From SAR324 cluster bacterium (GTDB lineage Bacteria > SAR324 > NAC60-12), in NCBI GenBank assembly GCA_014382365.1, contig JACNJW010000049.1, positions 1,830 to 65,829 on the forward strand: a stretch of DNA of 64,000 nt, in the 5' to 3' direction. Position numbers and translations under genes: made by a program. The notes under the pieces are model-generated. The model was given only the letters and a program-made list of their open reading frames with translations. It was not told where the DNA came from and made no database searches. This document shows positions 1 through 64,000 of this stretch, in pieces (positions within the stretch are counted from its first letter, which is position 1; every line of letters begins with the position of its first letter).

Positions 1-44
1 CGTGTTGCAGTTGCTACAGCAGTAAGCTTAAAAAAAAGGATTGA

Positions 45-746
45 TTAAATTCCCAGATAACGGTGCTGAATTTCTTTGTCAGCACTTAAGGTCATGGAAT
101 CGCCAGTCCAGACAACCAGTCCTTTTTCGATGATGTAGTGTCGATCAGCAAAATGTGTGAGAGCTTCAATGTTCTTATCTACAACAAGAATCGATTGTCC
201 CGCATCTTTAAGACCTTTCAAACAATCCCAAATTTCAGTTCTGATTAACGGCGCAAGACCTTCTGTTGCCTCATCTAAAATTAAGAGACGCGGATTTGTC
301 ATCAAAGCCCGTCCAATGGCCAGCATTTGCTGCTCTCCTCCTGAAAGTTGATTGCCCATGTTTTTTGCACGGTCAGCTAATCTTGGAAATAGAGTAAAAA
401 CTCGATCCAGGGTCCAGTGAGTTTTGTTTTTTGACCGATTAGCTGCAGTCGCAATCAAGTTTTCAATTACATTCAAATTAGGAAAAATTTGGCGTCCCTC
501 TGGTACAAGACCAATTCCGGCCTGGGCGACTTTATGAGCAGGCCATTCCCGGACTTGTTTGCCTTCAAATAAGATTTCTCCGGATTGCGCTTTTACTATT
601 CCAAGAATTGAATGTATTGTGGTAGTTTTTCCCATACCATTGCGTCCCAGCAATGTGACTACTTCTCCAGCATTTACCTGCAGATCAATTCCAAACAGGA
701 CCTGGCTCTGCTTGTATGAAGTTTTCAACTCCTTAAGTTCAAGCAT
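45..746 (-). CDS. livF: HAAT/Liv-family ABC transporter ATP-binding subunit (LivF-like)
   Basis: Walker A GRNGMGKTT, LSGGEQQMLAIGRAL signature, LILDEATEGLAP. Start moved to ATG 746 (MLELKELK), which overlaps the stop of the upstream ATPase; the track's 836 start lies inside that gene. Confidence 0.9.
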   Translation of the reverse strand: MLELKELKTSYKQSQVLFGIDLQVNAGEVVTLLGRNGMGKTTTIHSILGIVKAQSGEILFEGKQVREWPAHKVAQAGIGLVPEGRQIFPNLNVIENLIATAANRSKNKTHWTLDRVFTLFPRLADRAKNMGNQLSGGEQQMLAIGRALMTNPRLLILDEATEGLAPLIRTEIWDCLKGLKDAGQSILVVDKNIEALTHFADRHYIIEKGLVVWTGDSMTLSADKEIQHRYLGI

Positions 747-1488
747 GGACGGACTCCTCTTCACCCAGATATGCAGACCTGACTTGAGGATTTTGTTTGA
801 TTGCTTCCGGAGTGTCAGTAGCAATGCTCTGACCATAAACTAATACTGTTATCCGGTCAGCCAGTGCAAAAACAACATCCATATCATGCTCAATTAATAA
901 AATCGTGAGCTTCTTTTTCAGCTTCAGCAGAATATTAACCATGGCTTTTGATTCTTCAGGTCCCATTCCTGCCATTGGTTCATCAAGCAGCAGCATTTTT
1001 GGTTTTGTTGCCAGTGCCATCGCTATTTCCAGTTGACGGTGTTCACCATGAGAAAGGTTGTCGGCAATATCGTCTGCACGTTTTTCCAAACCAACCTGTT
1101 GTAAATATTCCAGAGCCGGCTTCCTGAGTTGACGTTCTTTTCTGGCATCTTTCCAAAAATGAAAAGAATGACCAGCATGAGCCTGTACTGCCAGAGCAAC
1201 GTTGTCCCAAACAGTTAGATCCATGAAAATATTTGTAATTTGAAAGGAACGGGCAAGTCCACAAGCAGAGCGAAGATGAACAGGAACATTCGAAATATCG
1301 TTGCCATCAAAGATGATTGTTCCTGAATCCGGCTCAATTTCCCCAGTTAATTGGCAGATAAGAGTTGTTTTTCCTGCACCGTTTGGGCCGATAATCGCGT
1401 GCAATTCTCCCTCTTCTACTTGAAATGAAAGATCATCTGTAGCCAACAGTGCACCGAAGGTCTTAACTAATGAAATTACTTTTAGCAT
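739..1488 (-). CDS. livG: HAAT/Liv-family ABC transporter ATP-binding subunit (LivG-like)
   Basis: GPNGAGKTT, ARSFQITNIF, LSHGEHRQLEIAMAL, LLLDEPMAG, IEHDMD, C-terminal VRSAYLG. Confidence 0.92.
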   Translation of the reverse strand: MLKVISLVKTFGALLATDDLSFQVEEGELHAIIGPNGAGKTTLICQLTGEIEPDSGTIIFDGNDISNVPVHLRSACGLARSFQITNIFMDLTVWDNVALAVQAHAGHSFHFWKDARKERQLRKPALEYLQQVGLEKRADDIADNLSHGEHRQLEIAMALATKPKMLLLDEPMAGMGPEESKAMVNILLKLKKKLTILLIEHDMDVVFALADRITVLVYGQSIATDTPEAIKQNPQVRSAYLGEEESVHA

Positions 1489-2489
1489 TAACCAGTCTCC
1501 TTCTCACTGTGAGAAGATAATTTATGCCACCATTTATCCAGTCCGACCAGCATACCATCTATTCCTCCTCGTGCAAAGATTACAACCAGTACGAGCATGG
1601 GCCCAAAAATCAGTTGCCAGTACTCAGTGATCTCAGAGAGAAATTCCTCTAAAAACAGGAAAGCAACTGCACCAATAACTGGACCAAAAAGAGTTCCCAA
1701 TCCTCCTAAAACAGTCATAATGATTAAATCCCCAGAATGAGTCCAATGCATCACTGAAGGATTAACAAACTCTGTTTGGTTCGCAGATAAAACTCCTGCA
1801 ATACCACATAAAGTTCCGGCAATAACAAAAGCAACAAGTTGATAGCGAAAAACTGGAAATCCAATGGCACGCATTCGTTGTTCGTTCGACTTTGCACCGC
1901 GAATCATCATGCCAAAACGAGAGTTTATTATCCTGTGTGAAATGTACAAACTAAACAGCAAAATGACAAAATTGAGGTAATAGAGCGAGTTGTCATTTGC
2001 AATATTTATTAAGCCATTAAAATCACTGCGCATGTAAAGACTTAATCCGTCATCTCCACCGTATTTTTCATTACCAACTGCTACAAAGTATAACATCTGC
2101 GAAAAGGCCAGTGTGATCATAATGAAATATACTCCTCGAGTCCGTAGTGAAATAGCACCGATCACCAATCCCGTAATTGCTGAAAAAACAATTGCCAGTG
2201 CTATTTGAATAAAACCGTTGGCCATCCAGTCAATCCCATCTTCAACTGCATGCAGGGTCCCAATACCAACCATATATGAGCCTATACCTAAATATACTGC
2301 ATGACCAAAGCTGACCATACCACCGAACCCTAAAATCAAATTCAGACTGACTGCACCAATCGAAAGAATCAGCATTCTAGAAAACATTACTGTGTAAAAT
2401 GGTTCGTCAAAATAGTCGGCAAGTAGTGGAACAACTGCTAAGCCCAGCATCAAAATTACAATAAATAAAATTCTTGGAGAGCCTTTCAT
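1488..2489 (-). CDS. livM: HAAT/Liv-family ABC transporter permease (LivM-like)
   Basis: Multi-TM; SLNLILGFGGMVSFGHA, RTRGVYFIMITLAFSQ, VLGGLGTLFGP motifs. Confidence 0.9.
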   Translation of the reverse strand: MKGSPRILFIVILMLGLAVVPLLADYFDEPFYTVMFSRMLILSIGAVSLNLILGFGGMVSFGHAVYLGIGSYMVGIGTLHAVEDGIDWMANGFIQIALAIVFSAITGLVIGAISLRTRGVYFIMITLAFSQMLYFVAVGNEKYGGDDGLSLYMRSDFNGLINIANDNSLYYLNFVILLFSLYISHRIINSRFGMMIRGAKSNEQRMRAIGFPVFRYQLVAFVIAGTLCGIAGVLSANQTEFVNPSVMHWTHSGDLIIMTVLGGLGTLFGPVIGAVAFLFLEEFLSEITEYWQLIFGPMLVLVVIFARGGIDGMLVGLDKWWHKLSSHSEKETG

Positions 2490-3413
2490 CTATGCTCCTT
2501 TTGGTGGGAAGAGACCCTGAGGTCTGATAGCCAAAATAAGGGCCATCAGGAGATAGATCAACATGGAGGAAATCGCGGGTGCAGCGGTATCTGCCACATC
2601 ATTGGAAAAAAAGAGGCCTAAAATATCCGGTAGAAAAGAACGGCCGACTGTATCAATCAAGCCCACTAATAAGGCAGCAACAAAGGCTCCCTTAATGGAG
2701 CCGACTCCGCCAATAACAATCACTACCAGAGTAATAATTAAGATGCCTTCTCCCATTCCAATCTCAACAGTCATAATTGGTCCTGCCATTAATCCAGCTA
2801 AACCTGCCAGTGCAGCACCCAATCCAAAAACAAGAGTATAGAGAAAATTTATATTTACTCCCAGTGCACTGACCATTTGCCGATTACTTGCTCCTGCACG
2901 TATCAACATGCCTAGTTTTGTCCGGGAAACAAGCAGGTAAAGCAAAAAAGCTACAAGGATTCCAACTGCAATGATAACCAGACGGAAAGCAGGGTAGCGA
3001 ATACCAAAAAAAAGATCCACACTACCGTTGAGTACTTCAGGAAGTGGAATGTCTAATCCAATTGGTCCCCAAATGAGTCTGACGAATTCGTTGAAAAAAA
3101 GGATGAGACCGAAAGTAGCTAATACTTGATCGAGATGATTGCGGGTGTATAGAGTACGCAGCGCAATCATTTCTACGAGCATACCAAAAATCATACTGGC
3201 CGGAACTGCTAAAAGAGCCCCTAGCAGGAATGAATCTGTCCAGCTTGTGAAAGTTGCTGCGAAATATGCTCCCATCATGTAGAGCGAGCCATGTGCCAGG
3301 TTAATCAGATCCATGATTCCAAAGATCAAGGTCAAACCAGCTGCAAGTAAAAACAGTAATATTCCGAATTGAAACCCGTTAAGGGTTTGTTCCAAAAGAA
3401 GTATCCAGTTCAC
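2490..3413 (-). CDS. livH: HAAT/Liv-family ABC transporter permease (LivH-like)
   Basis: AAGLTLIFGIMDLINLAHG, VIVIGGVGSIKGA, C-terminal RPQGLF; GTG start. Confidence 0.9.
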   Translation of the reverse strand: MNWILLLEQTLNGFQFGILLFLLAAGLTLIFGIMDLINLAHGSLYMMGAYFAATFTSWTDSFLLGALLAVPASMIFGMLVEMIALRTLYTRNHLDQVLATFGLILFFNEFVRLIWGPIGLDIPLPEVLNGSVDLFFGIRYPAFRLVIIAVGILVAFLLYLLVSRTKLGMLIRAGASNRQMVSALGVNINFLYTLVFGLGAALAGLAGLMAGPIMTVEIGMGEGILIITLVVIVIGGVGSIKGAFVAALLVGLIDTVGRSFLPDILGLFFSNDVADTAAPAISSMLIYLLMALILAIRPQGLFPPKGA

Positions 3414-3463
3414 AAGAATCTGTTAGCAGTATTGTAAATGTTAGGCAGGAAAGATTAAGAAGG

Positions 3464-3483
3464 GGAGGAACTCACGTTCCTCC
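3464..3483 (-). terminator. Stem-loop downstream of the substrate-binding protein gene (terminator or mRNA stabiliser)
   Basis: GGAGGAAC-TCAC-GTTCCTCC perfect 8-bp stem, followed on the minus strand by a pyrimidine-rich tract. Confidence 0.5.
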
Positions 3484-3506
3484 ACAAAGAGGTAAGTTAT
3501 AAAAAA

Positions 3507-4679
3507 CTACCAGGACATTTTACAATCTTTAGCGTAAGGATCCTGGTGGTTGGTGTAAACAGTTTTTACAATACTAGTGGTGTAATTCCCATCAACATCC
3601 TTGACTGCTTTTCGCAAGTAAAAATTCTGGATTGGAAAATGGTTATTGCCGTATTTAAACGCTCCACGAACTGAAGGGAAATTTGCTTTACGCATGGCAT
3701 CCCGCATTCCGTCTTTGTTGGACAGATCACCACCAACAGCAGTAACTGCACTGTTAATTAACATAATAGTGTCGTATGACTGTGCTGCATAAAATGTTGG
3801 ATAGCGACCGGTTTTCTTGCGGTAATCTGCAACAAAGCGCTTATTGACTGCATTATCCAGATCCGGTGCCCAGAACATTGTCATCAAACTATCCTCTGCT
3901 AAATCTTTCATTCGTGGCAGACTCAGGGAGTCAACAGTAAATGCGGAATAAAGAGGTATACTTCCTTTCAATCCTGCTTGTGAATACTGTTTGAAAAACT
4001 GCATTCCATGTTTTCCTGGATAGAAAACGAAGACTGCATCAGGTTTCGCAGCACGAATTTTGGCTAGTTCCGCAGAAAAATCAAGCTGTGCCGGAAACTT
4101 GGTCATATCTTTTCCAACGATATTTCCTTTAAATGTTCTAGTAACACCAGCAACCATACCTTTACCAGCAGCATAGTTTGGTGCCATGATGTAGAGGTTT
4201 TTGATGCCAAGTTGATTTAAGACCTCACCCATCGCCATCGTGGTTTGGTCATTCTGCCAGGAAGCAGAGAAAAAATCCTCATGACATAGTTTACCTGCAA
4301 CTGGTCCTGGACCAGCATTGGAAGTAATCATGAAAGGACCTTTACCAACAGCAGAGTTACGGGAAGCCATTAAAACGTGACTCCAAATGTAGCCGGTGAC
4401 AAAATGAACTTTGTCTTTTTTGACCAACTTTTCTGTTTTTTGTTTACCGACTGCGGGCTTGAAGGTGTCATCCTCATAAAACATCTGCACATCTGAATTT
4501 CCCATTTTACGACCCAGATGATCCAGTGCCAGTTCTACTGCATCACGCATATCATTTCCTATTGCTCCAGCACCCCCTGTGAGTGTGGTAACAAATCCAA
4601 TTTTGACTGTTTCAGCCACGGCAACCTGAGTAATCAGCATTGCACCTAGGGACAGAGCCCCTAAAAGACGAAATTTCAT
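3507..4679 (-). CDS. ABC transporter substrate-binding protein, Liv/HAAT family, probably for aromatic acids
   Basis: Signal peptide, VKIGFVTTLTG, APNYAAGK, LDFSAELAKIRAAKPDAVFVFYPG. Substrate inferred from adjacency to benzoyl-CoA genes. Confidence 0.85.
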   Translation of the reverse strand: MKFRLLGALSLGAMLITQVAVAETVKIGFVTTLTGGAGAIGNDMRDAVELALDHLGRKMGNSDVQMFYEDDTFKPAVGKQKTEKLVKKDKVHFVTGYIWSHVLMASRNSAVGKGPFMITSNAGPGPVAGKLCHEDFFSASWQNDQTTMAMGEVLNQLGIKNLYIMAPNYAAGKGMVAGVTRTFKGNIVGKDMTKFPAQLDFSAELAKIRAAKPDAVFVFYPGKHGMQFFKQYSQAGLKGSIPLYSAFTVDSLSLPRMKDLAEDSLMTMFWAPDLDNAVNKRFVADYRKKTGRYPTFYAAQSYDTIMLINSAVTAVGGDLSNKDGMRDAMRKANFPSVRGAFKYGNNHFPIQNFYLRKAVKDVDGNYTTSIVKTVYTNHQDPYAKDCKMSW

Positions 4680-4754
4680 CTTTTCTCCTATAATTAGGTT
4701 AATTGATTAAAAAAATTTTCAGAGAATCTGAATACAGCTCCTGAAAACACATAA

Positions 4755-4783
4755 ACTCTAACTGAAGCACTTTCAGTTGTCAA
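4755..4783 (-). promoter_or_regulatory. Sigma70-type promoter of the ABC operon with an internal inverted repeat
   Basis: Minus strand TTGACA (4783-4778)-N17-TAGAGT (4760-4755); AACTGAA-N5-TTCAGTT (4760-4778) spans the spacer. Confidence 0.55.
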
Positions 4784-4814
4784 GAAAAACTATGATTATC
4801 TCCTTTGCTGGAGA

Positions 4815-5210
4815 TTATTCAGGAATTACGGCAGTTGCTTCCAACTCGATCTTTCCTGGAGAATCCAGCAAATCTGCTACGAAAATCATACTCATAGCAG
4901 GATAATGCTTGCCCATCAACTTCCGCCAAATATTGCCAAGCTTTGAACGTTCTTTAAGATAAGCTTTCTTGTCAATGCAGAATGCGGTTATCCGGCAAAT
5001 GTGCACCGGTTTTCCACCAGCTTGTTCCAATACAGCTAATATGTTAATCAATGCTTGTTCAAATTGCGGAGCGATTTCCTCGCTCTGGAATTCCTGTTGG
5101 GCATCCCAACCTACTTGACCGGCAATGAAAACAATTTTACCGGAATCTACAGCAATTCCATTGGAATAACCAATCGGGGCTTTCCAACCATCAGGGAGTA
5201 ATACAGTCAT
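4815..5210 (-). CDS. RidA/YjgF/UK114 family enamine/imine deaminase
   Basis: P.GW....GYS.G, FIAGQVGWD, HYPAMS, KIELEATAV. Confidence 0.88.
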   Translation of the reverse strand: MTVLLPDGWKAPIGYSNGIAVDSGKIVFIAGQVGWDAQQEFQSEEIAPQFEQALINILAVLEQAGGKPVHICRITAFCIDKKAYLKERSKLGNIWRKLMGKHYPAMSMIFVADLLDSPGKIELEATAVIPE

Positions 5211-5299
5211 TAAGGGTTAATGAAAAGAGGTCCTCCAGAGTTTGAATTCCGGGAACGGTGCTGTTGTCTGATAAAATGAGAACAAAAAGATTCTCTGCA

Positions 5300-6133
5300 T
5301 CAGACCACAAATTCATGATCAAAGTCACTGACTTCAATCCGGTTATCAACCACAGGCGGCTCGAAAGCCGGACGGGTATCTCGAAATAATACTCCAGTGT
5401 AAAAACCGTCATCAGTTGCCAGACGGCGTGCAGCCTGGCCCCGATCATAAGTGGTTTCAACAGGAGCGGGTCGTACCATCTCCTTCCAGGCCCGCTGTTC
5501 AGGACGAAAGGTAACACATGGACTGAGAATTTCCACAAATGAAAATCCTGGATGCATCACTGCTTTTGAAATCAGCTCAGCCGTCCCGTTGGAATCACCT
5601 GAAAAGCCGCGGGCAATAAAGTTTGCGCCAGCAGCCAAAGCGATTACAAGTGGCTGAAATGGTCTTAGATTCGTCCCTCCGGGAGCCATTCCGTTATCCC
5701 AGTCTGGTTCTGTTGTTGGAGAAGGCTGGCCTTTGGTCATTCCGTAAACCTGATTATCCATTACAATGTAGGTTAAATCTATATTCCGTCGACATGCATG
5801 TAAAAAATGATTCCCGCCGATTGAATAGCCGTCCCCATCGCCGCTGAAAACAAGGACGGATAGTTCCGGACGCGCCAGTTTTATGCCTGCTGCAATTGGT
5901 AATGAACGTCCATGTACACCGTGAAATCCGTAGCACTTTGTGTATGCAGGAATGCGGGAAGAACAGCCGATACCTGAAACTACTACTGACTTTTCAGGTT
6001 TCACACCTAACTTTGCCATGGCTTTAGTAAATCCCATCAGGACATTATGGTCCCCACAACCAGGGCACCAGACTGGTTTGAGACCGGATTTGTAGCTTTT
6101 AGCCAAAAAAGTTTTTGGAGGATTTGTGGTCAT
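5300..6133 (-). CDS. korB: 2-oxoglutarate (2-oxoacid):ferredoxin oxidoreductase beta subunit
   Basis: WCPGCGD, SGIGCSSR, HGVHGR, TPP motif GDGDG...N, YGMTKGQ, SPCVTF. Confidence 0.92.
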   Translation of the reverse strand: MTTNPPKTFLAKSYKSGLKPVWCPGCGDHNVLMGFTKAMAKLGVKPEKSVVVSGIGCSSRIPAYTKCYGFHGVHGRSLPIAAGIKLARPELSVLVFSGDGDGYSIGGNHFLHACRRNIDLTYIVMDNQVYGMTKGQPSPTTEPDWDNGMAPGGTNLRPFQPLVIALAAGANFIARGFSGDSNGTAELISKAVMHPGFSFVEILSPCVTFRPEQRAWKEMVRPAPVETTYDRGQAARRLATDDGFYTGVLFRDTRPAFEPPVVDNRIEVSDFDHEFVV

Positions 6134-7866
6134 GCTGCTATCCAGTCTTGAAGTTTGTTTTGTAACATACGTGAAGAAATGGGTAAAGGTCCCGGTTTGG
6201 AAAATGATTCTGCACGGTCGTCCATCTCAAAATAACCACGCAGGTAACGATAAAATTGAGCTCCATAACTTTGTTCTACCACTAAAACTCTGTCTGTATC
6301 TGCAAGTGCGTTTTTAAATAAATCAGGTTGAGCTGGAGATAGTAAGCGAATTACCATTACACGAATTAAATTACCTTCCGGGTCAAGCTGCTGCACTGCT
6401 TCTCTGACAGCACCACCGGTCGAACCCCAGGTTATTACTCCGATTTTTCCATTACCTGAAATCTCAGCCCAGTCATCCCCATAATGAAAATTATTTAATT
6501 TTCTAGACCGTTTTTCCAACTGAGCATCATGATCTTCAACCATACTGGAGGGAGTTCCACTGGGAGAGTGCTCTAAACCATCTGCAGTGTATTGTCCATT
6601 TGCAGTGCCTGGTAAAGTCGTGGGTGAAATACCGGAATCTGTCAATGCGTAACGCTCATAATTGTCTGCAACATCAGTTAATACTTCACGTTCTGCTTTG
6701 AATTCTGAGTCAGATGGACGGGTTGTGACTGCAAGGGTTTGTCCAAGAGATTGGTCTGATAAGACTATGGCAGGTGTTTGCAGTTTTTCTGCAAGATGCA
6801 CGGCCCACTGTGTTGTCCATAAGCAATCCGGAATGGAATGTGGCGCCAAAACCAAATGTGGTGCATCTCCATGCAAACCATGTACAGCCAGATTAAGATC
6901 AGTCTGTTCAGATTTGGTTGGAATGCCTGTCGATGGACCGCCACGCATCACATTAACGACTACTAAAGGTATCTCAGCCGCTACGGCCAAACCTAATGAC
7001 TCAGTCATTAGGGCCAGACCAGGACCTGAAGTTGCTGTTAAAGATGGAACTCCACTATAAGATGCTCCGATAGACATATTGATCGATGCCAACTCATCCT
7101 CAGCCTGGAGTAAATAGCCGCCTACTTTTCTTAAACGAGGAGACATCCATTCCAATATTTCGGTGGCTGGCGTTATCGGATATGCTGCTACAAATCTAAT
7201 TCCACCACGTAATGCACCAAGTCCTGCTGCCTGATTTCCAGTTATAGTCCAGCGCTCCTCATCACTATCCGCTGGTGGTGATAATTTTAGATCAATATTT
7301 AAATCTGAAACAGCATCGACTCCAATTTGTAAAGCTGCAAAACTTACTTCCAATTCCATTGCCTTTGAGGAAAATTTTCGATCAACTTCAGCCTGTAGCA
7401 TATTAGCAGGACAGCCTATTAAGGCCCCCAAAAAACCTAAGGCTGCTATGTTATTACGTCCACCTTTTAGCTTTTTTAGCAGTAATTTAAAATCAACTTC
7501 TATAACTCTTGCGCCGGTAGTACTTACCATCTTCGGAAGCTCAGTAGCAGATTCACCGCTGAATACTGTACTTGACTCATCAAGTCCTATTTCCGCAGCA
7601 AAACGGTCAGCGTTTTTCCAGTCAATTGCTAATAAAATATCAAAGTGCTCACCGGGGTATTCTATGGGTTTCGATGAGAACTCAAGATAAGCAGCTACTT
7701 CTCCGCCACGAATTTGTGGACCGGAAGATCGACGCATCATTCCGTACCATCCAGCTTGTGCTGCAGCTCTCAGCAGTAAATCACCAACAGTCATTACACC
7801 ACTACCACCACTACCTACAATTGCTATTGCTAATCTCTGTATTTTACCTTGTGAATTGGATGGCAT
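6130..7866 (-). CDS. korA: 2-oxoglutarate (2-oxoacid):ferredoxin oxidoreductase alpha subunit (gamma-alpha fusion)
   Basis: GSGGSG, QIRGGE, YPITPATE, QAEDELAS, ATSGPG, RGGPSTGIPTK. Confidence 0.92.
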   Translation of the reverse strand: MPSNSQGKIQRLAIAIVGSGGSGVMTVGDLLLRAAAQAGWYGMMRRSSGPQIRGGEVAAYLEFSSKPIEYPGEHFDILLAIDWKNADRFAAEIGLDESSTVFSGESATELPKMVSTTGARVIEVDFKLLLKKLKGGRNNIAALGFLGALIGCPANMLQAEVDRKFSSKAMELEVSFAALQIGVDAVSDLNIDLKLSPPADSDEERWTITGNQAAGLGALRGGIRFVAAYPITPATEILEWMSPRLRKVGGYLLQAEDELASINMSIGASYSGVPSLTATSGPGLALMTESLGLAVAAEIPLVVVNVMRGGPSTGIPTKSEQTDLNLAVHGLHGDAPHLVLAPHSIPDCLWTTQWAVHLAEKLQTPAIVLSDQSLGQTLAVTTRPSDSEFKAEREVLTDVADNYERYALTDSGISPTTLPGTANGQYTADGLEHSPSGTPSSMVEDHDAQLEKRSRKLNNFHYGDDWAEISGNGKIGVITWGSTGGAVREAVQQLDPEGNLIRVMVIRLLSPAQPDLFKNALADTDRVLVVEQSYGAQFYRYLRGYFEMDDRAESFSKPGPLPISSRMLQNKLQDWIAA

Positions 7867-7987
7867 TTTAGTGTGCTTTGATTGTTGTAAATGATTTTTA
7901 GAGCGAAACTAAGATAGTTTGTTACAAGAAAAATATTCCTGATCTCTGCAAATTATACAAATAATAACGTAGTATCATATCAATACT

Positions 7988-8013
7988 AAGATTATTAAAG
8001 ATTAAATAATCTT
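7988..8013. promoter_or_regulatory. Inverted repeat in the korA leader, possible regulator site
   Basis: AAGATTATT-N8-AATAATCTT with perfect 9-bp arms; AT-rich context lowers significance. Confidence 0.3.
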
Positions 8014-8061
8014 TGGTTTGCAGATGAAGTCCTTATACAGCTACAATTAAAAAGATGATTG

Positions 8062-8090
8062 ACTTTAACCACAAGTAGAAGTGCTGTCAA
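8062..8090 (-). promoter_or_regulatory. Sigma70-type promoter for korAB-ridA
   Basis: Minus strand TTGACA (8090-8085)-N17-TAAAGT (8067-8062). Confidence 0.6.
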
Positions 8091-8094
8091 GCTT

Positions 8095-8118
8095 AAAGTT
8101 GCATTAAAGTACTTATTT
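8095..8118. promoter_or_regulatory. Candidate BadM (Rrf2) operator, copy 1
   Basis: AAAGTTGCATTAAAGTACTTATTT; 17/24 identical to the palindrome at 41889-41912; lies between back-to-back -35 boxes. Confidence 0.55.
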
Positions 8119-8129
8119 CTATTTTATGC

Positions 8130-8158
8130 TTGACACAGCGGCTGAATAAGAGTAAATT
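8130..8158 (+). promoter_or_regulatory. Sigma70-type promoter P1 for had-oah-dch-bcr
   Basis: TTGACA (8130-8135)-N17-TAAATT (8153-8158). Confidence 0.55.
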
Positions 8159-8165
8159 CTTTACT

Positions 8166-8189
8166 AAAGACGCATTAAAGTACTTATTT
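8166..8189. promoter_or_regulatory. Candidate BadM (Rrf2) operator, copy 2
   Basis: AAAGACGCATTAAAGTACTTATTT; 18/24 identical to the palindrome at 41889-41912; 71 bp downstream of copy 1. Confidence 0.55.
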
Positions 8190-8201
8190 CTAATTTATTA
8201 C

Positions 8202-8230
8202 TTGACATCAGCATTTAGTGTGTGTAAAGT
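8202..8230 (+). promoter_or_regulatory. Sigma70-type promoter P2 for had-oah-dch-bcr
   Basis: TTGACA (8202-8207)-N17-TAAAGT (8225-8230). Confidence 0.6.
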
Positions 8231-8287
8231 CATTAAAAACTCAACTGTAGCTTGAAGTCCTGAATAACAATTTAAACTAATATTATT

Positions 8288-9358
8288 ATGACATTTACTG
8301 CATATCGCTGGATTATGACAGCAGTAGGAGAACCTTTAAACAAAGTTGCTTTTGAGCCACTTCCTCTGCAAGAGGGGGAAGTGTTGGTGGAAATTGCGGG
8401 TTGCGGTGTTTGTCACACCGACTTGGGATTTTATTATGACGGAGTACGTACTAATCATGACTTACCGCTAGCTCTTGGACATGAGGTCAGTGGGCGTGTT
8501 CTTGAAACATCTCATGGTTCTGAAGAATGGCAGGGATGTGCGGTGATTGTTCCGGCAGTGATGCCCTGCGGAGAATGTGAACTTTGTAAAAAAGGACGCA
8601 GTTCAATTTGCCGTAGTCAGAAAATGCCTGGTAACGATATTCAGGGTGGATTTGCTTCGCACATAGTTGTTCCTGCAAATGGCTTATGTCAAGTTGATGA
8701 AGAACGGCTTGCAAAAGCAGGGTTGGCTTTGGCAGATCTTTCAGTAATTGCAGATGCGGTTACAACACCGTATCAGGCTGCCGTTCGGGCCGGAGTTGGA
8801 AAAGGTGATGTGGCAATCGTTGTCGGTGTCGGTGGAATAGGTGGAAATGCTGCACAGATTAATGCTGCACTCGGTGCAACCGTAATTGCTATTGATGTGG
8901 ATGATGATAAGTTAGCTGTCCTCAGGGATTATGGAGTTTCGCTGGTACTCAATTCAAAAGAATTTGATCATCGTGAATTAAAAAAACAGGTGCGGGCCTT
9001 TGTTAAAGAACAAGGTTTGTCTCCTTTGGAATGGTTCATTTACGAATGTTCCGGAACAGGAGCCGGACAGGCAACTGCTTTCAATTTGCTGACACACGGT
9101 GCAACTCTCAGTGTACTCGGCTTCACAATGGATAAAACGGAAATGCGTCTCTCAAACCTGATGGCATTTGATGCCAGAGCGTTAGGGAACTGGGGTTGTG
9201 CTCCAGAACTTTATGGAGCAGCTTTAGATTTGGTGTTGGATGGAAAAGTAAAATTAGCACCATTTGTTGAACAGCATCCGCTGGATTCCATTAATGAGAT
9301 ATTTGCAGCTGGACATGCTCACAAGTTGTCACGCAGGGCAATTTTAGTACCGGCGTAA
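8288..9358 (+). CDS. had: 6-hydroxycyclohex-1-ene-1-carbonyl-CoA dehydrogenase (Zn-dependent MDR family)
   Basis: CGVCHTD, GHE, CGECELC..C structural Zn site, [18 protein letters not shown]; first gene of the had-oah-dch-bcr order. Confidence 0.93.
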
Positions 9359-9444
9359 TGATTTTTCATAAAGATGTTTCCCTTTTCGAAAGGACTAAAG
9401 AATGAAAAGGACAAAACGGGGTCACAAAATGCGTGGCATTAAAA

Positions 9445-9465
9445 CAGGATTAGTTAGTAATCCTG
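9445..9465 (+). other. Intergenic stem-loop between had and oah
   Basis: CAGGATTA-GTTAG-TAATCCTG perfect 8-bp stem with no U-tract. Confidence 0.35.
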
Positions 9466-9500
9466 CATGAAAATTTAACTTTTTAAGCACAAAATATTCC

Positions 9501-10607
9501 ATGACTACAAAAAATGATTTTTCATTTATCGATCACGACTTAGTTCCTGAACAACCTGCAGAAGGGGTCCGTTATGATTTGCGCCCTGCAACAACTCCAG
9601 ACGGTTCAGTGGCTGCAGGGCTTTTCAATGCCTGGATTACTCTTGATAATCCAAAACAGTACAATTCTTACACCACAGAGATGGTTAAAGGAGTGATTCT
9701 AGCTTTTAGACATGCTTCAAATGCCAGAAACGTTTCTTCAGTAGTTTTCACGGGTTCAGGTGATAAAGCATTTTGTACTGGTGGTAATACGAAAGAATAT
9801 GCTGAATATTATGCTGGACGACCACAGGAATATCGGCAGTACATGCGGCTTTTTAATGATATGGTGTCCTCAATATTGGGTTGTGACAAGCCGGTAATTT
9901 GCCGTGTAAACGGTATGCGGATCGGAGGAGGACAGGAAATCGGGATGGCGTGTGATTTTTCGATAGCTCAAGACCTGGCTCGTTTTGGGCAGGCCGGTCC
10001 CAAACACGGTTCTGCACCAATTGGCGGGGCTACTGACTTTTTGCCGTTAATGATGGCTGGAGATAGAGCAATGGAATCCGGAACGCTCTGTGAAGTATGG
10101 TCTGCACACAAAGTATATTTGAACGGTATGATCACGAGTGTGACTCCTGCACTTAAAGTTGATGGTGAATGGGTCGCTAATCCTCTGGTAGAAACACAAA
10201 AAATGCTGGATGACTGGGGACGATTTTCCTTTGGTGAAAGTAAATCCGGAGAAGCTCTTACTGTAGGAAAAGCTTTAATCAAACAAGGCGAAGTAGATTT
10301 GGCGTTACTTGATCAGGAAGTGGAAAGCCTTTGTGCAAAACTGTTGTTGACATTTCCGGACTGCATGACAAAGACTCTGGAAGAACTCCGTAAACCAAAA
10401 CTTGAAGCCTGGAACCGCAATAAAGAAGATTCCCGTGCCTGGTTGGCCAACAATATGATGACAGAGGCAAGAGCCGGATTCAGAGCATTTAACGAAAGTA
10501 CCAAAACTAGTCGTGAAGTAAATTTTGTTGAACTGAGACAGGCACTGGCCCGAGGAGAGCGCTGGACTGATGAATTTACCGACAGTTTGATGCCTATAAA
10601 TCAATAA
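9501..10607 (+). CDS. oah: 6-oxocyclohex-1-ene-1-carbonyl-CoA hydrolase (ring opening; BamA/Oah)
   Basis: LDNPKQYNSYTTEMVKGVI, AFCTGGNTKEYAEYY, GGGQEIGMACD, QAGPKHGSAP. Confidence 0.95.
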   Translation: MTTKNDFSFIDHDLVPEQPAEGVRYDLRPATTPDGSVAAGLFNAWITLDNPKQYNSYTTEMVKGVILAFRHASNARNVSSVVFTGSGDKAFCTGGNTKEYAEYYAGRPQEYRQYMRLFNDMVSSILGCDKPVICRVNGMRIGGGQEIGMACDFSIAQDLARFGQAGPKHGSAPIGGATDFLPLMMAGDRAMESGTLCEVWSAHKVYLNGMITSVTPALKVDGEWVANPLVETQKMLDDWGRFSFGESKSGEALTVGKALIKQGEVDLALLDQEVESLCAKLLLTFPDCMTKTLEELRKPKLEAWNRNKEDSRAWLANNMMTEARAGFRAFNESTKTSREVNFVELRQALARGERWTDEFTDSLMPINQ

Positions 10608-10647
10608 TTCATTTAGGAAATAGGAAACGATACAAAGTAGGAATGTC

Positions 10648-11427
10648 ATGAGTGAGGTATCAGCAACAGTCTCTCCTGTTAAAAGCTGGTTTGAACAGGA
10701 GGAGATGCTATTTCGGATCCGGCTTTGTGCCCCCAAAGCAAACATCATAGATGCAGTAATGGTGACGGAGCTAAGTCAGGCTTTTGAACAATTAAAAGGA
10801 AATAATCAAGTTAGAGCTGTTTTACTGGATGCGGAAGGAGCTCATTTTAGTTTTGGTGCCAGTGTTGAAGAACATCTTCCGGAACAGTGTGCTGCAATGC
10901 TTAAAAGTTTTCACACACTTTTATTGCAAATGCTGAGTGTAACAGTTCCGATTCTGGTCGTAATTCGCGGTCAATGTTTAGGCGGCGGTTTAGAACTTGC
11001 CTGCGCCGGAAGTCTGATCTTTGCAAATCCGGAAGCTAAAATGGGACAACCGGAAATAGTTTTGGGCGTAATTGCTCCAGCTGCTTCATGCTTACTGCCG
11101 ATTCGTGTTGGACAGGCTAGGGCAGAAGACTTACTGCTATCCGGACGTATTATTGACACATTTGAATCTCAAAACAGGGGTCTAACTCAGGAAATATCCG
11201 ATGACCCGGAAGCTAGTGCGATAAGCTACTTTAAAACGCATTTAAAATCCAAAAGTGCGAGTTCCTTGCGTTTTGCTTTGCAGGCATCACGTAAAGGTGT
11301 GATTGGTGAGATCAAACGCAAATTAGCTGCTGTAGAAGAACTTTACCTGGAAGAATTAATGAAAACTCACGATGCAGTTGAAGGTTTGCAGGCATTTCTG
11401 GAAAAGCGTCCCGCTCAATGGGAATGA
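10648..11427 (+). CDS. dch: Cyclohexa-1,5-diene-1-carbonyl-CoA hydratase
   Basis: Crotonase fold; PKANIID, HFSFGASVEEH, GQCLGGGLE, HDAVEGLQAFLEKR. Confidence 0.92.
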   Translation: MSEVSATVSPVKSWFEQEEMLFRIRLCAPKANIIDAVMVTELSQAFEQLKGNNQVRAVLLDAEGAHFSFGASVEEHLPEQCAAMLKSFHTLLLQMLSVTVPILVVIRGQCLGGGLELACAGSLIFANPEAKMGQPEIVLGVIAPAASCLLPIRVGQARAEDLLLSGRIIDTFESQNRGLTQEISDDPEASAISYFKTHLKSKSASSLRFALQASRKGVIGEIKRKLAAVEELYLEELMKTHDAVEGLQAFLEKRPAQWE

Positions 11428-11494
11428 TTAATTTTGAATTATTGTAATCGACAACAAGAATAATTGCTTCACAAATTAATATGAAAAATTACTT

Positions 11495-12745
11495 ATGACC
11501 GATAAAACGCAAAAAACAACAGCGGACATATCTGCAAAACTAGAGACCGGAAATTCCAGCAAGACTTCGCTGATGTACCGGAAAAACTTAAAGGATATTG
11601 TCGCCTATTGTCAGGAGCTTTTTGATGATTTGGATTTCAAAGCAGTCAAGAGCTGGAAGGAAGCAAAACCTGGACGTAAAGTTATCGGTTATATGCCGGT
11701 TTATGTTCCGCGTGAAATTATCCATGCGGCAGGAATGCTGCCTGTCGGAATCATGGGTGGAGGTGATCAGCTGGAGGTGATTCACGGAGATGCATATTAC
11801 CAAAGTTACATTTGCCGTATTCCGCGCTCAACGATTGAATTGGGTGTTACCGGAAGACTGGATGTTCTGGACGGAATGTTGTTTCCAAGTATTTGCGATG
11901 TGATTCGCAATTTGTCCGGCATGTGGAAATTGATGTTCAAAGACAAATATGTGCGTTATTTTGATGTGCCTCAAAATTATGAAGATGAAATTGGTGGAAA
12001 ATTTTACATCCATGAAATGCAGACATTGCGTGATGATTTTGCAAAATTAGTCGGACATGAAATCACAGATGATGATTTGCGTAACTCAATTGCGGTCTAT
12101 AACGAAAACCGTAAAGCAGTTGAAGAACTTTATGCTTTCAGGGCAAAAGGACCCTGGAAAGCACCGAGTACTGAAGTCTATTTGCTGGTACGTGCAGGCA
12201 TGGTATTGCCGGTAGAAGAACACACCCAACTGTTAAAAGATTATCTTGAAGTTGCTGCTGTCGAGGATCGCCCTGTTCGCGACAATTGCCGGGTTGTGGT
12301 CAGTGGTGTTTTCTGTGAACAACCGCCATTTAATATGATCAAGTCCATCGAAATGGCAGGCTGTTATATTGTCGATGATGATTTTATGCTGGTCACTCGC
12401 TGGTTGTTGCAGGAAGTCCCTATTTCAGGCGATCCACTGGAAAATTTATCAAAAGCTTTTTTGCATCACTCCAATGATACAGCAGCAAAGTATGAACCGG
12501 ATGTAGATAAAAAAGGGAAATACCTGATTGATTCTGTCCGTGACAACAGTGCCGAAGGCATCATATTCGCTGGACCAAGCTTTTGCGACCCAGCATTATT
12601 GGATCGTCCAATGTTACAAAATGCCTTGGCTGCCAAAGACATTCCGTTTACTTCATTTGAATATGCAGAAAACTCCGGACAAATGCAACCCATCCGCGAG
12701 CAAGCCGGAACTTTTGCTGACTCCATCAAGTTATGGAGTGCATAA
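11495..12745 (+). CDS. bcrC: Class I benzoyl-CoA reductase subunit C (Thauera type)
   Basis: YMPVYVPREIIHAAGMLP, HGDAYYQSYICRIPRS, FPSICDVIRNLSGMW, PSFCDPALL. The true start may be the later ATG at 11573. Confidence 0.93.
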   Translation: MTDKTQKTTADISAKLETGNSSKTSLMYRKNLKDIVAYCQELFDDLDFKAVKSWKEAKPGRKVIGYMPVYVPREIIHAAGMLPVGIMGGGDQLEVIHGDAYYQSYICRIPRSTIELGVTGRLDVLDGMLFPSICDVIRNLSGMWKLMFKDKYVRYFDVPQNYEDEIGGKFYIHEMQTLRDDFAKLVGHEITDDDLRNSIAVYNENRKAVEELYAFRAKGPWKAPSTEVYLLVRAGMVLPVEEHTQLLKDYLEVAAVEDRPVRDNCRVVVSGVFCEQPPFNMIKSIEMAGCYIVDDDFMLVTRWLLQEVPISGDPLENLSKAFLHHSNDTAAKYEPDVDKKGKYLIDSVRDNSAEGIIFAGPSFCDPALLDRPMLQNALAAKDIPFTSFEYAENSGQMQPIREQAGTFADSIKLWSA

Positions 12746-12878
12746 GGTTGAAAAAACATTTGAACTGAGAACAGGACAAACAGGGTTTAAAAGTGAACAT
12801 CTGAAATTTGAATCATTGCTGGTTTAATATTTAGATTGAAAATCGAATCGTGACGTAATTATTTAAAAAGGAGAAAAT

Positions 12879-14183
12879 ATGCCCAAAAAAGCACCACCAA
12901 CGGCCATCAAAGAGCAGTCGATGGAAATACAGAAAAGTATGATTGCCGACAATTTCAGGCAACTCTATGATGCACCAAAAACTGACCAAAAAGTTGTCTC
13001 TACTTTTGTGCCGGGTAATTTGAATGAGTTGTTGATGTGTTTTGATTTTGCGCGAAATTTGCCTGAAATAAATGCTTTGCAGAATGCAATGCGTAAAAGA
13101 ACTGGACGCATGATCATGGAAGCAGAAAGAGCAGGACATTCTGAAGATGTCTGCACTTATGTGAAAGCAGATTTAGGCATGATGGCACAGGGTAACATCG
13201 GTCCCACCGGAGAAGCGTTACCGACTCCGGATCTACTGTTGCTTTCCTATACCGGCTGTTTTACTTTCATGAAGTGGTTTGAATTGGTGCGGGAACAGTA
13301 CAAATGTGAAACTGCCATGCTACACGTTCCCTATCAGGGAGATGGAGTGATTACACCAAATATGCGCGAATATGTCGTAAAGCAGCTCAAGGAGGATATA
13401 ATTCCTACCCTGGAACGAGTGAGTGGGGTCAAGTTTGATATAGACCGTCTACGTCAATATCTGAGACAGTCTGCCAAAGCCGAAGAGGATTTGGTTTGGG
13501 TGCTGCAAAGTGCTAAAAACAAGCCATCTCCAATTGATGCTTATTTTGGCGGAGTCTATTACGTTGGACCGATTTTCTCATCTTTTCGGGGCAGTGAAGG
13601 AGCAGCGGAATATTATGCAATGTTGCGTAAAGAAGTGGAAGAACGTGTTCGATTGGGAAAAGGTCCTGTAACTCCGGAAGGAGAAATGCCAGAAGAAAAA
13701 TATAGACTGGTTGTTGAGGGGCCTCCAAACTGGACTCATTTTCGGGAATTCTGGAAAATGTTTTATGAGGAAGGAGCTGTGGTCGTTGCCAGCAGTTACA
13801 CAAAAGTTGGTGGGGTGTATGATTTCGGTTTCCGGCATGATCCGGATAATCCGATAGAAACATTGGCGGATTATTGCCTTGGCTGTTATACCAATCTAAA
13901 CTTACCGCACCGTGCAGATATGCTGTCACAATACGTCGAAGAATATGAGGCAGATGGGCTTTTAATTAACTCCATCAAAAGCTGTAACAGTTTCTCTGCA
14001 GGACAATTGCTATTGTTGCGTGAAGTGGAAAAACGTACAGGAAAGCCGGGTGCCTTTATTGAAACCGACTTGGTCGATCCACGTTACTTTTCTGCGGCCA
14101 ATGTCAAAAACCGCTTGGAAAGTTATTTTCAAATGATTAAACAAAAGCGTGAAGGAAACGCGCCTCTAGGAGCTGCTGCATGA
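12879..14183 (+). CDS. bcrB: Class I benzoyl-CoA reductase subunit B
   Basis: [57 protein letters not shown]; RBS AGGAG. Confidence 0.95.
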
Positions 14184-15487
14184 AATGTTTTATTGGAATT
14201 GACTTAGGCTCAACTACAACAAAGGCAGTTATATTAGATGAAAATCTAAAAGAACTTGGACACGGAATTACCAACTCACGCTCCAACTATGACATTGCTT
14301 CAACCGTTGCAAAACAGGAAGCAACAGTCAATGCACGCATGAATTTGGTGGCACAATCACTTTCAGACATTCCTGAATTGTCTGGACGCCTGAAAGAGTT
14401 GTTGGAGAATCTGGAACGAAATTTTCGTTTGGAGCAATTTATGGAATCTCTGGCAGACTTAGAAATGGTATGCCGTAACAATGCAGTAGGTGAAAGATTT
14501 AAGGGATTCGAACAGGGTCTGGCTGAGGCACTTATCGTAACATTCCAAAAACTTCGTTTGGAAGCACCAGACTTATTTGCACCAGGTGCAAAACGTAAAT
14601 CGGATTTCTTTCGTGATATTGCCGGCTCCCGCTATTTAGCAATTGGTGAGGCAGTTGCTAAAGATGCTGGTTTAGCCTTTGACATGATGCTCAATATTTA
14701 TGACCGTTCCATCATTGAAGTGGAAAACAGACTTACCGGAGAAAATCTGAAAGAAATGATTATGAAAGCTCTGCTCAGAACCCTGGAAGGATTTTCAGAA
14801 TTGTCCGGAGTCAGCAAACTGGTCGAAAATGCGGTCAAAGATGCACTTGATATTGAGTTGGAAGAAACTTATGTTGTCGGCACAGGTTACGGACGCGCCA
14901 GATTGCCTTTTTCAAAAGAACATATTCGTTCTGAAATTCTCTGTCACGGTTTGGGTGCACATGTTATGTATCCCAAAACCTTGACCGTGCTGGACATCGG
15001 CGGACAAGACACCAAAGCTATTCAGGTTGATGATGCTGGAATCGTGGACAGCTTTCAAATGAATGACCGCTGTGCCGCCGGATGTGGGCGTTATCTGGGC
15101 TACATTGCCGATGAAATGAATATGGGTTTGCACGAACTGGGTCCGATGGCTATGAAAGCCACCCGCACAGTGCGCATCAACTCAACTTGTACCGTTTTTG
15201 CCGGAGCAGAACTACGTGACCGTTTGGCACTAGGCGAAAAACGGGAAGATATTTTATCCGGTTTGCACCGAGCCATAGTATTACGTGCCATGTCTTTGCT
15301 TTCTCGTTCCGGAGGAATTCGGGATGAATTTACTTTCACCGGAGGAGTCGCCAACAATGAAGCAGCAGTTGATGCCTTGAGAGCTTTGGTCAAAGAAAAT
15401 TACGGCGATGTAACCATCAATATCGATCCGGGATCAATTTATACCGGAGCTCTTGGGGCGGCTACTTTTGCGCACAGGGCAGTATAA
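14180..15487 (+). CDS. bcrA: Class I benzoyl-CoA reductase subunit A (ASKHA ATPase/activase)
   Basis: [49 protein letters not shown]; ATGA overlap with bcrB. Confidence 0.95.
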
Positions 15488-15539
15488 ACAACGACACGAC
15501 AGGAAACAAACAACTCAAACTCAAAACTCATAACAAAAA

Positions 15540-16382
15540 ATGACTATTACAATAGGAATTGATATCGGTACAAGTGCGGTGAAAAGCGTTCTTTTTCGTA
15601 CTGTTGCTGAAAAACATGAATGGCTTGGGAAACGTGTGGATCGACTCCGCAAACGAGATCCGATGAAACTTGCTTCAGAAGCCTACCATGGTTTGCTGAA
15701 AGATGCAGGCTTGAAAAAAGACGATGTTGCTTATGTCGCCACCACTGGCGATGGTGAGAATGTGGATTTTAGAACAGGACATTTTTATTCTATGACTACT
15801 CATGCACGCGGAGGAGTATTTCTGGAACCTGAAGCCAGAGCAGTAATCGACATCGGCGCATTGCATGGCCGGGCAATTAGTACAGACGAACGCGGCAAAG
15901 TCCTTTCATATAAAATGACCAGTCAGTGTGCCTCCGGTTCCGGACAGTTTTTGGAAAATATAGCACGTTATCTTGGTGTATCACAGGATGAAGTTGGTTC
16001 ACTATCTAAAGCTGCGGATGATCCGGAAGTCGTCAGTTCGATTTGTGCAGTGCTGGCAGAAACTGATGTAATTAATATGGTATCACGTGGAATATCAACT
16101 CAGAATATTCTTAAGGGAATTCATCTTTCTATGGCAGGCCGCCTGGTAAAATTATTAAAGTCGATTAAAGCCAAAGAAAGTACAGTTTTTGTTTCCGGAG
16201 GACTGGCACAGGATGTGGGATTACTGGCTGCCATAAGAGAGCAGGCAGTTGATCAAAATCTGATTGTAAAGGTGACCAGTAACTCGGACTCGATTTATGC
16301 CGGAGCTATCGGTGCTGCTATTTGGGGAGGGTTCCGTTATGAAAAACTTGGAAATCTAAAACAATTGGCAAAAGCCGCCTGA
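15540..16382 (+). CDS. bcrD: Class I benzoyl-CoA reductase subunit D
   Basis: GIDIGTSAVK, HFYSMTTHARG, MTSQCASGSGQFLEN, SSICAVLAETD. Confidence 0.95.
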   Translation: MTITIGIDIGTSAVKSVLFRTVAEKHEWLGKRVDRLRKRDPMKLASEAYHGLLKDAGLKKDDVAYVATTGDGENVDFRTGHFYSMTTHARGGVFLEPEARAVIDIGALHGRAISTDERGKVLSYKMTSQCASGSGQFLENIARYLGVSQDEVGSLSKAADDPEVVSSICAVLAETDVINMVSRGISTQNILKGIHLSMAGRLVKLLKSIKAKESTVFVSGGLAQDVGLLAAIREQAVDQNLIVKVTSNSDSIYAGAIGAAIWGGFRYEKLGNLKQLAKAA

Positions 16383-16490
16383 AAATAATTGTGCATCTGG
16401 TTTTACACAGACGAACAATTAAATTCGAAATTACAATTTATAAGCTTGAAATATTTCAAAAATCTTTAACCTTTTAGCACGAACCTTAAA

Positions 16491-16736
16491 ATGGCATTAA
16501 TGATAACAGAGGACTGTACAGTTTGCGATGCTTGTATAGAACCTTGTCCAAATGAAGCAATTACTGCAGGTGAAGAAATATTTGTAATTGATGCATTGCG
16601 CTGTTCAGAATGCATTGGTACAGATGAAGAACCGCAGTGCATTGAAGTATGCCCTTCAGACTGCATTATCCCAAATCCTGATTTTGAGGAGAGCGAGGAT
16701 GAATTACAGGAAAAATACGAAATGATTCACGGTTGA
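16491..16736 (+). CDS. fdx: 2[4Fe-4S] ferredoxin (YfhL/Allochromatium type), electron donor to benzoyl-CoA reductase
   Basis: CTVCDACIEPCP and CSECIG...PQCIEVCP with insert, acidic C-terminal helix; directly after bcrD as in Thauera. Confidence 0.92.
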   Translation: MALMITEDCTVCDACIEPCPNEAITAGEEIFVIDALRCSECIGTDEEPQCIEVCPSDCIIPNPDFEESEDELQEKYEMIHG

Positions 16737-16770
16737 TAGTCTAGTAAAAAGTCATTATAACACCAATTAT

Positions 16771-16894
16771 TGTTATTCCTGCGAAAGCTGGAGTCTATTC
16801 CCCGATCAGGTCGAGGACAAGCATTTCAGATACTTACAAGTTCCTGGATTCCCACTCCCCGATCAAGCCGAGGACAAGCTTCGTGGAAATGATA
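16771..16894. repeat. Degenerate REP/MITE-like composite palindromic element
   Basis: Outer inverted arms TGTTATTCCTGCGAAAGCTGGAGTC ... GGATTCCCAC/TTCGTGGAAATGATA, with two copies of TCCCCGATCARGYCGAGGACAAGC (16799-16822, 16856-16879; 22/24 identical); lies between convergent genes. Confidence 0.65.
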
Positions 16895-17071
16895 AGTATT
16901 TACGAAAGCAACACTGTTGAAATATACCTCAATTTACGTGAATGTAAAATACTCAAGCATGATTTGTGTCATTATAAATTATCCTCTAAGTCTGCAAAAA
17001 CAGTCCAGAAAGTTTAATGATTGCAGTTTAGATCAAGTATTATGGTGCATACTGAGTATCTTTCCCCCTTT

Positions 17072-19027
17072 CTATTGGATCTTACGTACAGTATTGTTGC
17101 TGTATTCCGCCACATAGAGGTTTGTCCCGTCAGTCGTGATTTTGTATGGAGTATAAAATTGTGCACTCGTTCCTGTTGCATCGGAACTGCCTGCTGTTCC
17201 GGATCCCGCAACGGTTGTCACTACCCCTGTGGAAATTACGATCTTACGAATCTTATTACTGCTGGACGTAACATAGAGGTTGATACCGTCAGTTGTGATA
17301 CCATATAGACTTTTAAAACGTGCGTCTGCACCTGTTGCATCGGTAGTCCCTGAACTATTATAAGTCCCGGCAAGAGTTGTCACTACACCGCTGGAAATTA
17401 CAACCTTACGAATCGTATTTTTGCCGTCAGCCACGTAGATGTTGGTGCCGTCTGTAGTGACATCCTGCGGGTTATAAAATTTTGCGCTCGTTCCTGTAGC
17501 ATCGGTAGACCCTATAATTCCCATAGTCCCGGCAAGAGTGCTAACGAATCCGCTGGAAATCACGATCTTTCGAATCGCACGGTTATCCCTGTCAGCAACA
17601 TAAAGGTTTGTTCCATCCGTTGTAATTCCTATTGGATAATTAAATTGTGCGTTTGTACCTGTAGTATTATCGGTTGTTCCGCTACTCCCAGTCCCGGCAA
17701 GAGTTGTCACTACACCACTGGAAATCACGATCTTACGTATCTTATTGTTGCCGGTATCAGCAACATAAAGGTTTGTTCCATCCGTTGTAATTGCCTTCGG
17801 CTGTCTAAAGGTTGCACTTGTTCCTGTTGCATCGTTGCTTCCACTAGTTCCTGCAGTTCCCGCAAGAGTCGTCACTACCCCGGTTGAAATGACAATCTTG
17901 CGGATCGTGTGGTTTCCATTTTCAGTTACATAGAGATTCGTTCCGTCCGTAGTGATTCCGGCTGGGGTGTCAAATTTTGCACTTGTTCCTGTTGCGTCAG
18001 TGTAGCCGGATGTGCCCCCTGCAAGAGTAGTCACTTCTGTAGAGAGGCTCAGAGCAGTCCCCTGGATTGCACCACCTAAGAGTGGGTTGGTGGGTGTAGC
18101 ACTGACTTCTGATGAAAGAGAGCCTGTGCTGGCAGCGTCAACCGCGGCAACTTTATAATAATAAGTTGTATCATTGCTCAGACTTGTATGTGTGTAATTA
18201 TCATTCGTTATGCTAGTAATAGCAGAACTGGAAGAAGTGATCCCGCTGGAAGTTCCCCAGTAAAGAGTGTAACTGGCAGCACCACTGACGTTGTCCCAAT
18301 CCAGTGAGTTCTGGGTATTTCCAGCAGTTACAGATAAGTTTGCAGGTACAGAAAGAACAGGTGATACACTAACCTCAGATGAAAGAGATCCTGTGCTGGC
18401 AGCGTCAACTGCGGCAACTTTGTAATAATAAGTACTGCCGTTACTCAAGCTCGTATGCGTGTAATTGTCGGTTGAGATACTGGTAATGGAAGAACTGGAT
18501 GAAGTGATTCCACTGGAAGTACCCCAGAAAAGAGTGTAGCTCGCCGCGCCGCTGACTGCGTCCCAGTCCAGTACCGCTGTTCCGGTAGTTGCTGTGGCGC
18601 TCAAATTTGCCGGCGCCGAAAGCGTGCTCGAAGAACTACCTCCGGAATCTGCAGTGGGCGTGGCATTGACCTCGCTGGTGAGTGTGCCAGTTCCGGAAGA
18701 GTTAACTGCTGCAACCTTGTAGTAGTAAGTTGTGCCGTTGCTCAAACTTGTGTGTGTATAAGAGTTTGTACTTATTGAAGCAATTGAGGTGTCACTGGAG
18801 GAAACACCGGAGGATGTTTTCCAGAAAAGTGTGTAGCTAGATGCTCCACTGACCGCACTCCAGGATAGAGCTACTTGACTGCTGCCAGCAGTCGCTGTTA
18901 AAGCGGAAGGCGTAGAAAGAGTACTGTCTGCGCTTTCTTCGATTCCGCAAGCTGCGAGATACAGTGCGAATGATAATAATAATGATATGCTAAACAGTTT
19001 TTTACATGTCTCTGTATGGCTGGTCAT
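17072..19027 (-). CDS. Ser/Thr-rich surface lipoprotein with three fibronectin type III domains and an NHL-repeat beta-propeller
   Basis: Lipobox LAAC; three W..VSGA.SYTL.W...YTHTSL.N..TYYYKVAAV repeats; about six F..P..ITTDGTNLYVAD..N..IRKI repeats. Confidence 0.85.
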   Translation of the reverse strand: MTSHTETCKKLFSISLLLSFALYLAACGIEESADSTLSTPSALTATAGSSQVALSWSAVSGASSYTLFWKTSSGVSSSDTSIASISTNSYTHTSLSNGTTYYYKVAAVNSSGTGTLTSEVNATPTADSGGSSSSTLSAPANLSATATTGTAVLDWDAVSGAASYTLFWGTSSGITSSSSSITSISTDNYTHTSLSNGSTYYYKVAAVDAASTGSLSSEVSVSPVLSVPANLSVTAGNTQNSLDWDNVSGAASYTLYWGTSSGITSSSSAITSITNDNYTHTSLSNDTTYYYKVAAVDAASTGSLSSEVSATPTNPLLGGAIQGTALSLSTEVTTLAGGTSGYTDATGTSAKFDTPAGITTDGTNLYVTENGNHTIRKIVISTGVVTTLAGTAGTSGSNDATGTSATFRQPKAITTDGTNLYVADTGNNKIRKIVISSGVVTTLAGTGSSGTTDNTTGTNAQFNYPIGITTDGTNLYVADRDNRAIRKIVISSGFVSTLAGTMGIIGSTDATGTSAKFYNPQDVTTDGTNIYVADGKNTIRKVVISSGVVTTLAGTYNSSGTTDATGADARFKSLYGITTDGINLYVTSSSNKIRKIVISTGVVTTVAGSGTAGSSDATGTSAQFYTPYKITTDGTNLYVAEYSNNTVRKIQ

Positions 19028-19125
19028 AAGCTCTCTCCTTCTTAATGTGAGTCAGTTATTGGGAATAGTCTGTGCTGATTCTGTGAGGAAAGTTTAGGAT
19101 CTGTATCCCAAGCAGACAAGTTATT

Positions 19126-19209
19126 TATTGGCAGGAATTGGGAGTAAATAACCTAACACTTTGAAATAATTACTAATTATACAATATTATATATTGGCAG
19201 GAATTGGGA
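19126..19209. repeat. Perfect 18-bp direct repeat pair, candidate operator sites
   Basis: TATTGGCAGGAATTGGGA at 19126-19143 and 19192-19209 (66-bp period); the core GAATTGGGA recurs at 22181-22189. Confidence 0.8.
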
Positions 19210-19323
19210 TGAATTTTATATCATACTGATATTACTCTATATATAATTTGTTGCAAATTCGTTTAAAATTAAATTTAAACAAACTGGAGACACATGCTTT
19301 TCATAGAATAATGAAGTGCTGTA

Positions 19324-22116
19324 TTAAAGAGAATGTTTTTGCTGAAGCTGATTAAAAAGATTAAGTGCAGAATTCAGTTTTTGGCGTTGCTCATCATCAA
19401 TTGGAGCATTATCAAGAACATACTGCACAGTCTGCAGAACTTTTCGCCAACGTGGGTGTTGGGGAAGAGTTGCGAGTGTGAGATATTTTTCCAGCCCTCT
19501 GGCTCTCCAGGCACCAGTGGCTTCAAGGTGGGTTCCCCATGTTTTGCTTTCCTGTGCTAAATCAATAATACTTAGCTGACTGGCTTGTTCCCAGACAAAT
19601 AAAGTGGTAGTAACTAAAGCAACCAGTGCTTCACGAGGCAACCGACGTTCCTTTTCTTCGGTGAGCAGACGAGTACTCAGGTATTGTGAAAGCTTCAAAT
19701 GCACTGAAATTCTGGCCAGCAACTCCTGTTTTTTAAGCGGTTTACACAAATAATCATTTGCTCCACTAGCATATCCGTTAGCAATATCTTCGTCTCCATT
19801 CAGCGCTGTCAATAATAATACAGGTAACTCTTCCTGAGAGTAGTGCTCCCGAATCAGTTCACATAATTCCAGCCCGTCCAGTCCAGGCATTAGTACATCC
19901 AGTAAAATCAGATTTACTTTAGATTGCGCCAGCAGGTCTAAAACTTCTTGACTTTCTGTACAGAAAGTTACCTGAAAATCTTCTGTTGACAAATAACCTC
20001 TGATGACATGAAGGTTTGTGATGTCATCATCCACTGCCAGGATATGTAAACCTTTCCCCTTGAGTGGAATTAAATTTTCGACTTCTTGATCCATTTCAGG
20101 AGCAACTGTTTCCAGAATTGTTGAGCTGGCCGAATCTTCAACTTTGGAACCTTGCGGAATTATACTTAAACTGCTTTGAGCCAGCGGAAGCGTAAAACTA
20201 AAAACACTACCTTTTTCGGAAGATGCATCAAGCCAGATCTTACCCGCATGGGCCTCTACCAATTCTTTACAGATACTCAATCCAAGACCCAGACCCATTG
20301 TAATTCCGGCATTGCTTTCTCCCTGATCAAATGCTTGAAAAATTTTTTCCTGCTGACCTGGAATAATTCCTGAGCCTGTATCAACAACCTGTATCAGAAT
20401 ATAATTGTCTTCTGTAGTAGCAGTGACACTAATGCTTCCGTTTGTAGTGAATTTAATTGAGTTTTCTACCAGGTTGAACAACACCTGCTGCAGCCTGTCC
20501 GGATCAGCGTAAATACTTGGTAAATTAGGAGGTACCAGGTTGTCCAGGCGAATGTTCTTGTTATTGAGTTGTGGAGAACTTTGTCGCAGCACATTTTTTG
20601 CCAAGGCATGAAGATTTACCTCACTCAGCTTCATATTCAGCTTAGTGTTTCGGATTGCCGATAAATCGAGCAGGTCTCCAACCAGACGATTGACGCGTCT
20701 GATGCTGGACAAGGCCAGCTCCAGCATTTTTCGCTGCTCATTAAACAAAGGGGCTTGCAGCGATTCCTGAACAGTTTCCATTAGTCCGCTCACCACATGC
20801 AGCGGTGTACGCAGTTCATGGGAAGTGTTAGCCAGTAGTTGATCCTTGAATTGATTTTTTTCCTGCAGTTGTCTCACACTTTCTTGATGCGCATTAAGAG
20901 CATCTTTTTGAGCAAGTTCTTTTTCCCGGCGTAACTTTCCTGCTCGTACTGCCAGTGCCAGAGAGAGAAAAATAATTTCCAGAAATGAGCTAAATTGAAA
21001 AATGGTATAACCTCCGGTTTTGACTTCCAAAAAACCTAAAAATACTAAAGTAATCCCCAAAAGAGCAAGGGGCGGAAAACTTCGGGCCAGTACAAAAAAA
21101 CGTGCTGAGACATCTCCTTTCGACAAGTACTGAACAGAAACCACAATGATTGTGCAAGTTGCCAGGATTAAGGCCAACATCAACACGAATGGATTAACAC
21201 CTGGAATTAGAGGTACATAAATAGAGCAAATGGAAATAAACTTTAAGATGTTAATGAAGCGATGCGTTAATGGAGAAAGCTGTTGTGTTTGAAGAAAAGA
21301 TTGTGTTGTACTGAGTGCAAAAAAAATATACAGACTAACTGAAAAACCAAATACTGTGACTCCCCAGTCCAGATTAGCGGGAAATAAAAGTAAGCCTGCA
21401 TATCCATTTATTGTAAAAGACATCATCATGGTCGCAAGTGTTAATAAAGTGTAATCTAAATACACTCTTTCCCTGAGATTTATAAAAAGGAATAAAGTAT
21501 AGAGCATCATTCCTCCCATTGCTCCATAATAGACGCCGTGCATTAACTGTTTCGTTTGTTCCTGCTTTGCATAAACTTTTTCGGCAAGCATCCACAATGA
21601 AATAAATATCTGGCGGTCATTGGATACATGAAAGTAAAGAGTCGAGTCTTGACCTGAAAGATCATCCAGCTGAAACAATGGAAGGCGAAAATTTTCTGTT
21701 CTCTGCTGAATTGGAGTCTCTGTTCCTCTGCTGATCCGTCTGTAGCCTTGTTCCCCCTGCTTGATATACATATCAAACTGGGTTAAGAACGGGTGGTTGT
21801 TTTCTATCACCCAGTTGGAAACATCTGTCTGGTTCTCAATTCTCAGCTTTATCCACCAGGAAGAAGATGAATTTCCTAGCTTAAAAATAATTTTATTAAT
21901 CTTTTTGAATTGAGAACTCCATGCGGCGGAAGAGACTTGATCGATCGACCAGGAATTTGACGGATCCTCAGCCAGTTCCAGGAAAAGTCCTGGATAATAG
22001 CTTTTCTCTTCTTCATTCAGTACCAGGTGTGATGACGCATCTAAGGCAGGAAGCACCCAAAAAAAAAGTAAAATAACTGAAAACAAGAGTCGAAAATAGT
22101 ATCTCAACATCTTCAA
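19324..22116 (-). CDS. 7TM-DISM hybrid sensor histidine kinase/receiver with a C-terminal ChiS-family-like DNA-binding domain
   Basis: Periplasmic DISM-type domain, about 7 TM helices, H-box SHELRTPL, QVLFNLVENSIKF, DTGSGI, GLGLGL, REC (AVDDD, LLDVLMP, DYLCKP), tail LEKYL...LP.HPRWRKVL. Alternative ATG at 22110. Confidence 0.88.
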   Translation of the reverse strand: MKMLRYYFRLLFSVILLFFWVLPALDASSHLVLNEEEKSYYPGLFLELAEDPSNSWSIDQVSSAAWSSQFKKINKIIFKLGNSSSSWWIKLRIENQTDVSNWVIENNHPFLTQFDMYIKQGEQGYRRISRGTETPIQQRTENFRLPLFQLDDLSGQDSTLYFHVSNDRQIFISLWMLAEKVYAKQEQTKQLMHGVYYGAMGGMMLYTLFLFINLRERVYLDYTLLTLATMMMSFTINGYAGLLLFPANLDWGVTVFGFSVSLYIFFALSTTQSFLQTQQLSPLTHRFINILKFISICSIYVPLIPGVNPFVLMLALILATCTIIVVSVQYLSKGDVSARFFVLARSFPPLALLGITLVFLGFLEVKTGGYTIFQFSSFLEIIFLSLALAVRAGKLRREKELAQKDALNAHQESVRQLQEKNQFKDQLLANTSHELRTPLHVVSGLMETVQESLQAPLFNEQRKMLELALSSIRRVNRLVGDLLDLSAIRNTKLNMKLSEVNLHALAKNVLRQSSPQLNNKNIRLDNLVPPNLPSIYADPDRLQQVLFNLVENSIKFTTNGSISVTATTEDNYILIQVVDTGSGIIPGQQEKIFQAFDQGESNAGITMGLGLGLSICKELVEAHAGKIWLDASSEKGSVFSFTLPLAQSSLSIIPQGSKVEDSASSTILETVAPEMDQEVENLIPLKGKGLHILAVDDDITNLHVIRGYLSTEDFQVTFCTESQEVLDLLAQSKVNLILLDVLMPGLDGLELCELIREHYSQEELPVLLLTALNGDEDIANGYASGANDYLCKPLKKQELLARISVHLKLSQYLSTRLLTEEKERRLPREALVALVTTTLFVWEQASQLSIIDLAQESKTWGTHLEATGAWRARGLEKYLTLATLPQHPRWRKVLQTVQYVLDNAPIDDEQRQKLNSALNLFNQLQQKHSL

Positions 22117-22231
22117 ATCAATAAGCCAAAATTTGAGAGTGAACTAAAATTAAATAAACATAAATCAAGAGAGTATACTAGAATTGGGAGATTAGCAATT
22201 ATATTTCAGAACAGTTGTGATCGGTTTGAGT

Positions 22232-22993
22232 TTAATTCAAGTATTCCAGAACACACTTTGTGTCTCTTTCAAGCAGTTCATAAAATTTTAAATTATGACC
22301 GAGATCCGGACTGGCCCGGTGTCGCAATTCGTGAACCAGAGTACTCAATAACTGTGTTACTTTGGGCCAGCCAAAAAACCAAAAATTTGAGCGGTGAATC
22401 TTGATCTGCTCTTCTCCCCAGTAAACTCCTGCTTCTCCGTATTGGATCCAGTTCTTATGCACCGGACGTTCTCTAGTATAGCGAATAGGTACAGTCCGAA
22501 TTATGACTTTCATGTTTGATGGGAAACAGGGGATTGCTAAAAGACCTTCTGCGTATTTCATAACCTGTTGTTGCCTGGTGTCTGTATTCTCGAGGAAAGG
22601 CTCAAGCAGGTGCCAACGATCCAGAACAAAAAAAATCGTTCCAGCAAAAAGTAGAAGAGCTATCAACCAATGTGCAGCTTTAGATAAAGTTGGTTTTGTA
22701 GCAGCAGATTTGTCCAGATGTCTTTGTTTCCATTGCAGCCACTCTCTCCATTCCTGTTGCAGGTTATTGATTTGCTCAAATTTCCGTGATTCAGGAATCT
22801 TTTCCAGGGAGTTTATGTTTTGCGGTAACTCTGGAATTTGGAAAAACAAATGTTCACTACAATTTTGGCATTGAATTCTTACAAAGCGCTCCCCTGCTTT
22901 GCCTGCCATTGGTATAAGTTTGAAATTTTCTTCAGCACAGGAAGGACAGTGCAGTGTCACATCTTCATCAGTAGAGCTGACGTCAGAGGTCAT
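22232..22993 (-). CDS. Hypothetical membrane protein: Zn ribbon + TM helix + SprT/WLM-like zinc metallopeptidase motif
   Basis: CPSC...CQNC, one hydrophobic segment, LVHELRH...LGHNLKFY. Confidence 0.6.
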   Translation of the reverse strand: MTSDVSSTDEDVTLHCPSCAEENFKLIPMAGKAGERFVRIQCQNCSEHLFFQIPELPQNINSLEKIPESRKFEQINNLQQEWREWLQWKQRHLDKSAATKPTLSKAAHWLIALLLFAGTIFFVLDRWHLLEPFLENTDTRQQQVMKYAEGLLAIPCFPSNMKVIIRTVPIRYTRERPVHKNWIQYGEAGVYWGEEQIKIHRSNFWFFGWPKVTQLLSTLVHELRHRASPDLGHNLKFYELLERDTKCVLEYLN

Positions 22994-23023
22994 TGAATTT
23001 GGTAGCTTGTTTTAGAATTACTG

Positions 23024-24193
23024 TTAGCTTAATTCCTTCATGGTCTGTGATGCAATGATTAGTTTTTGGACTTCAGATGCGCCCTCATAGATTCTTAGTG
23101 CCCGTATTTCACGATAAAGCTGCTCAACTGCAAATCCGGAGACCACTCCAGATCCGCCAAATATTTGCACAGCATCATCGATGACACGCTGTGCGGCTTC
23201 AGTAGCATATAGTTTGGCCATGGCAGCTTCACGGGTAATTCTTTCTGCACCATTGTCTTTAGTCCAGGCTGCACGGTAAATCAACAGTGCACTGGCGTCA
23301 ATATCGAGTGACATTTCACCAATTTTTGCTTGAATCAGTTGCAGTTTACTCATAGGTGCGCCAAACATCTGTCTGCTTTTTACTCTTTCAAGTGCTTCAT
23401 CAAGAGCATGACGGGCAAATCCCAGGGCTGCAGCGCCAACGGTAGAACGAAAAATATCCAGAGTTGCCATTGCCATTTTGAAGCCTTCTCCAATCTTACC
23501 AACTTGTTGAGCTGCCGGAATTCTGCAGTGCTTAAAGCGGAGTCTGGCTAATGGGTGTGGAGCTATAACTTCAATCCGTTCTACTACTTCCAGTCCTGGA
23601 GTATCAGCATCTACAACAAATGTACTGATGCAACTTGTTCCGGAAGATTCAGCTGTTTTGGCAAAGACAGTATAATAATCCGCAATGCCTCCGTTTGAAA
23701 TGAGTGTTTTTTCTCCATTCAGGATAAAAAAATCGCCATCAAATTCTGCAGTTGTAGTTAAGGCTGCTGCATCAGAACCGGCCTGTGGTTCAGTTAGAGC
23801 AAAAGCTGCTATTTTTTTTCCAGCACCGACATCCGGCAGATATTTTGCCTGCAGCTCATCAGAACCAAAGAGCGAAATAGTACCACTGCCAAGACCTTGC
23901 ATCGCAAAGACAAAATCTGCAAGACCACAAAAACGAGCCAGTGTTTCTCGTATCAGGCAAAGTGAGCGTACGTCAAATTTGGAATAAACTCCGCCATATA
24001 TTTTTGGTACACAATAATTTAACCAACCGCCTTCTGCTAATTCGAGAACTAACTGACGGCAGGTTTGATCAACATTTGAAGATTCATTAGAAATGTCCGC
24101 CAATTTGCTCTTTGACCACTCCTCTAATTGCAGAACTAAATCTCTGTGTTTGTTATCAAAAAAAGGCCAATTTAAATAACTGTGATCAGACAT
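23024..24193 (-). CDS. Acyl-CoA dehydrogenase (abm-cluster type)
   Basis: [44 protein letters not shown]. Confidence 0.92.
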
Positions 24194-25017
24194 TAATCTC
24201 CTTCAAAGACAGGTTTTTCCTTTTTGACAAAAGCTTCGTAAGCCCTGACAAAATCCTGAGTCTGCATACAGATGGCTTGAGCTTGTGCCTCTGATTCAAT
24301 GGCCTGCTCGATACTCATATTCCACTCCTGATTGAGCATCGTTTTTGTTATTCCATGCGCAAAGTTGGGACCTTCTGCCAGTTTAGTAGCCATTGTCCGG
24401 GCTTCTTTCAGCAGGTTTGCGGAGTCATGCAGTTGATTAAAAAAACCCCAGCGTTCTGCCTCTTCTCCTTTCATGTTACGTCCTGAAAACAATAATTCAG
24501 CAGCACGTCCCTGACCGATTATCCGGGGAAGCATGGCACAGGCTCCCATGTCACAACCAGCTAAACCTACTTTTGAAAATATGAAAGAGACTTTGGAATT
24601 TGGTGTTCCAAGCCGGATGTCACTTGCCATGGCAAGTATAGCTCCGGCACCAACGCAAATTCCATCAACTGCAGCAATTACAGGCTGAGGACAGTTTCTG
24701 ATTGCTTTTACCAAATCACCAGTCATTCTGGTAAAGGCCAGTAATTCCTTCATGCTCATTTTTGTCAACGGTCCAATGATTTCGTGGACATCACCTCCGG
24801 AACAAAAATTATTACCTGCACCTGTAATGACAACTGCTCTTATTTCTTCAGCATAAACAAGATCTCTAAATCTGTCACGCATTTCTGCATATGATTCAAA
24901 GGTCAAAGGGTTTTTTCTGTCTGGTCGGTTAAGAGTAATGGTAGCTACGTGTTGTTCGACAGACCAGAGAAAATGTTCTGGTGACTGTTCCAGACGGGTT
25001 GTTGTTTTTCCGAGCAT
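24193..25017 (-). CDS. Enoyl-CoA hydratase/isomerase family protein (abm-cluster type)
   Basis: [40 protein letters not shown]. Confidence 0.9.
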
Positions 25018-25061
25018 AGTATTATCTCCTCAGTATTTATCAGGAATCTGTTATTAATACT

Positions 25062-25460
25062 TCAGTTGTTAAAGGGGATGACTGCAGTTGCTTCAATTTC
25101 AACCTTTGCTTTATCTTCCATCAGAGCAGTGACCTCTACAACAGACATAACTGGGTAATGTCGACCAATTTCTTCTCTATATTTTTGTCCTAATGCTTTC
25201 AATGATGCCAGGTATTCTTTTTTGGTGGTAATAAACCATGTCAATCTGGTAATGTGTTCTGCACTTGCATTTGCTGCACTAAGGATGGTCATGATATTGC
25301 GCAGAGCTTGTCCGGCCTGATCTGCAAAATCATCACTCTGGAAAGTACAAGTTTCGTCCCAGCCAATTTGTCCAGCAACAAAAATTTGACTGCCTGTAGT
25401 TAAAATTGCTTGTGAGTAACCCTTTGGAGTTTTCCAGCCTTCCGGAAGTATGTACTGCAT
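25062..25460 (-). CDS. RidA/YjgF family protein (second paralogue)
   Basis: PEGWKTPKGYS, FVAGQIGWD, HYPVMS, KVEIEATAV; start placed at ATG 25460. Confidence 0.87.
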   Translation of the reverse strand: MQYILPEGWKTPKGYSQAILTTGSQIFVAGQIGWDETCTFQSDDFADQAGQALRNIMTILSAANASAEHITRLTWFITTKKEYLASLKALGQKYREEIGRHYPVMSVVEVTALMEDKAKVEIEATAVIPFNN

Positions 25461-25613
25461 ATTATAATTTGTAAATTTTAATGTTAAAAAATTGTGAGTC
25501 AAAACAAATTAACTCATTAAAACGAAGTATTTCTGTCTTGCTAAGATTTACTTTTGAATCTTCAGCAATAATTGCCAGGTTGTTTTAAACCTTAGTATCC
25601 AGCAATGTTATAC

Positions 25614-26111
25614 TCAACTGCCAGAATTCAATTTGACAGTGTTCTGGAGCACCTCTTTCAATCTGTTCAGTGAATTTACTAATTGGTTGATTTCAGCTAT
25701 TTCCAAATCTTGTAATAGATTGCATAACCATGATTCATGTTCAGCCACCATTTTTTGAAAAAAATCACTTCCTTTGTCTGTTAACTGCACCAACTGTACT
25801 CTACCATCAACTGGAGATCTTGTATGTACAACAATTCCTGCCAGTACCATTTTGTTTACCAGCCAGGTTACATTACCATTTGTTACAATCATTTTTTCAG
25901 AAAGCTCTGATTTAGTAAGCGCCTCATTTGCTTGATCTAACACAGAGAGCAGATCGAATTGTGTTATAGTAATTCCAAAATTTTTATGTAGTTTTGTGCG
26001 TAGGTGACGTTCAATTTTTCCAGAGTTCTTTAATAAACCTAACCATAAACGTACGATTTGTTTTTTTTTAGAGTTCTGATTTGAACCAGTATGTTTAAAT
26101 TTATTTTTCAT
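25614..26111 (-). CDS. MarR family transcriptional regulator
   Basis: RLWLGLL, QFDLLS.L, VTNGNVTWLV, DGR...VQLTDKG winged-helix pattern. Confidence 0.88.
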   Translation of the reverse strand: MKNKFKHTGSNQNSKKKQIVRLWLGLLKNSGKIERHLRTKLHKNFGITITQFDLLSVLDQANEALTKSELSEKMIVTNGNVTWLVNKMVLAGIVVHTRSPVDGRVQLVQLTDKGSDFFQKMVAEHESWLCNLLQDLEIAEINQLVNSLNRLKEVLQNTVKLNSGS

Positions 26112-26875
26112 TACATAACCTCCCCACCTGCAACAGGAACAGCTTGTCCTGTAATAGATTTAGAGTCGTGTTGACAGAGCCAGAATACTGTATTGGCGAT
26201 TTCTTCAGGTTGAACAAAGCGTTTTTGAGGATTGTTTTGCAGCAGTTGCATTTGAACTTCAGCTTTGGTGTAGTTAGTCTTTTGGAAAATATTTTCAATT
26301 GCAGCTTCAGTCAGGGCAGTCTCTGTATAACCTGGACAAACAGCATTGACCGTAATTCCGTCAAGGGCGGTCTCAAGTGCTAATGCGCGAGTCAGACCAA
26401 TAACACCATGTTTAGCTGCACAATAGGCTGAAACATAAGCGTAGCCTTTTAACCCTGCTGTACTGGCAATGTTGATGATACGACCCCATTTTTGTTTTCT
26501 CATCGAAGGAAGACAAGCCTGAGTGCAGTTAAAAACACCGTTTAAATTGACAGCAAGCATCGTGTTCCAATCTTCAAGACCCATTTTATGAAACGGTACA
26601 GAAATAGCGTTTCCGGCATTATTTATTAGAATATCAACTGTACCATGATTAGCAACAGCCTTTGCAAAGCCTTGTTCTACCTGATCAAGATCAGTGACAT
26701 CTACAGACACAGCAAATGCCTGTTTTATTGTTTTTACTTTTTCCTGCAACCTGTCAAGTTTCCTCCCCATAATCGTTATTCGAGTTCCTTTTTCTGCCAG
26801 AGCATCAGTAATAGCTGCTCCAATACCGCTTCCTCCTCCGGTTATGACGACGTGTTTTTCTTGCAGTGTTTCCAT
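26111..26875 (-). CDS. Short-chain dehydrogenase/reductase (3-hydroxyacyl-CoA dehydrogenase-like, abm cluster)
   Basis: TGGGSGIG, NNAG, catalytic YCAAK, NAVCPG. Confidence 0.9.
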   Translation of the reverse strand: METLQEKHVVITGGGSGIGAAITDALAEKGTRITIMGRKLDRLQEKVKTIKQAFAVSVDVTDLDQVEQGFAKAVANHGTVDILINNAGNAISVPFHKMGLEDWNTMLAVNLNGVFNCTQACLPSMRKQKWGRIINIASTAGLKGYAYVSAYCAAKHGVIGLTRALALETALDGITVNAVCPGYTETALTEAAIENIFQKTNYTKAEVQMQLLQNNPQKRFVQPEEIANTVFWLCQHDSKSITGQAVPVAGGEVM

Positions 26876-29154
26876 TAAATTAGTGATTCTATTTCCAAGG
26901 CACGTTGTGTATTGATTTCCAACTGTTTCTTTCCTGCAAGATACTGAACCGGCCAGGCCTGATCAAGATAGCTATGTCGTGCTGCTGCATGTAAGGTCCA
27001 GTAAGGATTACTTAAATGCGGACGTGCAAGGCAGCACAAATCTGCTCTTCCGGCTGCAATGATGGAATTGACGTGGTCGGTTTCAAATATTGCTCCAACA
27101 GCAATTGTTGGTACATGTCCTTCATTTCTTATACGGTCCGAAAAAGGTGTTTGAAACATACGTCCATAGACAGGTTTTTCATTGATATTAGTTTGACCGG
27201 ATGAGACATTAATAATGTCTGCACCAGCATCGTAGAACATTTTGGCAACCAAAACTGCTTCATTGTCATCAATACCTCCTTCTACCCAGTCGTGTGCAGA
27301 GATTCTTACTGAGATTGGCTTTTGTTCAGGCCAGACAGCGCGAATTGCTGCAAAAACTTCCAGTGGAAAGCGCATCCTGTTGGTTAAACTTCCTCCATAT
27401 TCGTCCGTACGTTTGTTGGAAAGAGGTGTAATGAATGATGAAAAGAGGTATCCATGTCCGCAGTGAAATTCAAGCATATCAAAATCACATTCTTCTGCCA
27501 TTTGAGCAGATGCTACGAATTGCTGTTGAATTTCCTGCATCTCTACTTTGCCTAGTTCATGTGGGATTTGATCTTTATAGGGTGCTGCAGAAGGGCCGAC
27601 GACTGGCCAACCATGTTCCAAAGCCATATCCTGACCTTCCCACAGTATTTTTGTAGAACCCTTAGGTCCGGCATGTCCTAATTGTAAAGCAATTTTGGCC
27701 TGACTTTGCTGATGCACAAAACCAACAATCCTTTTCCAGCCATTTTGATGCTCTTGATTATACATGCCAGCACAACCGGGTGTTATGCGGGCCTCTTCTG
27801 AGACATGTGTCATTTCTGTAATAATTAAACCGGCACCTCCTATTGCACGGGATCCATAATGTACAAGGTGGAAATCATCAACCAGACCATTTTTAGAACT
27901 GTACATTGCCATTGGTGAAACAACAACACGGTTGACAAGATTCATTTTTCTCAGCTGAAATGGAGTAAACATTGGGGCAATAGGTGTTGGTGATGTTTTG
28001 CCGGTAGCATTTTTTGCAAATTCAGATTCCATACTCTCGAGCCAGCCTTTATCACGCAGACGCAGATTTTCATGACTTACTCGTTGACTTCTGGTAAGTA
28101 GACTGTAAGTAAACTGAGTAGTGGAAAAATTAGTATATCGGGGTAGATTTTCAAACCAGGCAGTACTGTTTCTGGCTGCATTTTGCAGTCGGAACACTTC
28201 AATTTCACGCTCTTCCTGGTATTTTTTGAAGGCATTTTGCAAATCAGTTTTCTGGTTGATGCACTCTGCAAGGCAGATACCGTCTTCAAATGCGAGCTTT
28301 GTCCCTGAACCTATTGAAAAATGTGCTGTGTGTACTGCATCTCCTAAAAGAACTATGTTTTTGTGATACCAGTGCTTGCAGGTTACTCTGGGGAAATTCA
28401 TCCAGACTGAAGAACCTCGGAGATGCTTTGCATTTTCCATGAGAGAATTACCATCCAGATAATCGGCAAACAGATTTTCACAGTAAGCAATGGCTGCTTC
28501 CTTGCTCATCTTATCAAAGCCAAGAGCGCTCCAAGTTTCAGGTTCACACTCAACGATAAAAGTACTTAAATCTGCTGAAAAACGATATGCATGCGCCCAA
28601 ATCCATCCTTTATCTGTCTTGATGATAATAAAAGTAAAGGCTTCAAATAATTTGTGGGTTCCAAGCCAGATAAATTTATTTCGGCGTTGATCAATATCAG
28701 GTTGGAAATATGCTTCGTGTTGTGTGCGGATTTTGCTGTTAATACCATCAGAGGCAACCACAAGATCATAATCTTCAAAAGAATCAGAATTGTCTATTTG
28801 TGATTCAAAAACCTGCTTGATGCCTAATTCGGCGGCACGTTCCTGTAAAATAGACAATAAACGCAAGCGGCCGATACCAATAAATCCGTGTCCTCCTGAC
28901 CTGATGACTTCTCCGTGTATGTGTACATCGATGTCATCCCAATAGGCAAAACTGCGGCGGATTGTTTCAGCACTTTCCGGATCATTGGCCTGAAGATTCT
29001 CCAGAGTTTGATCAGAGAAAACTATCCCCCAGCCGAATGTGTCATGCGGTTTGTTTTGTTCCAGTACTGTAATATCATACTCAGGATTTCTTATTTTCAT
29101 CGAAATGGCAAAGTAGAGCCCTCCCGGACCTCCGCCAATACAAACTATTTTCAT
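26875..29154 (-). CDS. abmA: Bifunctional 2-aminobenzoyl-CoA monooxygenase/reductase or salicylyl-CoA 5-hydroxylase (FAD monooxygenase + Old Yellow Enzyme fusion)
   Basis: GGGPGG, TFGWGIVFSD, GDAVHTAHFSIGSGTKLA; OYE half with NRVVVSPMAMY, QLGHAG, HGYL, NKRTDEYGGS. Confidence 0.88.
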   Translation of the reverse strand: MKIVCIGGGPGGLYFAISMKIRNPEYDITVLEQNKPHDTFGWGIVFSDQTLENLQANDPESAETIRRSFAYWDDIDVHIHGEVIRSGGHGFIGIGRLRLLSILQERAAELGIKQVFESQIDNSDSFEDYDLVVASDGINSKIRTQHEAYFQPDIDQRRNKFIWLGTHKLFEAFTFIIIKTDKGWIWAHAYRFSADLSTFIVECEPETWSALGFDKMSKEAAIAYCENLFADYLDGNSLMENAKHLRGSSVWMNFPRVTCKHWYHKNIVLLGDAVHTAHFSIGSGTKLAFEDGICLAECINQKTDLQNAFKKYQEEREIEVFRLQNAARNSTAWFENLPRYTNFSTTQFTYSLLTRSQRVSHENLRLRDKGWLESMESEFAKNATGKTSPTPIAPMFTPFQLRKMNLVNRVVVSPMAMYSSKNGLVDDFHLVHYGSRAIGGAGLIITEMTHVSEEARITPGCAGMYNQEHQNGWKRIVGFVHQQSQAKIALQLGHAGPKGSTKILWEGQDMALEHGWPVVGPSAAPYKDQIPHELGKVEMQEIQQQFVASAQMAEECDFDMLEFHCGHGYLFSSFITPLSNKRTDEYGGSLTNRMRFPLEVFAAIRAVWPEQKPISVRISAHDWVEGGIDDNEAVLVAKMFYDAGADIINVSSGQTNINEKPVYGRMFQTPFSDRIRNEGHVPTIAVGAIFETDHVNSIIAAGRADLCCLARPHLSNPYWTLHAAARHSYLDQAWPVQYLAGKKQLEINTQRALEIESLI

Positions 29155-29446
29155 TACATTTATCCGTATATCTGTGGTTAAAATTTAATTAATTATGCTC
29201 TCAGTATTTTCTGCAATTATAAGTTAATCTTAGTGCCTTCTGCTTTCAGTGATTTACGAATTGAGTATGTTTAGCAGGCAAAAAATATGACTGCAAATAT
29301 TACGTGTGCGCCATCAGTCAGTACTAACGAAAAATCATACAAAAAATTGAATATAATAACTATTTGTGATTATATGCTATGAATTATGCTGCTGTTTTTA
29401 ATAGTACTGTAATCCTAATCAACTGGTAGACCCAGCAACGTGTGAT

Positions 29447-29497
29447 AGTATACTTTCGGATTATTGGATTGTCAATAAATATTTTAAATTTAAAATA
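29447..29497 (-). promoter_or_regulatory. Sigma70 promoter for the abm-like operon with adjacent perfect palindrome (candidate MarR site)
   Basis: Minus strand TTGACA (29475-29470)-N17-TATACT (29452-29447); TATTTTAAATTTAAAATA 18-bp palindrome at 29480-29497. Confidence 0.55.
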
Positions 29498-29679
29498 AAA
29501 TTATCGCAATGATCTAAACTCTACAAATAATTTATGTGGTGAAAAATTAATTAAGTAAAATAATCTTGCGTTTAATAGACCTTTTTAAGGAAAATGCGGG
29601 TATTGTTTATTTTGTCAGGTTTATTTATATTTAATAAATTTGAAAGCAGATCTTTTATACATCAGAATTGGAGGAACTC

Positions 29680-31170
29680 ATGTCGGTTAGTGTTGAAGAA
29701 ACAATAAAATCAATTGGAATGAAAGATTCCTCTTTATTCAGGCAGCAGGTTTATATTAATGGGGAATGGTCTGATGCAGACAGCGGAGAAACTACAGAAA
29801 TAACTAATCCAGCAAACGGGAAGGTATTAGGTACTGTACCGAACTGCGGAGCCTCTGAGGCCAAACGTGCAATTGAAGCAGCCAATGCTGCCTGGCCGGA
29901 ATGGCGTTCAAAAACTGCTAAAGAACGTGCTGTTATCATGCGTCGCTGGTATGAGCTGATGCTGGAGAATCAAGAGGATCTTGCTCGCTTGATGACTGCG
30001 GAACAGGGGAAACCTTTGTCAGAGTCACGAGGGGAAATTGCTTATGCGGCCAGTTTTATTGAATGGTTTGGAGAAGAAGGAAAACGCTTATATGGAGATA
30101 CAATTCCGGCACATGCCCCAGATAAACGAATTGTAGTAATAAAGCAGCCGATTGGAGTTACTGTTGCAATCACCCCCTGGAATTTTCCTGCAGCCATGAT
30201 TACCAGAAAAGCTGCACCGGCATTGGCGGCAGGATGTCCGATGGTTATAAAGCCGGCACCAGATACACCATTTTCTGCTTTTGCTCTTTGTGAGTTGGCA
30301 GAACGTGCTGGAGTACCAGCAGGTATTCTTAGTACAGTTACAGGAGATGCAGTAGGCATAGGTAGTGAATTTACCGGAAATCCGATTGTCAGGAAATTAA
30401 GTTTTACGGGTTCAACCGGAGTTGGCAAACTGCTGATGAAACAATGTTCTGGAACTGTAAAGAAACTTGCACTTGAACTGGGTGGAAATGCGCCTTTTAT
30501 TGTGTTTGACGATGCAGATCTTAGAGCGGCTCTGCCTGGTGCAATGGCAAGTAAGTTCAGAAATGCAGGACAGACCTGCGTGTGTGCAAACAGGATAATG
30601 GTGCAGAGTAAGGTTTATGATCAATTTACGGAAATGCTGGCTAAGGCAGCACAAGACTTAAAGGTTGCAGACGGTTTTGAAGATGGAGCAGAACAGGGGC
30701 CGTTGATTAATGAAGCAGCAATCACAAAAATTGAAAGTCATGTTGAGGATGCTCTTGCCAAAGGTGCAAAGTTACTTGCAGGTGGTCATCGACACAAACT
30801 TGGTGGAACCTTTTTTGAGCCAACAGTACTATCCGGAGTAACAACAGATATGCTGGTTGCCAAAGAAGAAACTTTTGGACCAATGGCACCTGTTTTTAAA
30901 TTTGAGACTGAAGAAGAGGCCATCGCCCTGGCAAATGATACCGAATTTGGTTTGGCTGCCTATTTTTATAGTCGAGATATTGGCCGAATATGGAGAGTCT
31001 CGGAAGCCCTTGAATATGGAATTGTTGGTGTAAATGAAGGAATAATTTCCACTGAAGTAGCTCCTTTTGGCGGAGTCAAAGAATCCGGAACAGGGCGTGA
31101 AGGTTCTAAATACGGAATCGAAGATTACCTGGAATTAAAGTATATTTGCATGGGTGGTATTAACAGCTAA
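29680..31170 (+). CDS. gabD: NAD(P)-dependent succinate-semialdehyde dehydrogenase
   Basis: ITPWNFPAAMITRK, FTGST, LELGGNAPF, FRNAGQTCVCAN, EETFGP; ATG 29680 follows GGAGGA. Confidence 0.9.
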   Translation: MSVSVEETIKSIGMKDSSLFRQQVYINGEWSDADSGETTEITNPANGKVLGTVPNCGASEAKRAIEAANAAWPEWRSKTAKERAVIMRRWYELMLENQEDLARLMTAEQGKPLSESRGEIAYAASFIEWFGEEGKRLYGDTIPAHAPDKRIVVIKQPIGVTVAITPWNFPAAMITRKAAPALAAGCPMVIKPAPDTPFSAFALCELAERAGVPAGILSTVTGDAVGIGSEFTGNPIVRKLSFTGSTGVGKLLMKQCSGTVKKLALELGGNAPFIVFDDADLRAALPGAMASKFRNAGQTCVCANRIMVQSKVYDQFTEMLAKAAQDLKVADGFEDGAEQGPLINEAAITKIESHVEDALAKGAKLLAGGHRHKLGGTFFEPTVLSGVTTDMLVAKEETFGPMAPVFKFETEEEAIALANDTEFGLAAYFYSRDIGRIWRVSEALEYGIVGVNEGIISTEVAPFGGVKESGTGREGSKYGIEDYLELKYICMGGINS

Positions 31171-31216
31171 ACTCAGTCAATACTAATTTAAGAGAATACT
31201 CGGAAGAGGAAATTGC

Positions 31217-31450
31217 GTGCAGATAAATCTTGAATTAATGGGGCCTCTGGTAGACTATCTACCTGACTCAGAGTGTGGGCAGACAAAAATGTCACTCAAT
31301 GATGAAAGTACAATTGCCGATTTGCTGAGTCTGCTGAAAATAAAACAAAGAGTTGCGGTAGCAGTAAACGGTGAGCAGGAAAAAGAAATGAAAGATTTGC
31401 TGAAAGATGGTGATAACGTCATGGTTTTTACCAACGTCAGCGGAGGATAG
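31217..31450 (+). CDS. MoaD/ThiS-family sulfur carrier protein
   Basis: 77 aa, VAVNG, LKDGD, C-terminal GG; directly upstream of aor. Confidence 0.85.
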   Translation: MQINLELMGPLVDYLPDSECGQTKMSLNDESTIADLLSLLKIKQRVAVAVNGEQEKEMKDLLKDGDNVMVFTNVSGG

Positions 31451-31486
31451 TTTTAAAATATTAATAATCAACTATAAGGAGAAGTT

Positions 31487-33427
31487 ATGCCTAAAGGCTA
31501 TACCGGAAAAATATTACATGTGAATTTGACTCAGGGTGAACTGATAATTGAAGAACCTGAGGAACAATTTTATCGGACCTATATGGGAGGCAGTGCCTTG
31601 GGAATGCATTATGTGCTGAAGGAAACTTCTGCAGGTGTGGATGCCTTAAGTCCGGAAAATGTACTGGCCTTGTGTACAGGAGTGGTTACTGGAACACCTA
31701 TCTCCGGTCAAAGCCGCTTAACTGCTGTTGCAAAATCACCACTGACCGGCTGCATTGGAGATTCGCAGGGTGGAGGATTTTTTCCTGCACAAATGAAATT
31801 TTCAGGATTTGATGCAGTAATCATCAAAGGTAAATCTCCTAAACCGGTTTTTTTGTGGCTGCATAATGGCGAAGCTGAATTACGTGATGCTGCACATTTA
31901 TGGGGACTGACTACTGGTGATGCAGAAGACAAGCTCAAAGAAGAACTGGATGACAAGCGCATTGAAGTCCTGCAGATAGGTCCGGCAGGAGAAAATCTTG
32001 TAAATTATGCTGCACTGATCAGTATGAGCAACAGGGCCAATGGACGAACAGGAATGGGTGCAGTGATGGGTTCAAAAAACCTCAAAGCAGTTGTGGTTAG
32101 AGGCAAGCAGAAACCTGAAATTGCAGACCCTGACACATTTAAAGAACTGCAAAAGTGGGGTACTGCCAACCTCGAGGCCACAGGCATGGACGGTTTTGGA
32201 AAATATGGGACACCGAGTGTTACCACACCTCAGGACAAAGTGGGGGGACTGCCAACCTATAATTTTAACAGTGGAACTTTTGATCAGGCTGCTGAAATAG
32301 ATGGAGTCAAGTTATATAAAGAGCGTTTACGTGGTCATGAAAGAGATGAACAGAATCGTTTTGGCAGGGATACTTGTTTCAGTTGTACAGTAAAATGTAA
32401 ACGTGTGACACAAATCGATGAAGGGCCTTATAAAACTGAGGCAAAATACGGAGGCCCTGAATACGAAACAATTGCAACATTTGGAAGTTATTGTGGAGTC
32501 AGCGAGATGGATGCCATTATCCGTGCCAATGCATTGTGTAACATGTACGGTATGGATACGATTACCTGTGGTGCCACAATTGCCTGGGCCATGGAATGTT
32601 GGGCTGAAGGTAAGTTGTCAGCAGAAGATACCGGCGGCATTGAACTGGTTTACGGAAATGCAGAAGCAATGGTGCAAATGACAGAAATGATTGCTAAATG
32701 TGAGGGCTTTGGAAAAATACTCGCCAAAGGTTCACGTAAAGCAGCCGAAATTATTGGTCGCGGAACGGAGGAATATTTGATTACGTGTAAAGGTCAGGAA
32801 GCTCCGGCTCACATGCCGCAGGTTAAACGAAGTCTCGGTATTGTTTATGCTGTCAATCCTTTTGGGGCAGATCATGAGTCCAGCGAACATGATGGCTCAT
32901 ACAAGGCCTTTCCAGAGAGGATGGAATATATTGGTCTGACGAAACCACAGGAAAAACTTGCGTTGAATAAAGAAATGATGCGTTTTGCAATGGTCACCCA
33001 GCATTTATTTAGTGCGATCGACAGTCTTTCAGTGTGTTCTTTTATTTATGGTCCTGCGTGGCAACTTTATGGTGCGGATAAGCTGGTGGAAGTGGTTAAT
33101 GCTGTCACCGGATGGGATGTTGATATTGAAGAATTATTAGAGGTCGGTGAGCGTCGTCTCAATATGCTGAGAGCTTTTAATTCACGTGAAGGTATTGGCC
33201 GTGAGTCTGATACACTACCCAAAAAGATGTTTAAACGTCCATTAGAAGGCGGCAGGTCAGATGGATATGCCTTGGATGAAGAAGAGTGGGAAAGAGCACT
33301 TGAAGATTATTATCGTCTCTGCGAATGGGATGTAGAGACAGGGCATCCTTCACTAAAGAAGATGGAATCACTTGGTCTGGGCTGGGTAGTTGCTGAGAAT
33401 GAAGCACTCTCACAAGTTGTTAGCTGA
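31487..33427 (+). CDS. aor: Aldehyde:ferredoxin oxidoreductase (tungsten/molybdopterin AOR family)
   Basis: GYTGKILHVNLT, KSPLTG, IGPAGE, GRTGMGAVMGSKNLKA, CFSCTVKC, GPEYET, GMDTI. Confidence 0.92.
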   Translation: MPKGYTGKILHVNLTQGELIIEEPEEQFYRTYMGGSALGMHYVLKETSAGVDALSPENVLALCTGVVTGTPISGQSRLTAVAKSPLTGCIGDSQGGGFFPAQMKFSGFDAVIIKGKSPKPVFLWLHNGEAELRDAAHLWGLTTGDAEDKLKEELDDKRIEVLQIGPAGENLVNYAALISMSNRANGRTGMGAVMGSKNLKAVVVRGKQKPEIADPDTFKELQKWGTANLEATGMDGFGKYGTPSVTTPQDKVGGLPTYNFNSGTFDQAAEIDGVKLYKERLRGHERDEQNRFGRDTCFSCTVKCKRVTQIDEGPYKTEAKYGGPEYETIATFGSYCGVSEMDAIIRANALCNMYGMDTITCGATIAWAMECWAEGKLSAEDTGGIELVYGNAEAMVQMTEMIAKCEGFGKILAKGSRKAAEIIGRGTEEYLITCKGQEAPAHMPQVKRSLGIVYAVNPFGADHESSEHDGSYKAFPERMEYIGLTKPQEKLALNKEMMRFAMVTQHLFSAIDSLSVCSFIYGPAWQLYGADKLVEVVNAVTGWDVDIEELLEVGERRLNMLRAFNSREGIGRESDTLPKKMFKRPLEGGRSDGYALDEEEWERALEDYYRLCEWDVETGHPSLKKMESLGLGWVVAENEALSQVVS

Positions 33428-33473
33428 GACTGATAATCAGTTGGAATAATCAACAAACAAAACGGGTGAATTT

Positions 33474-34544
33474 GTGGCGAATCAAAGCAGACGTCCACTG
33501 ACAGAATCAAGTTCAGTGCAAGATGAGTTCTGGAATCAGGATGTACTAAAAGAAGTACACACCAGAAGTCCACAAATGCTCAAGACATTTGAAAAGGTCA
33601 AGTCTGTGGCTCCAACAAAAACTACAGTTCTGCTGCAGGGAGATACCGGAGTTGGTAAAGGCATGGTAGCCAAACTGATTCACCAGCACAGCAGTCGAAA
33701 AAATGAGGCTTTTGTACATGTCCATTGTGGTGCATTGCCGGAAACTCTGGTAGAGAGTGAATTGTTCGGTTATGAAAAAGGTGCTTTTACGGGTGCAGTA
33801 AAACGCAAGCTTGGACGTTTTGATAATGCACAGCGGGGTACTATATTTCTGGATGAGATTAATACAATTTCCGGAACAATGCAGATAAAATTGCTTCAAG
33901 TTCTGCAGGAACGTATTTTTCAGCGTGTTGGCGGAGAAGCACCTATTGAGTCTGATGTTCGTGTGATTGCCGCATCCAATTCAGATTTGCAGCAATTGTG
34001 TGACGATGGCTATTTTCGTAAAGATCTCTATTACCGCCTCAGTGTATTTCCTCTGGAAATACCCTCATTACATCAACGCTCCGAAGACATTCCTGAGTGG
34101 ATTGATTATTTGATTGACTGGTTTAACAGGCTTTATTTTAAAGAAATACAAGGTGCAGACCCTCTGGTTGTCAAGGCTCTTGTGGAATATTCCTGGCCTG
34201 GAAATATTCGAGAATTAGAAAATGTTATTGAAAGAGCATATATTCTTGAAACAACACCAGTTCTCATGCCTGAGAGTTTTCCGCAGGAATTATTTTCTAC
34301 AGCAAATAATACTGCTGAAGTCTCACTGGACATTACCCAGACTCTTGCAGAAGTCCGTCGGCAAAGTATGGAGCAGCTTGAAAGACAGTATCTTAAGGAA
34401 CTGCTGAGAAAACATCAGGGGCGTATAAATCGCTCTGCTGAAACAGCTGGCATCACGACAAGACAGCTTCATAAACTTCTCAGAAAACACGTAATCCGCA
34501 AAGAAGAATTCAAGCCTGCTTTTACTTCATCTACAAATAAATAA
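33474..34544 (+). CDS. Sigma54-dependent transcriptional activator (AAA+ and HTH, no N-terminal sensor domain)
   Basis: GDTGVGKG, ESELFGYEKGAFTGA, FLDEI, FRKDLYYRL, WPGNIRELEN, C-terminal Fis-like HTH. Confidence 0.88.
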   Translation: MANQSRRPLTESSSVQDEFWNQDVLKEVHTRSPQMLKTFEKVKSVAPTKTTVLLQGDTGVGKGMVAKLIHQHSSRKNEAFVHVHCGALPETLVESELFGYEKGAFTGAVKRKLGRFDNAQRGTIFLDEINTISGTMQIKLLQVLQERIFQRVGGEAPIESDVRVIAASNSDLQQLCDDGYFRKDLYYRLSVFPLEIPSLHQRSEDIPEWIDYLIDWFNRLYFKEIQGADPLVVKALVEYSWPGNIRELENVIERAYILETTPVLMPESFPQELFSTANNTAEVSLDITQTLAEVRRQSMEQLERQYLKELLRKHQGRINRSAETAGITTRQLHKLLRKHVIRKEEFKPAFTSSTNK

Positions 34545-34628
34545 GTGAACATCTTCGGAACGCCTATTGTTTATGCAAAACTTATGGGTATTTTGCGCAG
34601 ATGATTAGTTTGTTCTTTCACGGAGATC

Positions 34629-34808
34629 ATGTTGGGAATTATTCTTGGTATAACAGGTGAACAAAATTTTGCTCCGCGGATGCAGATGGTTCATTATGAT
34701 GTGCTGAAATATCTATCTCGTCCAATATGTCTGTTATTGATTGTTGCAGGATTATAAACTTTTTTCACGGGCATCTTCAAAGCCATATCATATTCGTTAA
34801 AGTCATGA
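34629..34808 (+). pseudogene. Remnant resembling the C-terminus of a TctA tripartite tricarboxylate transporter
   Basis: Translates MLGIILGITGEQNFAPRMQMVHYDVLKYLSRPICLLLIVAGL*TFFTGIFKAISYSLKS*; resembles the TctA LG.ILG...E.NF.....RPI motif, with an in-frame stop at 34755. Confidence 0.5.
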
Positions 34809-34824
34809 ATTTGTTATCCTAAAC

Positions 34825-36054
34825 ATGACATCCAAGACTATTCTTCAAGAGAAATCTTCAATACTCATCATTAGCTGGATTTGCATTGCAGAAATCCTGA
34901 CTATGCAGGGTGTTTTCACGTTTTCATCCATGCTTCCATTTTTCTTAGAAGAATGGAAGATTGACAGTGTTGATGCAGGCTGGATCAGCGGAATCTACTA
35001 TGGCTCCTACATGATATCAGTCATGATCCTGGTCAGTCTAACAGATTGGATTGATGCCAAAAAAGTATATATTAGCGGTGTGTTGATAACACTTATAAGT
35101 TGTATCGGTTTCGCTCTGTTTGTAGATGGTTACTGGTCAGCCATGCTCTTCAGAACCTTGGGTGGAATAGGTCTGGCAGGAACTTATATGCCCGGACTTA
35201 AAGCTCTGACAGATCGGCTGTCAGGGCCAGCCAGGATTCGTGCGACATCTTTTTACACTGCCTCTTTTGGAGCTGGGACTGCACTATCATTCTTGATTGG
35301 AGGTTCAATCCTGAAATGGTTTCCGTGGCAAACTGCTTTCTGGATTGCAGGCTTATGCGCCTTGCTGGCACTGTTGATTGTAATTAAAGTTTTGGAAAAC
35401 CGTCCAAATCAAGTTGGATCTCGTACAGGTCTGCGAACACTTGATTTCAGGCCGGTATTAAAAAACTCTAAAGCAATGGGATGGATTGCCTGTTATTCTA
35501 CTCACAATTATGAGCTGTTTGCATTCCGTTCCTGGATTGTCGTCTATCTGGTTTTTGCACTTACTGGCGTTTCTGAAGGCTTGTTCATTCAACCATCAGT
35601 AATTGTTTTCTTTGGTGTTTTACTTGGAATGCCGTCCAGTGTTATCGGCAATGAACTGTCAATGCGTTACGGTAGGACCCGTGTTGTCGTAAGTATTATG
35701 TGTTTCTCTGCAGTTTTGGCAGTTGTTGTCGGAAACAGTATAGGTCTTTCTGCACCGTTACTGATAGTTCTTGTACTTGTTTATGGATGTTTTGTAACTG
35801 GTGATTCTGCTTCAATAACATCAGGCGTTATTGAGAGTGCTTCAGAGGAAAATCGTGGTGTCACAATGGCGGTTCATTCAAGTATCGGTTTTATTGGTTC
35901 CTTCCTGGGGCCCATTGGTTTTGGTATGGTACTTAATGCTTTTGGAGGTCATAACAGTTCTGAGGCCTGGTTTTGGGCATTTGCATCGACAGGAGTCATT
36001 TTATTGCTTGGCCCCCTTTTTATAGTAATGCTCAGGATAATTAGAAAACAGTAA
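34825..36054 (+). CDS. MFS transporter
   Basis: About 12 TM helices; LTDWIDAKK motif-A-like segment, GLAGTYMPGLKALTD. Confidence 0.88.
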   Translation: MTSKTILQEKSSILIISWICIAEILTMQGVFTFSSMLPFFLEEWKIDSVDAGWISGIYYGSYMISVMILVSLTDWIDAKKVYISGVLITLISCIGFALFVDGYWSAMLFRTLGGIGLAGTYMPGLKALTDRLSGPARIRATSFYTASFGAGTALSFLIGGSILKWFPWQTAFWIAGLCALLALLIVIKVLENRPNQVGSRTGLRTLDFRPVLKNSKAMGWIACYSTHNYELFAFRSWIVVYLVFALTGVSEGLFIQPSVIVFFGVLLGMPSSVIGNELSMRYGRTRVVVSIMCFSAVLAVVVGNSIGLSAPLLIVLVLVYGCFVTGDSASITSGVIESASEENRGVTMAVHSSIGFIGSFLGPIGFGMVLNAFGGHNSSEAWFWAFASTGVILLLGPLFIVMLRIIRKQ

Positions 36055-36446
36055 TATTCACAATATTTACTGCCTGTTTGTAAGAAGATATTGGTTGCCA
36101 CAGTCATAGGAAACAACCATTTTTGTAAAACTTACGTACTATTTTAATTTATCTTGTAAATCCAATAGATGAACCATTCAGACGAGGAGAATTCAGTCCG
36201 GTAGAGAAATTTGAAAAACACGAATTACATGTTTAAAAAAACGTTTTCGCACCACGATAACATTTGTTTGGGTTATTACTATTCATAAAACAATAACAAA
36301 TATTGAACGTCTCAGACAAATTCTTTTAATAAATAAATTTATTTGATAATTTACACTTGCCTGTCAGTTGTATTGATTCGTTGTTCCAGATACTTTATAA
36401 TGAATCACGTTAAAATCTCATTAATTCTAAACTGAAACAGGAAATT

Positions 36447-37322
36447 ATGTCAGTTCTCATTGATAACAATACAAAACTACTTGTACAGGGAATTACCGGT
36501 TCACAGGGGATGCTGCACACGCGTGGCAGTCTCGATTATGGAACAAATGTTGTTGCCGGAGTTACTCCGGGAAAAGGTGGGCAGGATTTTGAGGGGGTGC
36601 CGATTTTTAATACAGTTCTCGAAGCAGTAAAAGCTACAGGTGCAAATGCCTCGATGATTCTAGTGCCGCCTCCATTTGCTGCAGATGCAATAATGGAAGC
36701 TGCTGAAGCGGAAATCCCATTGATAGTTGCCATTACTGAAGGAATTCCAGTCTTGGATATGGTGAGTGCAGTCTCTTTTGTCCGGCAAAAAGGTTGCAGA
36801 CTGATAGGCCCTAACTGTCCTGGAATAATCACTCCTGGTCAGAGTAAAATAGGTATCATGCCTGGACCAATCCATAAAGCTGGCCCGGTAGGTGTTGTAT
36901 CACGTTCAGGAACATTAACTTATGAAGCAGTTGGTCAACTCAGTAGAGTTGGTTTAGGTCAGTCCACCTGTATCGGAATTGGCGGAGATCCGGTAAATGG
37001 AACTAACTTCATTGATTGTCTGAAACTTTTTCAGGATGATCCGCAAACAGAATCAATCGTTATGATTGGAGAAATTGGTGGAGATGCAGAAGAACAGGCA
37101 GCAGATTTTGTCAAAGAATATGTGACAAAACCAATTGTAAGTTTTATTGCCGGACAGACTGCACCTCCAGGACGCAGAATGGGACATGCCGGCGCAATTA
37201 TTTCCGGTGGCAAAGGAACTGCTGATGAAAAAATGAGTGCGCTGCAGGAAGCAGGAATTCATGTTGTAAAAACTCCGGCAGAAATTGGTGAAAAAATGCT
37301 TGAAGCAATGCAACAGGTCTAA
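36447..37322 (+). CDS. sucD: Succinyl-CoA synthetase alpha subunit
   Basis: [36 protein letters not shown], phospho-His motif RMGHAGA. Confidence 0.95.
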
Positions 37323-37360
37323 AAAATCTTTAAGACAGAAGTTTTCGGAAAGATCTAAAC

Positions 37361-37876
37361 TTAGCTTAGTGTGACGGATTGATTAAGATTCTGTTGAGGA
37401 TGGGAGCCAGCGGGAAGTGCAGTGAAGATTGCGTTTTGAATGCGGGGGTCTGTTTGCAAAGTTGAGATTATTTTTTCGATATTTTTGTATTCGAAATATT
37501 TGCAAAAAATTGAGAGATACAACTGATTGATCTTTCTTTCTGTTGCCGAGCCATTCCTTGTTTCAACTTCTACAATGCGTTTTGCAATTTCGTTGACCAA
37601 CCAGGGCATTTCTTCAAATTTATTGCGAAACAAACTAAAAATTTCTGCAAATACTTCTATCAAAGAAACAGAAAACTCTTCATTGAGAGCCTCAGGTTCT
37701 ATGTGATAATAACTGCTGACCCGTTGTTTAATATGTTCCAGCATCCTGCCCTGGAGCATATTTACCAGCAACTGCATAGAATGAGTTACATCACATTCTG
37801 GTTCGCCCGATTTTGCATCGGTAAGCGAATCCAAACAATCAGCAATAACCCGAGTATACGGGCTGATAGTTGTCAT
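37361..37876 (-). CDS. Hypothetical protein (mostly helical)
   Basis: 171-aa ATG ORF filling the gap between genes; no recognised motif. Confidence 0.65.
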   Translation of the reverse strand: MTTISPYTRVIADCLDSLTDAKSGEPECDVTHSMQLLVNMLQGRMLEHIKQRVSSYYHIEPEALNEEFSVSLIEVFAEIFSLFRNKFEEMPWLVNEIAKRIVEVETRNGSATERKINQLYLSIFCKYFEYKNIEKIISTLQTDPRIQNAIFTALPAGSHPQQNLNQSVTLS

Positions 37877-38149
37877 GTTTTACTAAAGACCAAAAGAAAA
37901 TCTAGAAAAAAGATATTCTCAGGGTGGTTTGTCCGAAAGAGTTAAGAAGTAAGTTTGATCGTCAACTGACTTCAAAGTTTCTAAGAATCTTATACCACGT
38001 TATGAAGCTTGCTGATAATATGCAAGACCATTGGGAAAAATATTCTACATTTATTTTCTAATCAAAAGTTGTGCAAGCCGCACACCATTATTTTTCTGCC
38101 GTATTCATCAAGCTAGTCTGTTGCCTGAAACATTTATATTGGTGCAGAT

Positions 38150-38374
38150 TTAGTTGCATTTCGCAATCATTTCCGGTTGATCTTCCCAGGTATCAATTGT
38201 GACAACTCGATATCCGCTGTAACAAATCAGCTGCGATTGACGGTAACAGTAAAAAACATGCTGAGGACATGAAAGATATTGATTGCTGAGTGAAGGCGGC
38301 CTGTTCCTTAGAGAAACTTTATTGGAACAACCTGCAATCATTAAAGTCAAGAGAATGAAAAGCAAACGTGACAT
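38150..38374 (-). CDS. Small Cys-rich lipoprotein
   Basis: Signal peptide with lipobox IAGC, four further Cys; starts 1 bp after the upstream gene's stop. Confidence 0.6.
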   Translation of the reverse strand: MSRLLFILLTLMIAGCSNKVSLRNRPPSLSNQYLSCPQHVFYCYRQSQLICYSGYRVVTIDTWEDQPEMIAKCN

Positions 38375-38375
38375 T

Positions 38376-39227
38376 TCATGCTTTTATAATTAACCGGACT
38401 GGTTGGTGATCAGAAGCTGCTGTTTTAGTATTCACAGAAATTTCTTTAATCTGCGGAATTAAGTTTTTACTGAGAAAAAAATAATCACGGCAATGTGGAC
38501 CATTTTTCCATTGTTTGTGATCAAATATCCCACAAGTAGGAGTGCGTGAAATTGCCGGGTGAAGAACATCCCAGGCATCAACTAAATCTGAAACATTATT
38601 AGCAAATGGCGCAGTCATTTGTTGATATGACTTACTGTCTGGTGTGAAGTTGAAATCACCGCAAATAATCATTTTTTCCGGACGTACCAGCAGTTCAAAT
38701 GGAGTATCTGGCAGGTCAATACCGGGTTCATGAAATTGTGAAGAGGCTTCTACATGCAGTTCACGCAAACGTTGAACTTGAGCCAGTTGCTGTTTCTCAG
38801 AAAAAAATTCGAGATGTGTGTTCATCAACCTGAATGCACCTGAGGTACTGGGGATTATGAGCTCAGAGGTTTGTCTGGATAAAAATTTTGCAGCTGGATC
38901 GGCCGGTGAAGGAAGCAGGTGGTGCAGCACTTGAGTTGGTGTACGGCGGGTTAGTATCAAATTGCCAAATTGCTTCCGGACCCCGTTATGACCTCCGACG
39001 CGGTCATGTGCGGCCCCAAAAAAAGATTCATATTCCGGAAATAGATTTTGCAGTTCAGCAAATTGATCACAACCACCGTCAGTTGCGGGATAATTTCTTG
39101 ATATTTCCTGCAGGCAGAGTATGTCCGGCAAACCGTCAATACGGATTTGCTGAGCGATTCTTGTTAAATCAATAACTCCGTCTACACCTTTTCCGTATTG
39201 AATATTCCAACTTACAATTGTCAGCAT
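38376..39227 (-). CDS. Endonuclease/exonuclease/phosphatase family protein
   Basis: SWNIQ, LCLQE, FGN, NTHL, GDFN, RDYFF, ASDHQP. Confidence 0.9.
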   Translation of the reverse strand: MLTIVSWNIQYGKGVDGVIDLTRIAQQIRIDGLPDILCLQEISRNYPATDGGCDQFAELQNLFPEYESFFGAAHDRVGGHNGVRKQFGNLILTRRTPTQVLHHLLPSPADPAAKFLSRQTSELIIPSTSGAFRLMNTHLEFFSEKQQLAQVQRLRELHVEASSQFHEPGIDLPDTPFELLVRPEKMIICGDFNFTPDSKSYQQMTAPFANNVSDLVDAWDVLHPAISRTPTCGIFDHKQWKNGPHCRDYFFLSKNLIPQIKEISVNTKTAASDHQPVRLIIKA

Positions 39228-39368
39228 GTTACAATTAAAAAATGTTATTTTAATTTGTAGTGTAAAAAAAGTTATTCTAAATTATGGGAGTTCATCATCT
39301 TTGCAATTGCTATTCAAAGATGAACGGAAACTATTGAATTTAGTTCAATAGTTGAGCAACACAAACTA

Positions 39369-40865
39369 TTAAATACTTTGGACTCCAACTACGTTTTGGC
39401 CTTTTAGTTCCTTTAATGTTACCCGCAGCAGTTGATTTCTTAAATCAGGACCGTTTAGATCTTCCAGCACCACACGTATATAATTATCCGTGTAGCCACT
39501 GATTGTACCGTCAGGTTTTCGTGCTTCCCAAAGCACGTTTCTAGTTTGAGCTAAAAACCGCTGATTAAAAGTGCGGCGCTTTTTGCTACTCAAAGAACGT
39601 AATATTTCACCGCGCCTCTGCTTAACTTGTGGATTTATTTGTGCTTCCATCCGGAATGCAGGAGTTCCTTCACGTGTAGAAAAAGGGAAAACATGAAAAT
39701 AAGTTAGCGGCAATTTGTTCAGTAAGTTTAGAGTACTTTCAAACTCAGCCTCGTTTTCTTCAGGAAACCCCACCATGACATCTGTACCGAGACACAGATC
39801 CGGAACGCTCTCGAAGGCTCTCCATATTTCATCGGCATATTCAGTAGCAGTATAACGGCGTTTCATTTGGCTGAGAATAATATCGGATCCAGATTGCAGA
39901 GGCAGGTGGAAAAATGGCACCAGTTTATGTTGTGGATCAGACATGTATTGAAAAAGTATTTCCGGAACAGTAGTTGGTTCAATAGAGCTAATACGGATGC
40001 GGGACAGTCCGGGAAGAGTGTTGAGAAAATCAATCACATCTACAATAGAGCGTTTTCCTGTTTTATAAGTACCCACGTTAACACCTGTGATTACTATTTC
40101 CTGAACGCCCTCATCAAGCAGCATCCGTGCTTCTTCCTGCAAATTTTGAAATTCACGGTAGCGGGAACGACCTCTTGCAAAGGGAATAATACAAAAAGAA
40201 CACATGAAATCGCAACCATCCTGTATTTTTAAAGAAGCGCGTGTGTTTTGCTGTGACATAGAATCACAGATTTGTTGAGGTTCTGAGGCAGTGGAGTTGT
40301 CAGCCTGACCTAGCTTAAGAGCTTGATATTTTGTGCTTTTAGTAATGTATGCAGTACTGTGTGGAATTACCGGATTAGTAAAAGTGCTTTTGTTTATTTT
40401 TGGCCGCACAATTATAGGCGACTTATGAGAATCAATTTGAGACAGATAATCTGTAATCTGCATTTTTTCAGCACTGCCTATGACCAGGTTAACTCCTTCA
40501 ATAGCTGCAATTTCCTCTGGATTAATCTGCGCATAACAACCTACTACAGCAATTGCTGCAGCAGGATTCTTCCGGTGCAGTGTTCGAATTAACTGTCGGT
40601 TTTTTGCATCACTGGGCTCTGTAACGGTACAGGTATTTATCACACAGACTTCTGCCTGTGCTGTTTCTGCAACAACAGTATAACCCTGCTGTTCAAAACT
40701 ACGAGAGAGGGTTTCAGTTTCAGACTGGTTTAAGCGGCAACCGATGGTATGGAAAGAGACACGTTTATTTGCTGGAGCGGCACTATAATCGAACTCGTTA
40801 TTTTCAACAGTTACCGAATCTGTACTACTAGCAGTCTCAGTCAGAAGTGACATTTGGCGGGTCAA
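39369..40865 (-). CDS. mtaB: tRNA t6A37 methylthiotransferase (radical SAM)
   Basis: TIGCRLNQSE, INTCTVT, GCYAQ, KIQDGCDFMCSFCIIPFARG, HVFPFS.REGT, GYTDNY; alternative start ATG 40853. Confidence 0.9.
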   Translation of the reverse strand: MTRQMSLLTETASSTDSVTVENNEFDYSAAPANKRVSFHTIGCRLNQSETETLSRSFEQQGYTVVAETAQAEVCVINTCTVTEPSDAKNRQLIRTLHRKNPAAAIAVVGCYAQINPEEIAAIEGVNLVIGSAEKMQITDYLSQIDSHKSPIIVRPKINKSTFTNPVIPHSTAYITKSTKYQALKLGQADNSTASEPQQICDSMSQQNTRASLKIQDGCDFMCSFCIIPFARGRSRYREFQNLQEEARMLLDEGVQEIVITGVNVGTYKTGKRSIVDVIDFLNTLPGLSRIRISSIEPTTVPEILFQYMSDPQHKLVPFFHLPLQSGSDIILSQMKRRYTATEYADEIWRAFESVPDLCLGTDVMVGFPEENEAEFESTLNLLNKLPLTYFHVFPFSTREGTPAFRMEAQINPQVKQRRGEILRSLSSKKRRTFNQRFLAQTRNVLWEARKPDGTISGYTDNYIRVVLEDLNGPDLRNQLLRVTLKELKGQNVVGVQSI

Positions 40866-41293
40866 ATAGTTGGCTGAGGAATATCTTCTTGATAGTAATG
40901 CATGGTCTTGAGGAATGTGTCAATACTGATTGAGTTCAAAGTTGCAATGGCAATATCATCAATTTCTAGCATTATTTGTGAAAGTGCGATCCCGATTTCG
41001 GTATCGTCACCTTCTTCAGGAATAACCGGAGGTTGTCTGATATCTTCAAAAACCTCTGCAATATCCAGAAGAGTAGTTCGCTTTTTATTTCCGATAAAGC
41101 GATAACCACCACCAGCTCCACGCACTGAAGTGACTAAACGTGAGCGGACTAATGAGTGGAGTACTTTTACTAAATGGTGAACTGAGATTTCGTATTTGTT
41201 AGCAATTTCAGTCGCTGAAAGGTGACGCTCAGGACTGTTTGCTAACTCCAAAACTGCAAAAAGTGCAAAGCGTGTTGCTTTATTTAATTTCAT
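40862..41293 (-). CDS. badM: Cys-free Rrf2-family repressor, BadM-like
   Basis: AVLELA, IANKYEIS.HHL.KVL, SVRGAGGGYRF.GN.KRTTL; no cysteines; adjacent to a BadL-like GNAT. Confidence 0.75.
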   Translation of the reverse strand: MKLNKATRFALFAVLELANSPERHLSATEIANKYEISVHHLVKVLHSLVRSRLVTSVRGAGGGYRFIGNKKRTTLLDIAEVFEDIRQPPVIPEEGDDTEIGIALSQIMLEIDDIAIATLNSISIDTFLKTMHYYQEDIPQPTI

Positions 41294-41341
41294 AGTCTTT
41301 CAAGGATAATAAGTTTTCTGCAGTATTTATAGAATACGGTT

Positions 41342-41833
41342 TTAATTTGTAACATTTTTTTCGAGTTGAATAAATGGGCCACTCCGCATTCCCTGACTGC
41401 GAAAAAAAGACATATTCAGATTGTCGTTGCGTGCCAGCATAGTACGAACCTTGTCAATTCCTGCCTCTCTAAAGTGTTCACAGACACTTTCAAACAAACC
41501 GCTTCCTACACCCATTTCACGTGCATCATTATGTACACCTAGAGCAAAAATCCAGCCGCAGGGTGGTGAACCAAATTCCCAGGCTCGAACTTCGCCTAGA
41601 ATATATCCACAAAAACAAGAGTCGTTTTCTGCAACATGGAAAAAACCGTCGTAACTGTTGCCGTAACGTTCAAAGGCATCGCTCCAATAATCTTCCTTTT
41701 TTATCCCTGTATTTTGTGAGTCCAACTTTATTATTTCCGGAAGATCTGCAGCAATTGCATCGCGAATAATAAATTTGTGTTCCGGTGATATGGTCTCAGT
41801 CTGATGGATTATGTGTGGTTCTTTTTTACTCAT
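41342..41833 (-). CDS. badL: GNAT N-acetyltransferase, BadL-like
   Basis: GEVRAWEFGSPPCGWIFA.GV, VRTM, SFFRSQGM..GP..QLEK pattern as in BadL-type proteins. Confidence 0.75.
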   Translation of the reverse strand: MSKKEPHIIHQTETISPEHKFIIRDAIAADLPEIIKLDSQNTGIKKEDYWSDAFERYGNSYDGFFHVAENDSCFCGYILGEVRAWEFGSPPCGWIFALGVHNDAREMGVGSGLFESVCEHFREAGIDKVRTMLARNDNLNMSFFRSQGMRSGPFIQLEKNVTN

Positions 41834-41888
41834 ATCATGATCTTTCTAACTTGACTCTCTGTAACCTAAATTGTATCGTTGTATTCTG

Positions 41889-41912
41889 AAATAAGTAATT
41901 TAGTACTTATTT
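41889..41912. promoter_or_regulatory. Palindromic operator between badL and boxC (candidate BadM site)
   Basis: AAATAAGTA-ATTTAG-TACTTATTT with perfect 9-bp arms; weaker copy at 41941-41964. Confidence 0.65.
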
Positions 41913-41999
41913 TAAGCATAATATTGGAAGAGCCAAAAGTCAAAGTAATATTTGGTACTTAGTTAAGCTCTCAAATTAATCAGGAGGTAATTAATAATA

Positions 42000-43649
42000 A
42001 TGATTGAATTTAACACAGACCCTGACCAGTATCAACACTGGTCTGTAGAATACAACAGTCCTATAGCAACTTTAAAGTTGAAAGTTAACGAAGATGGAGG
42101 TTTGCAGCCAGGATACAAATTAAAACTCAATTCTTATGATTTAGGAGTTGATATAGAATTACATGATGCAGTTCAGCGGTTGCGTTTTGAGCATCCGGAA
42201 ATTAAGACCGTAGTGCTGACTTCAGCCATGGAAAAAGTGTTTTGTGCCGGAGCAAATATTAAAATGCTTGGACTCTCTACTCATGCACATAAAGTGAATT
42301 TTTGCAAATTTACAAACGAAACCAGAAATTCAATTGAGGACGCAAGCCGCTTTTCCGGACAAACATATATCACGGCCGTTAATGGCACTGCTGCAGGCGG
42401 TGGATATGAACTGGCTCTTGCCAGTGATTATATCATGCTGGTTGATGACAGTTCCAGTGCAGTATCATTGCCGGAAGTACCACTGTTAGCAGTATTACCT
42501 GGTACAGGAGGATTGACTCGAGTTGTTGATAAACGCAAAGTACGTCGTGATCATGCAGACTTTTTTTGTACAGTTACTGAGGGAATGCGCGGCAAACGTG
42601 CAGTTGAGTGGAACCTGATTGATGAACTTGTACCTCGTTCAAAATTTATAGATACAGTAACAGAACGTGCTTTAGAATTTGCAGAAAAATCTTCAAGGCC
42701 GGATGATGTGCAGGGTATCACTCTGACTCCGCTCAAGCGCAAAATTGAAGGTGATCGAATCAGCTATGAGCATCTTACTATCGAATTTGAACGCAGTTCT
42801 GGAATTGTAAACCTGACTCTGCATGCACCAGAAAGTGATTTGCCGGCAGAACCAGAAAGTATACTGGTTGCAGGTGCAGATTACTGGCCTTTGGCAATTG
42901 CTCGAGAACTCGACGATGCTATCATGCATTTGTCCTTTAATGAACTTGAGTATGGTACATGGGTCATACGTACAAAAGGTAGCGCAGATTTAGTCGCAGC
43001 AGTTGATCAGACCTTAATTGCCCATCAGGATCACTGGCTGGTGCGGGAAATTATGCTGAACCTAAAACGTGTCTTTAAACGTCTTGATCTGGTAGCTCGT
43101 AGTCTGATTACTTTAATAGAACCCGGAAGTTGTTTTTGCGGTACTTTGTTGGAATTAGTTTTGGCGGCAGACAGAAGTTTTATGCTGGACGGCACATTTG
43201 AAGACAGCGAGATGGATCCGGCTGTACTGAAGCCAACTGAAATGAATTTTGGTCCACTTCCCATGTGTAATGATTTAACACGTTTGCAAACGCGATTTTT
43301 GAATAATCCTGACAAAGTAGAAAATGTGCGGTCAGAAATCTGTCAGGACCTGGACGCAGTTGCAGCTGATGAATTAGGCTTGGTGACGTTTATTCCGGAT
43401 GATATTGATTGGGAAGATGAGGTGCGACTGGCTGTAGAAGAACGGGCCAGTTTTTCACCGGATGCTTTAACCGGAATGGAAGCATCGTTGCGTTTTGCCG
43501 GACCGGAAACATTGGAAACAAAAATCTTCGGCAGACTGACTGCATGGCAAAACTGGATTTTTCAAAGGCCAAATGCAGTAGGCGAAGAGGGTGCTTTACA
43601 GCTCTATGGAACTGGACAACAAGCCGATTTTGATAAAAAGCGCGTTTAA
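42000..43649 (+). CDS. boxC: 2,3-epoxybenzoyl-CoA dihydrolase
   Basis: Y.LKLNSYDLGVDIEL.DA, HAHKVNFCKFTNETRN, PEVPLLAVLPGTGG, LTAWQNWIFQRPNA; RBS AGGAGG. Confidence 0.95.
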   Translation: MIEFNTDPDQYQHWSVEYNSPIATLKLKVNEDGGLQPGYKLKLNSYDLGVDIELHDAVQRLRFEHPEIKTVVLTSAMEKVFCAGANIKMLGLSTHAHKVNFCKFTNETRNSIEDASRFSGQTYITAVNGTAAGGGYELALASDYIMLVDDSSSAVSLPEVPLLAVLPGTGGLTRVVDKRKVRRDHADFFCTVTEGMRGKRAVEWNLIDELVPRSKFIDTVTERALEFAEKSSRPDDVQGITLTPLKRKIEGDRISYEHLTIEFERSSGIVNLTLHAPESDLPAEPESILVAGADYWPLAIARELDDAIMHLSFNELEYGTWVIRTKGSADLVAAVDQTLIAHQDHWLVREIMLNLKRVFKRLDLVARSLITLIEPGSCFCGTLLELVLAADRSFMLDGTFEDSEMDPAVLKPTEMNFGPLPMCNDLTRLQTRFLNNPDKVENVRSEICQDLDAVAADELGLVTFIPDDIDWEDEVRLAVEERASFSPDALTGMEASLRFAGPETLETKIFGRLTAWQNWIFQRPNAVGEEGALQLYGTGQQADFDKKRV

Positions 43650-43779
43650 TTATTTTGTTTTTAAAATAGGGATCAGAGACGATACAGAATTGTTTGAGCA
43701 AACTAAGTCAATTCTATAGTATCAACTCCCTCAATTTAGATTTTAATCAATACATTTAAGAAGATTAGCAAAGGTTTTA

Positions 43780-45195
43780 ATGAAAATTAATTATAATGAA
43801 AAAATACCCAACAATGTAGACCTCAGCAGTGACCGTCGCTTACAGCGTGCTTTGGAACGTTGGCAACCGGAGTTTTTAAACTGGTGGGACGAACTGGGAC
43901 CTGAAAATAGTATGGAACTTGAGGTGTACCTACGCACTGCAATCAGTGTTGAAAAAGAGGGTTGGGCACATTTTGATTATGTGAAAATGCCAGATTATCG
44001 TTGGGGTATTTTTCTAACTCCTTCAGATTCAGACAGCAAAATCAATTTTGGTATTCATAAAGGACAACCAGTCTGGCAGGAAGTTCCGGGAGAGTACCGT
44101 TCAGAGTTGCGCCGTTTGATTGTAACACAGGGTGACACTGAACCTGCTTCAGTTGAACAGCAAAGATATTTAGGCAATACCTGCCCTTCACTTTATGATT
44201 TACGCAACCTGTTTCAGGTCAACGTTGAGGAAGGTCGTCATTTGTGGGCCATGGTTTATTTGCTGCAGGCTTATTTTGGTAGGGATGGTAGAGAAGAAGC
44301 AGAAGCCATGCTGGAGAGACATTCAGGTGATCCGGATAAACCCAGAATTCTGGAAGCATTCAATGAAGAGACTCCGGACTGGCTTTCATTTTTTATGTTT
44401 ACATATTTCACGGATCGAGATGGAAAATTCCAATTGGGTTCACTGGCAGAATCCGGATTTGATCCCCTTGCCCGTTCGTGCCGTTTTATGCTGACAGAAG
44501 AGGCACATCACATGTTTGTGGGAGAAACCGGTGTGGGAAGAGTTGTACAGCGAGCCTGTGATTTAATGAATGACTACAATACTGATGATATTCGGCAGTA
44601 TGGAGGTATTGATTTGCCGACAATTCAAAAATACCTGAATTTTCATTTTAGTGTTTCAACAGATTTATTTGGCCAGGAACTCTCTACAAATGCGGCAACT
44701 TATTATAATACCGGAATCAAAGGTCGATTCGGAGAAACAAAAATTGATGATGATCATTTGCTGCATGATTCAAATTATTCAATTCTGGAATTGTGTGGAG
44801 ATAAGATTGTCAGTACCGATGTTCCTGCTTTGAATGCAGTCAATGAACGCTTGCGGGATGATTACATTGTAGACTGCGATTTAGGAGTACGGCGTTGGAA
44901 CAAAATAATTGAAACTGCCGGAATTGATTTTCGCCTCAAACTGCCTCATCGTGCGTTTCACCGTGGAATTGGGCAATTTTCCGAAATACAAACTGATCTT
45001 GAAGGCAAAATCATCTCTCAGGCAGAATGGGATCAACGTCAGCAGGATTGGCTTCCAACTCAGGAAGATCAGGCCTTTGTACAGTCTTTAATGCAACAGG
45101 TTTTGGAACCAGGGAAAATTGCGGGCTGGATCGCTCCGCCAAAAGGTAAAATCAACCGCCAGGATTTTGAGTTTGAGTTTGTACGCTTCAACTGA
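43780..45195 (+). CDS. boxB: Benzoyl-CoA 2,3-epoxidase diiron subunit
   Basis: IPNNVDL, QGDTEPASVEQQ, VNVEEGRHLWAM, TDRDGK, TEEAHHM. Confidence 0.95.
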   Translation: MKINYNEKIPNNVDLSSDRRLQRALERWQPEFLNWWDELGPENSMELEVYLRTAISVEKEGWAHFDYVKMPDYRWGIFLTPSDSDSKINFGIHKGQPVWQEVPGEYRSELRRLIVTQGDTEPASVEQQRYLGNTCPSLYDLRNLFQVNVEEGRHLWAMVYLLQAYFGRDGREEAEAMLERHSGDPDKPRILEAFNEETPDWLSFFMFTYFTDRDGKFQLGSLAESGFDPLARSCRFMLTEEAHHMFVGETGVGRVVQRACDLMNDYNTDDIRQYGGIDLPTIQKYLNFHFSVSTDLFGQELSTNAATYYNTGIKGRFGETKIDDDHLLHDSNYSILELCGDKIVSTDVPALNAVNERLRDDYIVDCDLGVRRWNKIIETAGIDFRLKLPHRAFHRGIGQFSEIQTDLEGKIISQAEWDQRQQDWLPTQEDQAFVQSLMQQVLEPGKIAGWIAPPKGKINRQDFEFEFVRFN

Positions 45196-45305
45196 TTTCG
45201 CGGAAAATTTGACACAGTTAGTTTTAGAAGCACGGATTTAAACTTTTAGAGAAATAATCCGTGCCAAGCTGTGAAGACAATGGAACTTTAAAACCAGGGA
45301 AAAAC

Positions 45306-46904
45306 ATGCAAAAAAACACCGTTAGCATTGATACTTCTGTCAGTCCGGCAAAAATAGAATATTCAGCAGTTTTTAATGTTGCCGTACCGTTTATCGATCG
45401 CCACCTTGATGAAGGCCGCAAAGATAAAGTCATCATCCGCACAACAGGTGGAGAAGAAGTGACTTTTGGAGAATTGGCTGAGAGAGTAAACCAGTCAGGA
45501 AATGTATTAATAAAATTAGGTTTGCATTCAGGTGACCGGCTTTTAATGATGGTCAAGGATTCACCGGAATTTTTCTATCTGTTTTGGGGTGCGATTAAGG
45601 CGGGAATTGTGCCTGTTCCTTTGAATACACTTTTGCGTGCCAAAGATTATGCTTTCATGATTGAAGATTCCGGAGCAGCAGCTGTGATCTACTCACCGGA
45701 ATTTCAAGGTGAAGTTGAACCAGCCCTGGAACAACTGACAACAAAACCGGAAATAGTTTTACTGACTGAAGGCGAATCCGGATGTTTTCTGGAAAAAATG
45801 AATTCTGCAGATTCTAATCTTGAAGCTGCTCCAGCGTCCGCTACAGATGATTGTTTTTGGCTTTATTCATCAGGAACCACAGGACGACCAAAGGGTGCGG
45901 TGCACAGTCACCGTGATATGATTTTTACCAGTCAGCATTACGGCAATGATACTCTAGGTGTACGTGAAAATGATCTATGTTTTTCTGCAGCAAAGTTGTT
46001 TTTTGCTTATGGTCTGGGGAACGGTATGACCTTTCCGTTGTGGGCAGGAGCAAGTTGCGTTTTATTTCCTGCCCGCCCCACACCAGAAACTACTTTTGAG
46101 GTGATTGAGAGATTTAAACCGACTCTTTATTTTGGTGTGCCAACACTTTATGCTGCTCAGTTACAGGCACTTGAATCTGCGGAGAGTGAAAGCAGCACTC
46201 CGGATTTTTCTTCACTACGGATGTCTGTTTCTGCAGGCGAGGCCTTACCGGCAGATATTTTCAGGCGCTGGAAAGAACAGAGTGGAACGGTAATTTTAGA
46301 CGGCATAGGTTCAACTGAAGCCCTGCATATTTTTATTTCAAATCGTGCGGATGATATCAAAGCCGGAAGCAGTGGGCGCATGGTTCCTGGATATGCCGCA
46401 AAAATTGTGGATGAACAAGGTAATGAAGTTAGCAAAGGTGAGGAAGGACGGTTGCTGATTCAGGGTGATTCAAGTTGTAAATATTATTGGAATAATCCGG
46501 AAAAAACTGCAGCCACTATTGTAGACGGCTGGCTCAATACCGGAGACACCTATCATCAGGATGAGGAAGGCTATTATGTATATGGAGGTCGTAGCGACGA
46601 CATGATGAAAGTCGGCGGAATTTGGTGTTCGCCTTTTGAAATTGAGGCCAAATTGGTGGAACATCCAAAAGTACTGGAAGCTGCGGTTGTTGGAAGGGAG
46701 GATGATTCAGGTTTAATCAAACCTGAGGCACATGTGGTTCTTAAAGCTGCAGCAGATGCAACAGATGAAACTTCTGTAGAATTGCTTCAGCATTGTAAAA
46801 AAGGACTGGCACCTTACAAATATCCGCGCTGGTTCCAGTTTCCAGCAGAGTTGCCGAAAACCGCAACCGGTAAAATACAGCGTTTTAAACTACGTTCAAA
46901 ATAA
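45306..46904 (+). CDS. bclA: Benzoate-CoA ligase family protein
   Basis: WLYSSGTTGRPKG, SAAKLFFAYGLGN, DGIGSTEALHIFISN, TGD, LPKTATGKIQRF; ATG 45306 preferred to GTG 45261. Confidence 0.88.
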   Translation: MQKNTVSIDTSVSPAKIEYSAVFNVAVPFIDRHLDEGRKDKVIIRTTGGEEVTFGELAERVNQSGNVLIKLGLHSGDRLLMMVKDSPEFFYLFWGAIKAGIVPVPLNTLLRAKDYAFMIEDSGAAAVIYSPEFQGEVEPALEQLTTKPEIVLLTEGESGCFLEKMNSADSNLEAAPASATDDCFWLYSSGTTGRPKGAVHSHRDMIFTSQHYGNDTLGVRENDLCFSAAKLFFAYGLGNGMTFPLWAGASCVLFPARPTPETTFEVIERFKPTLYFGVPTLYAAQLQALESAESESSTPDFSSLRMSVSAGEALPADIFRRWKEQSGTVILDGIGSTEALHIFISNRADDIKAGSSGRMVPGYAAKIVDEQGNEVSKGEEGRLLIQGDSSCKYYWNNPEKTAATIVDGWLNTGDTYHQDEEGYYVYGGRSDDMMKVGGIWCSPFEIEAKLVEHPKVLEAAVVGREDDSGLIKPEAHVVLKAAADATDETSVELLQHCKKGLAPYKYPRWFQFPAELPKTATGKIQRFKLRSK

Positions 46905-46934
46905 AATATAACAGACCTAACCAAAAGGAATAAG

Positions 46935-48125
46935 ATGTTAAACAATGCCTTCATACCTTACCGTGGCTATTACAGTTCTCCATTTGCACGCTGGCAGGGT
47001 AGTTTTGCCAATGAAAATGCGATCAAATTGGGAGCAGAAACCTCTAAACGCTGGTTTGAGCAAAAAAAATGGGATCCCAATATCATTGATTATTTGTTTC
47101 TGGGATCAACGGTGCATCAAAAACACGGCTTTTACGGAGGTCCCTGGGCTTCAGCTATGATGGGTGCAGAAAACATTCCTGGAGTTATCATCAGCCAAGC
47201 CTGTTCAACTTCCACAATTTCTGTTTATCAGGCAGCAATTGGCGTGGAAACAGGAATGTATGAAACTGCCTATTGTTTGATGACCGACCGTTGTTCCAAT
47301 GGTCCTCACAGTCTCTGGCCTAATCCGGGCGGACCTGGTGGACAGGTAGTTTCTGAAGATTGGGTGATGGATAATTTCAACAAGGATCCCTGGGCCGGTG
47401 GTGCAATGATTCAAACTGCAGAAAATGTGGCTGGAGTGGCAGGCTTGACACGTGAGCAGTGTGATTCAATCACCTTGAGGCGTTATGCACAATATCAGGA
47501 TGCACTTGCGGATGATCGTGCTTTCCAGAAACGCTACATGTTTCCGGTGGAATTGAAAATTTCCAGAAAGAAAACTATTACTGTTGATGCCGACGAAGGT
47601 ATTACAGAAACCACTGCAGAAGGTCTGGAAAAACTTCGACCTGTGATGCCGGACGGTGTTCACACTTTTGGCTCACAAACTCATCCTGCTGACGGTCAAA
47701 GCGCAATCACTGTGACCACAAGAGAAAAGGCCGATGAACTGAGTGAAGATACCAATATCAGCATTCAGGTTTTGTCTTACGGTTATGCCCGTACAAAAAA
47801 AGCACATATGGCGATGGCCGTTGCTCCTGCATCACAAATGGCACTCAACGGAGCAAATATCAAGGCCGGAGATTTGACTGCCGTCAAAACACACAATCCT
47901 TTTGCTTCCAACGATTTGTACCTGGCACAGGAGCTTGGTCTGGACGTTGATTCCATGAATAATTATGGTAGTTCCTTAATTTATGGACATCCACAGGGGC
48001 CAACTGTTGGACGTTTGCTGATGGAAGGTATTGAAGAACTGGTAATAAAAGGCGGCGGAAATTTACTGGTTGCCGGTTGTGCCGCTGGAGACACTGCTGC
48101 AGCAATTGTTTTGAAAGTCAGTTAA
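46935..48125 (+). CDS. Thiolase family protein
   Basis: Active-site SQACSTS, KTHNPF, YGHPQG, GCAAGD. Confidence 0.85.
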   Translation: MLNNAFIPYRGYYSSPFARWQGSFANENAIKLGAETSKRWFEQKKWDPNIIDYLFLGSTVHQKHGFYGGPWASAMMGAENIPGVIISQACSTSTISVYQAAIGVETGMYETAYCLMTDRCSNGPHSLWPNPGGPGGQVVSEDWVMDNFNKDPWAGGAMIQTAENVAGVAGLTREQCDSITLRRYAQYQDALADDRAFQKRYMFPVELKISRKKTITVDADEGITETTAEGLEKLRPVMPDGVHTFGSQTHPADGQSAITVTTREKADELSEDTNISIQVLSYGYARTKKAHMAMAVAPASQMALNGANIKAGDLTAVKTHNPFASNDLYLAQELGLDVDSMNNYGSSLIYGHPQGPTVGRLLMEGIEELVIKGGGNLLVAGCAAGDTAAAIVLKVS

Positions 48126-48189
48126 ATTAAATTGTTTTTACGAATGAACGACTTTTTATGTTGTTCATTTTTCATCCCTTCTCAATTCT

Positions 48190-48229
48190 AATTCCGGGTA
48201 ATGTGTGGCGCAGCACAAGCCCCGGAATT
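48190..48229 (+). terminator. Stem-loop after the box-bcl-thiolase operon
   Basis: AATTCCGGG...CCCGGAATT outer stem with inner TGTG/CACA pairing, followed by T-rich sequence. Confidence 0.45.
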
Positions 48230-48622
48230 GATTTGTGTTTTCAAAATCTCTACTCATTTCCATATTTTTCATGCTGAGGCAAAACATTGCTGCGGTATGA
48301 AAATGCGTCTTGTCAAATAAAGAATCTTCATCACTTTAGTTAGCTACAAGACACAATCTTACCAAGAAGTGTATTGTTTGAATGATGAATTGAAATTCCA
48401 TTTGAAGAACAGTAGAATAACGCATATAGAGATAACTCAATGCAGATGCTTGATTATACGGTAATTATCAACTTATCAGGGAAAGTTGCCTGAATAAACT
48501 CTATGTGGGGCATTGTGCCTGAATTGCCAGATAATAGTAACTAATCAGGTCATTTTGCCGCTCATCTCGGCATTAGCCAACATCGGTTCATCTTTAATGA
48601 GTAATATAAGGGGAAAATAATC

Positions 48623-49516
48623 ATGAAAAATACCATCTTGATTGTTGGTGCAACAGGAATGTTAGGAGAACCCGTTGCTCGGCGCTTGAAGGAAGATGGC
48701 TTCTCTGTGCGCATCATGGCAAGAGAAATTGATAAAGCACGGGAGCTGTTTGATGAGTCTTTCGAGATTGTAAAGGGAGACGTAATGAATACCGATAGCA
48801 TGGAATCAGCTTTCAATGGCTGCTTTGGTGTTCATGTAAGTCTTTCAGGGGAGATAGAACAAGTGGGTACGGAGAATGTCGCTTCTGCGGCTCGCAGAAA
48901 AGGACTTGAGCGGATTACATATATTTCGGGAACATCAGTTACAGAAGATACTGCATGGTTTCCCCAGACCAAACGAAAGCTCCTGGCTGAAAAAGCTATA
49001 AGAGAAAGCGGGGTTCCCTATTGCATTTTTTGTCCAACATGGTTCATGGAGTCCCTGCCAAAATGGGTGAAAGGGTCCAAGGCCTTTGTATTTGGAAAGC
49101 AGCCTAATTTATACCATTTGGTAGCCGCTGATGATTACTCAAGAATGGTTTCTACTTCTTATCAGCTTGAGGAAGCCGCAAACAAGAGGCTATTTATTCA
49201 TGGTCCGGAGGGTTTCCTTTTTCATGACGCCCTAAGGAAATATTGCTCTGTGTTCCATCCCGAAATCACGAAACTATCAACAATGCCATACTGGCTTGCA
49301 AGCATTATAGCTACTTTAGGTAGCAAGAAAGAGATGAAATTTGCAAGTGGATTGATGGCATTTTTTGAGAAAGTTGGTGAAAGAGAAGATCCAACCGAAG
49401 CTAATCGTATTTTGGGCGAGCCAAAAATAGTATTAGATGAATGGCTTGGGGAAACAAAGACCAATTCGGTGAAGGCTAACATAAAAATCCAGCCGACGCA
49501 AAAGGCGCGCGGCTGA
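48623..49516 (+). CDS. NmrA-like/atypical SDR NAD(P)H-binding protein
   Basis: ILIVGATGMLG Rossmann motif, KGDV, AEKAIRESG.PY.I..PTWFMESL; the C-terminus reads into the attC. Confidence 0.85.
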   Translation: MKNTILIVGATGMLGEPVARRLKEDGFSVRIMAREIDKARELFDESFEIVKGDVMNTDSMESAFNGCFGVHVSLSGEIEQVGTENVASAARRKGLERITYISGTSVTEDTAWFPQTKRKLLAEKAIRESGVPYCIFCPTWFMESLPKWVKGSKAFVFGKQPNLYHLVAADDYSRMVSTSYQLEEAANKRLFIHGPEGFLFHDALRKYCSVFHPEITKLSTMPYWLASIIATLGSKKEMKFASGLMAFFEKVGEREDPTEANRILGEPKIVLDEWLGETKTNSVKANIKIQPTQKARG

Positions 49517-49531
49517 AACGCTACGTTACTC
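49474..49531 (+). repeat. attC recombination site (58 bp)
   Basis: GGCTAAC-ATAAAAATC-CAGCCG-ACGCAAAAGGCGCG-CGGCTG-AAACGCTAC-GTTACTC. Confidence 0.7.
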
Positions 49532-49563
49532 GGAACACACACCTTTTGAGATGATAAACACAA

Positions 49564-50202
49564 ATGTTTGATTACACTATAGCCCATTGGGGCGCTTTCT
49601 TTACTGCAGCGATTTTATTGAACCTCTCACCAGGACCTGATATCGTTTTTATTCTTGCACAAACAGCAAAAAATGGTCAACGTTCCGGATTTTCCGCCAT
49701 GTTTGGAATTTGGAGCGGTGCTTTTTTGCATGTGTTGCTGGCGACGGTTGGGTTATCAGCTGTTTTAGCTACATCAGCTACTGCTTTTTCATTCGTAAAA
49801 TGGGTTGGTGCGTTGTATCTAATCTGGTTAGGTATTCAGTCTTTTAGATCAGATGGTGCGACTTATTCCTCCGATACAGAAGTAAAGCAATTATCGAACA
49901 TCAAGATTTTTCAACAAGGTATTTTAGTGGCAGTACTGAATCCTAAAGTTGCAGTATTCTTTCTAGCCTTCCTGCCTCAATTTGTGGTTGATGGTGCAGG
50001 TCCAGTCAGAGCTCAGTTGTTTCTACATGGATCACTGATCATTGTAGTTGCGGCATTCATCGAACCTCCTTTGGTTATTCTAGGAGCAAATTTATCGAGA
50101 TATCTCAGCCAAAATTCTCGGGTTGCTGCTTGGATGGACCGTGGTTTAGGCTCATTATTCATTGGTTTAGGTGTTCGTTTGGCCTTAAGTGAGCGTTCGT
50201 GA
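49564..50202 (+). CDS. LysE/RhtB family amino-acid exporter
   Basis: SPGPD, KWVGALYLIWLG, LNPKVAVFFLAFLPQF. Confidence 0.9.
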   Translation: MFDYTIAHWGAFFTAAILLNLSPGPDIVFILAQTAKNGQRSGFSAMFGIWSGAFLHVLLATVGLSAVLATSATAFSFVKWVGALYLIWLGIQSFRSDGATYSSDTEVKQLSNIKIFQQGILVAVLNPKVAVFFLAFLPQFVVDGAGPVRAQLFLHGSLIIVVAAFIEPPLVILGANLSRYLSQNSRVAAWMDRGLGSLFIGLGVRLALSERS

Positions 50203-50350
50203 ATCAAGTGTACTAACAAGTGCAAGTGGTTTGACAATAAGATACTAAGAAAAAATATTTGTACAATCCACTTCGTAATATTTACTCAAGTTAACATTGT
50301 AGATCTGCTTGGAAAAACCTTTCTTAAGACTATTGCTCAACGAAAAAACA

Positions 50351-51613
50351 ATGAAAAACTTAGAACGAGACGATCCTCAAATTCTTGAATTAATTTTGCA
50401 AGAAGAAGAAAGAATAGAAAACACCATAGATCTTGTCTCATCTGAAACTCATACCCCCAAGTCGATTCTTGAGGAAATGGGGTCAGTGCTGAATCATAAA
50501 ACGATAGAGGGTTATCCCGGGAAGCGCTACCACGCCGGTTGTGAGTATGTTGATGTTATTGAAAATCTGGCTATTGACAGAATGAAAGAACTCTTTCAAG
50601 CAGAACATGCGAATGTTCAGCCTCATACAGGTTCGGCTGCCAACTTTGCTGTCTATTTTTCGGCCCTTGATGTTGGTGATAAGATTTTAGCGATGAATCT
50701 TTCTCACGGAGGCCATTTGACACATGGTCACTTTGCCTCGGTCACCAGTAAGTGTTTTAATTTTCAGCATTATAATGTTGATTTAGAAACTGAGTTAATC
50801 GATTATGAGGCTTTGGCAGTGCAGGCTAAAGAAGTCAGACCAAAAATGATAGTGGCCGGCGCCAGTTCATATCCGAGACTGATTGATTATGAAAGGATGT
50901 CGAAAATAGCCAAGTCAGTAGGTGCGTTCCTGTTTGTTGATATGGCACATATTGCAGGTTTGGTTGCCGCCGGACTGATTCCAAGTCCGGTTAGCTATGC
51001 CGACTTTGTTTCATTTACTACATTTAAAACTATGACAGGCGGCAGAGGAGGAGTTATTCTTTGCAAAAAAGAATATGCTGATGCAGTTGATAAAGCTGTA
51101 TTTCCGGGAACCCAGGGAACAAGTGCAGTCAGTAATATTGCAGGAAAAGCAACAATTGCGAAACTTGCTAAAGAAGCTAATTTTATTGATGTACAACGCA
51201 AAACTCTTGACAACGCGAAATTGCTTGCTGCAGAACTTGCAGAAAAAAATTATCGTTTAGTTGGTGGAGGAACAGATACCCATCAAGTTGTCGTTGATGT
51301 TACCACCAAAGGGTTGAGTGGTTCACTAGCAGAAAAAACCCTTGAATCGATAGGAATTATTACTAACAGAAACTATATTCCTAAAGATACGGGAAAAAGT
51401 GCCAGCGGCTTACGCCTTGGGACAGGCCCAATATCTGTTAGAGGAATCGAAAAGGAAAATGTTATTCAAATTGCAAATATAATTGATAAGGCCTTGATGA
51501 ATGGAGATAATCAGCAAGTGCTGGAAAAATTAAAGACAGAAGTTTCTGAAATATGCAAACAATTTCCTGTTTACAATAAAACTGATGCAGTTTATAGTAA
51601 CCGAATAGACTAG
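50351..51613 (+). CDS. glyA: Serine hydroxymethyltransferase family protein with divergent active-site motifs
   Basis: EGYPGKRY, NVQPH, HGGHLTHG, DMAHIAGLVAAG, PLP Lys in TTFKT, SGLRLGT; ATG 50351. Confidence 0.8.
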   Translation: MKNLERDDPQILELILQEEERIENTIDLVSSETHTPKSILEEMGSVLNHKTIEGYPGKRYHAGCEYVDVIENLAIDRMKELFQAEHANVQPHTGSAANFAVYFSALDVGDKILAMNLSHGGHLTHGHFASVTSKCFNFQHYNVDLETELIDYEALAVQAKEVRPKMIVAGASSYPRLIDYERMSKIAKSVGAFLFVDMAHIAGLVAAGLIPSPVSYADFVSFTTFKTMTGGRGGVILCKKEYADAVDKAVFPGTQGTSAVSNIAGKATIAKLAKEANFIDVQRKTLDNAKLLAAELAEKNYRLVGGGTDTHQVVVDVTTKGLSGSLAEKTLESIGIITNRNYIPKDTGKSASGLRLGTGPISVRGIEKENVIQIANIIDKALMNGDNQQVLEKLKTEVSEICKQFPVYNKTDAVYSNRID

Positions 51614-51665
51614 CGTTTCAGTAAATTATTTTTGCAACAATAAATTTTAAAATCAGGAGGTACAA

Positions 51666-51983
51666 TTGGCTAAATACGTTATTGTTTATCTGGGTGGAAA
51701 TCAACCAACCACACCAGAGGAAGGTCAGCAGCATATGGCGAAATATATGGAATGGCTGTCAGCATTGGGAGAATCAGCAATTAGTCCTGCTAATCCACTC
51801 AAGAACACAAGTACAGTGAAATCTGATGGAACTGTTAGTTCCGGAGGAACAACGACAATGTCTGGTTACACCATAATAGAAGCAGAATCTATGGAGTCAG
51901 CACTTTCTACCGCCAAGGCCTGCCCTTTTCTTGAAATTGGAGGTACGCTGGAAGTTTCAGAATTAATGCAGATGCCGGGTTAA
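51666..51983 (+). CDS. YCII-related domain protein
   Basis: TTG start after AGGAGG; SGYTIIEAESMESA...AKACP...GGTLEV pattern. Confidence 0.75.
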   Translation: MAKYVIVYLGGNQPTTPEEGQQHMAKYMEWLSALGESAISPANPLKNTSTVKSDGTVSSGGTTTMSGYTIIEAESMESALSTAKACPFLEIGGTLEVSELMQMPG

Positions 51984-52035
51984 TAATTATTTTATTAAAA
52001 TTCAGGGGCCGAAAATGCTCTCATAAAATATTCTG

Positions 52036-52080
52036 AAAGCTGTCTCGTTCTCACTGTTGAGCGGGACGGCTTTTATTTTT
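52036..52080 (+). terminator. Rho-independent terminator
   Basis: AAAGCTGTCTCGTTC/GAGCGGGACGGCTTT stem with G-U pairs, followed by a T-run. Confidence 0.6.
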
Positions 52081-52118
52081 TGAGCTACAATATGGTATTT
52101 TCCTATGAGGAGTAGTAT

Positions 52119-52526
52119 ATGATTTGGGCACGTATCAACACAGTCGTCTTTCTATTGTTACTAAACTTTTCGTTATCGGCCTCTGGTACTGAGCTCCCTC
52201 CAAAAATTATGCTGGACGGTATGTCCTTTCAGGGAGAACTCAAGGTGGTAAATGGATTCTTTACATGGATAAGTGTTGATGACACCATTGTATTCGAAGA
52301 AGGTAACTTCTTTTGGAGCTCAGGTGTGGATGGTGGCTATAAACCTGTTCCTTATAAAATTGAGCTAAAGAATGCAAAAATAATTTTCACGGTGCACTCT
52401 GGTCGTGAAGAAGGAGATTACGTAGATTGGACAGGTTTCTATGATGGAGGATCTCTTGATAACGTTACTGCAGTTTGGACCAGGGTGGAAAAAATTATTT
52501 TTATGATCTTTTGTTGCCACCTATAG
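52119..52526 (+). CDS. Hypothetical exported protein (possible 3' frameshift)
   Basis: RBS GAGGAG, signal peptide, beta-rich sequence; an alternative frame after the A6 run continues to a stop at 52552. Confidence 0.6.
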   Translation: MIWARINTVVFLLLLNFSLSASGTELPPKIMLDGMSFQGELKVVNGFFTWISVDDTIVFEEGNFFWSSGVDGGYKPVPYKIELKNAKIIFTVHSGREEGDYVDWTGFYDGGSLDNVTAVWTRVEKIIFMIFCCHL

Positions 52527-52619
52527 TGATCTTCAAATTTGTAGCGGAGTAAATTGAGTCAAACAGACTAGTCTACTCAAGGTTATTGATTTTAAAAGTA
52601 ATTGCAAAATAGAGAAATA

Positions 52620-53132
52620 ATGATGAACAAAACAATTGCGGTGATTGGCAGTTCGAGGAGAAATGGCAACACAGGAAAACTGATTGACTTGATTGCCGCA
52701 GATTTGAAAATAGATGTTATTGATTTAACTACAAAAAATATTTCTCCTTATGATTATGATCATCAAAACATTGGTGATGATTATTTGCTGTTAATGGATC
52801 ATCTCTTAAAATTTGAAAATATAATTTTCGTTTCACCGGTATATTGGTATTCCATGAGTGCTCAGATGAAAATTTTCATTGATAGAATGTCTGATTTATT
52901 GGCCCTTGAAGAATTAAAGGACAGAGGCAGGAAACTTAGAACCAAGACAGGATATGTGGTTAGTACTTCCATAAGTGAACAGGTTGAAGATTCATTCATT
53001 GACTCGTTTAAAAATACCTTTGCATATTTAGGGATGAATTACGGCGGTTTTATTCATGTTGACTGCAAAGATGGTTTTAAACCGGAAAGTTGCCGCAGCG
53101 ATGTTGAAGATTTTGTAAATAAATTTAAATAA
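52620..53132 (+). CDS. Flavodoxin-fold NAD(P)H-dependent FMN reductase family protein
   Basis: GSSRRNGNT, SPVYWYSMSAQMKIFIDR. Confidence 0.88.
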   Translation: MMNKTIAVIGSSRRNGNTGKLIDLIAADLKIDVIDLTTKNISPYDYDHQNIGDDYLLLMDHLLKFENIIFVSPVYWYSMSAQMKIFIDRMSDLLALEELKDRGRKLRTKTGYVVSTSISEQVEDSFIDSFKNTFAYLGMNYGGFIHVDCKDGFKPESCRSDVEDFVNKFK

Positions 53133-53144
53133 TATGGAGAAAAA

Positions 53145-53987
53145 ATGAAACATCAGGAAGGGGTTTTTAAAGGAGTTCGGGATAACAGCATTTTTTACCA
53201 ATACTGGTTACCGGATGGAGAGCCAAAAGCAATCTTATTGGTTGTTCATGGACTGGCTGAACACTGTGGCAGATATATGAACCTAGTCAATTATTTTGTT
53301 CCTGCAGGTTTTGCGGTATTTGGACTTGATCACATTGGACATGGGAAATCGGCGGGAGAAAGAGTGTACGTGGAAAGTTTTGAAGATTATACACAAACTC
53401 TCAAAGAATATCTGGCTATGATCCATGAGTGGCAACCGGCAAAACAAGTGTTTTTATTTGGTCACAGTATGGGTGGCTTAATTGCTGCTGCGTATCTGCT
53501 GGAAAATCAGGATGAATTTTCTGGTGTAGTGCTTTCCGGACCAAGTATTAAAGTGCCTGCCAATATCTCAAAAGCCACTATCATGATTGCAAATTTGCTT
53601 TCAATTCTGATTCCCAAAGCAGGACTAGTTAAATTGGAAGCTGATGGTATCAGCAGTGATCCGGAAGTTGTGGAGGCCTATATCAATGATAATTTGGTGT
53701 ACTCCGGTAAAACCACAGCACGACTTGGCGCTGAATTGATCAAAACCATGAAAAACGTTACAGCAGAAGCAGCAAAGATTAGTTTGCCTTTGATGGTTGT
53801 GCAGGGTAGTGCAGACATTTTAGTAGATCCCAGTGGTGCCCAGTTGATTTATGATTTGGTAAGCTCTGAAGATAAAACAATAAAAATTTATGAAGGATTT
53901 TTCCACGAAGTCTTCAATGAACCAAAGCATGAGTTGGTTCTTAATGATATCGGAACATGGCTTGAAAAACATCTCGGCACAGAATAA
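53145..53987 (+). CDS. Alpha/beta hydrolase, lysophospholipase/monoacylglycerol lipase family
   Basis: VHGLAEH, DHIGHGKS, nucleophile GHSMGG, QGSAD, FHEVFNE. Confidence 0.9.
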   Translation: MKHQEGVFKGVRDNSIFYQYWLPDGEPKAILLVVHGLAEHCGRYMNLVNYFVPAGFAVFGLDHIGHGKSAGERVYVESFEDYTQTLKEYLAMIHEWQPAKQVFLFGHSMGGLIAAAYLLENQDEFSGVVLSGPSIKVPANISKATIMIANLLSILIPKAGLVKLEADGISSDPEVVEAYINDNLVYSGKTTARLGAELIKTMKNVTAEAAKISLPLMVVQGSADILVDPSGAQLIYDLVSSEDKTIKIYEGFFHEVFNEPKHELVLNDIGTWLEKHLGTE

Positions 53988-54094
53988 TGCAATAAAGCCG
54001 GCAAATAATGACAATTGTGGTGATAAAAATATAAGTCCTGATTGTTGATCAGGTAACATAATTTCAGCATAACTGTACTCAATCTTTTCATAAC

Positions 54095-55489
54095 ATGAAA
54101 AATTCAAAAAACAAGTTGCCTGCAGCTTCAGAAGGAGAAAGCAACATCTCAGCAATGCGTACGGAATGGGAGGAAAACAACCATAATTCAAAAACAAGAA
54201 CAATACTTAAGGAAGATGCCAGTTACTTTCTCAGCCAATCCGTATCCAGTCCCTGTTTATCTGTGATCAGTAAAGCAGAAGGTGCTTACATCGAAGATAC
54301 AAACGGTCGTCGTTATCTTGATTTTCACGGCAATAATGTGCATCACATCGGCTACGGTCATCCCAAACTGAAAAAAGCGATTTCAGAACAAATGGATTCT
54401 CTGCCTTTTGCACCGCGAAGATTTGCCTGTGAATCCGCACTTGCGCTTGCAAAGAAACTGGTTGAAATTGCTCCAGGCGATCTTTCCAAGGTCTTATTCA
54501 CGACAGGAGGATCGGATGCGATTGAGGTGGCACTGAAAATTTCACGAGCGGCGACCGGTCGGCACAAAACAATTTCATTTTGGGATGCCTTTCATGGAGC
54601 AGGATTTGGAGCAGCTTCCGTTGGTGGAGAACAACTTTTCCGTTCACATCTTATCGGTCCGCTGCTTTCCGGAACAGAGCATGTGGCGCCTTTTGCCTGT
54701 TACCGCTGTCCATACGGTTATCCAGACCTGAATGGTGAAGCGCAACTTGAAATCTGCCAGACTACCTGTGCCAATTTTGTCCGCTATGTACTGGAAAAGG
54801 AAGGGGATGTGGCTGCTGTGATTGCAGAACCGGCGAGGGCAGTACCATACATTCCACCACCCGGATACTGGAAAATGGTGAGGCAGGCCTGCAATGATCA
54901 TGGAACTTTGTTGATCTTTGATGAGATTCCGACTGGTCTTGGCAAGACAGGTAAAATGTTTGCCTGCGAACATGAAGACGTGGTTCCTGATATGCTGGTT
55001 TTAGGAAAAGCTCTTGGTGGTGGAATTTTACCTGTTGCTGCCGTACTTGCCAAAGCTGAACTTGATGTTGGCGGCGAGTTTGCCTTTGGACATTATACTC
55101 ATGAAAAAAATCCTGTAACCGCAAAAGCCGCCCTGACGACTATTAAAATAATCGAGCAGGAAGGCATGGTTGAGAATGCTGAGGTACAAGGGAAATATTT
55201 GCTTGAAAAACTCAACCTGTTGAAAACTAAACACAGTACAATAGGAGATGTCCGCGGGCGCGGATTATTGATTGGAGTTGAACTTGTGCTCAATCAGAAA
55301 GAAAAAACTCCGGCTAACGAATTGGCGGAAGCTGTACTGTATCGCTGTCTCAGCAAGGGGCTGTCATTTAAACTTACAATGGGCAATGTGATGACGCTCA
55401 CACCTCCATTGATGATCAATAAAGAGCAAATAGATATAGCTTTGGAAATCATTGAGCAAAGCCTGAGTGAGGCAGAACAGACACTCTGA
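54095..55489 (+). CDS. pbfA: Class III PLP enzyme, PbfA-like (R)-1-hydroxy-2-aminoethylphosphonate ammonia-lyase
   Basis: N-terminal SEG..N....R..W, FL.Q..S.PCL, DFHGNNVH..GYGHP, FDEIPTGLG, LGKALGGG, GHYTHEKNP. Confidence 0.7.
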   Translation: MKNSKNKLPAASEGESNISAMRTEWEENNHNSKTRTILKEDASYFLSQSVSSPCLSVISKAEGAYIEDTNGRRYLDFHGNNVHHIGYGHPKLKKAISEQMDSLPFAPRRFACESALALAKKLVEIAPGDLSKVLFTTGGSDAIEVALKISRAATGRHKTISFWDAFHGAGFGAASVGGEQLFRSHLIGPLLSGTEHVAPFACYRCPYGYPDLNGEAQLEICQTTCANFVRYVLEKEGDVAAVIAEPARAVPYIPPPGYWKMVRQACNDHGTLLIFDEIPTGLGKTGKMFACEHEDVVPDMLVLGKALGGGILPVAAVLAKAELDVGGEFAFGHYTHEKNPVTAKAALTTIKIIEQEGMVENAEVQGKYLLEKLNLLKTKHSTIGDVRGRGLLIGVELVLNQKEKTPANELAEAVLYRCLSKGLSFKLTMGNVMTLTPPLMINKEQIDIALEIIEQSLSEAEQTL

Positions 55490-55525
55490 AATGCGAGAAA
55501 TGAAAACTAAACAAATGAGGAATTA

Positions 55526-56017
55526 ATGATAAAATTATTATATATTTCCATAATATTGACAGTCAGCTTTTTGGTTCCATTTGAGTTATTATCTTCGGAA
55601 AAGCAGCCGACTGTTCGAATGCGCGTACTGGCCTCTCACATTGCAAATAAAATCGTGACTGCAGCAGTTAGTGTCTGTGCTAAAAGAGGTTATCTGGTTT
55701 CTGCAGCAGTTGTGGACCGAAATGGTAATCTTGCTGCTTTTTTGCGGAACCCACTCTCCGGACCACATACGATTAAAGTTAGTCAACGCAAGGCTTACTC
55801 AGCTGCAACTCTGAGAGCCTCTACTAAACAAATGGCAGCCAGAAGTGACCTCAATTTTGCACCGGATATTTTGTTAATTGTTGGTGGAGTTCCAATTAAA
55901 TTTTCAGGCAAATTTTATGGAGGGGTTGCTGTTGCAGGTGCAAAGCCAGAAATCGATGAAGAATGTGCGCAGGCCGGAATTGATGCAGTTGCAGATATTA
56001 TGGATTTTGCAGACTGA
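55526..56017 (+). CDS. Exported GlcG/HbpS-family heme-binding protein
   Basis: Signal peptide; VSAAVVDRNG, RKAYSA, GGVPI, GGVAVAG, DEECAQAGI. Confidence 0.85.
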   Translation: MIKLLYISIILTVSFLVPFELLSSEKQPTVRMRVLASHIANKIVTAAVSVCAKRGYLVSAAVVDRNGNLAAFLRNPLSGPHTIKVSQRKAYSAATLRASTKQMAARSDLNFAPDILLIVGGVPIKFSGKFYGGVAVAGAKPEIDEECAQAGIDAVADIMDFAD

Positions 56018-56055
56018 ATTTAAAAAACATTATTTAAAGAAAAATCAATAATTAA

Positions 56056-56793
56056 TTATTCCGGTTTTTTTGCAAGAGATAGAATTTGTTTCCGGACTTC
56101 CTGCATTAGAATATCCCGTTCTGCTTCGGAATAATTTGCAGCATCAATTGGAGTTCCAACATGAGCTTCAATCTTTTGTCCTAAACTAAAATCCCAACTG
56201 TCCGGTGGCATTATTCTTTCCGTTCCTCTAATACCAACTGGAATAATGATCGATTCTGTCTGAATTGCAAGCATAAATCCACCCTTTTTAAATTCTCTCA
56301 GCTTAGCATCGCGGCTCCTGGTGCCTTCAGGTGCAACATAAATCATGACTCCACTCTTCATTTTGTCTTTGGCAGTTTCCATTGATTCCATTGATTTTTC
56401 ATGATCAGAACGGTCAATCGAAATAAATTCTGCAGTTTTCATGGCTCTGCCCCAAAGAGGAATCCGAAAGAGTTCTTTTTTTCCTATCATTCGTAAACTG
56501 CTGCCTTCCGGAATTGACATATACAATAACGGAATGTCGTAGTAACTTTGATGGTTACTCATTAAAATATAACTGCGTCCGGATTCCAGTTTGAGGGGAG
56601 TATTGTTCTGGACTTTGTAGCTGGCCTGAACTAATGTGAGTACTTGTCGGGCCCAGGAGTGCAGCATTTTGTTGGCTGTCTCTCTGCTCAACATTCCTTT
56701 ATATGCAGATGTCAGTGCGAGAAAACTTATTCTGAGTGTATAATATATTGCAGAAAAAAGTATCAGGAGTCTTTTGAAAAAATGTTCTTTCAT
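56056..56793 (-). CDS. plsC: 1-acyl-sn-glycerol-3-phosphate acyltransferase
   Basis: NHQSYYD, KKEL, FISIDR, PEGTRS, FKKG. Confidence 0.9.
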   Translation of the reverse strand: MKEHFFKRLLILFSAIYYTLRISFLALTSAYKGMLSRETANKMLHSWARQVLTLVQASYKVQNNTPLKLESGRSYILMSNHQSYYDIPLLYMSIPEGSSLRMIGKKELFRIPLWGRAMKTAEFISIDRSDHEKSMESMETAKDKMKSGVMIYVAPEGTRSRDAKLREFKKGGFMLAIQTESIIIPVGIRGTERIMPPDSWDFSLGQKIEAHVGTPIDAANYSEAERDILMQEVRKQILSLAKKPE

Positions 56794-57003
56794 CCTCTAA
56801 TGATCGCTCAACATTTGTTTATTCTCAAGTTGGATCTGGATAAAGTACTTTGGGTTAGTCTTAGCTGTTTTCTTATAAAGTCATAAATAATTTGATTGAA
56901 TTTGAAAAAATGAATATTATAAGAAATTAATAACAAATTGATACTGATTACATACTTTTAACTTTAACTGTGGTAGTAGAATTAGCACCTTGGTACAAGG
57001 TGC

Positions 57004-59100
57004 TTGAAATTCTGCAGAGGACATTTTTTACTCTATAATAAAACAATTGTGTTAAGCAACGATGACGTCGAAATAAAGCCCAGTGTTTGTACGCTGGATT
57101 GTCCAGATACCTGTAGTTTGTCAGTAAAAACCGATGGACTAAATGTCGTTGAGGTCCGTGGATCAAAGGCCAATCCATATACAGCAGGTGTAATCTGTAA
57201 CAAGGTCATGCGTGCTTATCCGGATTATTTGCATGGAGCAAATCGTCTGACTCATCCATTAAAACGGGTTGGAGCACGTGGTGGATCTCAGTTTGAGCGT
57301 ATCTCATGGGACGATGCACTCGATCTTGTGCATGCAGGTTTCAGTTCTGCAATTAAAAAGTACGGTCCGCAAACGGTTATGCCGCTCAATTATGCGGGAC
57401 CACATGGTGAGCTCGCAGGTGGTTCGATGGACCGTCGATTCTTTCATCAGCTGGGAGCATCCATGCTATCACGGGGACACTTCTGTGGTCTCGTTCGAGG
57501 ATCCGCCTACACTAGCCTTTATGGAACAGCACCCGGAATGCCACCTGAGCAGTTACAGCATTCTGATCTGATCATCATTTGGGGTAATAACGTCACCGTT
57601 TCAAATCTTCATTTGTCGCGAGTGATTAAAAAGGCGAGGAATGACCATGGTGCAAAGCTGATTGTAATAGATCCCAAACGTACGCGGATTGCTGAACAAG
57701 CTGATTTGCATATCCAAATAAAGCCCGGTACAGACGTAGTTCTAGCGTTGGCACTGGCCGCTGAACTTGAGCGGTGTGGTTCACACGACATGTTGTTTGT
57801 CAAAAAATGGGTTGATGGCTATGACAGCTATATGGAGAATGCCCGTTTGCATACATCTGAAAAAGTGGAGAAAATATGTGGCGTTAATCGGGAAACATTT
57901 GAGCTGTTCGCAGATTGGTATGCAGCAGCTAAAACAGTCGGAGTCTCAGTTGGAAATGGACTGGAACGTGGCCAAAGTGGAGGTTCCGGAATTCGTGCAG
58001 CAATGTCCCTGCAGGTCCTGACTGGAAATCACGGCCGGATGGGGGCAGGTGTCTTTGCCAAGCCAGGCAATTCATTTCCTAAATCAACTGCAAGACTGCA
58101 GCGGCCCGATCTAGTTCCTGAAGGAACAAGGACTATCAACATCGTCAATACTTCCGAGGTCTTGCTCGATAAATCGATGGATCCACCAATCAAGGCCGTG
58201 TTCATCTACAACCATAATCCTGTCCTTACGCATCCAGATCAGAATCGAATGCGCCAGGCATTGGAGCAGGAAGATTTATTTATTGTTGGTGCAGACATAG
58301 TGATGACGGATTCTATGGCATATTGCGACGTGGTTTTACCTGCCTCAAGCCATTTTGAATTTTCCGATATTTATGGTGCCTATGGTCATCATTATTTGCA
58401 AAGGGCTGAGCAGGTAATTGCTTGTGTTGGCGAGTCTTTACCCAACACTGAAATCTTTCGCCGTCTTGCTGGCCGATTTGGATTCGATGATCCGATCTTC
58501 AAGGAAACAGATGCTGAACTGATGGATGCAGCATTTACGGAGAACGATTCACGTCTTGGTGAAACCAGACCGAGTGAGTTTCCTCTGGATCAGGCACTTG
58601 CAATGACAACGATGGACGGTGCAGAACTGATTCTTTGTGACACAGTCCTTCCAGGTACGTCATCCGGCAGGATCGAACTGTTTAGTCAGGATCTGGAGAA
58701 AAGGTTTGGTTATGGCCTTCCGCGTTATGAACCAGTTGAGCGGAAATACCCACTTTCGATAATTTCGCCGTCGTCTTCTAAAAGAACCAATACGACCTTC
58801 GGCGGGTGTACTTTGTCTGATGGGCAGGAAGAAGTGGAGATCAATCCACAAGATGCAGAGATGCGCGGCGTCTCGGAAGGTGACACGCTACGGATTCACA
58901 ATGAACGTGGTGAGACTTTGTTGACCGCCAGAATTACCGATGCAGTCATGCCAGGAGTGTTGTATACTCCGAAAGGTACATGGTTATCCGCCAGTAAAAC
59001 AGGACAAACCGTAAATGCACTCCTTAATGCGGATCTTCGAACTGATATTGAGGATGGAGCCTGTTACAATGAGACGTTTTGTGAAGTCAGCAGTATATAA
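57004..59100 (+). CDS. Molybdopterin-dependent oxidoreductase (bis-MGD family, YyaE/YoaE-like), substrate unknown
   Basis: CTLDCPDTC...C Fe-S motif, RLTHPLKR, ISWDDALD, IDPKRT, DVVLPA, INPQDAE.RG. True start possibly GTG 57049; no Tat signal seen. Confidence 0.85.
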   Translation: MKFCRGHFLLYNKTIVLSNDDVEIKPSVCTLDCPDTCSLSVKTDGLNVVEVRGSKANPYTAGVICNKVMRAYPDYLHGANRLTHPLKRVGARGGSQFERISWDDALDLVHAGFSSAIKKYGPQTVMPLNYAGPHGELAGGSMDRRFFHQLGASMLSRGHFCGLVRGSAYTSLYGTAPGMPPEQLQHSDLIIIWGNNVTVSNLHLSRVIKKARNDHGAKLIVIDPKRTRIAEQADLHIQIKPGTDVVLALALAAELERCGSHDMLFVKKWVDGYDSYMENARLHTSEKVEKICGVNRETFELFADWYAAAKTVGVSVGNGLERGQSGGSGIRAAMSLQVLTGNHGRMGAGVFAKPGNSFPKSTARLQRPDLVPEGTRTINIVNTSEVLLDKSMDPPIKAVFIYNHNPVLTHPDQNRMRQALEQEDLFIVGADIVMTDSMAYCDVVLPASSHFEFSDIYGAYGHHYLQRAEQVIACVGESLPNTEIFRRLAGRFGFDDPIFKETDAELMDAAFTENDSRLGETRPSEFPLDQALAMTTMDGAELILCDTVLPGTSSGRIELFSQDLEKRFGYGLPRYEPVERKYPLSIISPSSSKRTNTTFGGCTLSDGQEEVEINPQDAEMRGVSEGDTLRIHNERGETLLTARITDAVMPGVLYTPKGTWLSASKTGQTVNALLNADLRTDIEDGACYNETFCEVSSI

Positions 59101-59161
59101 ATATTTAGTTGTTGTATAATTGACTGTTATTAATGAAATGAATTGAAAGTTGAATTTATCT

Positions 59162-59794
59162 ATGCCCATTAATAATTCACATATAGATCTGGAAGAAATA
59201 GAAAAATATACAATTGCGCATTATGATGACAATGCAGAGTCTTTCCGTGTGGGTACTCAGGATCATGATGTCAGTCAAAATATCGCAGCTTTGCTGGACG
59301 TTCTTCCAAAAGATAAATCTCTCGATATCCTGGATTTTGGCTGTGGTCCAGGTCGAGACATGTGTGTCTTTAAAGCTATGGGACACAACCCTGTCGGTTT
59401 GGATGGCAGCATGGAGTTTTGTAAAATGGCGGAAATGCAAAGTGGCTGTCCTACTCTGAATCAACAATTTCTAGAGTTGGATTTGGAAGAGAACTGCTAC
59501 GATGGAATATTTGCTAATGCATCGTTGTTTCATGTGCCAAGTCAGGAACTACCAAGAGTTTTAACTGAATTACATTCTGCTTTAAGAACAGGTGGAATTT
59601 TATTTTTTTCTAATCCAAGAGGAAATGCAGAGGGTTGGCAGGGACAGCGTTATGGTAATTATATGGAATTTGAAGCGAGTGAATTATATCTGGAACAATC
59701 TGGATTCAAAATTGTTGACCATTTCTACCGACCTGCAGGCAAATCAAGAGACGAACAACCATGGCTGGCAATCGTTAGTCAGCGAGAGGTATAA
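59162..59794 (+). CDS. Class I SAM-dependent methyltransferase
   Basis: ILDFGCGPGRD, GLDGS, DGIFANASLFHVP. Confidence 0.88.
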   Translation: MPINNSHIDLEEIEKYTIAHYDDNAESFRVGTQDHDVSQNIAALLDVLPKDKSLDILDFGCGPGRDMCVFKAMGHNPVGLDGSMEFCKMAEMQSGCPTLNQQFLELDLEENCYDGIFANASLFHVPSQELPRVLTELHSALRTGGILFFSNPRGNAEGWQGQRYGNYMEFEASELYLEQSGFKIVDHFYRPAGKSRDEQPWLAIVSQREV

Positions 59795-59797
59795 AGT

Positions 59798-60415
59798 TTA
59801 AGAACTGACTGCAGCCATTCCTCCTGCACCAATCAGTAAACTTCCACCAATTCGTTTGGTCCAGCGCTGAAAAGATGGTAGGCGGAACTTCTGTCCAGCA
59901 TAACTTGCAAGTAGGGCGTAGGCAATTACAGCCATGATTGCCAGAACAAAGAAGGTTGTACCCAGGATAAGTGCCTGTGATACAAAGGATAATTTAGGAT
60001 CCATGAACTGTGGCATAAAGGCTAGAAAAAACACGATACTTTTGGGATTAAGTGCAGTAGTCACATAGGAGTTACTAAATATTTCACGCCAAGCCTGTTT
60101 GTTTGCTTCTTCTGAGTCCTGTACTGGTTCTGAAGAACTGCGCCACATTTTAATTCCCAACCATATTAAGTAGCCTGCACCAAACCACTTTAGCAAAAAA
60201 AATGCACTCGAAACAGTCTGCAGCAACAATCCCATTCCTAAAAATGAAAAACTCATTGCAGTTAAATCACCCAAACCGACTCCCAGAATCAGTGCTAAAA
60301 TAGTAGATCGTCCACGTAAAAGTGAATAACTGATTACCAAAAGCAGGGTTGGACCAGGAATGAGCAAAAATGTTGTGGTGACAAAAGTGTAGGTCAGCCA
60401 GGTTTCAAAAGGCAT
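59798..60415 (-). CDS. LysE/RhtB family amino-acid exporter
   Basis: IPGPT, KWFGAGYLIWLG, LNPKSIVFFLAFMPQF. Confidence 0.9.
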   Translation of the reverse strand: MPFETWLTYTFVTTTFLLIPGPTLLLVISYSLLRGRSTILALILGVGLGDLTAMSFSFLGMGLLLQTVSSAFFLLKWFGAGYLIWLGIKMWRSSSEPVQDSEEANKQAWREIFSNSYVTTALNPKSIVFFLAFMPQFMDPKLSFVSQALILGTTFFVLAIMAVIAYALLASYAGQKFRLPSFQRWTKRIGGSLLIGAGGMAAVSS

Positions 60416-60484
60416 GTTTTACTTTTGTTTGAAAGGTTGAGAGGTACGTATATTTCGTGCCTCAATATTATTTGTTTCAGCAAG

Positions 60485-63049
60485 TTAGCTTTTGGGGAAC
60501 TTGTTCTCAGAGTCATACAGTGCACCGTAGCCCACGACTTCGACGACAATCGGAAATGGTTCGTCGAAGTATTCCATGGTGAACTCTCGTCCCACTACGG
60601 CAATATCTGCAGGCAGGTAGCCCAGGCCGATATTTTTACCGAGGGAAGGCCCGAATGCGATGCTGGTCAGGAACGACCGCCGTCCCAGTGAATCCACCGG
60701 AACTTCACCAGTAACCGGGTCGATGATTGGGCATTGGCCAACAGGATAACGCGCCACCTCCTTGGCATCAATGTTGTTAGTCATGGAGAAGGTGCAGAGG
60801 TATGCCGGCTGTTGCTCGCGTTCCCGAATCTTCAGATAAGCTTCCTTGCCGTGGAAATCTGCCCCTTTGACCTTAGGGCGCTCAAGTCCGGCTTCGACCA
60901 GATTGTATTCCGTCAGCAAGTCGGCATTCTGCAAGCGCAGGCTTTTTTCCATACGGCGGCTGTTGGCGTAGGTTTCAATACCGACCGGCGTGGCGCCCTG
61001 TTCGTAAACCAGATCCCACAGAGATAAGCCGTAGCTGAAGGGAACGTGCAATTCCCAACCTTGCTCGCCCACGTAGGAAATGCGGAACGCCAGGACTGGA
61101 ATCCCCTTCAAAGTGATATTTTTAGTGCTGGCAAAGGGGAAGTTTTCCGCTTCCAGTTCTTCCGGGTTGTCTGCAATGGCTTGCAGTATTTTGCGGGCAT
61201 TTGGCCCCCAAATCCCCAGGCACGCCTGATGATCGGTTTGGTCTTCAATATAGACTTTCCAGCCTCGATCCTCAGCCATGCGTTTCAACCAGATAAAGTC
61301 ACGGTGCCCTGCATCTGCGCCATCGATGACGCGGAACTTGTCTTTGCTCAGGCGGAGCACGGTTAAATCTGCACGAATCCCTGCATTGTGATCCAGAAAA
61401 TGGGTGTATATGCCCTTGCCCATTGAGTTATCGCCCCCAACCTTGGCGACGCAGGCATATTCCATCAATGTTTCTGCTTCGGGGCCAATGATATCGTAGA
61501 CTGCGAAGTGCGACAGATTAAACATGCCGACGTTGGCTGACATTTCCAGTTGCTCAGCGTTGGATACCCGCCAGAAGTGACGGTTGTCCCATTCATTCTC
61601 ACGCACTGGCACCTGGTCTGCGTATTTTTCCAGCAAATGCTCGTTGGAGGCATAACCGTGGGCACGTTCCCAGCCAGACAGTTCCATGAAATAGCCGCCG
61701 AGTTCATTTTCACGTGCCCAGAAAGGACTGCGTCTCAGGTTGCGGCCCATGGAATAGGGTTCCCGGTTATGTACCGGTGGGTTGTAAATCTTGAATGCCG
61801 CTTCGTAGCAACGGTCATGGATATAGGTCGGGGTTTTCTGAATCGGGTAATAACGGGCAACATCGACCCCATGTGTATCCAGGTCACTGCAACCATCGGT
61901 CATCATGTCCACAAGCACTTTAGCTATGCCTGGGCCATCCTTGATCCAAACCGCTTCAGCATACCATAGGCCGCGTGTATTGGGAGATTCTCCGATTGAC
62001 GGACCACCGTCAGTGGTTACCTGCAACAACCCGTTGAAGGAGTGTTTTTCCTTGTAGCCAAGTTCACCAAGGATCGGGGTCAATTCCATCGCTCGTTCCA
62101 TGGCATCCATTACGTGTTCAATTGGCAAGTCACGCATAGAGGGAGACAAGCGTGATTCTTCCGGTTCGAGGATATCTTTTGGATGTATCAGGCGAGGGGT
62201 CTTCTCTTCGTAGTAACCCCATTCGATTTGCCCGCCTTCGGTTGTATCCGGATCACCAGTGTCACGGAAGTAAGCGGAATTCCCCTGATCGCGTAACAGA
62301 ACGTGACCAATCTCTTTGCCGGTTCCAGCAAATTCATCATAAGGGCCGAAAAAGCTCAGAGGGTGATCGACTGGCATGATCGGCAAGTCTTCACCAGCCA
62401 TGTTGGCAATCAAGCGTCCCCACAGTCCGGCACAAACGATCACATGCTTGGCTTCAATGTAGCCGCGATTGGTGTGAACGCCCTTGATTCGACCATTTTC
62501 GACTTCAAGATCGGTTGCTGATGTATTGGCAAATGATTGGAGTTCTCCTGTTTTTTCAGCCTGCTGTACCAGTTCGCCGCAAACGAACTGCGAGCGTGGA
62601 ACGACCAATCCGGCATCAGGGTCATACAGTGCGCCTTGAATCACATCCTCTTCTATCAGAGGCATCATTTCCTTGGCTTCTGAAGGAGTGATCATTTTCA
62701 TGCGGTTGCCGAAGGCTTTGCCTGAGCTGACCCGGCGTTTCAGTTCTTCCATGCGCTCATCGTCACCAGCGCGAGCAACCTCGATGCCGCCTATGCGACT
62801 GTAATGCCCCATTTTTTCGAAGAAATCGATGCTGTAACGGGTGGTGAAGCAAGTCATGTTGTCATGCATGGTGTTGAAGCAAAAATCAGATGCATGAGAA
62901 GTTGAGCCAATGTCTGTCGGCACTGCTGACTTGTCGATACCGACAATGTCTTTCCAGCCTCTTTCGATCAGGTGGTGGACGACAGTCGCTCCGACGATTC
63001 CGCCCAGGCCGATGATGACAACGTTTGCTTTTTCCGGGAATTTAGCCAT
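60485..63049 (-). CDS. FAD/THF-dependent dimethylglycine/sarcosine dehydrogenase-like protein (DAO + GcvT domains)
   Basis: IGLGGIVG, GSTSHAS, CAGLWG, TTDGGP, GWER, RISYVGEQGWELH, RRMEKS; ATG 63049 (MAKFPEK). Confidence 0.88.
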   Translation of the reverse strand: MAKFPEKANVVIIGLGGIVGATVVHHLIERGWKDIVGIDKSAVPTDIGSTSHASDFCFNTMHDNMTCFTTRYSIDFFEKMGHYSRIGGIEVARAGDDERMEELKRRVSSGKAFGNRMKMITPSEAKEMMPLIEEDVIQGALYDPDAGLVVPRSQFVCGELVQQAEKTGELQSFANTSATDLEVENGRIKGVHTNRGYIEAKHVIVCAGLWGRLIANMAGEDLPIMPVDHPLSFFGPYDEFAGTGKEIGHVLLRDQGNSAYFRDTGDPDTTEGGQIEWGYYEEKTPRLIHPKDILEPEESRLSPSMRDLPIEHVMDAMERAMELTPILGELGYKEKHSFNGLLQVTTDGGPSIGESPNTRGLWYAEAVWIKDGPGIAKVLVDMMTDGCSDLDTHGVDVARYYPIQKTPTYIHDRCYEAAFKIYNPPVHNREPYSMGRNLRRSPFWARENELGGYFMELSGWERAHGYASNEHLLEKYADQVPVRENEWDNRHFWRVSNAEQLEMSANVGMFNLSHFAVYDIIGPEAETLMEYACVAKVGGDNSMGKGIYTHFLDHNAGIRADLTVLRLSKDKFRVIDGADAGHRDFIWLKRMAEDRGWKVYIEDQTDHQACLGIWGPNARKILQAIADNPEELEAENFPFASTKNITLKGIPVLAFRISYVGEQGWELHVPFSYGLSLWDLVYEQGATPVGIETYANSRRMEKSLRLQNADLLTEYNLVEAGLERPKVKGADFHGKEAYLKIREREQQPAYLCTFSMTNNIDAKEVARYPVGQCPIIDPVTGEVPVDSLGRRSFLTSIAFGPSLGKNIGLGYLPADIAVVGREFTMEYFDEPFPIVVEVVGYGALYDSENKFPKS

Positions 63050-63443
63050 TTCTTGATCCTCGAGAAGAATTTTAGTAATAGTAGACAACAAGTCTGCACT
63101 GAGCCGGGCAAGACTTTAATGAAGTGGTGCACCTGGCCCCGTCAGATTAGAGATTCCGATCATCTGAACCGCAGCCGGAATGCTCTATCCCGTCAAGCTG
63201 CGGGTGCAAATGTGCAATACATTGCAGGAAAAGAAAAAAGCGTCACGATATTGTGATTCCATTTTTCTCTCCTGAAAATTAACTTAGTCGTTGTTCCTCA
63301 ATAACCTTTACATCTTGCTTGTTTTGTTCACACATAATCCGCATTGCACAAACTATTATATAGCCGGCGATGTAACCGTTTGTGCGCTTTGATTATGGCA
63401 AAAAACCTGTGCAAATCTGTATAGTTTATTTCGTTACAACTCC

Positions 63444-64000
63444 TTAGTTTTTCACTTTTCCAATTTCATCACGGAAAGCAGGAACGGCTTTGAACAAATC
63501 GCCGACAATCCCATAATCTGCAACTTTAAAAATGGGTGCATCCGGATCTTTATTGACAGCAACAATCACTTTTGAACCAGACATTCCAGCTAAATGCTGA
63601 ATTGCACCAGAAATTCCCAATGCAAAATAAAAATCTGGTGTAACCATTGTTCCTGTTTGTCCAACCTGATGTTTGTGAGGCATCCATCCTGCGTCGCAAA
63701 CTGCTCTTGAAGCACCAAATGCAGCACCCAACTCTGTGGCCAGAGGTTTAACAAAATCACAGCCTTCTGTACCGCCTACACCGCGTCCTGCAGAAACGAC
63801 AATGCTGGCTTCGTTGAGTTCTACTTCATCGCTAACTTCTACTTGTACTTCCTTGACTTTCAACTGAGGATGAGTAGCTGCAATTGAAAGTGAAACAGTA
63901 TTTGCTGCTGCAGGTGTATTATCTTCTGCTGGAAAAAATCCGCTTCGAATACTGATGACTCGTAAACCGTCTTTACTGAATTTGCATTTTTGGACAACTT
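63444..64000 (-). CDS. etfA: Electron transfer flavoprotein alpha subunit (partial; 5' end beyond the window)
   Basis: [59 protein letters not shown]; the frame appears open to the window edge. Confidence 0.9.

Follow-up and report, generated by a model that had tools for sequence, protein, structure and literature searches.

The locus

We analyzed a 64,000-nucleotide stretch of DNA (the window) in which a hybrid sensor kinase gene is followed on the same strand by a lipoprotein gene, with a 296-bp spacer between them. The remaining neighbors at the locus are genes of aromatic and acyl-CoA metabolism. The features of the two genes are as follows.

19324..22110, minus strand: hybrid sensor kinase gene (ORF list and translation), encoding 928 aa if it starts at the ATG at 22110 and 930 aa if it starts at the TTG at 22116
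21595..21981, minus strand: 7TMR-DISMED2 extracellular sensor domain, residues 46-174 (Pfam PF07696, E 1.3e-23, 83.9 bits, over cut-off)
20947..21549, minus strand: 7TMR-DISM seven-helix membrane domain, residues 190-390 (Pfam PF07695, E 1.7e-25, 90.6 bits, over cut-off; genome search)
20179..20847, minus strand: kinase core, HisKA and HATPase_c, residues 424-489 and 538-646 (Pfam PF00512, E 5e-16; PF02518, E 5.6e-28)
19708..20043, minus strand: receiver domain, residues 692-803, with phospho-acceptor Asp740 in LLDVLMPGLDG (Pfam PF00072, E 1.6e-25)
19327..19647, minus strand: assigned ChiS-family DNA-binding domain (helix-sheet-helix HTH variant) at the extreme C-terminus (PDB 7KPO match, AF2, Foldseek)
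17072..19027, minus strand: lipoprotein gene, 651 aa, with lipobox LAAC, three FN3 domains and an NHL-repeat propeller
19033..19040, minus strand: ribosome-binding site of the lipoprotein gene, AAGGAGAG

The ORF list gives the kinase frame as 19324-22116 on the minus strand. Because an identical database protein (P0003) is 928 aa long, we place the start at the ATG. Over its full length the kinase shares 71% identity with ortholog P0004 and 76% with ortholog P0005. In the lipoprotein, Pfam matches both fn3 (E 7.5e-17) and NHL (E 6.9e-16).

A 7TMR-DISM hybrid kinase

Pfam places the kinase in two known classes at once. Its 7TMR-DISMED2 ectodomain, preceded by an N-terminus that resembles a signal peptide, leads into a 7TMR-DISM_7TM module, which makes it a 7TMR-DISM receptor. 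Its HisKA with phospho-His, HATPase_c and receiver with phospho-Asp lie on one chain, which makes it a hybrid histidine kinase; the same search found no Hpt domain within the protein. The H-box reads SHELRTPL with a Thr at His+4, and H433, T437, D740 and K792 are near-invariant in alignment A4. Judged from these residues, the catalytic features of both kinase core and receiver appear intact.

The C-terminal tail belongs to the ChiS DNA-binding family

Pfam matched nothing beyond receiver residue 803. With the receiver at residues 692-803, about 125 residues follow, and the last ~105 of these, already singled out as extra residues in the sequence-only reading, are the domain proper. In translation the tail reads LAQESKTWGTHLE...RARGLEKYLTLATLPQHPRWRKVLQTVQYVL and continues to the stop codon, so that the domain forms the extreme C-terminus of a sensory protein.

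The sequence-only reading had likened this tail to the DNA-binding domain of Vibrio cholerae ChiS on the strength of a motif pattern, and had proposed a structural comparison; alignment and comparison both upheld the likeness. A phmmer search of the tail against the PDB returned 7KPO as its sole match (E 7.5e-13, 87 query residues), and the alignment bears out that pattern. In the AF2 model of the tail (pLDDT 83.7), two helices (58-65 and 98-111) flank a beta-hairpin (strands 70-72 and 78-80). Foldseek superposed this model on 7KPO with E 2.5e-8, TM 0.89 and rmsd 1.5 A over 104 columns, and 7KPO was its only match at E<=0.001. The fold of the tail, a predicted structure rather than a solved one, thus appears to be that of the DNA-binding domain in ChiS. 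By homology, the last ~105 residues are a true member of the ChiS DNA-binding family.

Four of the five DNA-binding residues are kept in the alignment to 7KPO: ChiS R1074, K1078, R1090 and R1092 correspond to R873, K877, R889 and R891. The fifth, R1068, is replaced by Ala866. According to the survey by Klancher et al. (2021), all five are needed for DNA binding by ChiS, and R1068 is poorly conserved and has been put forward as a specificity residue (PMC8092284). A profile search for the ChiS-type domain yielded 984 cluster representatives, with 7TMR-DISM present in 19 of the 39 that were scanned. In most of 150 listed representatives the match ends no more than about 20 residues from the C-terminus.

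No partner regulator found nearby

The observation that no cognate response regulator is nearby extends to the whole 96.5-kb contig, where the kinase's own receiver is the only receiver match. Genome-wide there are 30 such matches, several of them in stand-alone regulators, and the sole Hpt domain match lies in a protein read as CheA. Besides the kinase, the only regulator on the contig is a MarR gene inside the neighboring metabolic cluster. The architecture fits a one-component regulator, with no partner found among the receivers of the contig or the Hpt domains of the genome.

The kinase could instead be conventional, feeding a phosphorelay that ends at a distant response regulator; the tail would then serve dimerization or autoregulation only, and the repeats described below would serve an unlinked regulator of the lipoprotein gene. 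LadS and RetS of Pseudomonas share the order of DISMED2, 7TM, kinase and receiver domains with our kinase. They are not known to have a DNA-binding tail, and they work by way of the GacS network. This precedent of 7TMR-DISM hybrid kinases working via other proteins favors such a route, as do the apparently intact kinase core and receiver, the stand-alone regulators among the 30 receiver matches and the name 'LadS' that one source gives to ortholog P0004; a copy of CTCCCAATTC upstream of the kinase gene would suit autoregulation. However, the tail retains four of five DNA-contact residues and the fold of a proven DNA-binding domain, the only Hpt domain found in the genome is in the protein read as CheA, and the one other regulator of the contig is the MarR gene. 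Moreover, an ortholog keeps operator and promoter together with the kinase gene even though the downstream gene differs, and paralogs that have neither kinase nor receiver still carry the DNA-binding domain. We regard a conventional phosphorelay as an unlikely explanation of the locus.

Paired repeats form candidate operators

The spacer contains the two perfect 18-bp repeats noted in the sequence-only reading.

19192..19209, minus strand: distal candidate operator, TCCCAATTCCTGCCAATA, with two CCAAT motifs 10 nt apart
19126..19143, minus strand: proximal candidate operator, again TCCCAATTCCTGCCAATA, with 7 nt from its end to the downstream -35 element

Each repeat holds the pattern CCAAT-N5-CCAAT. 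Allowing one mismatch, the repeat extends to 23 nt (19121-19143 and 19187-19209), and the copies start 66 bp apart. A search of the 3.25-Mb genome for its 16-nt core gave exactly two copies, both at this locus. Beyond the 23-nt core, only 22 of 83 positions agree between the two 66-bp units, so the repeats did not arise by a recent 66-bp tandem duplication.

Repeats of this kind might nonetheless lack regulatory function, as the relic of a local duplication or as a chance repeat in an AT-rich spacer. Repeated elements are abundant between the genes of this genome, and 11 of 596 intergenic regions (this spacer included) contain exact direct repeats of at least 18 nt within 120 bp; three of these 11 regions lie on contig C43 and share a 29-30-nt repeat at 60-bp spacing that we read as a CRISPR array. 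Unlike multi-copy REP-like elements, however, the repeat studied here is unique to its locus, the likeness of its two units is confined to the 23-nt core, and one copy is kept at 15 of 17 positions, with the same promoter spacing, in an ortholog of only 71% protein identity. That the repeats have no function therefore seems highly improbable.

The shorter pattern CCAAT-N5-CCAAT has 18 copies in the genome. Six lie outside long open frames, and four of these six are at the kinase locus and at the paralogous locus C62/C20. For another intergenic copy, at C17:186192, there is no gene downstream on the same strand. A copy of the repeat with two mismatches at C17:167894 falls inside a paralogous lipoprotein coding sequence, and we took it as chance or shared coding sequence. 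On inspection, a sigma-54 reading of the plus strand (TTGGCAGGAATTGGGA) was rejected: it would need GGGA to serve as the -12 element in place of TTGC, and the two copies face away from the lipoprotein gene.

We also searched the family at large. A pattern search gave 22 matches in 45 genomes, versus three for a reversed control. None of the 20 matches outside genome G000 adjoins a match to the ChiS-type domain, and most of those inspected lie inside long open frames (e.g., ABC-type ATPase genes); the family-wide pattern search adds no support for the operator. Downstream of ChiS-domain genes, exact direct repeats of at least 10 nt occur at 7 of 11 loci (one REP-like), compared with 82 of 596 control regions, a post hoc comparison in which the loci are related to one another and the controls come from one genome.

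A proposed weak promoter beside the proximal site

Three further elements were noted.

19091..19119, minus strand: proposed sigma-70-type promoter of the lipoprotein gene, with -35 TTGTCT at 19114-19119, a 17-nt spacer and -10 TAAACT at 19091-19096, identified by eye
19058..19064, minus strand: extra TCCCAAT half-site in the predicted 5' leader, a candidate only
22181..22190, minus strand: CTCCCAATTC, a 10-nt match to the beginning of the proximal operator that lies some 70 nt upstream of where the kinase gene starts

The proposed promoter matches the consensus at 8 of 12 positions and is similar to those found at the paralogs C17 and G003:C52. A promoter scan returned no minus-strand site at its threshold, below which TTGTCT-17-TAAACT scores. 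A scan of the spacer also found no terminator-like site, so read-through from the kinase gene is possible. Contigs from two runs labelled metatranscriptomic span the spacer; both are marked 'probably DNA' and hence carry no weight for co-transcription. Since these contigs equal the window sequence except for a single C>T at 20296 in one run, they yield neither strain variation nor transcript ends.

These features bear on a second alternative, in which the DNA-binding domain works as such but the repeats mediate repression or autoregulation, or the two genes are co-transcribed and the sites fine-tune read-through. The spacer free of terminator-like sites, the extra TCCCAAT in the predicted leader and the half-site in the kinase promoter region speak for it. 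The 10-mer CTCCCAATTC has eight copies in the genome on both strands, two of them at the kinase/lipoprotein locus, and the one near the kinase start is a possible autoregulatory half-site, a post hoc observation. Against this alternative, the proximal site lies just upstream of the -35 element at a distance of 7 nt that is fixed in three loci, and the core promoter is off consensus. Activator-dependent promoters often deviate from consensus in this way. We regard this alternative as unlikely.

Site, promoter and gene pairing recur in relatives

The sequence-only reading had proposed that the kinase directly activates the FN3/NHL gene and had called for a survey of its relatives, which we carried out in genomes and metagenomes. 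The metagenome scan produced one useful fragment, L039, which encodes the same tail as ortholog P0004. L039 keeps CTCCCTAATCCTGCCAAT (15 of 17 positions of the proximal site), the 7-nt gap and a promoter, TTGACT-17-TACTAT, while the rest of its spacer has diverged. It has one copy of the site only, and its downstream gene encodes a YHYH-family lipoprotein rather than an FN3/NHL protein, so that neither the two-site layout nor the identity of the target is conserved. The other 44 genomes of the family yielded no close ortholog, the best tail identity outside G000 being 42%; the footprint therefore comes from one 1.7-kb metagenome contig.

A paralogous locus, C62/C20, has the same arrangement. 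There GGTCCAATCCAGTCCAAT is followed by a 7-nt gap, TTGACC and a TATAAT-like -10, with a second site 69 bp upstream. The layout CCAAT-N5-CCAAT-N7-TTG is thus common to this paralog and the kinase locus, and the gap between proximal site and -35 is the same in all three loci (kinase locus, L039 and C62/C20). A pattern scan of the genome contigs gave 14 loci, of which only four are relatives, from two MAGs.

The pairing of sensor and lipoprotein genes is recurrent as well. All four 7TMR-DISM proteins above threshold in the genome end in a ChiS-type domain. The lipoprotein has four matches in the genome, and the three strong ones lie directly downstream of 7TMR-DISM/ChiS-domain genes. All three FN3 lipoprotein genes of the genome have this position. 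A same-genus genome (L042) repeats the sensor/FN3-lipoprotein pairing. In the paralogs C17 and C57, the 7TM sensor is fused straight to the DNA-binding domain, and kinase and receiver are absent. In another case, G003:C52, the closest lipoprotein homolog of a same-genus genome (75% identical) has a C17-type upstream region that lacks the operator. The survey thus bore out the recurrence of the pairing and the presence of the site in an ortholog and a paralog, but L039, with its YHYH target, and G003:C52 depart from the pattern. For direct activation of the FN3/NHL gene, the conserved operator and promoter and the recurring pairing are favorable as far as comparison goes, whereas the different target in the ortholog is not.

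Relation to known membrane regulators

ChiS is, like our kinase, a membrane hybrid kinase with HisKA, HATPase_c and receiver domains and the same C-terminal helix-sheet-helix domain (PDB 7KPO). The two also share the His+4 Thr phosphatase motif. ChiS has no cognate response regulator, and for the kinase none was found on the contig. A preprint describes two ChiS binding sites phased with the -35 element, recruitment of the RNA polymerase alpha subunit, and a lowering of DNA binding by phosphorylation (bioRxiv 10.1101/2020.01.10.902320). ChiS resembles the candidate arrangement here, in which repeated sites lie beside the -35 element of a neighboring gene for an envelope or periplasmic protein.

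There are also differences. The kinase senses through 7TMR-DISMED2 and 7TM domains, whereas ChiS has a periplasmic domain restrained by a chitin-binding protein. The gap from receiver to DNA-binding domain is about 20 residues here, compared with a long linker in ChiS (1129 aa; receiver Asp 772 and domain from 1024). The inferred target is a lipoprotein gene rather than the chitobiose operon. Lacking the periplasmic sensor type, the long linker and adjacency to a chitobiose operon, the kinase is not an ortholog of ChiS, the chitin sensor proper.

The architecture itself is not new. In the Klancher survey, 7TMR-DISM + HK + Rec + ChiS-DBD is already drawn (mBio, Fig. 5A), and the kinase has the same domain order as this catalogued architecture (PMC8092284). 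The survey places the domain solely at C-termini and in Proteobacteria of the then-current taxonomy, with 93 mentions of Deltaproteobacteria in its data set; neither '7TMR' nor 'DISM' turned up as a term in the supplements. As far as its available text goes, it gives architectures without target gene, operator or neighborhood, whereas we propose a candidate operator, promoter and target.

ChiS has been assigned to a membrane-bound one-component class with ToxR, TcpP, CadC and TfoS (bioRxiv 10.1101/2020.01.10.902320). By architecture the kinase resembles this class, combining membrane sensor and DNA-binding regulator in one polypeptide. ToxR, TcpP, CadC and TfoS have N-terminal winged-helix or AraC-type domains and one or a few membrane helices. 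Unlike them, the kinase spans the membrane with seven helices, includes a complete phospho-switch and carries its ChiS-type domain at the C-terminus.

A candidate one-component switch

The ChiS-type tail, the conserved site and promoter, the recurring cassettes and the lack of another receiver on the contig together make it likely, by comparison of sequences, that the kinase directly regulates the adjacent lipoprotein gene. We propose that it probably activates this gene as a membrane-bound "one-component" transcription factor that resembles ChiS and has a 7TMR-DISM receptor as its scaffold. The extracellular DISMED2 domain would sense a ligand, and the seven-helix domain would relay the signal to a hybrid kinase/phosphatase that sets the phosphorylation of its own receiver, from His433 to Asp740. 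The receiver would gate the ChiS-family domain, in whichever direction phospho-control runs. That domain would bind the two CCAAT-N5-CCAAT operators, one abutting the -35 element and the other 66 bp upstream, and would then act as an activator rather than a repressor, recruiting RNA polymerase to the weak TTGTCT-17-TAAACT promoter and turning on the FN3/NHL surface lipoprotein gene.

To our knowledge, ChiS is the only studied member of its DNA-binding family. We know of no 7TMR-DISM receptor with a direct transcriptional output, and of no earlier prediction of an operator or target for the 7TMR-DISM + HK + Rec + ChiS-DBD architecture. The sensor, the candidate operator, a weak promoter and the target all fit into 5 kb, making a system compact enough for reconstruction in a laboratory host. 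It could test how far across the family the ChiS mechanism of phospho-inhibited, membrane-tethered activation from phased sites extends, and could serve DISMED2 ligand screening by a simple reporter. The paralogous cassettes of the one genome offer a natural set for comparing the variable specificity residue with operator sequence. Should the regulatory link fail, what remains is one more catalogued ChiS-family protein.

A broader and speculative reading, to which we give little credence, is that the cassettes together may form a set of surface-sensing switches, orthogonal to one another and each self-contained. Sensors and their helically phased operators would have diverged in step, and the envelope lipoprotein under the control of each sensor (FN3/NHL, FN3/C-type lectin or YHYH) may act as a ligand-capturing co-receptor of DISMED2, much as the chitin-binding protein is at once a product and a regulator of the ChiS circuit. 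If true, this would close a feedback loop, with a marine bacterium adjusting its repertoire of surface-binding proteins to whatever it comes into contact with. A complex prediction for the DISMED2 domain and the mature lipoprotein returned a score of 0.00 and 'no answer', which counts neither way. Among structures in the PDB, the relatives of the lipoprotein are the NHL propellers of NHLRC2 and SOQ1.

A two-gene locus with a ChiS-type kinase

The kinase and lipoprotein genes are consecutive on the minus strand, separated by a 296-bp spacer:

19324-22116, minus: kinase gene, ORF of 930 aa (928 aa from the ATG at 22110, the form of the database copy P0003)
Kinase residues 46-174: 7TMR-DISMED2 (Pfam)
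Kinase residues 190-390: 7TMR-DISM_7TM (Pfam)
Kinase residues 424-489: HisKA (Pfam)
Kinase residues 538-646: HATPase_c (Pfam)
Kinase residues 692-803: receiver (Pfam)
19192-19209, coding (minus) strand: distal candidate operator, TCCCAATTCCTGCCAATA, direct repeat
19126-19143, coding (minus) strand: proximal candidate operator, TCCCAATTCCTGCCAATA, direct repeat
17072-19027, minus: lipoprotein gene, ORF of 651 aa

The last ~125 kinase residues have no Pfam match, and the protein's NCBIfam hybrid-kinase matches are all sub-threshold. Translation and Pfam give the lipoprotein a LAAC lipobox, three FN3 domains and NHL repeats, the NHL part being akin to the propellers of NHLRC2 and SOQ1. On the kinase side the upstream neighbors are a gene for a 253-aa protein without clear family and an acyl-CoA metabolism cluster that includes a MarR gene; on the other flank are benzoyl-CoA-reductase-like genes on the opposite strand. 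Flanked in this way by metabolic clusters, the two genes have the look of an insert. The 253-aa protein (22232-22993, minus), whose gene is the immediate upstream neighbor of the kinase gene, carries a zinc-ribbon-like CxxC...CxxC at its N-terminus, a single membrane helix and an HELRH motif, with weak Pfam matches only (Zn_ribbon_Elf1, E 0.001; WLM, E 0.047). It may be a partner resembling a membrane zinc protease, or have nothing to do with the kinase.

By sequence and predicted structure, the kinase tail is a ChiS-family DNA-binding domain. Its alignment to 7KPO, the structure of the Vibrio cholerae ChiS DNA-binding domain, contains ...LDKYL...TLP..PRWR.VL..., the ChiS motif quoted in the sequence-only reading. 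An AlphaFold2 model built from 19 tails (alignment A1; mean pLDDT 83.7) has two helices with a beta-hairpin between them, and in a Foldseek search of the PDB its sole match at E<=0.001 was 7KPO (E 2.5e-8, target-normalised TM 0.89, rmsd 1.5 A, 104 columns). The structural comparison proposed in that reading thus came out in favor of a ChiS-like tail, and its observation as a whole was confirmed. In ChiS, R1068, R1074, K1078, R1090 and R1092 are required for DNA binding (Klancher et al. 2021, PMC8092284); in the 7KPO alignment they correspond to kinase A866, R873, K877, R889 and R891. Of these five positions, only that of R1068 departs from ChiS; this residue is described as little conserved and as a likely determinant of specificity (PMC8092284).

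The architecture itself, 7TMR-DISM plus kinase, receiver and ChiS domain, is not new. It is already catalogued in PMC8092284, where the Fig. 5A legend places 7TMR-DISM among the most abundant architectures bearing the domain, and where non-ChiS architectures make up 587 of 3,829 matches, the domain being C-terminal in every one. Our profile search of 1.84 billion cluster representatives yielded 984 matches at E<=0.001. Among 39 representatives of 500-1000 aa scanned from the best 150 of these (P0003 left out), 19 contain 7TMR-DISM_7TM; in 14 of these a kinase and/or receiver domain is present as well, and the other 5 are direct fusions. A full-text literature search found "7TMR-DISM" and "ChiS" together only in PMC8092284 and its preprint, and in the literature searched no target or operator has been reported for a protein of this kind. 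To this catalogued kind of protein the window locus adds a concrete, testable prediction of operator, promoter and target. Another representative, P0096 (560 aa), joins FliM and FliG_M domains to a C-terminal DNA-binding domain, an architecture that the Fig. 5A legend of Klancher 2021 does not name.

Candidate operators and promoter

The two TCCCAATTCCTGCCAATA repeats are perfect over 18 nt and match at 22/23 over 23 nt, with a start-to-start distance of 66 bp; each comprises two CCAAT pentamers 10 nt apart, one helical turn. Across the 3.25 Mb of the genome, their 16-nt core is present exactly twice. Outside the core the 66-bp units are 22/83 identical, and therefore only the site has been kept. 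As a rough control, the genome's 596 intergenic regions of 150-500 bp were checked for an exact direct repeat of at least 18 nt within 120 bp; 11 of them, the window's spacer included, held one. Three of the 11 are adjacent regions of another contig (C43:768-3180, outside the window) with a 29-30-nt repeat, GTTCACTGCCGAATAGGCAGCTTAGAAA, at 60-bp spacing, which looks like a CRISPR array.

A 7-nt gap separates the proximal repeat from TTGTCT, which with TAAACT, after a spacer of 17 nt, forms a proposed lipoprotein promoter read by eye (8/12 to consensus). The RBS AAGGAGAG and ATG follow about 50-60 nt beyond. A consensus scan with a 9/12 threshold returned no site on the lipoprotein strand, and no terminator was found between the two genes. 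Support for the putative promoter is comparative. L039, a 1.7-kb contig returned by a metagenome scan, encodes a 73-residue kinase tail with exactly the sequence found in P0004, an ortholog that shares 71% identity with the window kinase over the full length. Beyond the L039 kinase stop codon lies CTCCCTAATCCTGCCAAT, which matches the core at 15/17 and is followed, again after 7 nt, by TTGACT-17-TACTAT; elsewhere the spacer gives no convincing alignment to the window's. L039 has one copy of the site versus two in the window, and its downstream gene encodes a lipoprotein of a different family, YHYH (Pfam E 2e-22), followed by another lipoprotein-like start. Among 44 further genomes of the family we found no close kinase ortholog.

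The 10-mer with which the proximal operator opens, CTCCCAATTC, is also present ~70 nt upstream of the kinase start (22181-22190, minus), one of its 8 occurrences in the genome. This copy sits between TTGCTA and TATACT, a possible kinase promoter, so the kinase may regulate its own gene. Elsewhere in the window, a perfect 21-nt direct repeat, GCATTAAAGTACTTATTTCTA, at a spacing of 71 (about 8101-8192; C21:9930) lies in the intergenic region upstream of a plus-strand gene (8288-9358) and may be another operator pair.

Paralogous cassettes in the genome

The genome encodes five ChiS-domain proteins, four of which are its four above-threshold 7TMR-DISM proteins. The paralog on contig C62 has the full architecture of the window kinase; in those on C17 and C57 the sensor is joined straight to the DNA-binding domain, without kinase or receiver. 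The C43 protein is cytoplasmic (459 aa), with a matched receiver and a middle part that reads by eye as PAS-like, and its gene precedes a hybrid kinase gene.

Searching the genome with the lipoprotein gave four matches: itself, copies on C17 (66% identical) and C20 (57%; two FN3 domains and an end read as C-type-lectin-like), and a weak match on C40. The C17 copy comes immediately after the C17 sensor gene. Contig C62 stops 236 bp past its kinase gene, and its terminal 55 nt coincide with the initial 55 nt of C20 in reverse complement. The final 38 nt are found at no other place and no further contig overlaps this end, which puts the C20 lipoprotein gene behind the C62 kinase. All three strong lipoprotein matches stand behind sensors, three of the four; the C57 sensor is followed by two other lipoprotein-like genes. 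The pairing recurs in a same-genus genome (L042).

The C62/C20 spacer repeats the window's layout: GGTCCAATCCAGTCCAAT stands 7 nt before TTGACC, a -10 resembling TATAAT follows, and a second site, GTCCAATAATAT, lies 69 bp upstream. CCAAT-N5-CCAAT occurs 18 times in the genome, 6 times outside long open frames, and 4 of these 6 are at the window and C62/C20 loci. Genome-wide, only these two loci continue the motif with N7-TTG.

Other ChiS-domain loci

Other ChiS-domain loci carry phased repeats of their own:

C57: CCAAAGTGCA twice in tandem
L042: GAAACTGGCCA twice in tandem, with a second pair 68 bp on
L048: three CCACA units at 11-bp spacing
L052: three GACCAG and one GACTAG at about 10-bp spacing

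An exact repeat of at least 10 nt within 120 bp was present in 7 of 11 regions downstream of ChiS-domain genes (one of the 7 being a REP-like element) versus 82 of 596 control regions, an enrichment that is only a hint because the comparison is post hoc, the loci are related and all control regions belong to a single genome.

The closest homolog of the window lipoprotein is a 684-aa FN3/NHL protein (75% identical, with an identical RBS context) encoded in a same-genus genome (G003:C52, L107). Its upstream region is C17-type (GCCAAT-N15-TTGACT-17-CAAACT) and lacks the window operator. This combination suggests that coding and control regions have been shuffled between cassettes.

In several cassettes the interval from the repeated sites to the lipoprotein gene holds a conserved small ORF, 62-69 aa long (C20, reverse strand, about 29803-30000; L042, about 2515-2703; L050, about 3897-4085; L061 and L062, about 265 nt past the kinase stop). 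At its start the ORF is reminiscent of a STAS/SpoIIAA-like domain (sub-threshold Pfam match to SpoIIAA-like, E 0.044), and it is absent from the window, C17 and C57 cassettes. A palindromic multi-copy REP/MITE-like element (GTCATTCCCGCGAAAGCGGGAATCC...) fills many intergenic regions (window 16780-16900; C17:168364-169269; the ends of C62 and C43; L042) and seems to break assemblies right after ChiS-domain kinase genes. Read depth over it rises about 3- to 9-fold in the sequencing runs.

A probable self-contained regulatory module

The only receiver match on the 96.5-kb contig is the kinase's own. Pfam finds no Hpt domain in the kinase, and the genome's single Hpt match is in a protein whose motifs read as CheA. 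Alongside the observed tail homology, sites and site conservation, the best-supported reading, which we consider on balance probable, is that the kinase regulates the lipoprotein gene directly. Against it count the single site and different lipoprotein in L039, the lack of a close ortholog among the family's 44 further genomes, the G003:C52 upstream region and the lack of a detected terminator.

ChiS offers a mechanistic template. It uses two 13-bp sites helically phased with the -35 and contacts the RNAP alpha subunit; receiver phosphorylation lowers its DNA binding, and its kinase activity is dispensable but its phosphatase activity required (bioRxiv 10.1101/2020.01.10.902320). By analogy, the window kinase's DNA-binding domain would bind and act from sites phased with the -35, presumably activating the lipoprotein gene in response to a putative ligand. 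The phosphorylation state of its receiver would gate the domain, the direction of this control being likewise presumptive. A further likeness lies in the kinase H-box, SHELRTPL, which keeps the Thr at His+4 that ChiS needs for phosphatase activity (bioRxiv 10.1101/2020.01.10.902320).

Follow-up and report, generated by a model that had tools for sequence, protein, structure and literature searches.

In the window analysed here, a 64,000-nt stretch of the genome of a SAR324 cluster bacterium, two genes resembling a BadL/BadM regulatory pair are found divergent from the box genes of aerobic benzoyl-CoA degradation. The first gene of this regulator operon (41342-41833, minus strand) encodes a BadL-like GNAT acetyltransferase of 163 aa (PF00583, 43.5 bits). 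It is followed by a gene for a BadM-like Rrf2 regulator of 143 aa (40862-41293, minus strand) and by one for an MtaB-type tRNA methylthiotransferase (39369-40865, minus strand; TIGR01579, 405.8 bits). The 4-nt overlap of the MtaB start with the Rrf2 stop makes co-transcription of the two genes probable. The same gene order recurs in five related loci (L001-L003, L016 and L022). The Rrf2 protein matches TIGR00738 with 88.2 bits (cut-off 73.3) and PF02082 with 79 bits, indicating the presence of a winged-helix DNA-binding domain, and its translation contains no Cys, hence none of the three residues that hold the Fe-S cluster of IscR, NsrR and RirA. Across the 80 homologues compared, Cys is conserved in no alignment column, and 39 of them are devoid of any Cys. 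The protein scores below every named NCBIfam equivalog cut-off, whether for IscR (48.7 vs 207.6 bits), NsrR (40.1 vs 182 bits), CymR (45.6 vs 195 bits), RirA, HypR or the SUF regulator. Open reading frames and domain scores thus agree with the first-pass annotation, which had placed a GNAT and a Cys-free Rrf2 divergent from boxC.

A total of 1102 GNAT homologues and 388 genomic stretches were considered, and in the best 80 of these stretches, which span several phyla, an Rrf2 gene lies directly downstream of the GNAT gene in 78. The GNAT family is characterised by an invariant RAWEFGSPP..GW motif, and 42 columns do not vary when 16 diverse members are aligned. The window GNAT shares 52% identity with a homologue of Paramagnetospirillum marisnigri and the Rrf2 shares 57% with BAE52195.1 of P. 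magneticum, both values referring to Paramagnetospirillum homologues; the 90% cluster of BAE52195.1 includes one protein named BadM by one source. These comparisons support placing the two proteins in the GNAT-Rrf2 family to which the BadL/BadM homologues of Magnetospirillum belong. The putative counterparts of the pair are amb3392 of Magnetospirillum magneticum with its neighbouring Rrf2 and Gmet_2096 of Geobacter metallireducens; both acetyltransferases (MmBadL and GmBadL) acetylate 2-, 3- and 4-aminobenzoate according to PMC6191541. Resemblance to the Rhodopseudomonas palustris BadM/BadL system, in which a Cys-free Rrf2 also stands beside a GNAT of the same family, is drawn from its description, the sequences compared being the Magnetospirillum-type homologues; BadM is described as having no Fe-S-holding Cys in bioRxiv 10.64898/2026.06.27.734994. 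CymR (PDB 2y75) likewise is a Cys-less Rrf2 with a winged-helix fold and no Fe-S cluster, but it differs from the SAR324 protein, which falls far below the CymR cut-off, in its partner protein, operator and regulon.

The aerobic operon facing this pair (42000-48125, plus strand) consists of boxC (42000-43649; TIGR03222, 914 bits), boxB (TIGR03225, 854 bits), a gene of the benzoate-CoA ligase family (TIGR02262, 622 bits) and a thiolase-like gene, with short same-strand gaps. Between GNAT and boxC lies a 24-nt palindrome (41889-41912; 26.4 bits), designated O-box, which is predicted to be an operator common to the two divergent promoters. It starts 10 nt past the -10 hexamer of a promoter-like site for boxC (TTGACT-17-TATCGT; 41851-41879, plus strand) and 3 nt past that of the site for the GNAT-Rrf2 operon (TTGACT-17-TATGCT; 41915-41943, minus strand), the equivalent of which in L001 reads TTGACA-17-TATGCT. 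Because O-box covers the predicted starts of two overlapping divergent promoters, a single bound repressor would silence both operons. With up to three mismatches allowed, the 24-mer matches nothing in the window but itself (no match expected), and it is conserved in relatives; sequence comparison supports it as a putative conserved operator of the GNAT-Rrf2 family. A second palindrome-like stretch, downstream of O-box and contained in the probe suggested by the first-pass annotation (41889-41964), was not confirmed, having a negative score with the matrix described below and being absent from relatives. The Magnetospirillum-type loci differ in having a NuoE/NuoF-like gene as divergent neighbour and in that the strong operator occurs inside the GNAT reading frame (11 loci), whereas that of SAR324 is intergenic.

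Similar sequences are found 33.7 kb away, upstream of an anaerobic operon (8288-16736, plus strand) comprising had, oah, dch, bcrC, bcrB, bcrA, bcrD and a ferredoxin gene. This operon is divergent from korB and korA (5300-7866, minus strand), encoding a 2-oxoglutarate:ferredoxin oxidoreductase, and the identities of these genes were confirmed. The intergenic region displays one promoter-like site towards korA (TTGACA-17-TAAAGT; 8062-8090, minus strand) and two in tandem towards had (TTGACA-17-TAAATT at 8130-8158 and TTGACA-17-TAAAGT at 8202-8230, plus strand). Two operators are predicted: O-had1 (8095-8118; 17.0 bits), located between the kor-side and the first had-side promoter-like sites, and O-had2 (8166-8189; 21.1 bits), which starts 8 nt past the -10 hexamer of site 8130-8158. 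The identities of 17/24 and 18/24 with O-box given in the first-pass annotation were correct (hand count), as was the identical half: AGTACTTATTT, the right half of O-box, has exact copies at 8108, 8179 and 41902, the had sites being degenerate in their left halves. At up to one mismatch this half-site has six matches vs 1.48 expected, a number attained in none of 100 shuffles. Both had/kor copies sit in a 34-nt direct repeat (8094-8127 and 8165-8198, 91% identical); having derived from one duplication, they are not independent and count as one event, together with which the tandem had promoter-like sites arose. The degenerate left halves, this common origin and the position of O-had1, which precedes the -35 hexamer of each promoter-like site beside it, would all fit a situation in which Rrf2 controls only its own and the box operons, the had/kor matches being leftovers or the sites of another protein.

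Genome-wide data argue against such a restricted control. A matrix was trained on 52 unique sites that precede homologous GNAT-Rrf2 pairs; these came from 56 other genomes, with neither the window nor the three relatives nearest to it (L001-L003) contributing, although the motif search was seeded with the palindrome of the window and the choice of sites was therefore seed-guided. The best motif match reached at least 13 bits and lay more than 20 bp upstream of GNAT in 56 of 77 loci (the 80 best of 388, minus L001-L003), and the motif persists at this position even in genomes of 60-70% G+C. When the whole assembly was scanned (3,245,711 bases, both strands), O-box, O-had2 and O-had1 ranked first, third and fifth among distinct sites. 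Of the intergenic regions in the window, 28 exceed 60 bp, and among these only two, the box and had/kor regions, have a site of at least 12 bits. As for chance occurrence of the motif in AT-rich DNA, a first-order Markov simulation (27.6% G+C, 5 Mb, both strands) gave ten matches that reached 17 bits, but none that reached 21. All four relatives that possess a had orthologue have the two best sites of their locus upstream of it, with scores of 18.5/13.6, 18.5/13.8, 14.4/10.7 and 22.1/19.7 bits; these sites have been kept despite diverged flanks, and O-had1 aligns as the homologue of the had-proximal one. In other lineages, the motif occurs between bcrC and GNAT (L072, L078 and L079), between dch or oah and korA (L070, G391 and G271), and upstream of had (L050). 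Control confined to the regulator and box operons hence appears highly improbable, and the sharing of an operator between box and had, claimed in the first-pass annotation, gains support in silico.

The predicted operators overlap the predicted transcription starts or lie just past them, which fits repression. At the had region, 11 nt separate the end of O-had1 from the downstream -35 hexamer of site 8130-8158, and 12 nt separate the end of O-had2 from that of site 8202-8230, both positions being typical of activators, so that Rrf2 might there act as an activator or architectural factor and not as a simple repressor. We give this hardly any credence: in the compact, ancestral-looking arrangement of the relatives every operator is downstream of a -10 hexamer, O-had2 itself is also located just downstream of such a hexamer (8153-8158), and BadM of R. 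palustris is a repressor according to PMC6191541 and PMC6678401. With Rrf2 as a repressor, the promoter-like site at 8202-8230, downstream of both had operators, could escape repression if active.

The joint control of box, bcr, kor and ligase genes proposed at first pass is supported in silico for the box and had-bcr operons. For korAB it is uncertain: past the promoter-like site facing korA, no operator was found in the SAR324 window, whereas relatives do carry one, and korAB may be a target here. It had also been proposed that the neighbouring abm pathway consumes the precursor of the signal. This found no support, since the promoter regions of the abm-like cluster have no operator (best score, 3.0 bits) and its key enzyme bears the NCBIfam name salicylyl-CoA 5-hydroxylase. 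Besides the Rrf2, the regulators seen in the window comprise a MarR, a sigma-54 activator and a hybrid kinase; the genome has only one other Rrf2, with 31% identity to that of the window. As previously stated for the window, no BoxR/BzdR-type protein (HTH plus shikimate-kinase-like domain) is present among its scanned open reading frames, and none was found in the 92%-complete genome, where a shikimate-kinase domain occurs solely in a stand-alone protein of 215 aa with no HTH. No FNR-type box was seen at up to one mismatch in either the box or the had promoter region; co-induction of an oxygen-sensitive reductase with an oxygen-requiring epoxidase would need further oxygen control.

Overall, the GNAT-Rrf2 pair probably switches oxygen-dependent and oxygen-free benzoate breakdown through one shared DNA site. 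In the scheme that we consider rather likely, a small-molecule N-acetyltransferase and a Cys-free Rrf2 repressor, produced from one operon with MtaB, would form a BadL/BadM-type module. A dimer of Rrf2 would bind the 24-nt palindrome (family consensus AAATnGGTAC-N4-rTACCnATTT), and occupancy of O-box would shut off the GNAT-Rrf2 operon and boxC-boxB-ligase together. O-had2, just past one of the predicted had promoters, would put had-oah-dch-bcrCBAD-ferredoxin under the same Rrf2, with korAB perhaps also included. A ligand made by the GNAT, presumably acetamidobenzoate by analogy with R. palustris and given the 52-57% identity to the Magnetospirillum pair, would free the repressor and lead to induction.

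It is possible, though we doubt it, that this regulon and its repressor stand while the signal differs, the GNAT acetylating another amine or having an unrelated role and the Rrf2 sensing another pathway metabolite, for instance benzoyl-CoA or benzoate. The analogous BoxR/BzdR system is known to be induced by benzoyl-CoA, and identity to the Magnetospirillum pair is just 52-57%. PMC6191541 describes release of R. palustris BadM from the badD promoter by acetamidobenzoates, for which 10 mM was needed in vitro, so that the natural ligand is uncertain even in that species; there, too, the kinetics of BadL homologues could not be measured. Against a different signal, the same paper has BadL genes from other organisms partly rescuing a badL deletion of R. 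palustris, the GNAT and Rrf2 genes are adjacent in nearly all of the best loci across phyla, and the invariant GNAT columns point to one conserved job tied to the regulator.

Compared with R. palustris, the module proposed for SAR324 is similarly tied to benzoyl-CoA reductase genes and has operators in repressor-type positions. It differs in that the pair is divergent from aerobic box genes, has matching operators at the distant had-bcr operon, and carries an operator of its own, which implies autoregulation. Valderrama and co-workers are said to have described, in 2012, cross-regulation of the box and bzd genes by BoxR and BzdR in Azoarcus sp. CIB. There also, related operators bring the aerobic and anaerobic benzoyl-CoA pathways within reach of one repressor type, but the repressors combine an HTH-XRE with a shikimate-kinase-like domain and respond to benzoyl-CoA, whereas SAR324 would rely on an Rrf2 and a signal-making GNAT.

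In the literature covered, only BoxR, in Betaproteobacteria, is described for control of aerobic box genes; badDEFGAB is the only BadM target given there, and one of these papers, PMC10803450, reports BadM solely from anaerobic alphaproteobacterial contexts. The possibly undescribed regulon announced by the first-pass annotation has in silico support as regards operator sharing, but other genomes show the arrangement too: in 27 of 80 related loci (best 80 of 388 stretches), boxC or boxB is found no more than 600 bp upstream of GNAT, box genes being those to which the pair is most often attached. The mechanism would in this way extend beyond the anaerobic genes of one purple bacterium, with a concrete predicted operator consensus for the BadM family. 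A more speculative and unlikely extension is that benzoyl-CoA metabolism in Alphaproteobacteria, SAR324, Myxococcota and Gemmatimonadota is governed by BadL/BadM-type modules as a widespread master switch that does not depend on oxygen. The box systems under their control would have no BoxA, and the BoxB epoxidase would draw electrons from the very low-potential ferredoxin system that feeds benzoyl-CoA reductase (the bcr-operon ferredoxin together with KorAB or IOR-like enzymes); this shared electron supply would be the reason for an operator common to both routes. The prediction is that one repressor links box, bcr/had and possibly kor in several phyla, including the abundant dark-ocean SAR324. 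If true, acetylated-aminobenzoate signalling, which is still puzzling, would grow from a feature of one model organism to a general switch of aromatic-carbon turnover.

Two sets of benzoyl-CoA genes are present in the window, whose G+C content is 42%. On its left side, the korB-korA genes (5300-7866, minus strand) are divergent from a plus-strand series composed of had, oah, dch, bcrC, bcrB, bcrA, bcrD and a gene for a YfhL-type ferredoxin (8288-16736), and every ring-pathway gene of this left set scored above its NCBIfam equivalog cut-off in profile searches. On the right, boxC and boxB are accompanied by genes for a benzoate-CoA ligase family protein and a thiolase-like protein (42000-48125, plus strand); these four are divergent from a GNAT gene (41342-41833, minus strand) that is directly followed by an Rrf2 gene (40862-41293, minus strand). 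The Rrf2 protein, which has no cysteine, passed only the superfamily model and failed every named equivalog among the NCBIfam profiles; the GNAT has its nearest named relatives in SAR324-cluster MAGs (73% and 67% identity). No close solved structure was found for either product, the best match having an E-value of 0.004 for the GNAT and of 1e-8, over the HTH only, for the Rrf2. The gene after Rrf2 encodes the tRNA methylthiotransferase MtaB (39369-40865), which would not be expected in one operon with a catabolic regulator; the beginning of the MtaB gene and the stop of Rrf2 share 4 nt, and the same order occurs in the three GNAT loci closest to the window (L001-L003) as well as in L016 and L022. 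Elsewhere in the window (31487-34544), an aldehyde:ferredoxin oxidoreductase-like gene precedes a gene for a sigma-54 activator lacking a receiver domain, and an aromatic-acid-type MFS transporter gene adjoins them.

The first-pass annotation had noted that a palindrome between the GNAT gene and boxC has matches in the kor/had promoter region, and this was confirmed. The palindrome itself (41889-41912) occurs once in the window, but exact copies of its right half are found at 8108, 8179 and 41902, and six matches are obtained when up to one mismatch is allowed versus 1.48 expected, a number reached in none of 100 shuffles. Since the copies at 8108 and 8179 both sit in a 34-nt direct repeat (8094-8198; 71 nt apart, 91% identical), the sharing represents two events rather than three. 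In the aligned intergenic regions of relatives, the palindrome is kept and its flanks have diverged. Expectation-maximisation, started from the window site, returned a 24-nt motif with the consensus AAATCGGTACCGAAATACCTATTT, and the best match reached at least 13 bits and was located more than 20 bp upstream of GNAT in 56 of 77 loci (L001-L003 being left out). Many of these 56 genomes have a G+C content of 60-70%, so that an A+T-rich palindrome would not be expected there by chance.

A family matrix was built from the 52 unique sites of these 56 loci, the window and L001-L003 being excluded from training, and was run on both strands of the window's own 3.25-Mb assembly. When distinct sites are counted, those of the window rank first (41889-41912, 26.4 bits, GNAT/boxC intergenic region), third (8166-8189, 21.1 bits) and fifth (8095-8118, 17.0 bits), the last two in the kor/had intergenic region. 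The fourth (C20:26997, 19.5 bits) lies within an ORF with no family match and was taken as a chance occurrence. In 5 Mb of sequence (both strands) simulated with a first-order Markov model that has the same base composition as the GNAT/boxC and kor/had promoter regions (27.6% G+C), 10 matches scored 17 bits or more and none reached 21 bits, which corresponds to an expectation of ca. 0.001 for the kor/had region (421 nt). Among the 28 intergenic regions of the window longer than 60 nt, only GNAT/boxC and kor/had contain sites of at least 12 bits. A second operator at about 41944-41967 was rejected, as this stretch has a negative matrix score and is missing from relatives. In many loci, overlapping matrix matches are offset by 8 nt (e.g. 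L004:5876/5884 and 20541/20549 in the G084 region), which suggests an operator built of three GTAC-like units 8 nt apart instead of a simple two-arm palindrome.

The second-ranking site (C22:56497-56520, equivalent to L081:4498-4521; 21.2 bits) precedes an indolepyruvate:ferredoxin oxidoreductase (IOR) alpha-like gene by 14 bp, within a 2-oxoacid:ferredoxin oxidoreductase cluster. For the orthologous gene, a 23.8-bit site occurs at the same place in the related genome G001 and none in G005; on this sequence evidence the IOR-alpha-like gene is a possible third member of the regulon.

The GNAT family has 1102 matches, with 42 invariant columns in an alignment of 16 diverse members. Scanning one genome per species yielded 388 GNAT coding stretches, and among the best 80 of these 388 loci an Rrf2 homologue directly follows GNAT in 78. 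The labelled gene within 600 bp upstream of GNAT was boxC in 25 of the 80 loci, the ligase gene in 15, bcrC in three, boxB in two, and dch or a Rid gene (behind korAB) in one each; the other 33 had no query protein within that distance. Among the unlabelled loci that were checked, NuoE/NuoF-like genes were seen in Paramagnetospirillum, and one MAG had an IOR-like gene; in L056, an IOR-like gene is the divergent neighbour of GNAT. In 11 Magnetospirillum-type loci (L035:6160-6183 and the corresponding position in L025, L029, L030, L032, L041, L042, L051, L052, L062 and L065), a strong operator match (23.8-31.0 bits) is placed inside the coding sequence of GNAT, within an insertion specific to this lineage, instead of in the intergenic region upstream; there it could act as an internal roadblock or control an internal promoter of the Rrf2 gene.

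Related genomes also carry the motif at the anaerobic genes. Four have a had orthologue and in each of the fetched loci (2.6-4.1 kb) the two best sites are upstream of had, scoring 18.5/13.6, 18.5/13.8, 14.4/10.7 and 22.1/19.7 bits. In distant lineages, the motif is found between bcrC and GNAT (L072, L078 and L079), between dch or oah and korA (L070, G391 and G271, where the pair lies behind korAB-Rid) and upstream of had (L050). This placement across lineages indicates that the link of the Rrf2 family to both box and bcr/had/kor promoters is recurrent and not a peculiarity of the window. Comparative genomics thus gives good support to the earlier proposal of a single BadM-type repressor with predicted operators at the aerobic as well as the anaerobic operons.

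Consensus scanning detected a promoter-like site for boxC (TTGACT-17-TATCGT, 41851-41879, plus strand) and another for GNAT (TTGACT-17-TATGCT, 41943-41915, minus strand), the latter also kept in L001. The operator lies between the predicted starts of the box and GNAT transcripts, both of which read through it, and one Rrf2 dimer bound at 41889-41912 would block both divergent promoters. The kor/had region is only ca. 145 nt long in the related genomes G001 and G003, in which two overlapping back-to-back promoter-like sites are each followed by their own operator. The window has retained the had-proximal operator (8095-8118), and the 34-nt repeat, missing from the closest relatives, duplicates an operator together with a TTGACA box; through this duplication the window has gained the second operator (8166-8189) together with a pair of strong promoter-like sites at 8130-8158 and 8202-8230. 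The second operator begins 8 nt past the -10 hexamer of the first of these, while 8202-8230 is downstream of both operators, a layout that makes repression of had-bcr by the Rrf2 plausible but perhaps leaky. The kor side has ca. 230 extra bases with a 19-nt inverted repeat (7981-8020). The matrix scan of the window kor/had region detected no equivalent of the relatives' kor-side operator, and the computed results do not support the inclusion of korAB in the regulon of this genome. Neither promoter region contains an FNR-type box with up to one mismatch, and the 11 matches in the whole window are near chance (5.7 expected).

A role had also been suggested for the neighbouring abm-like cluster (23024-29154), which comprises an AbmA/salicylyl-CoA 5-hydroxylase-type gene (PRK08255, 1249 bits) and genes for an SDR, a MarR regulator of its own, a Rid protein, an enoyl-CoA hydratase and an acyl-CoA dehydrogenase, with no CoA ligase of its own. 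This found no support, the best candidates for an Rrf2-type operator scoring 3.0 bits in 29155-29667 and -1.8 in 25503-25613. No BoxR/BzdR-type regulator was found in the genome, which is 92% complete: the sole shikimate-kinase domain belongs to a stand-alone protein of 215 aa encoded between tRNA-modification and RNase G genes. The only other Rrf2 has 31% identity. BoxA (TIGR03224) was likewise not found in this genome at E-values up to 1e-5, nor above cut-off in any of five other genomes with a pair-linked box cluster, one of them a 5.44-Mb single contig; pair-linked box systems thus seem to do without the usual reductase component.

According to the accessible text of one study (PMC6191541), BadM represses badDEFGAB and is released by acetamidobenzoates made by BadL, and the M. 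magneticum GNAT amb3392 acetylates aminobenzoates and partly complements a badL deletion in R. palustris. The 90% cluster that contains the Rrf2 of Paramagnetospirillum caucaseum (L035) also includes BAE52195.1 of P. magneticum, of which we infer amb3392 to be the neighbour, and a protein called BadM by one source. Identity to BAE52195.1 is 57% for the window Rrf2, and the window GNAT shares 52% identity with that of P. marisnigri. Rrf2 homologues have no conserved cysteine, 39 of the 80 being entirely devoid of it, in agreement with the available portion of a 2026 preprint on BadM (bioRxiv 10.64898/2026.06.27.734994). Acetamidobenzoate as the effector of the window Rrf2 is not supported by the computed results. 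In R. palustris, binding of BadM has been reported for the badC-badD intergenic region. Searches for BadI (TIGR03210) and GNAT in 401 alphaproteobacterial genomes, an even sample in which 27 species have the GNAT, gave eight regions that were cut out, none with the R. palustris bad arrangement: the three BadI regions lack bcr, GNAT and Rrf2, and in the five GNAT regions the pairs are linked to box or kor/bcr.

In the sections available, a 2024 survey (PMC10803450) associates box clusters with BoxR and gives for BadM exclusively contexts of anaerobic alphaproteobacterial ligases, and a 2016 paper reports a ligase-BoxB-BoxC cluster in SAR324 bins with its regulation undiscussed (PMC4782131). Full-text searching, whose scope stopped short of the two primary BadM papers and of supplementary files, retrieved no paper tying a BadM-type regulator to box genes; it likewise found no definition of the Rrf2-family operator, although a published BadM footprint may exist outside its scope. 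The available part of a 2023 preprint has no passage on a BadM binding site. As for transcripts, two sequencing runs described as metatranscriptomic probably represent DNA. Four small contigs from one RNA library (at least 99% identity, depth 3-5) fall on the Rrf2, GNAT, boxB and thiolase-like genes; these are a hint at most, since they are uninformative on starts and levels and may reflect DNA carry-over.

The window system is a variant of an already known, BadM-type kind of regulation, to which the family-wide operator and the association with box genes represent useful and testable additions.
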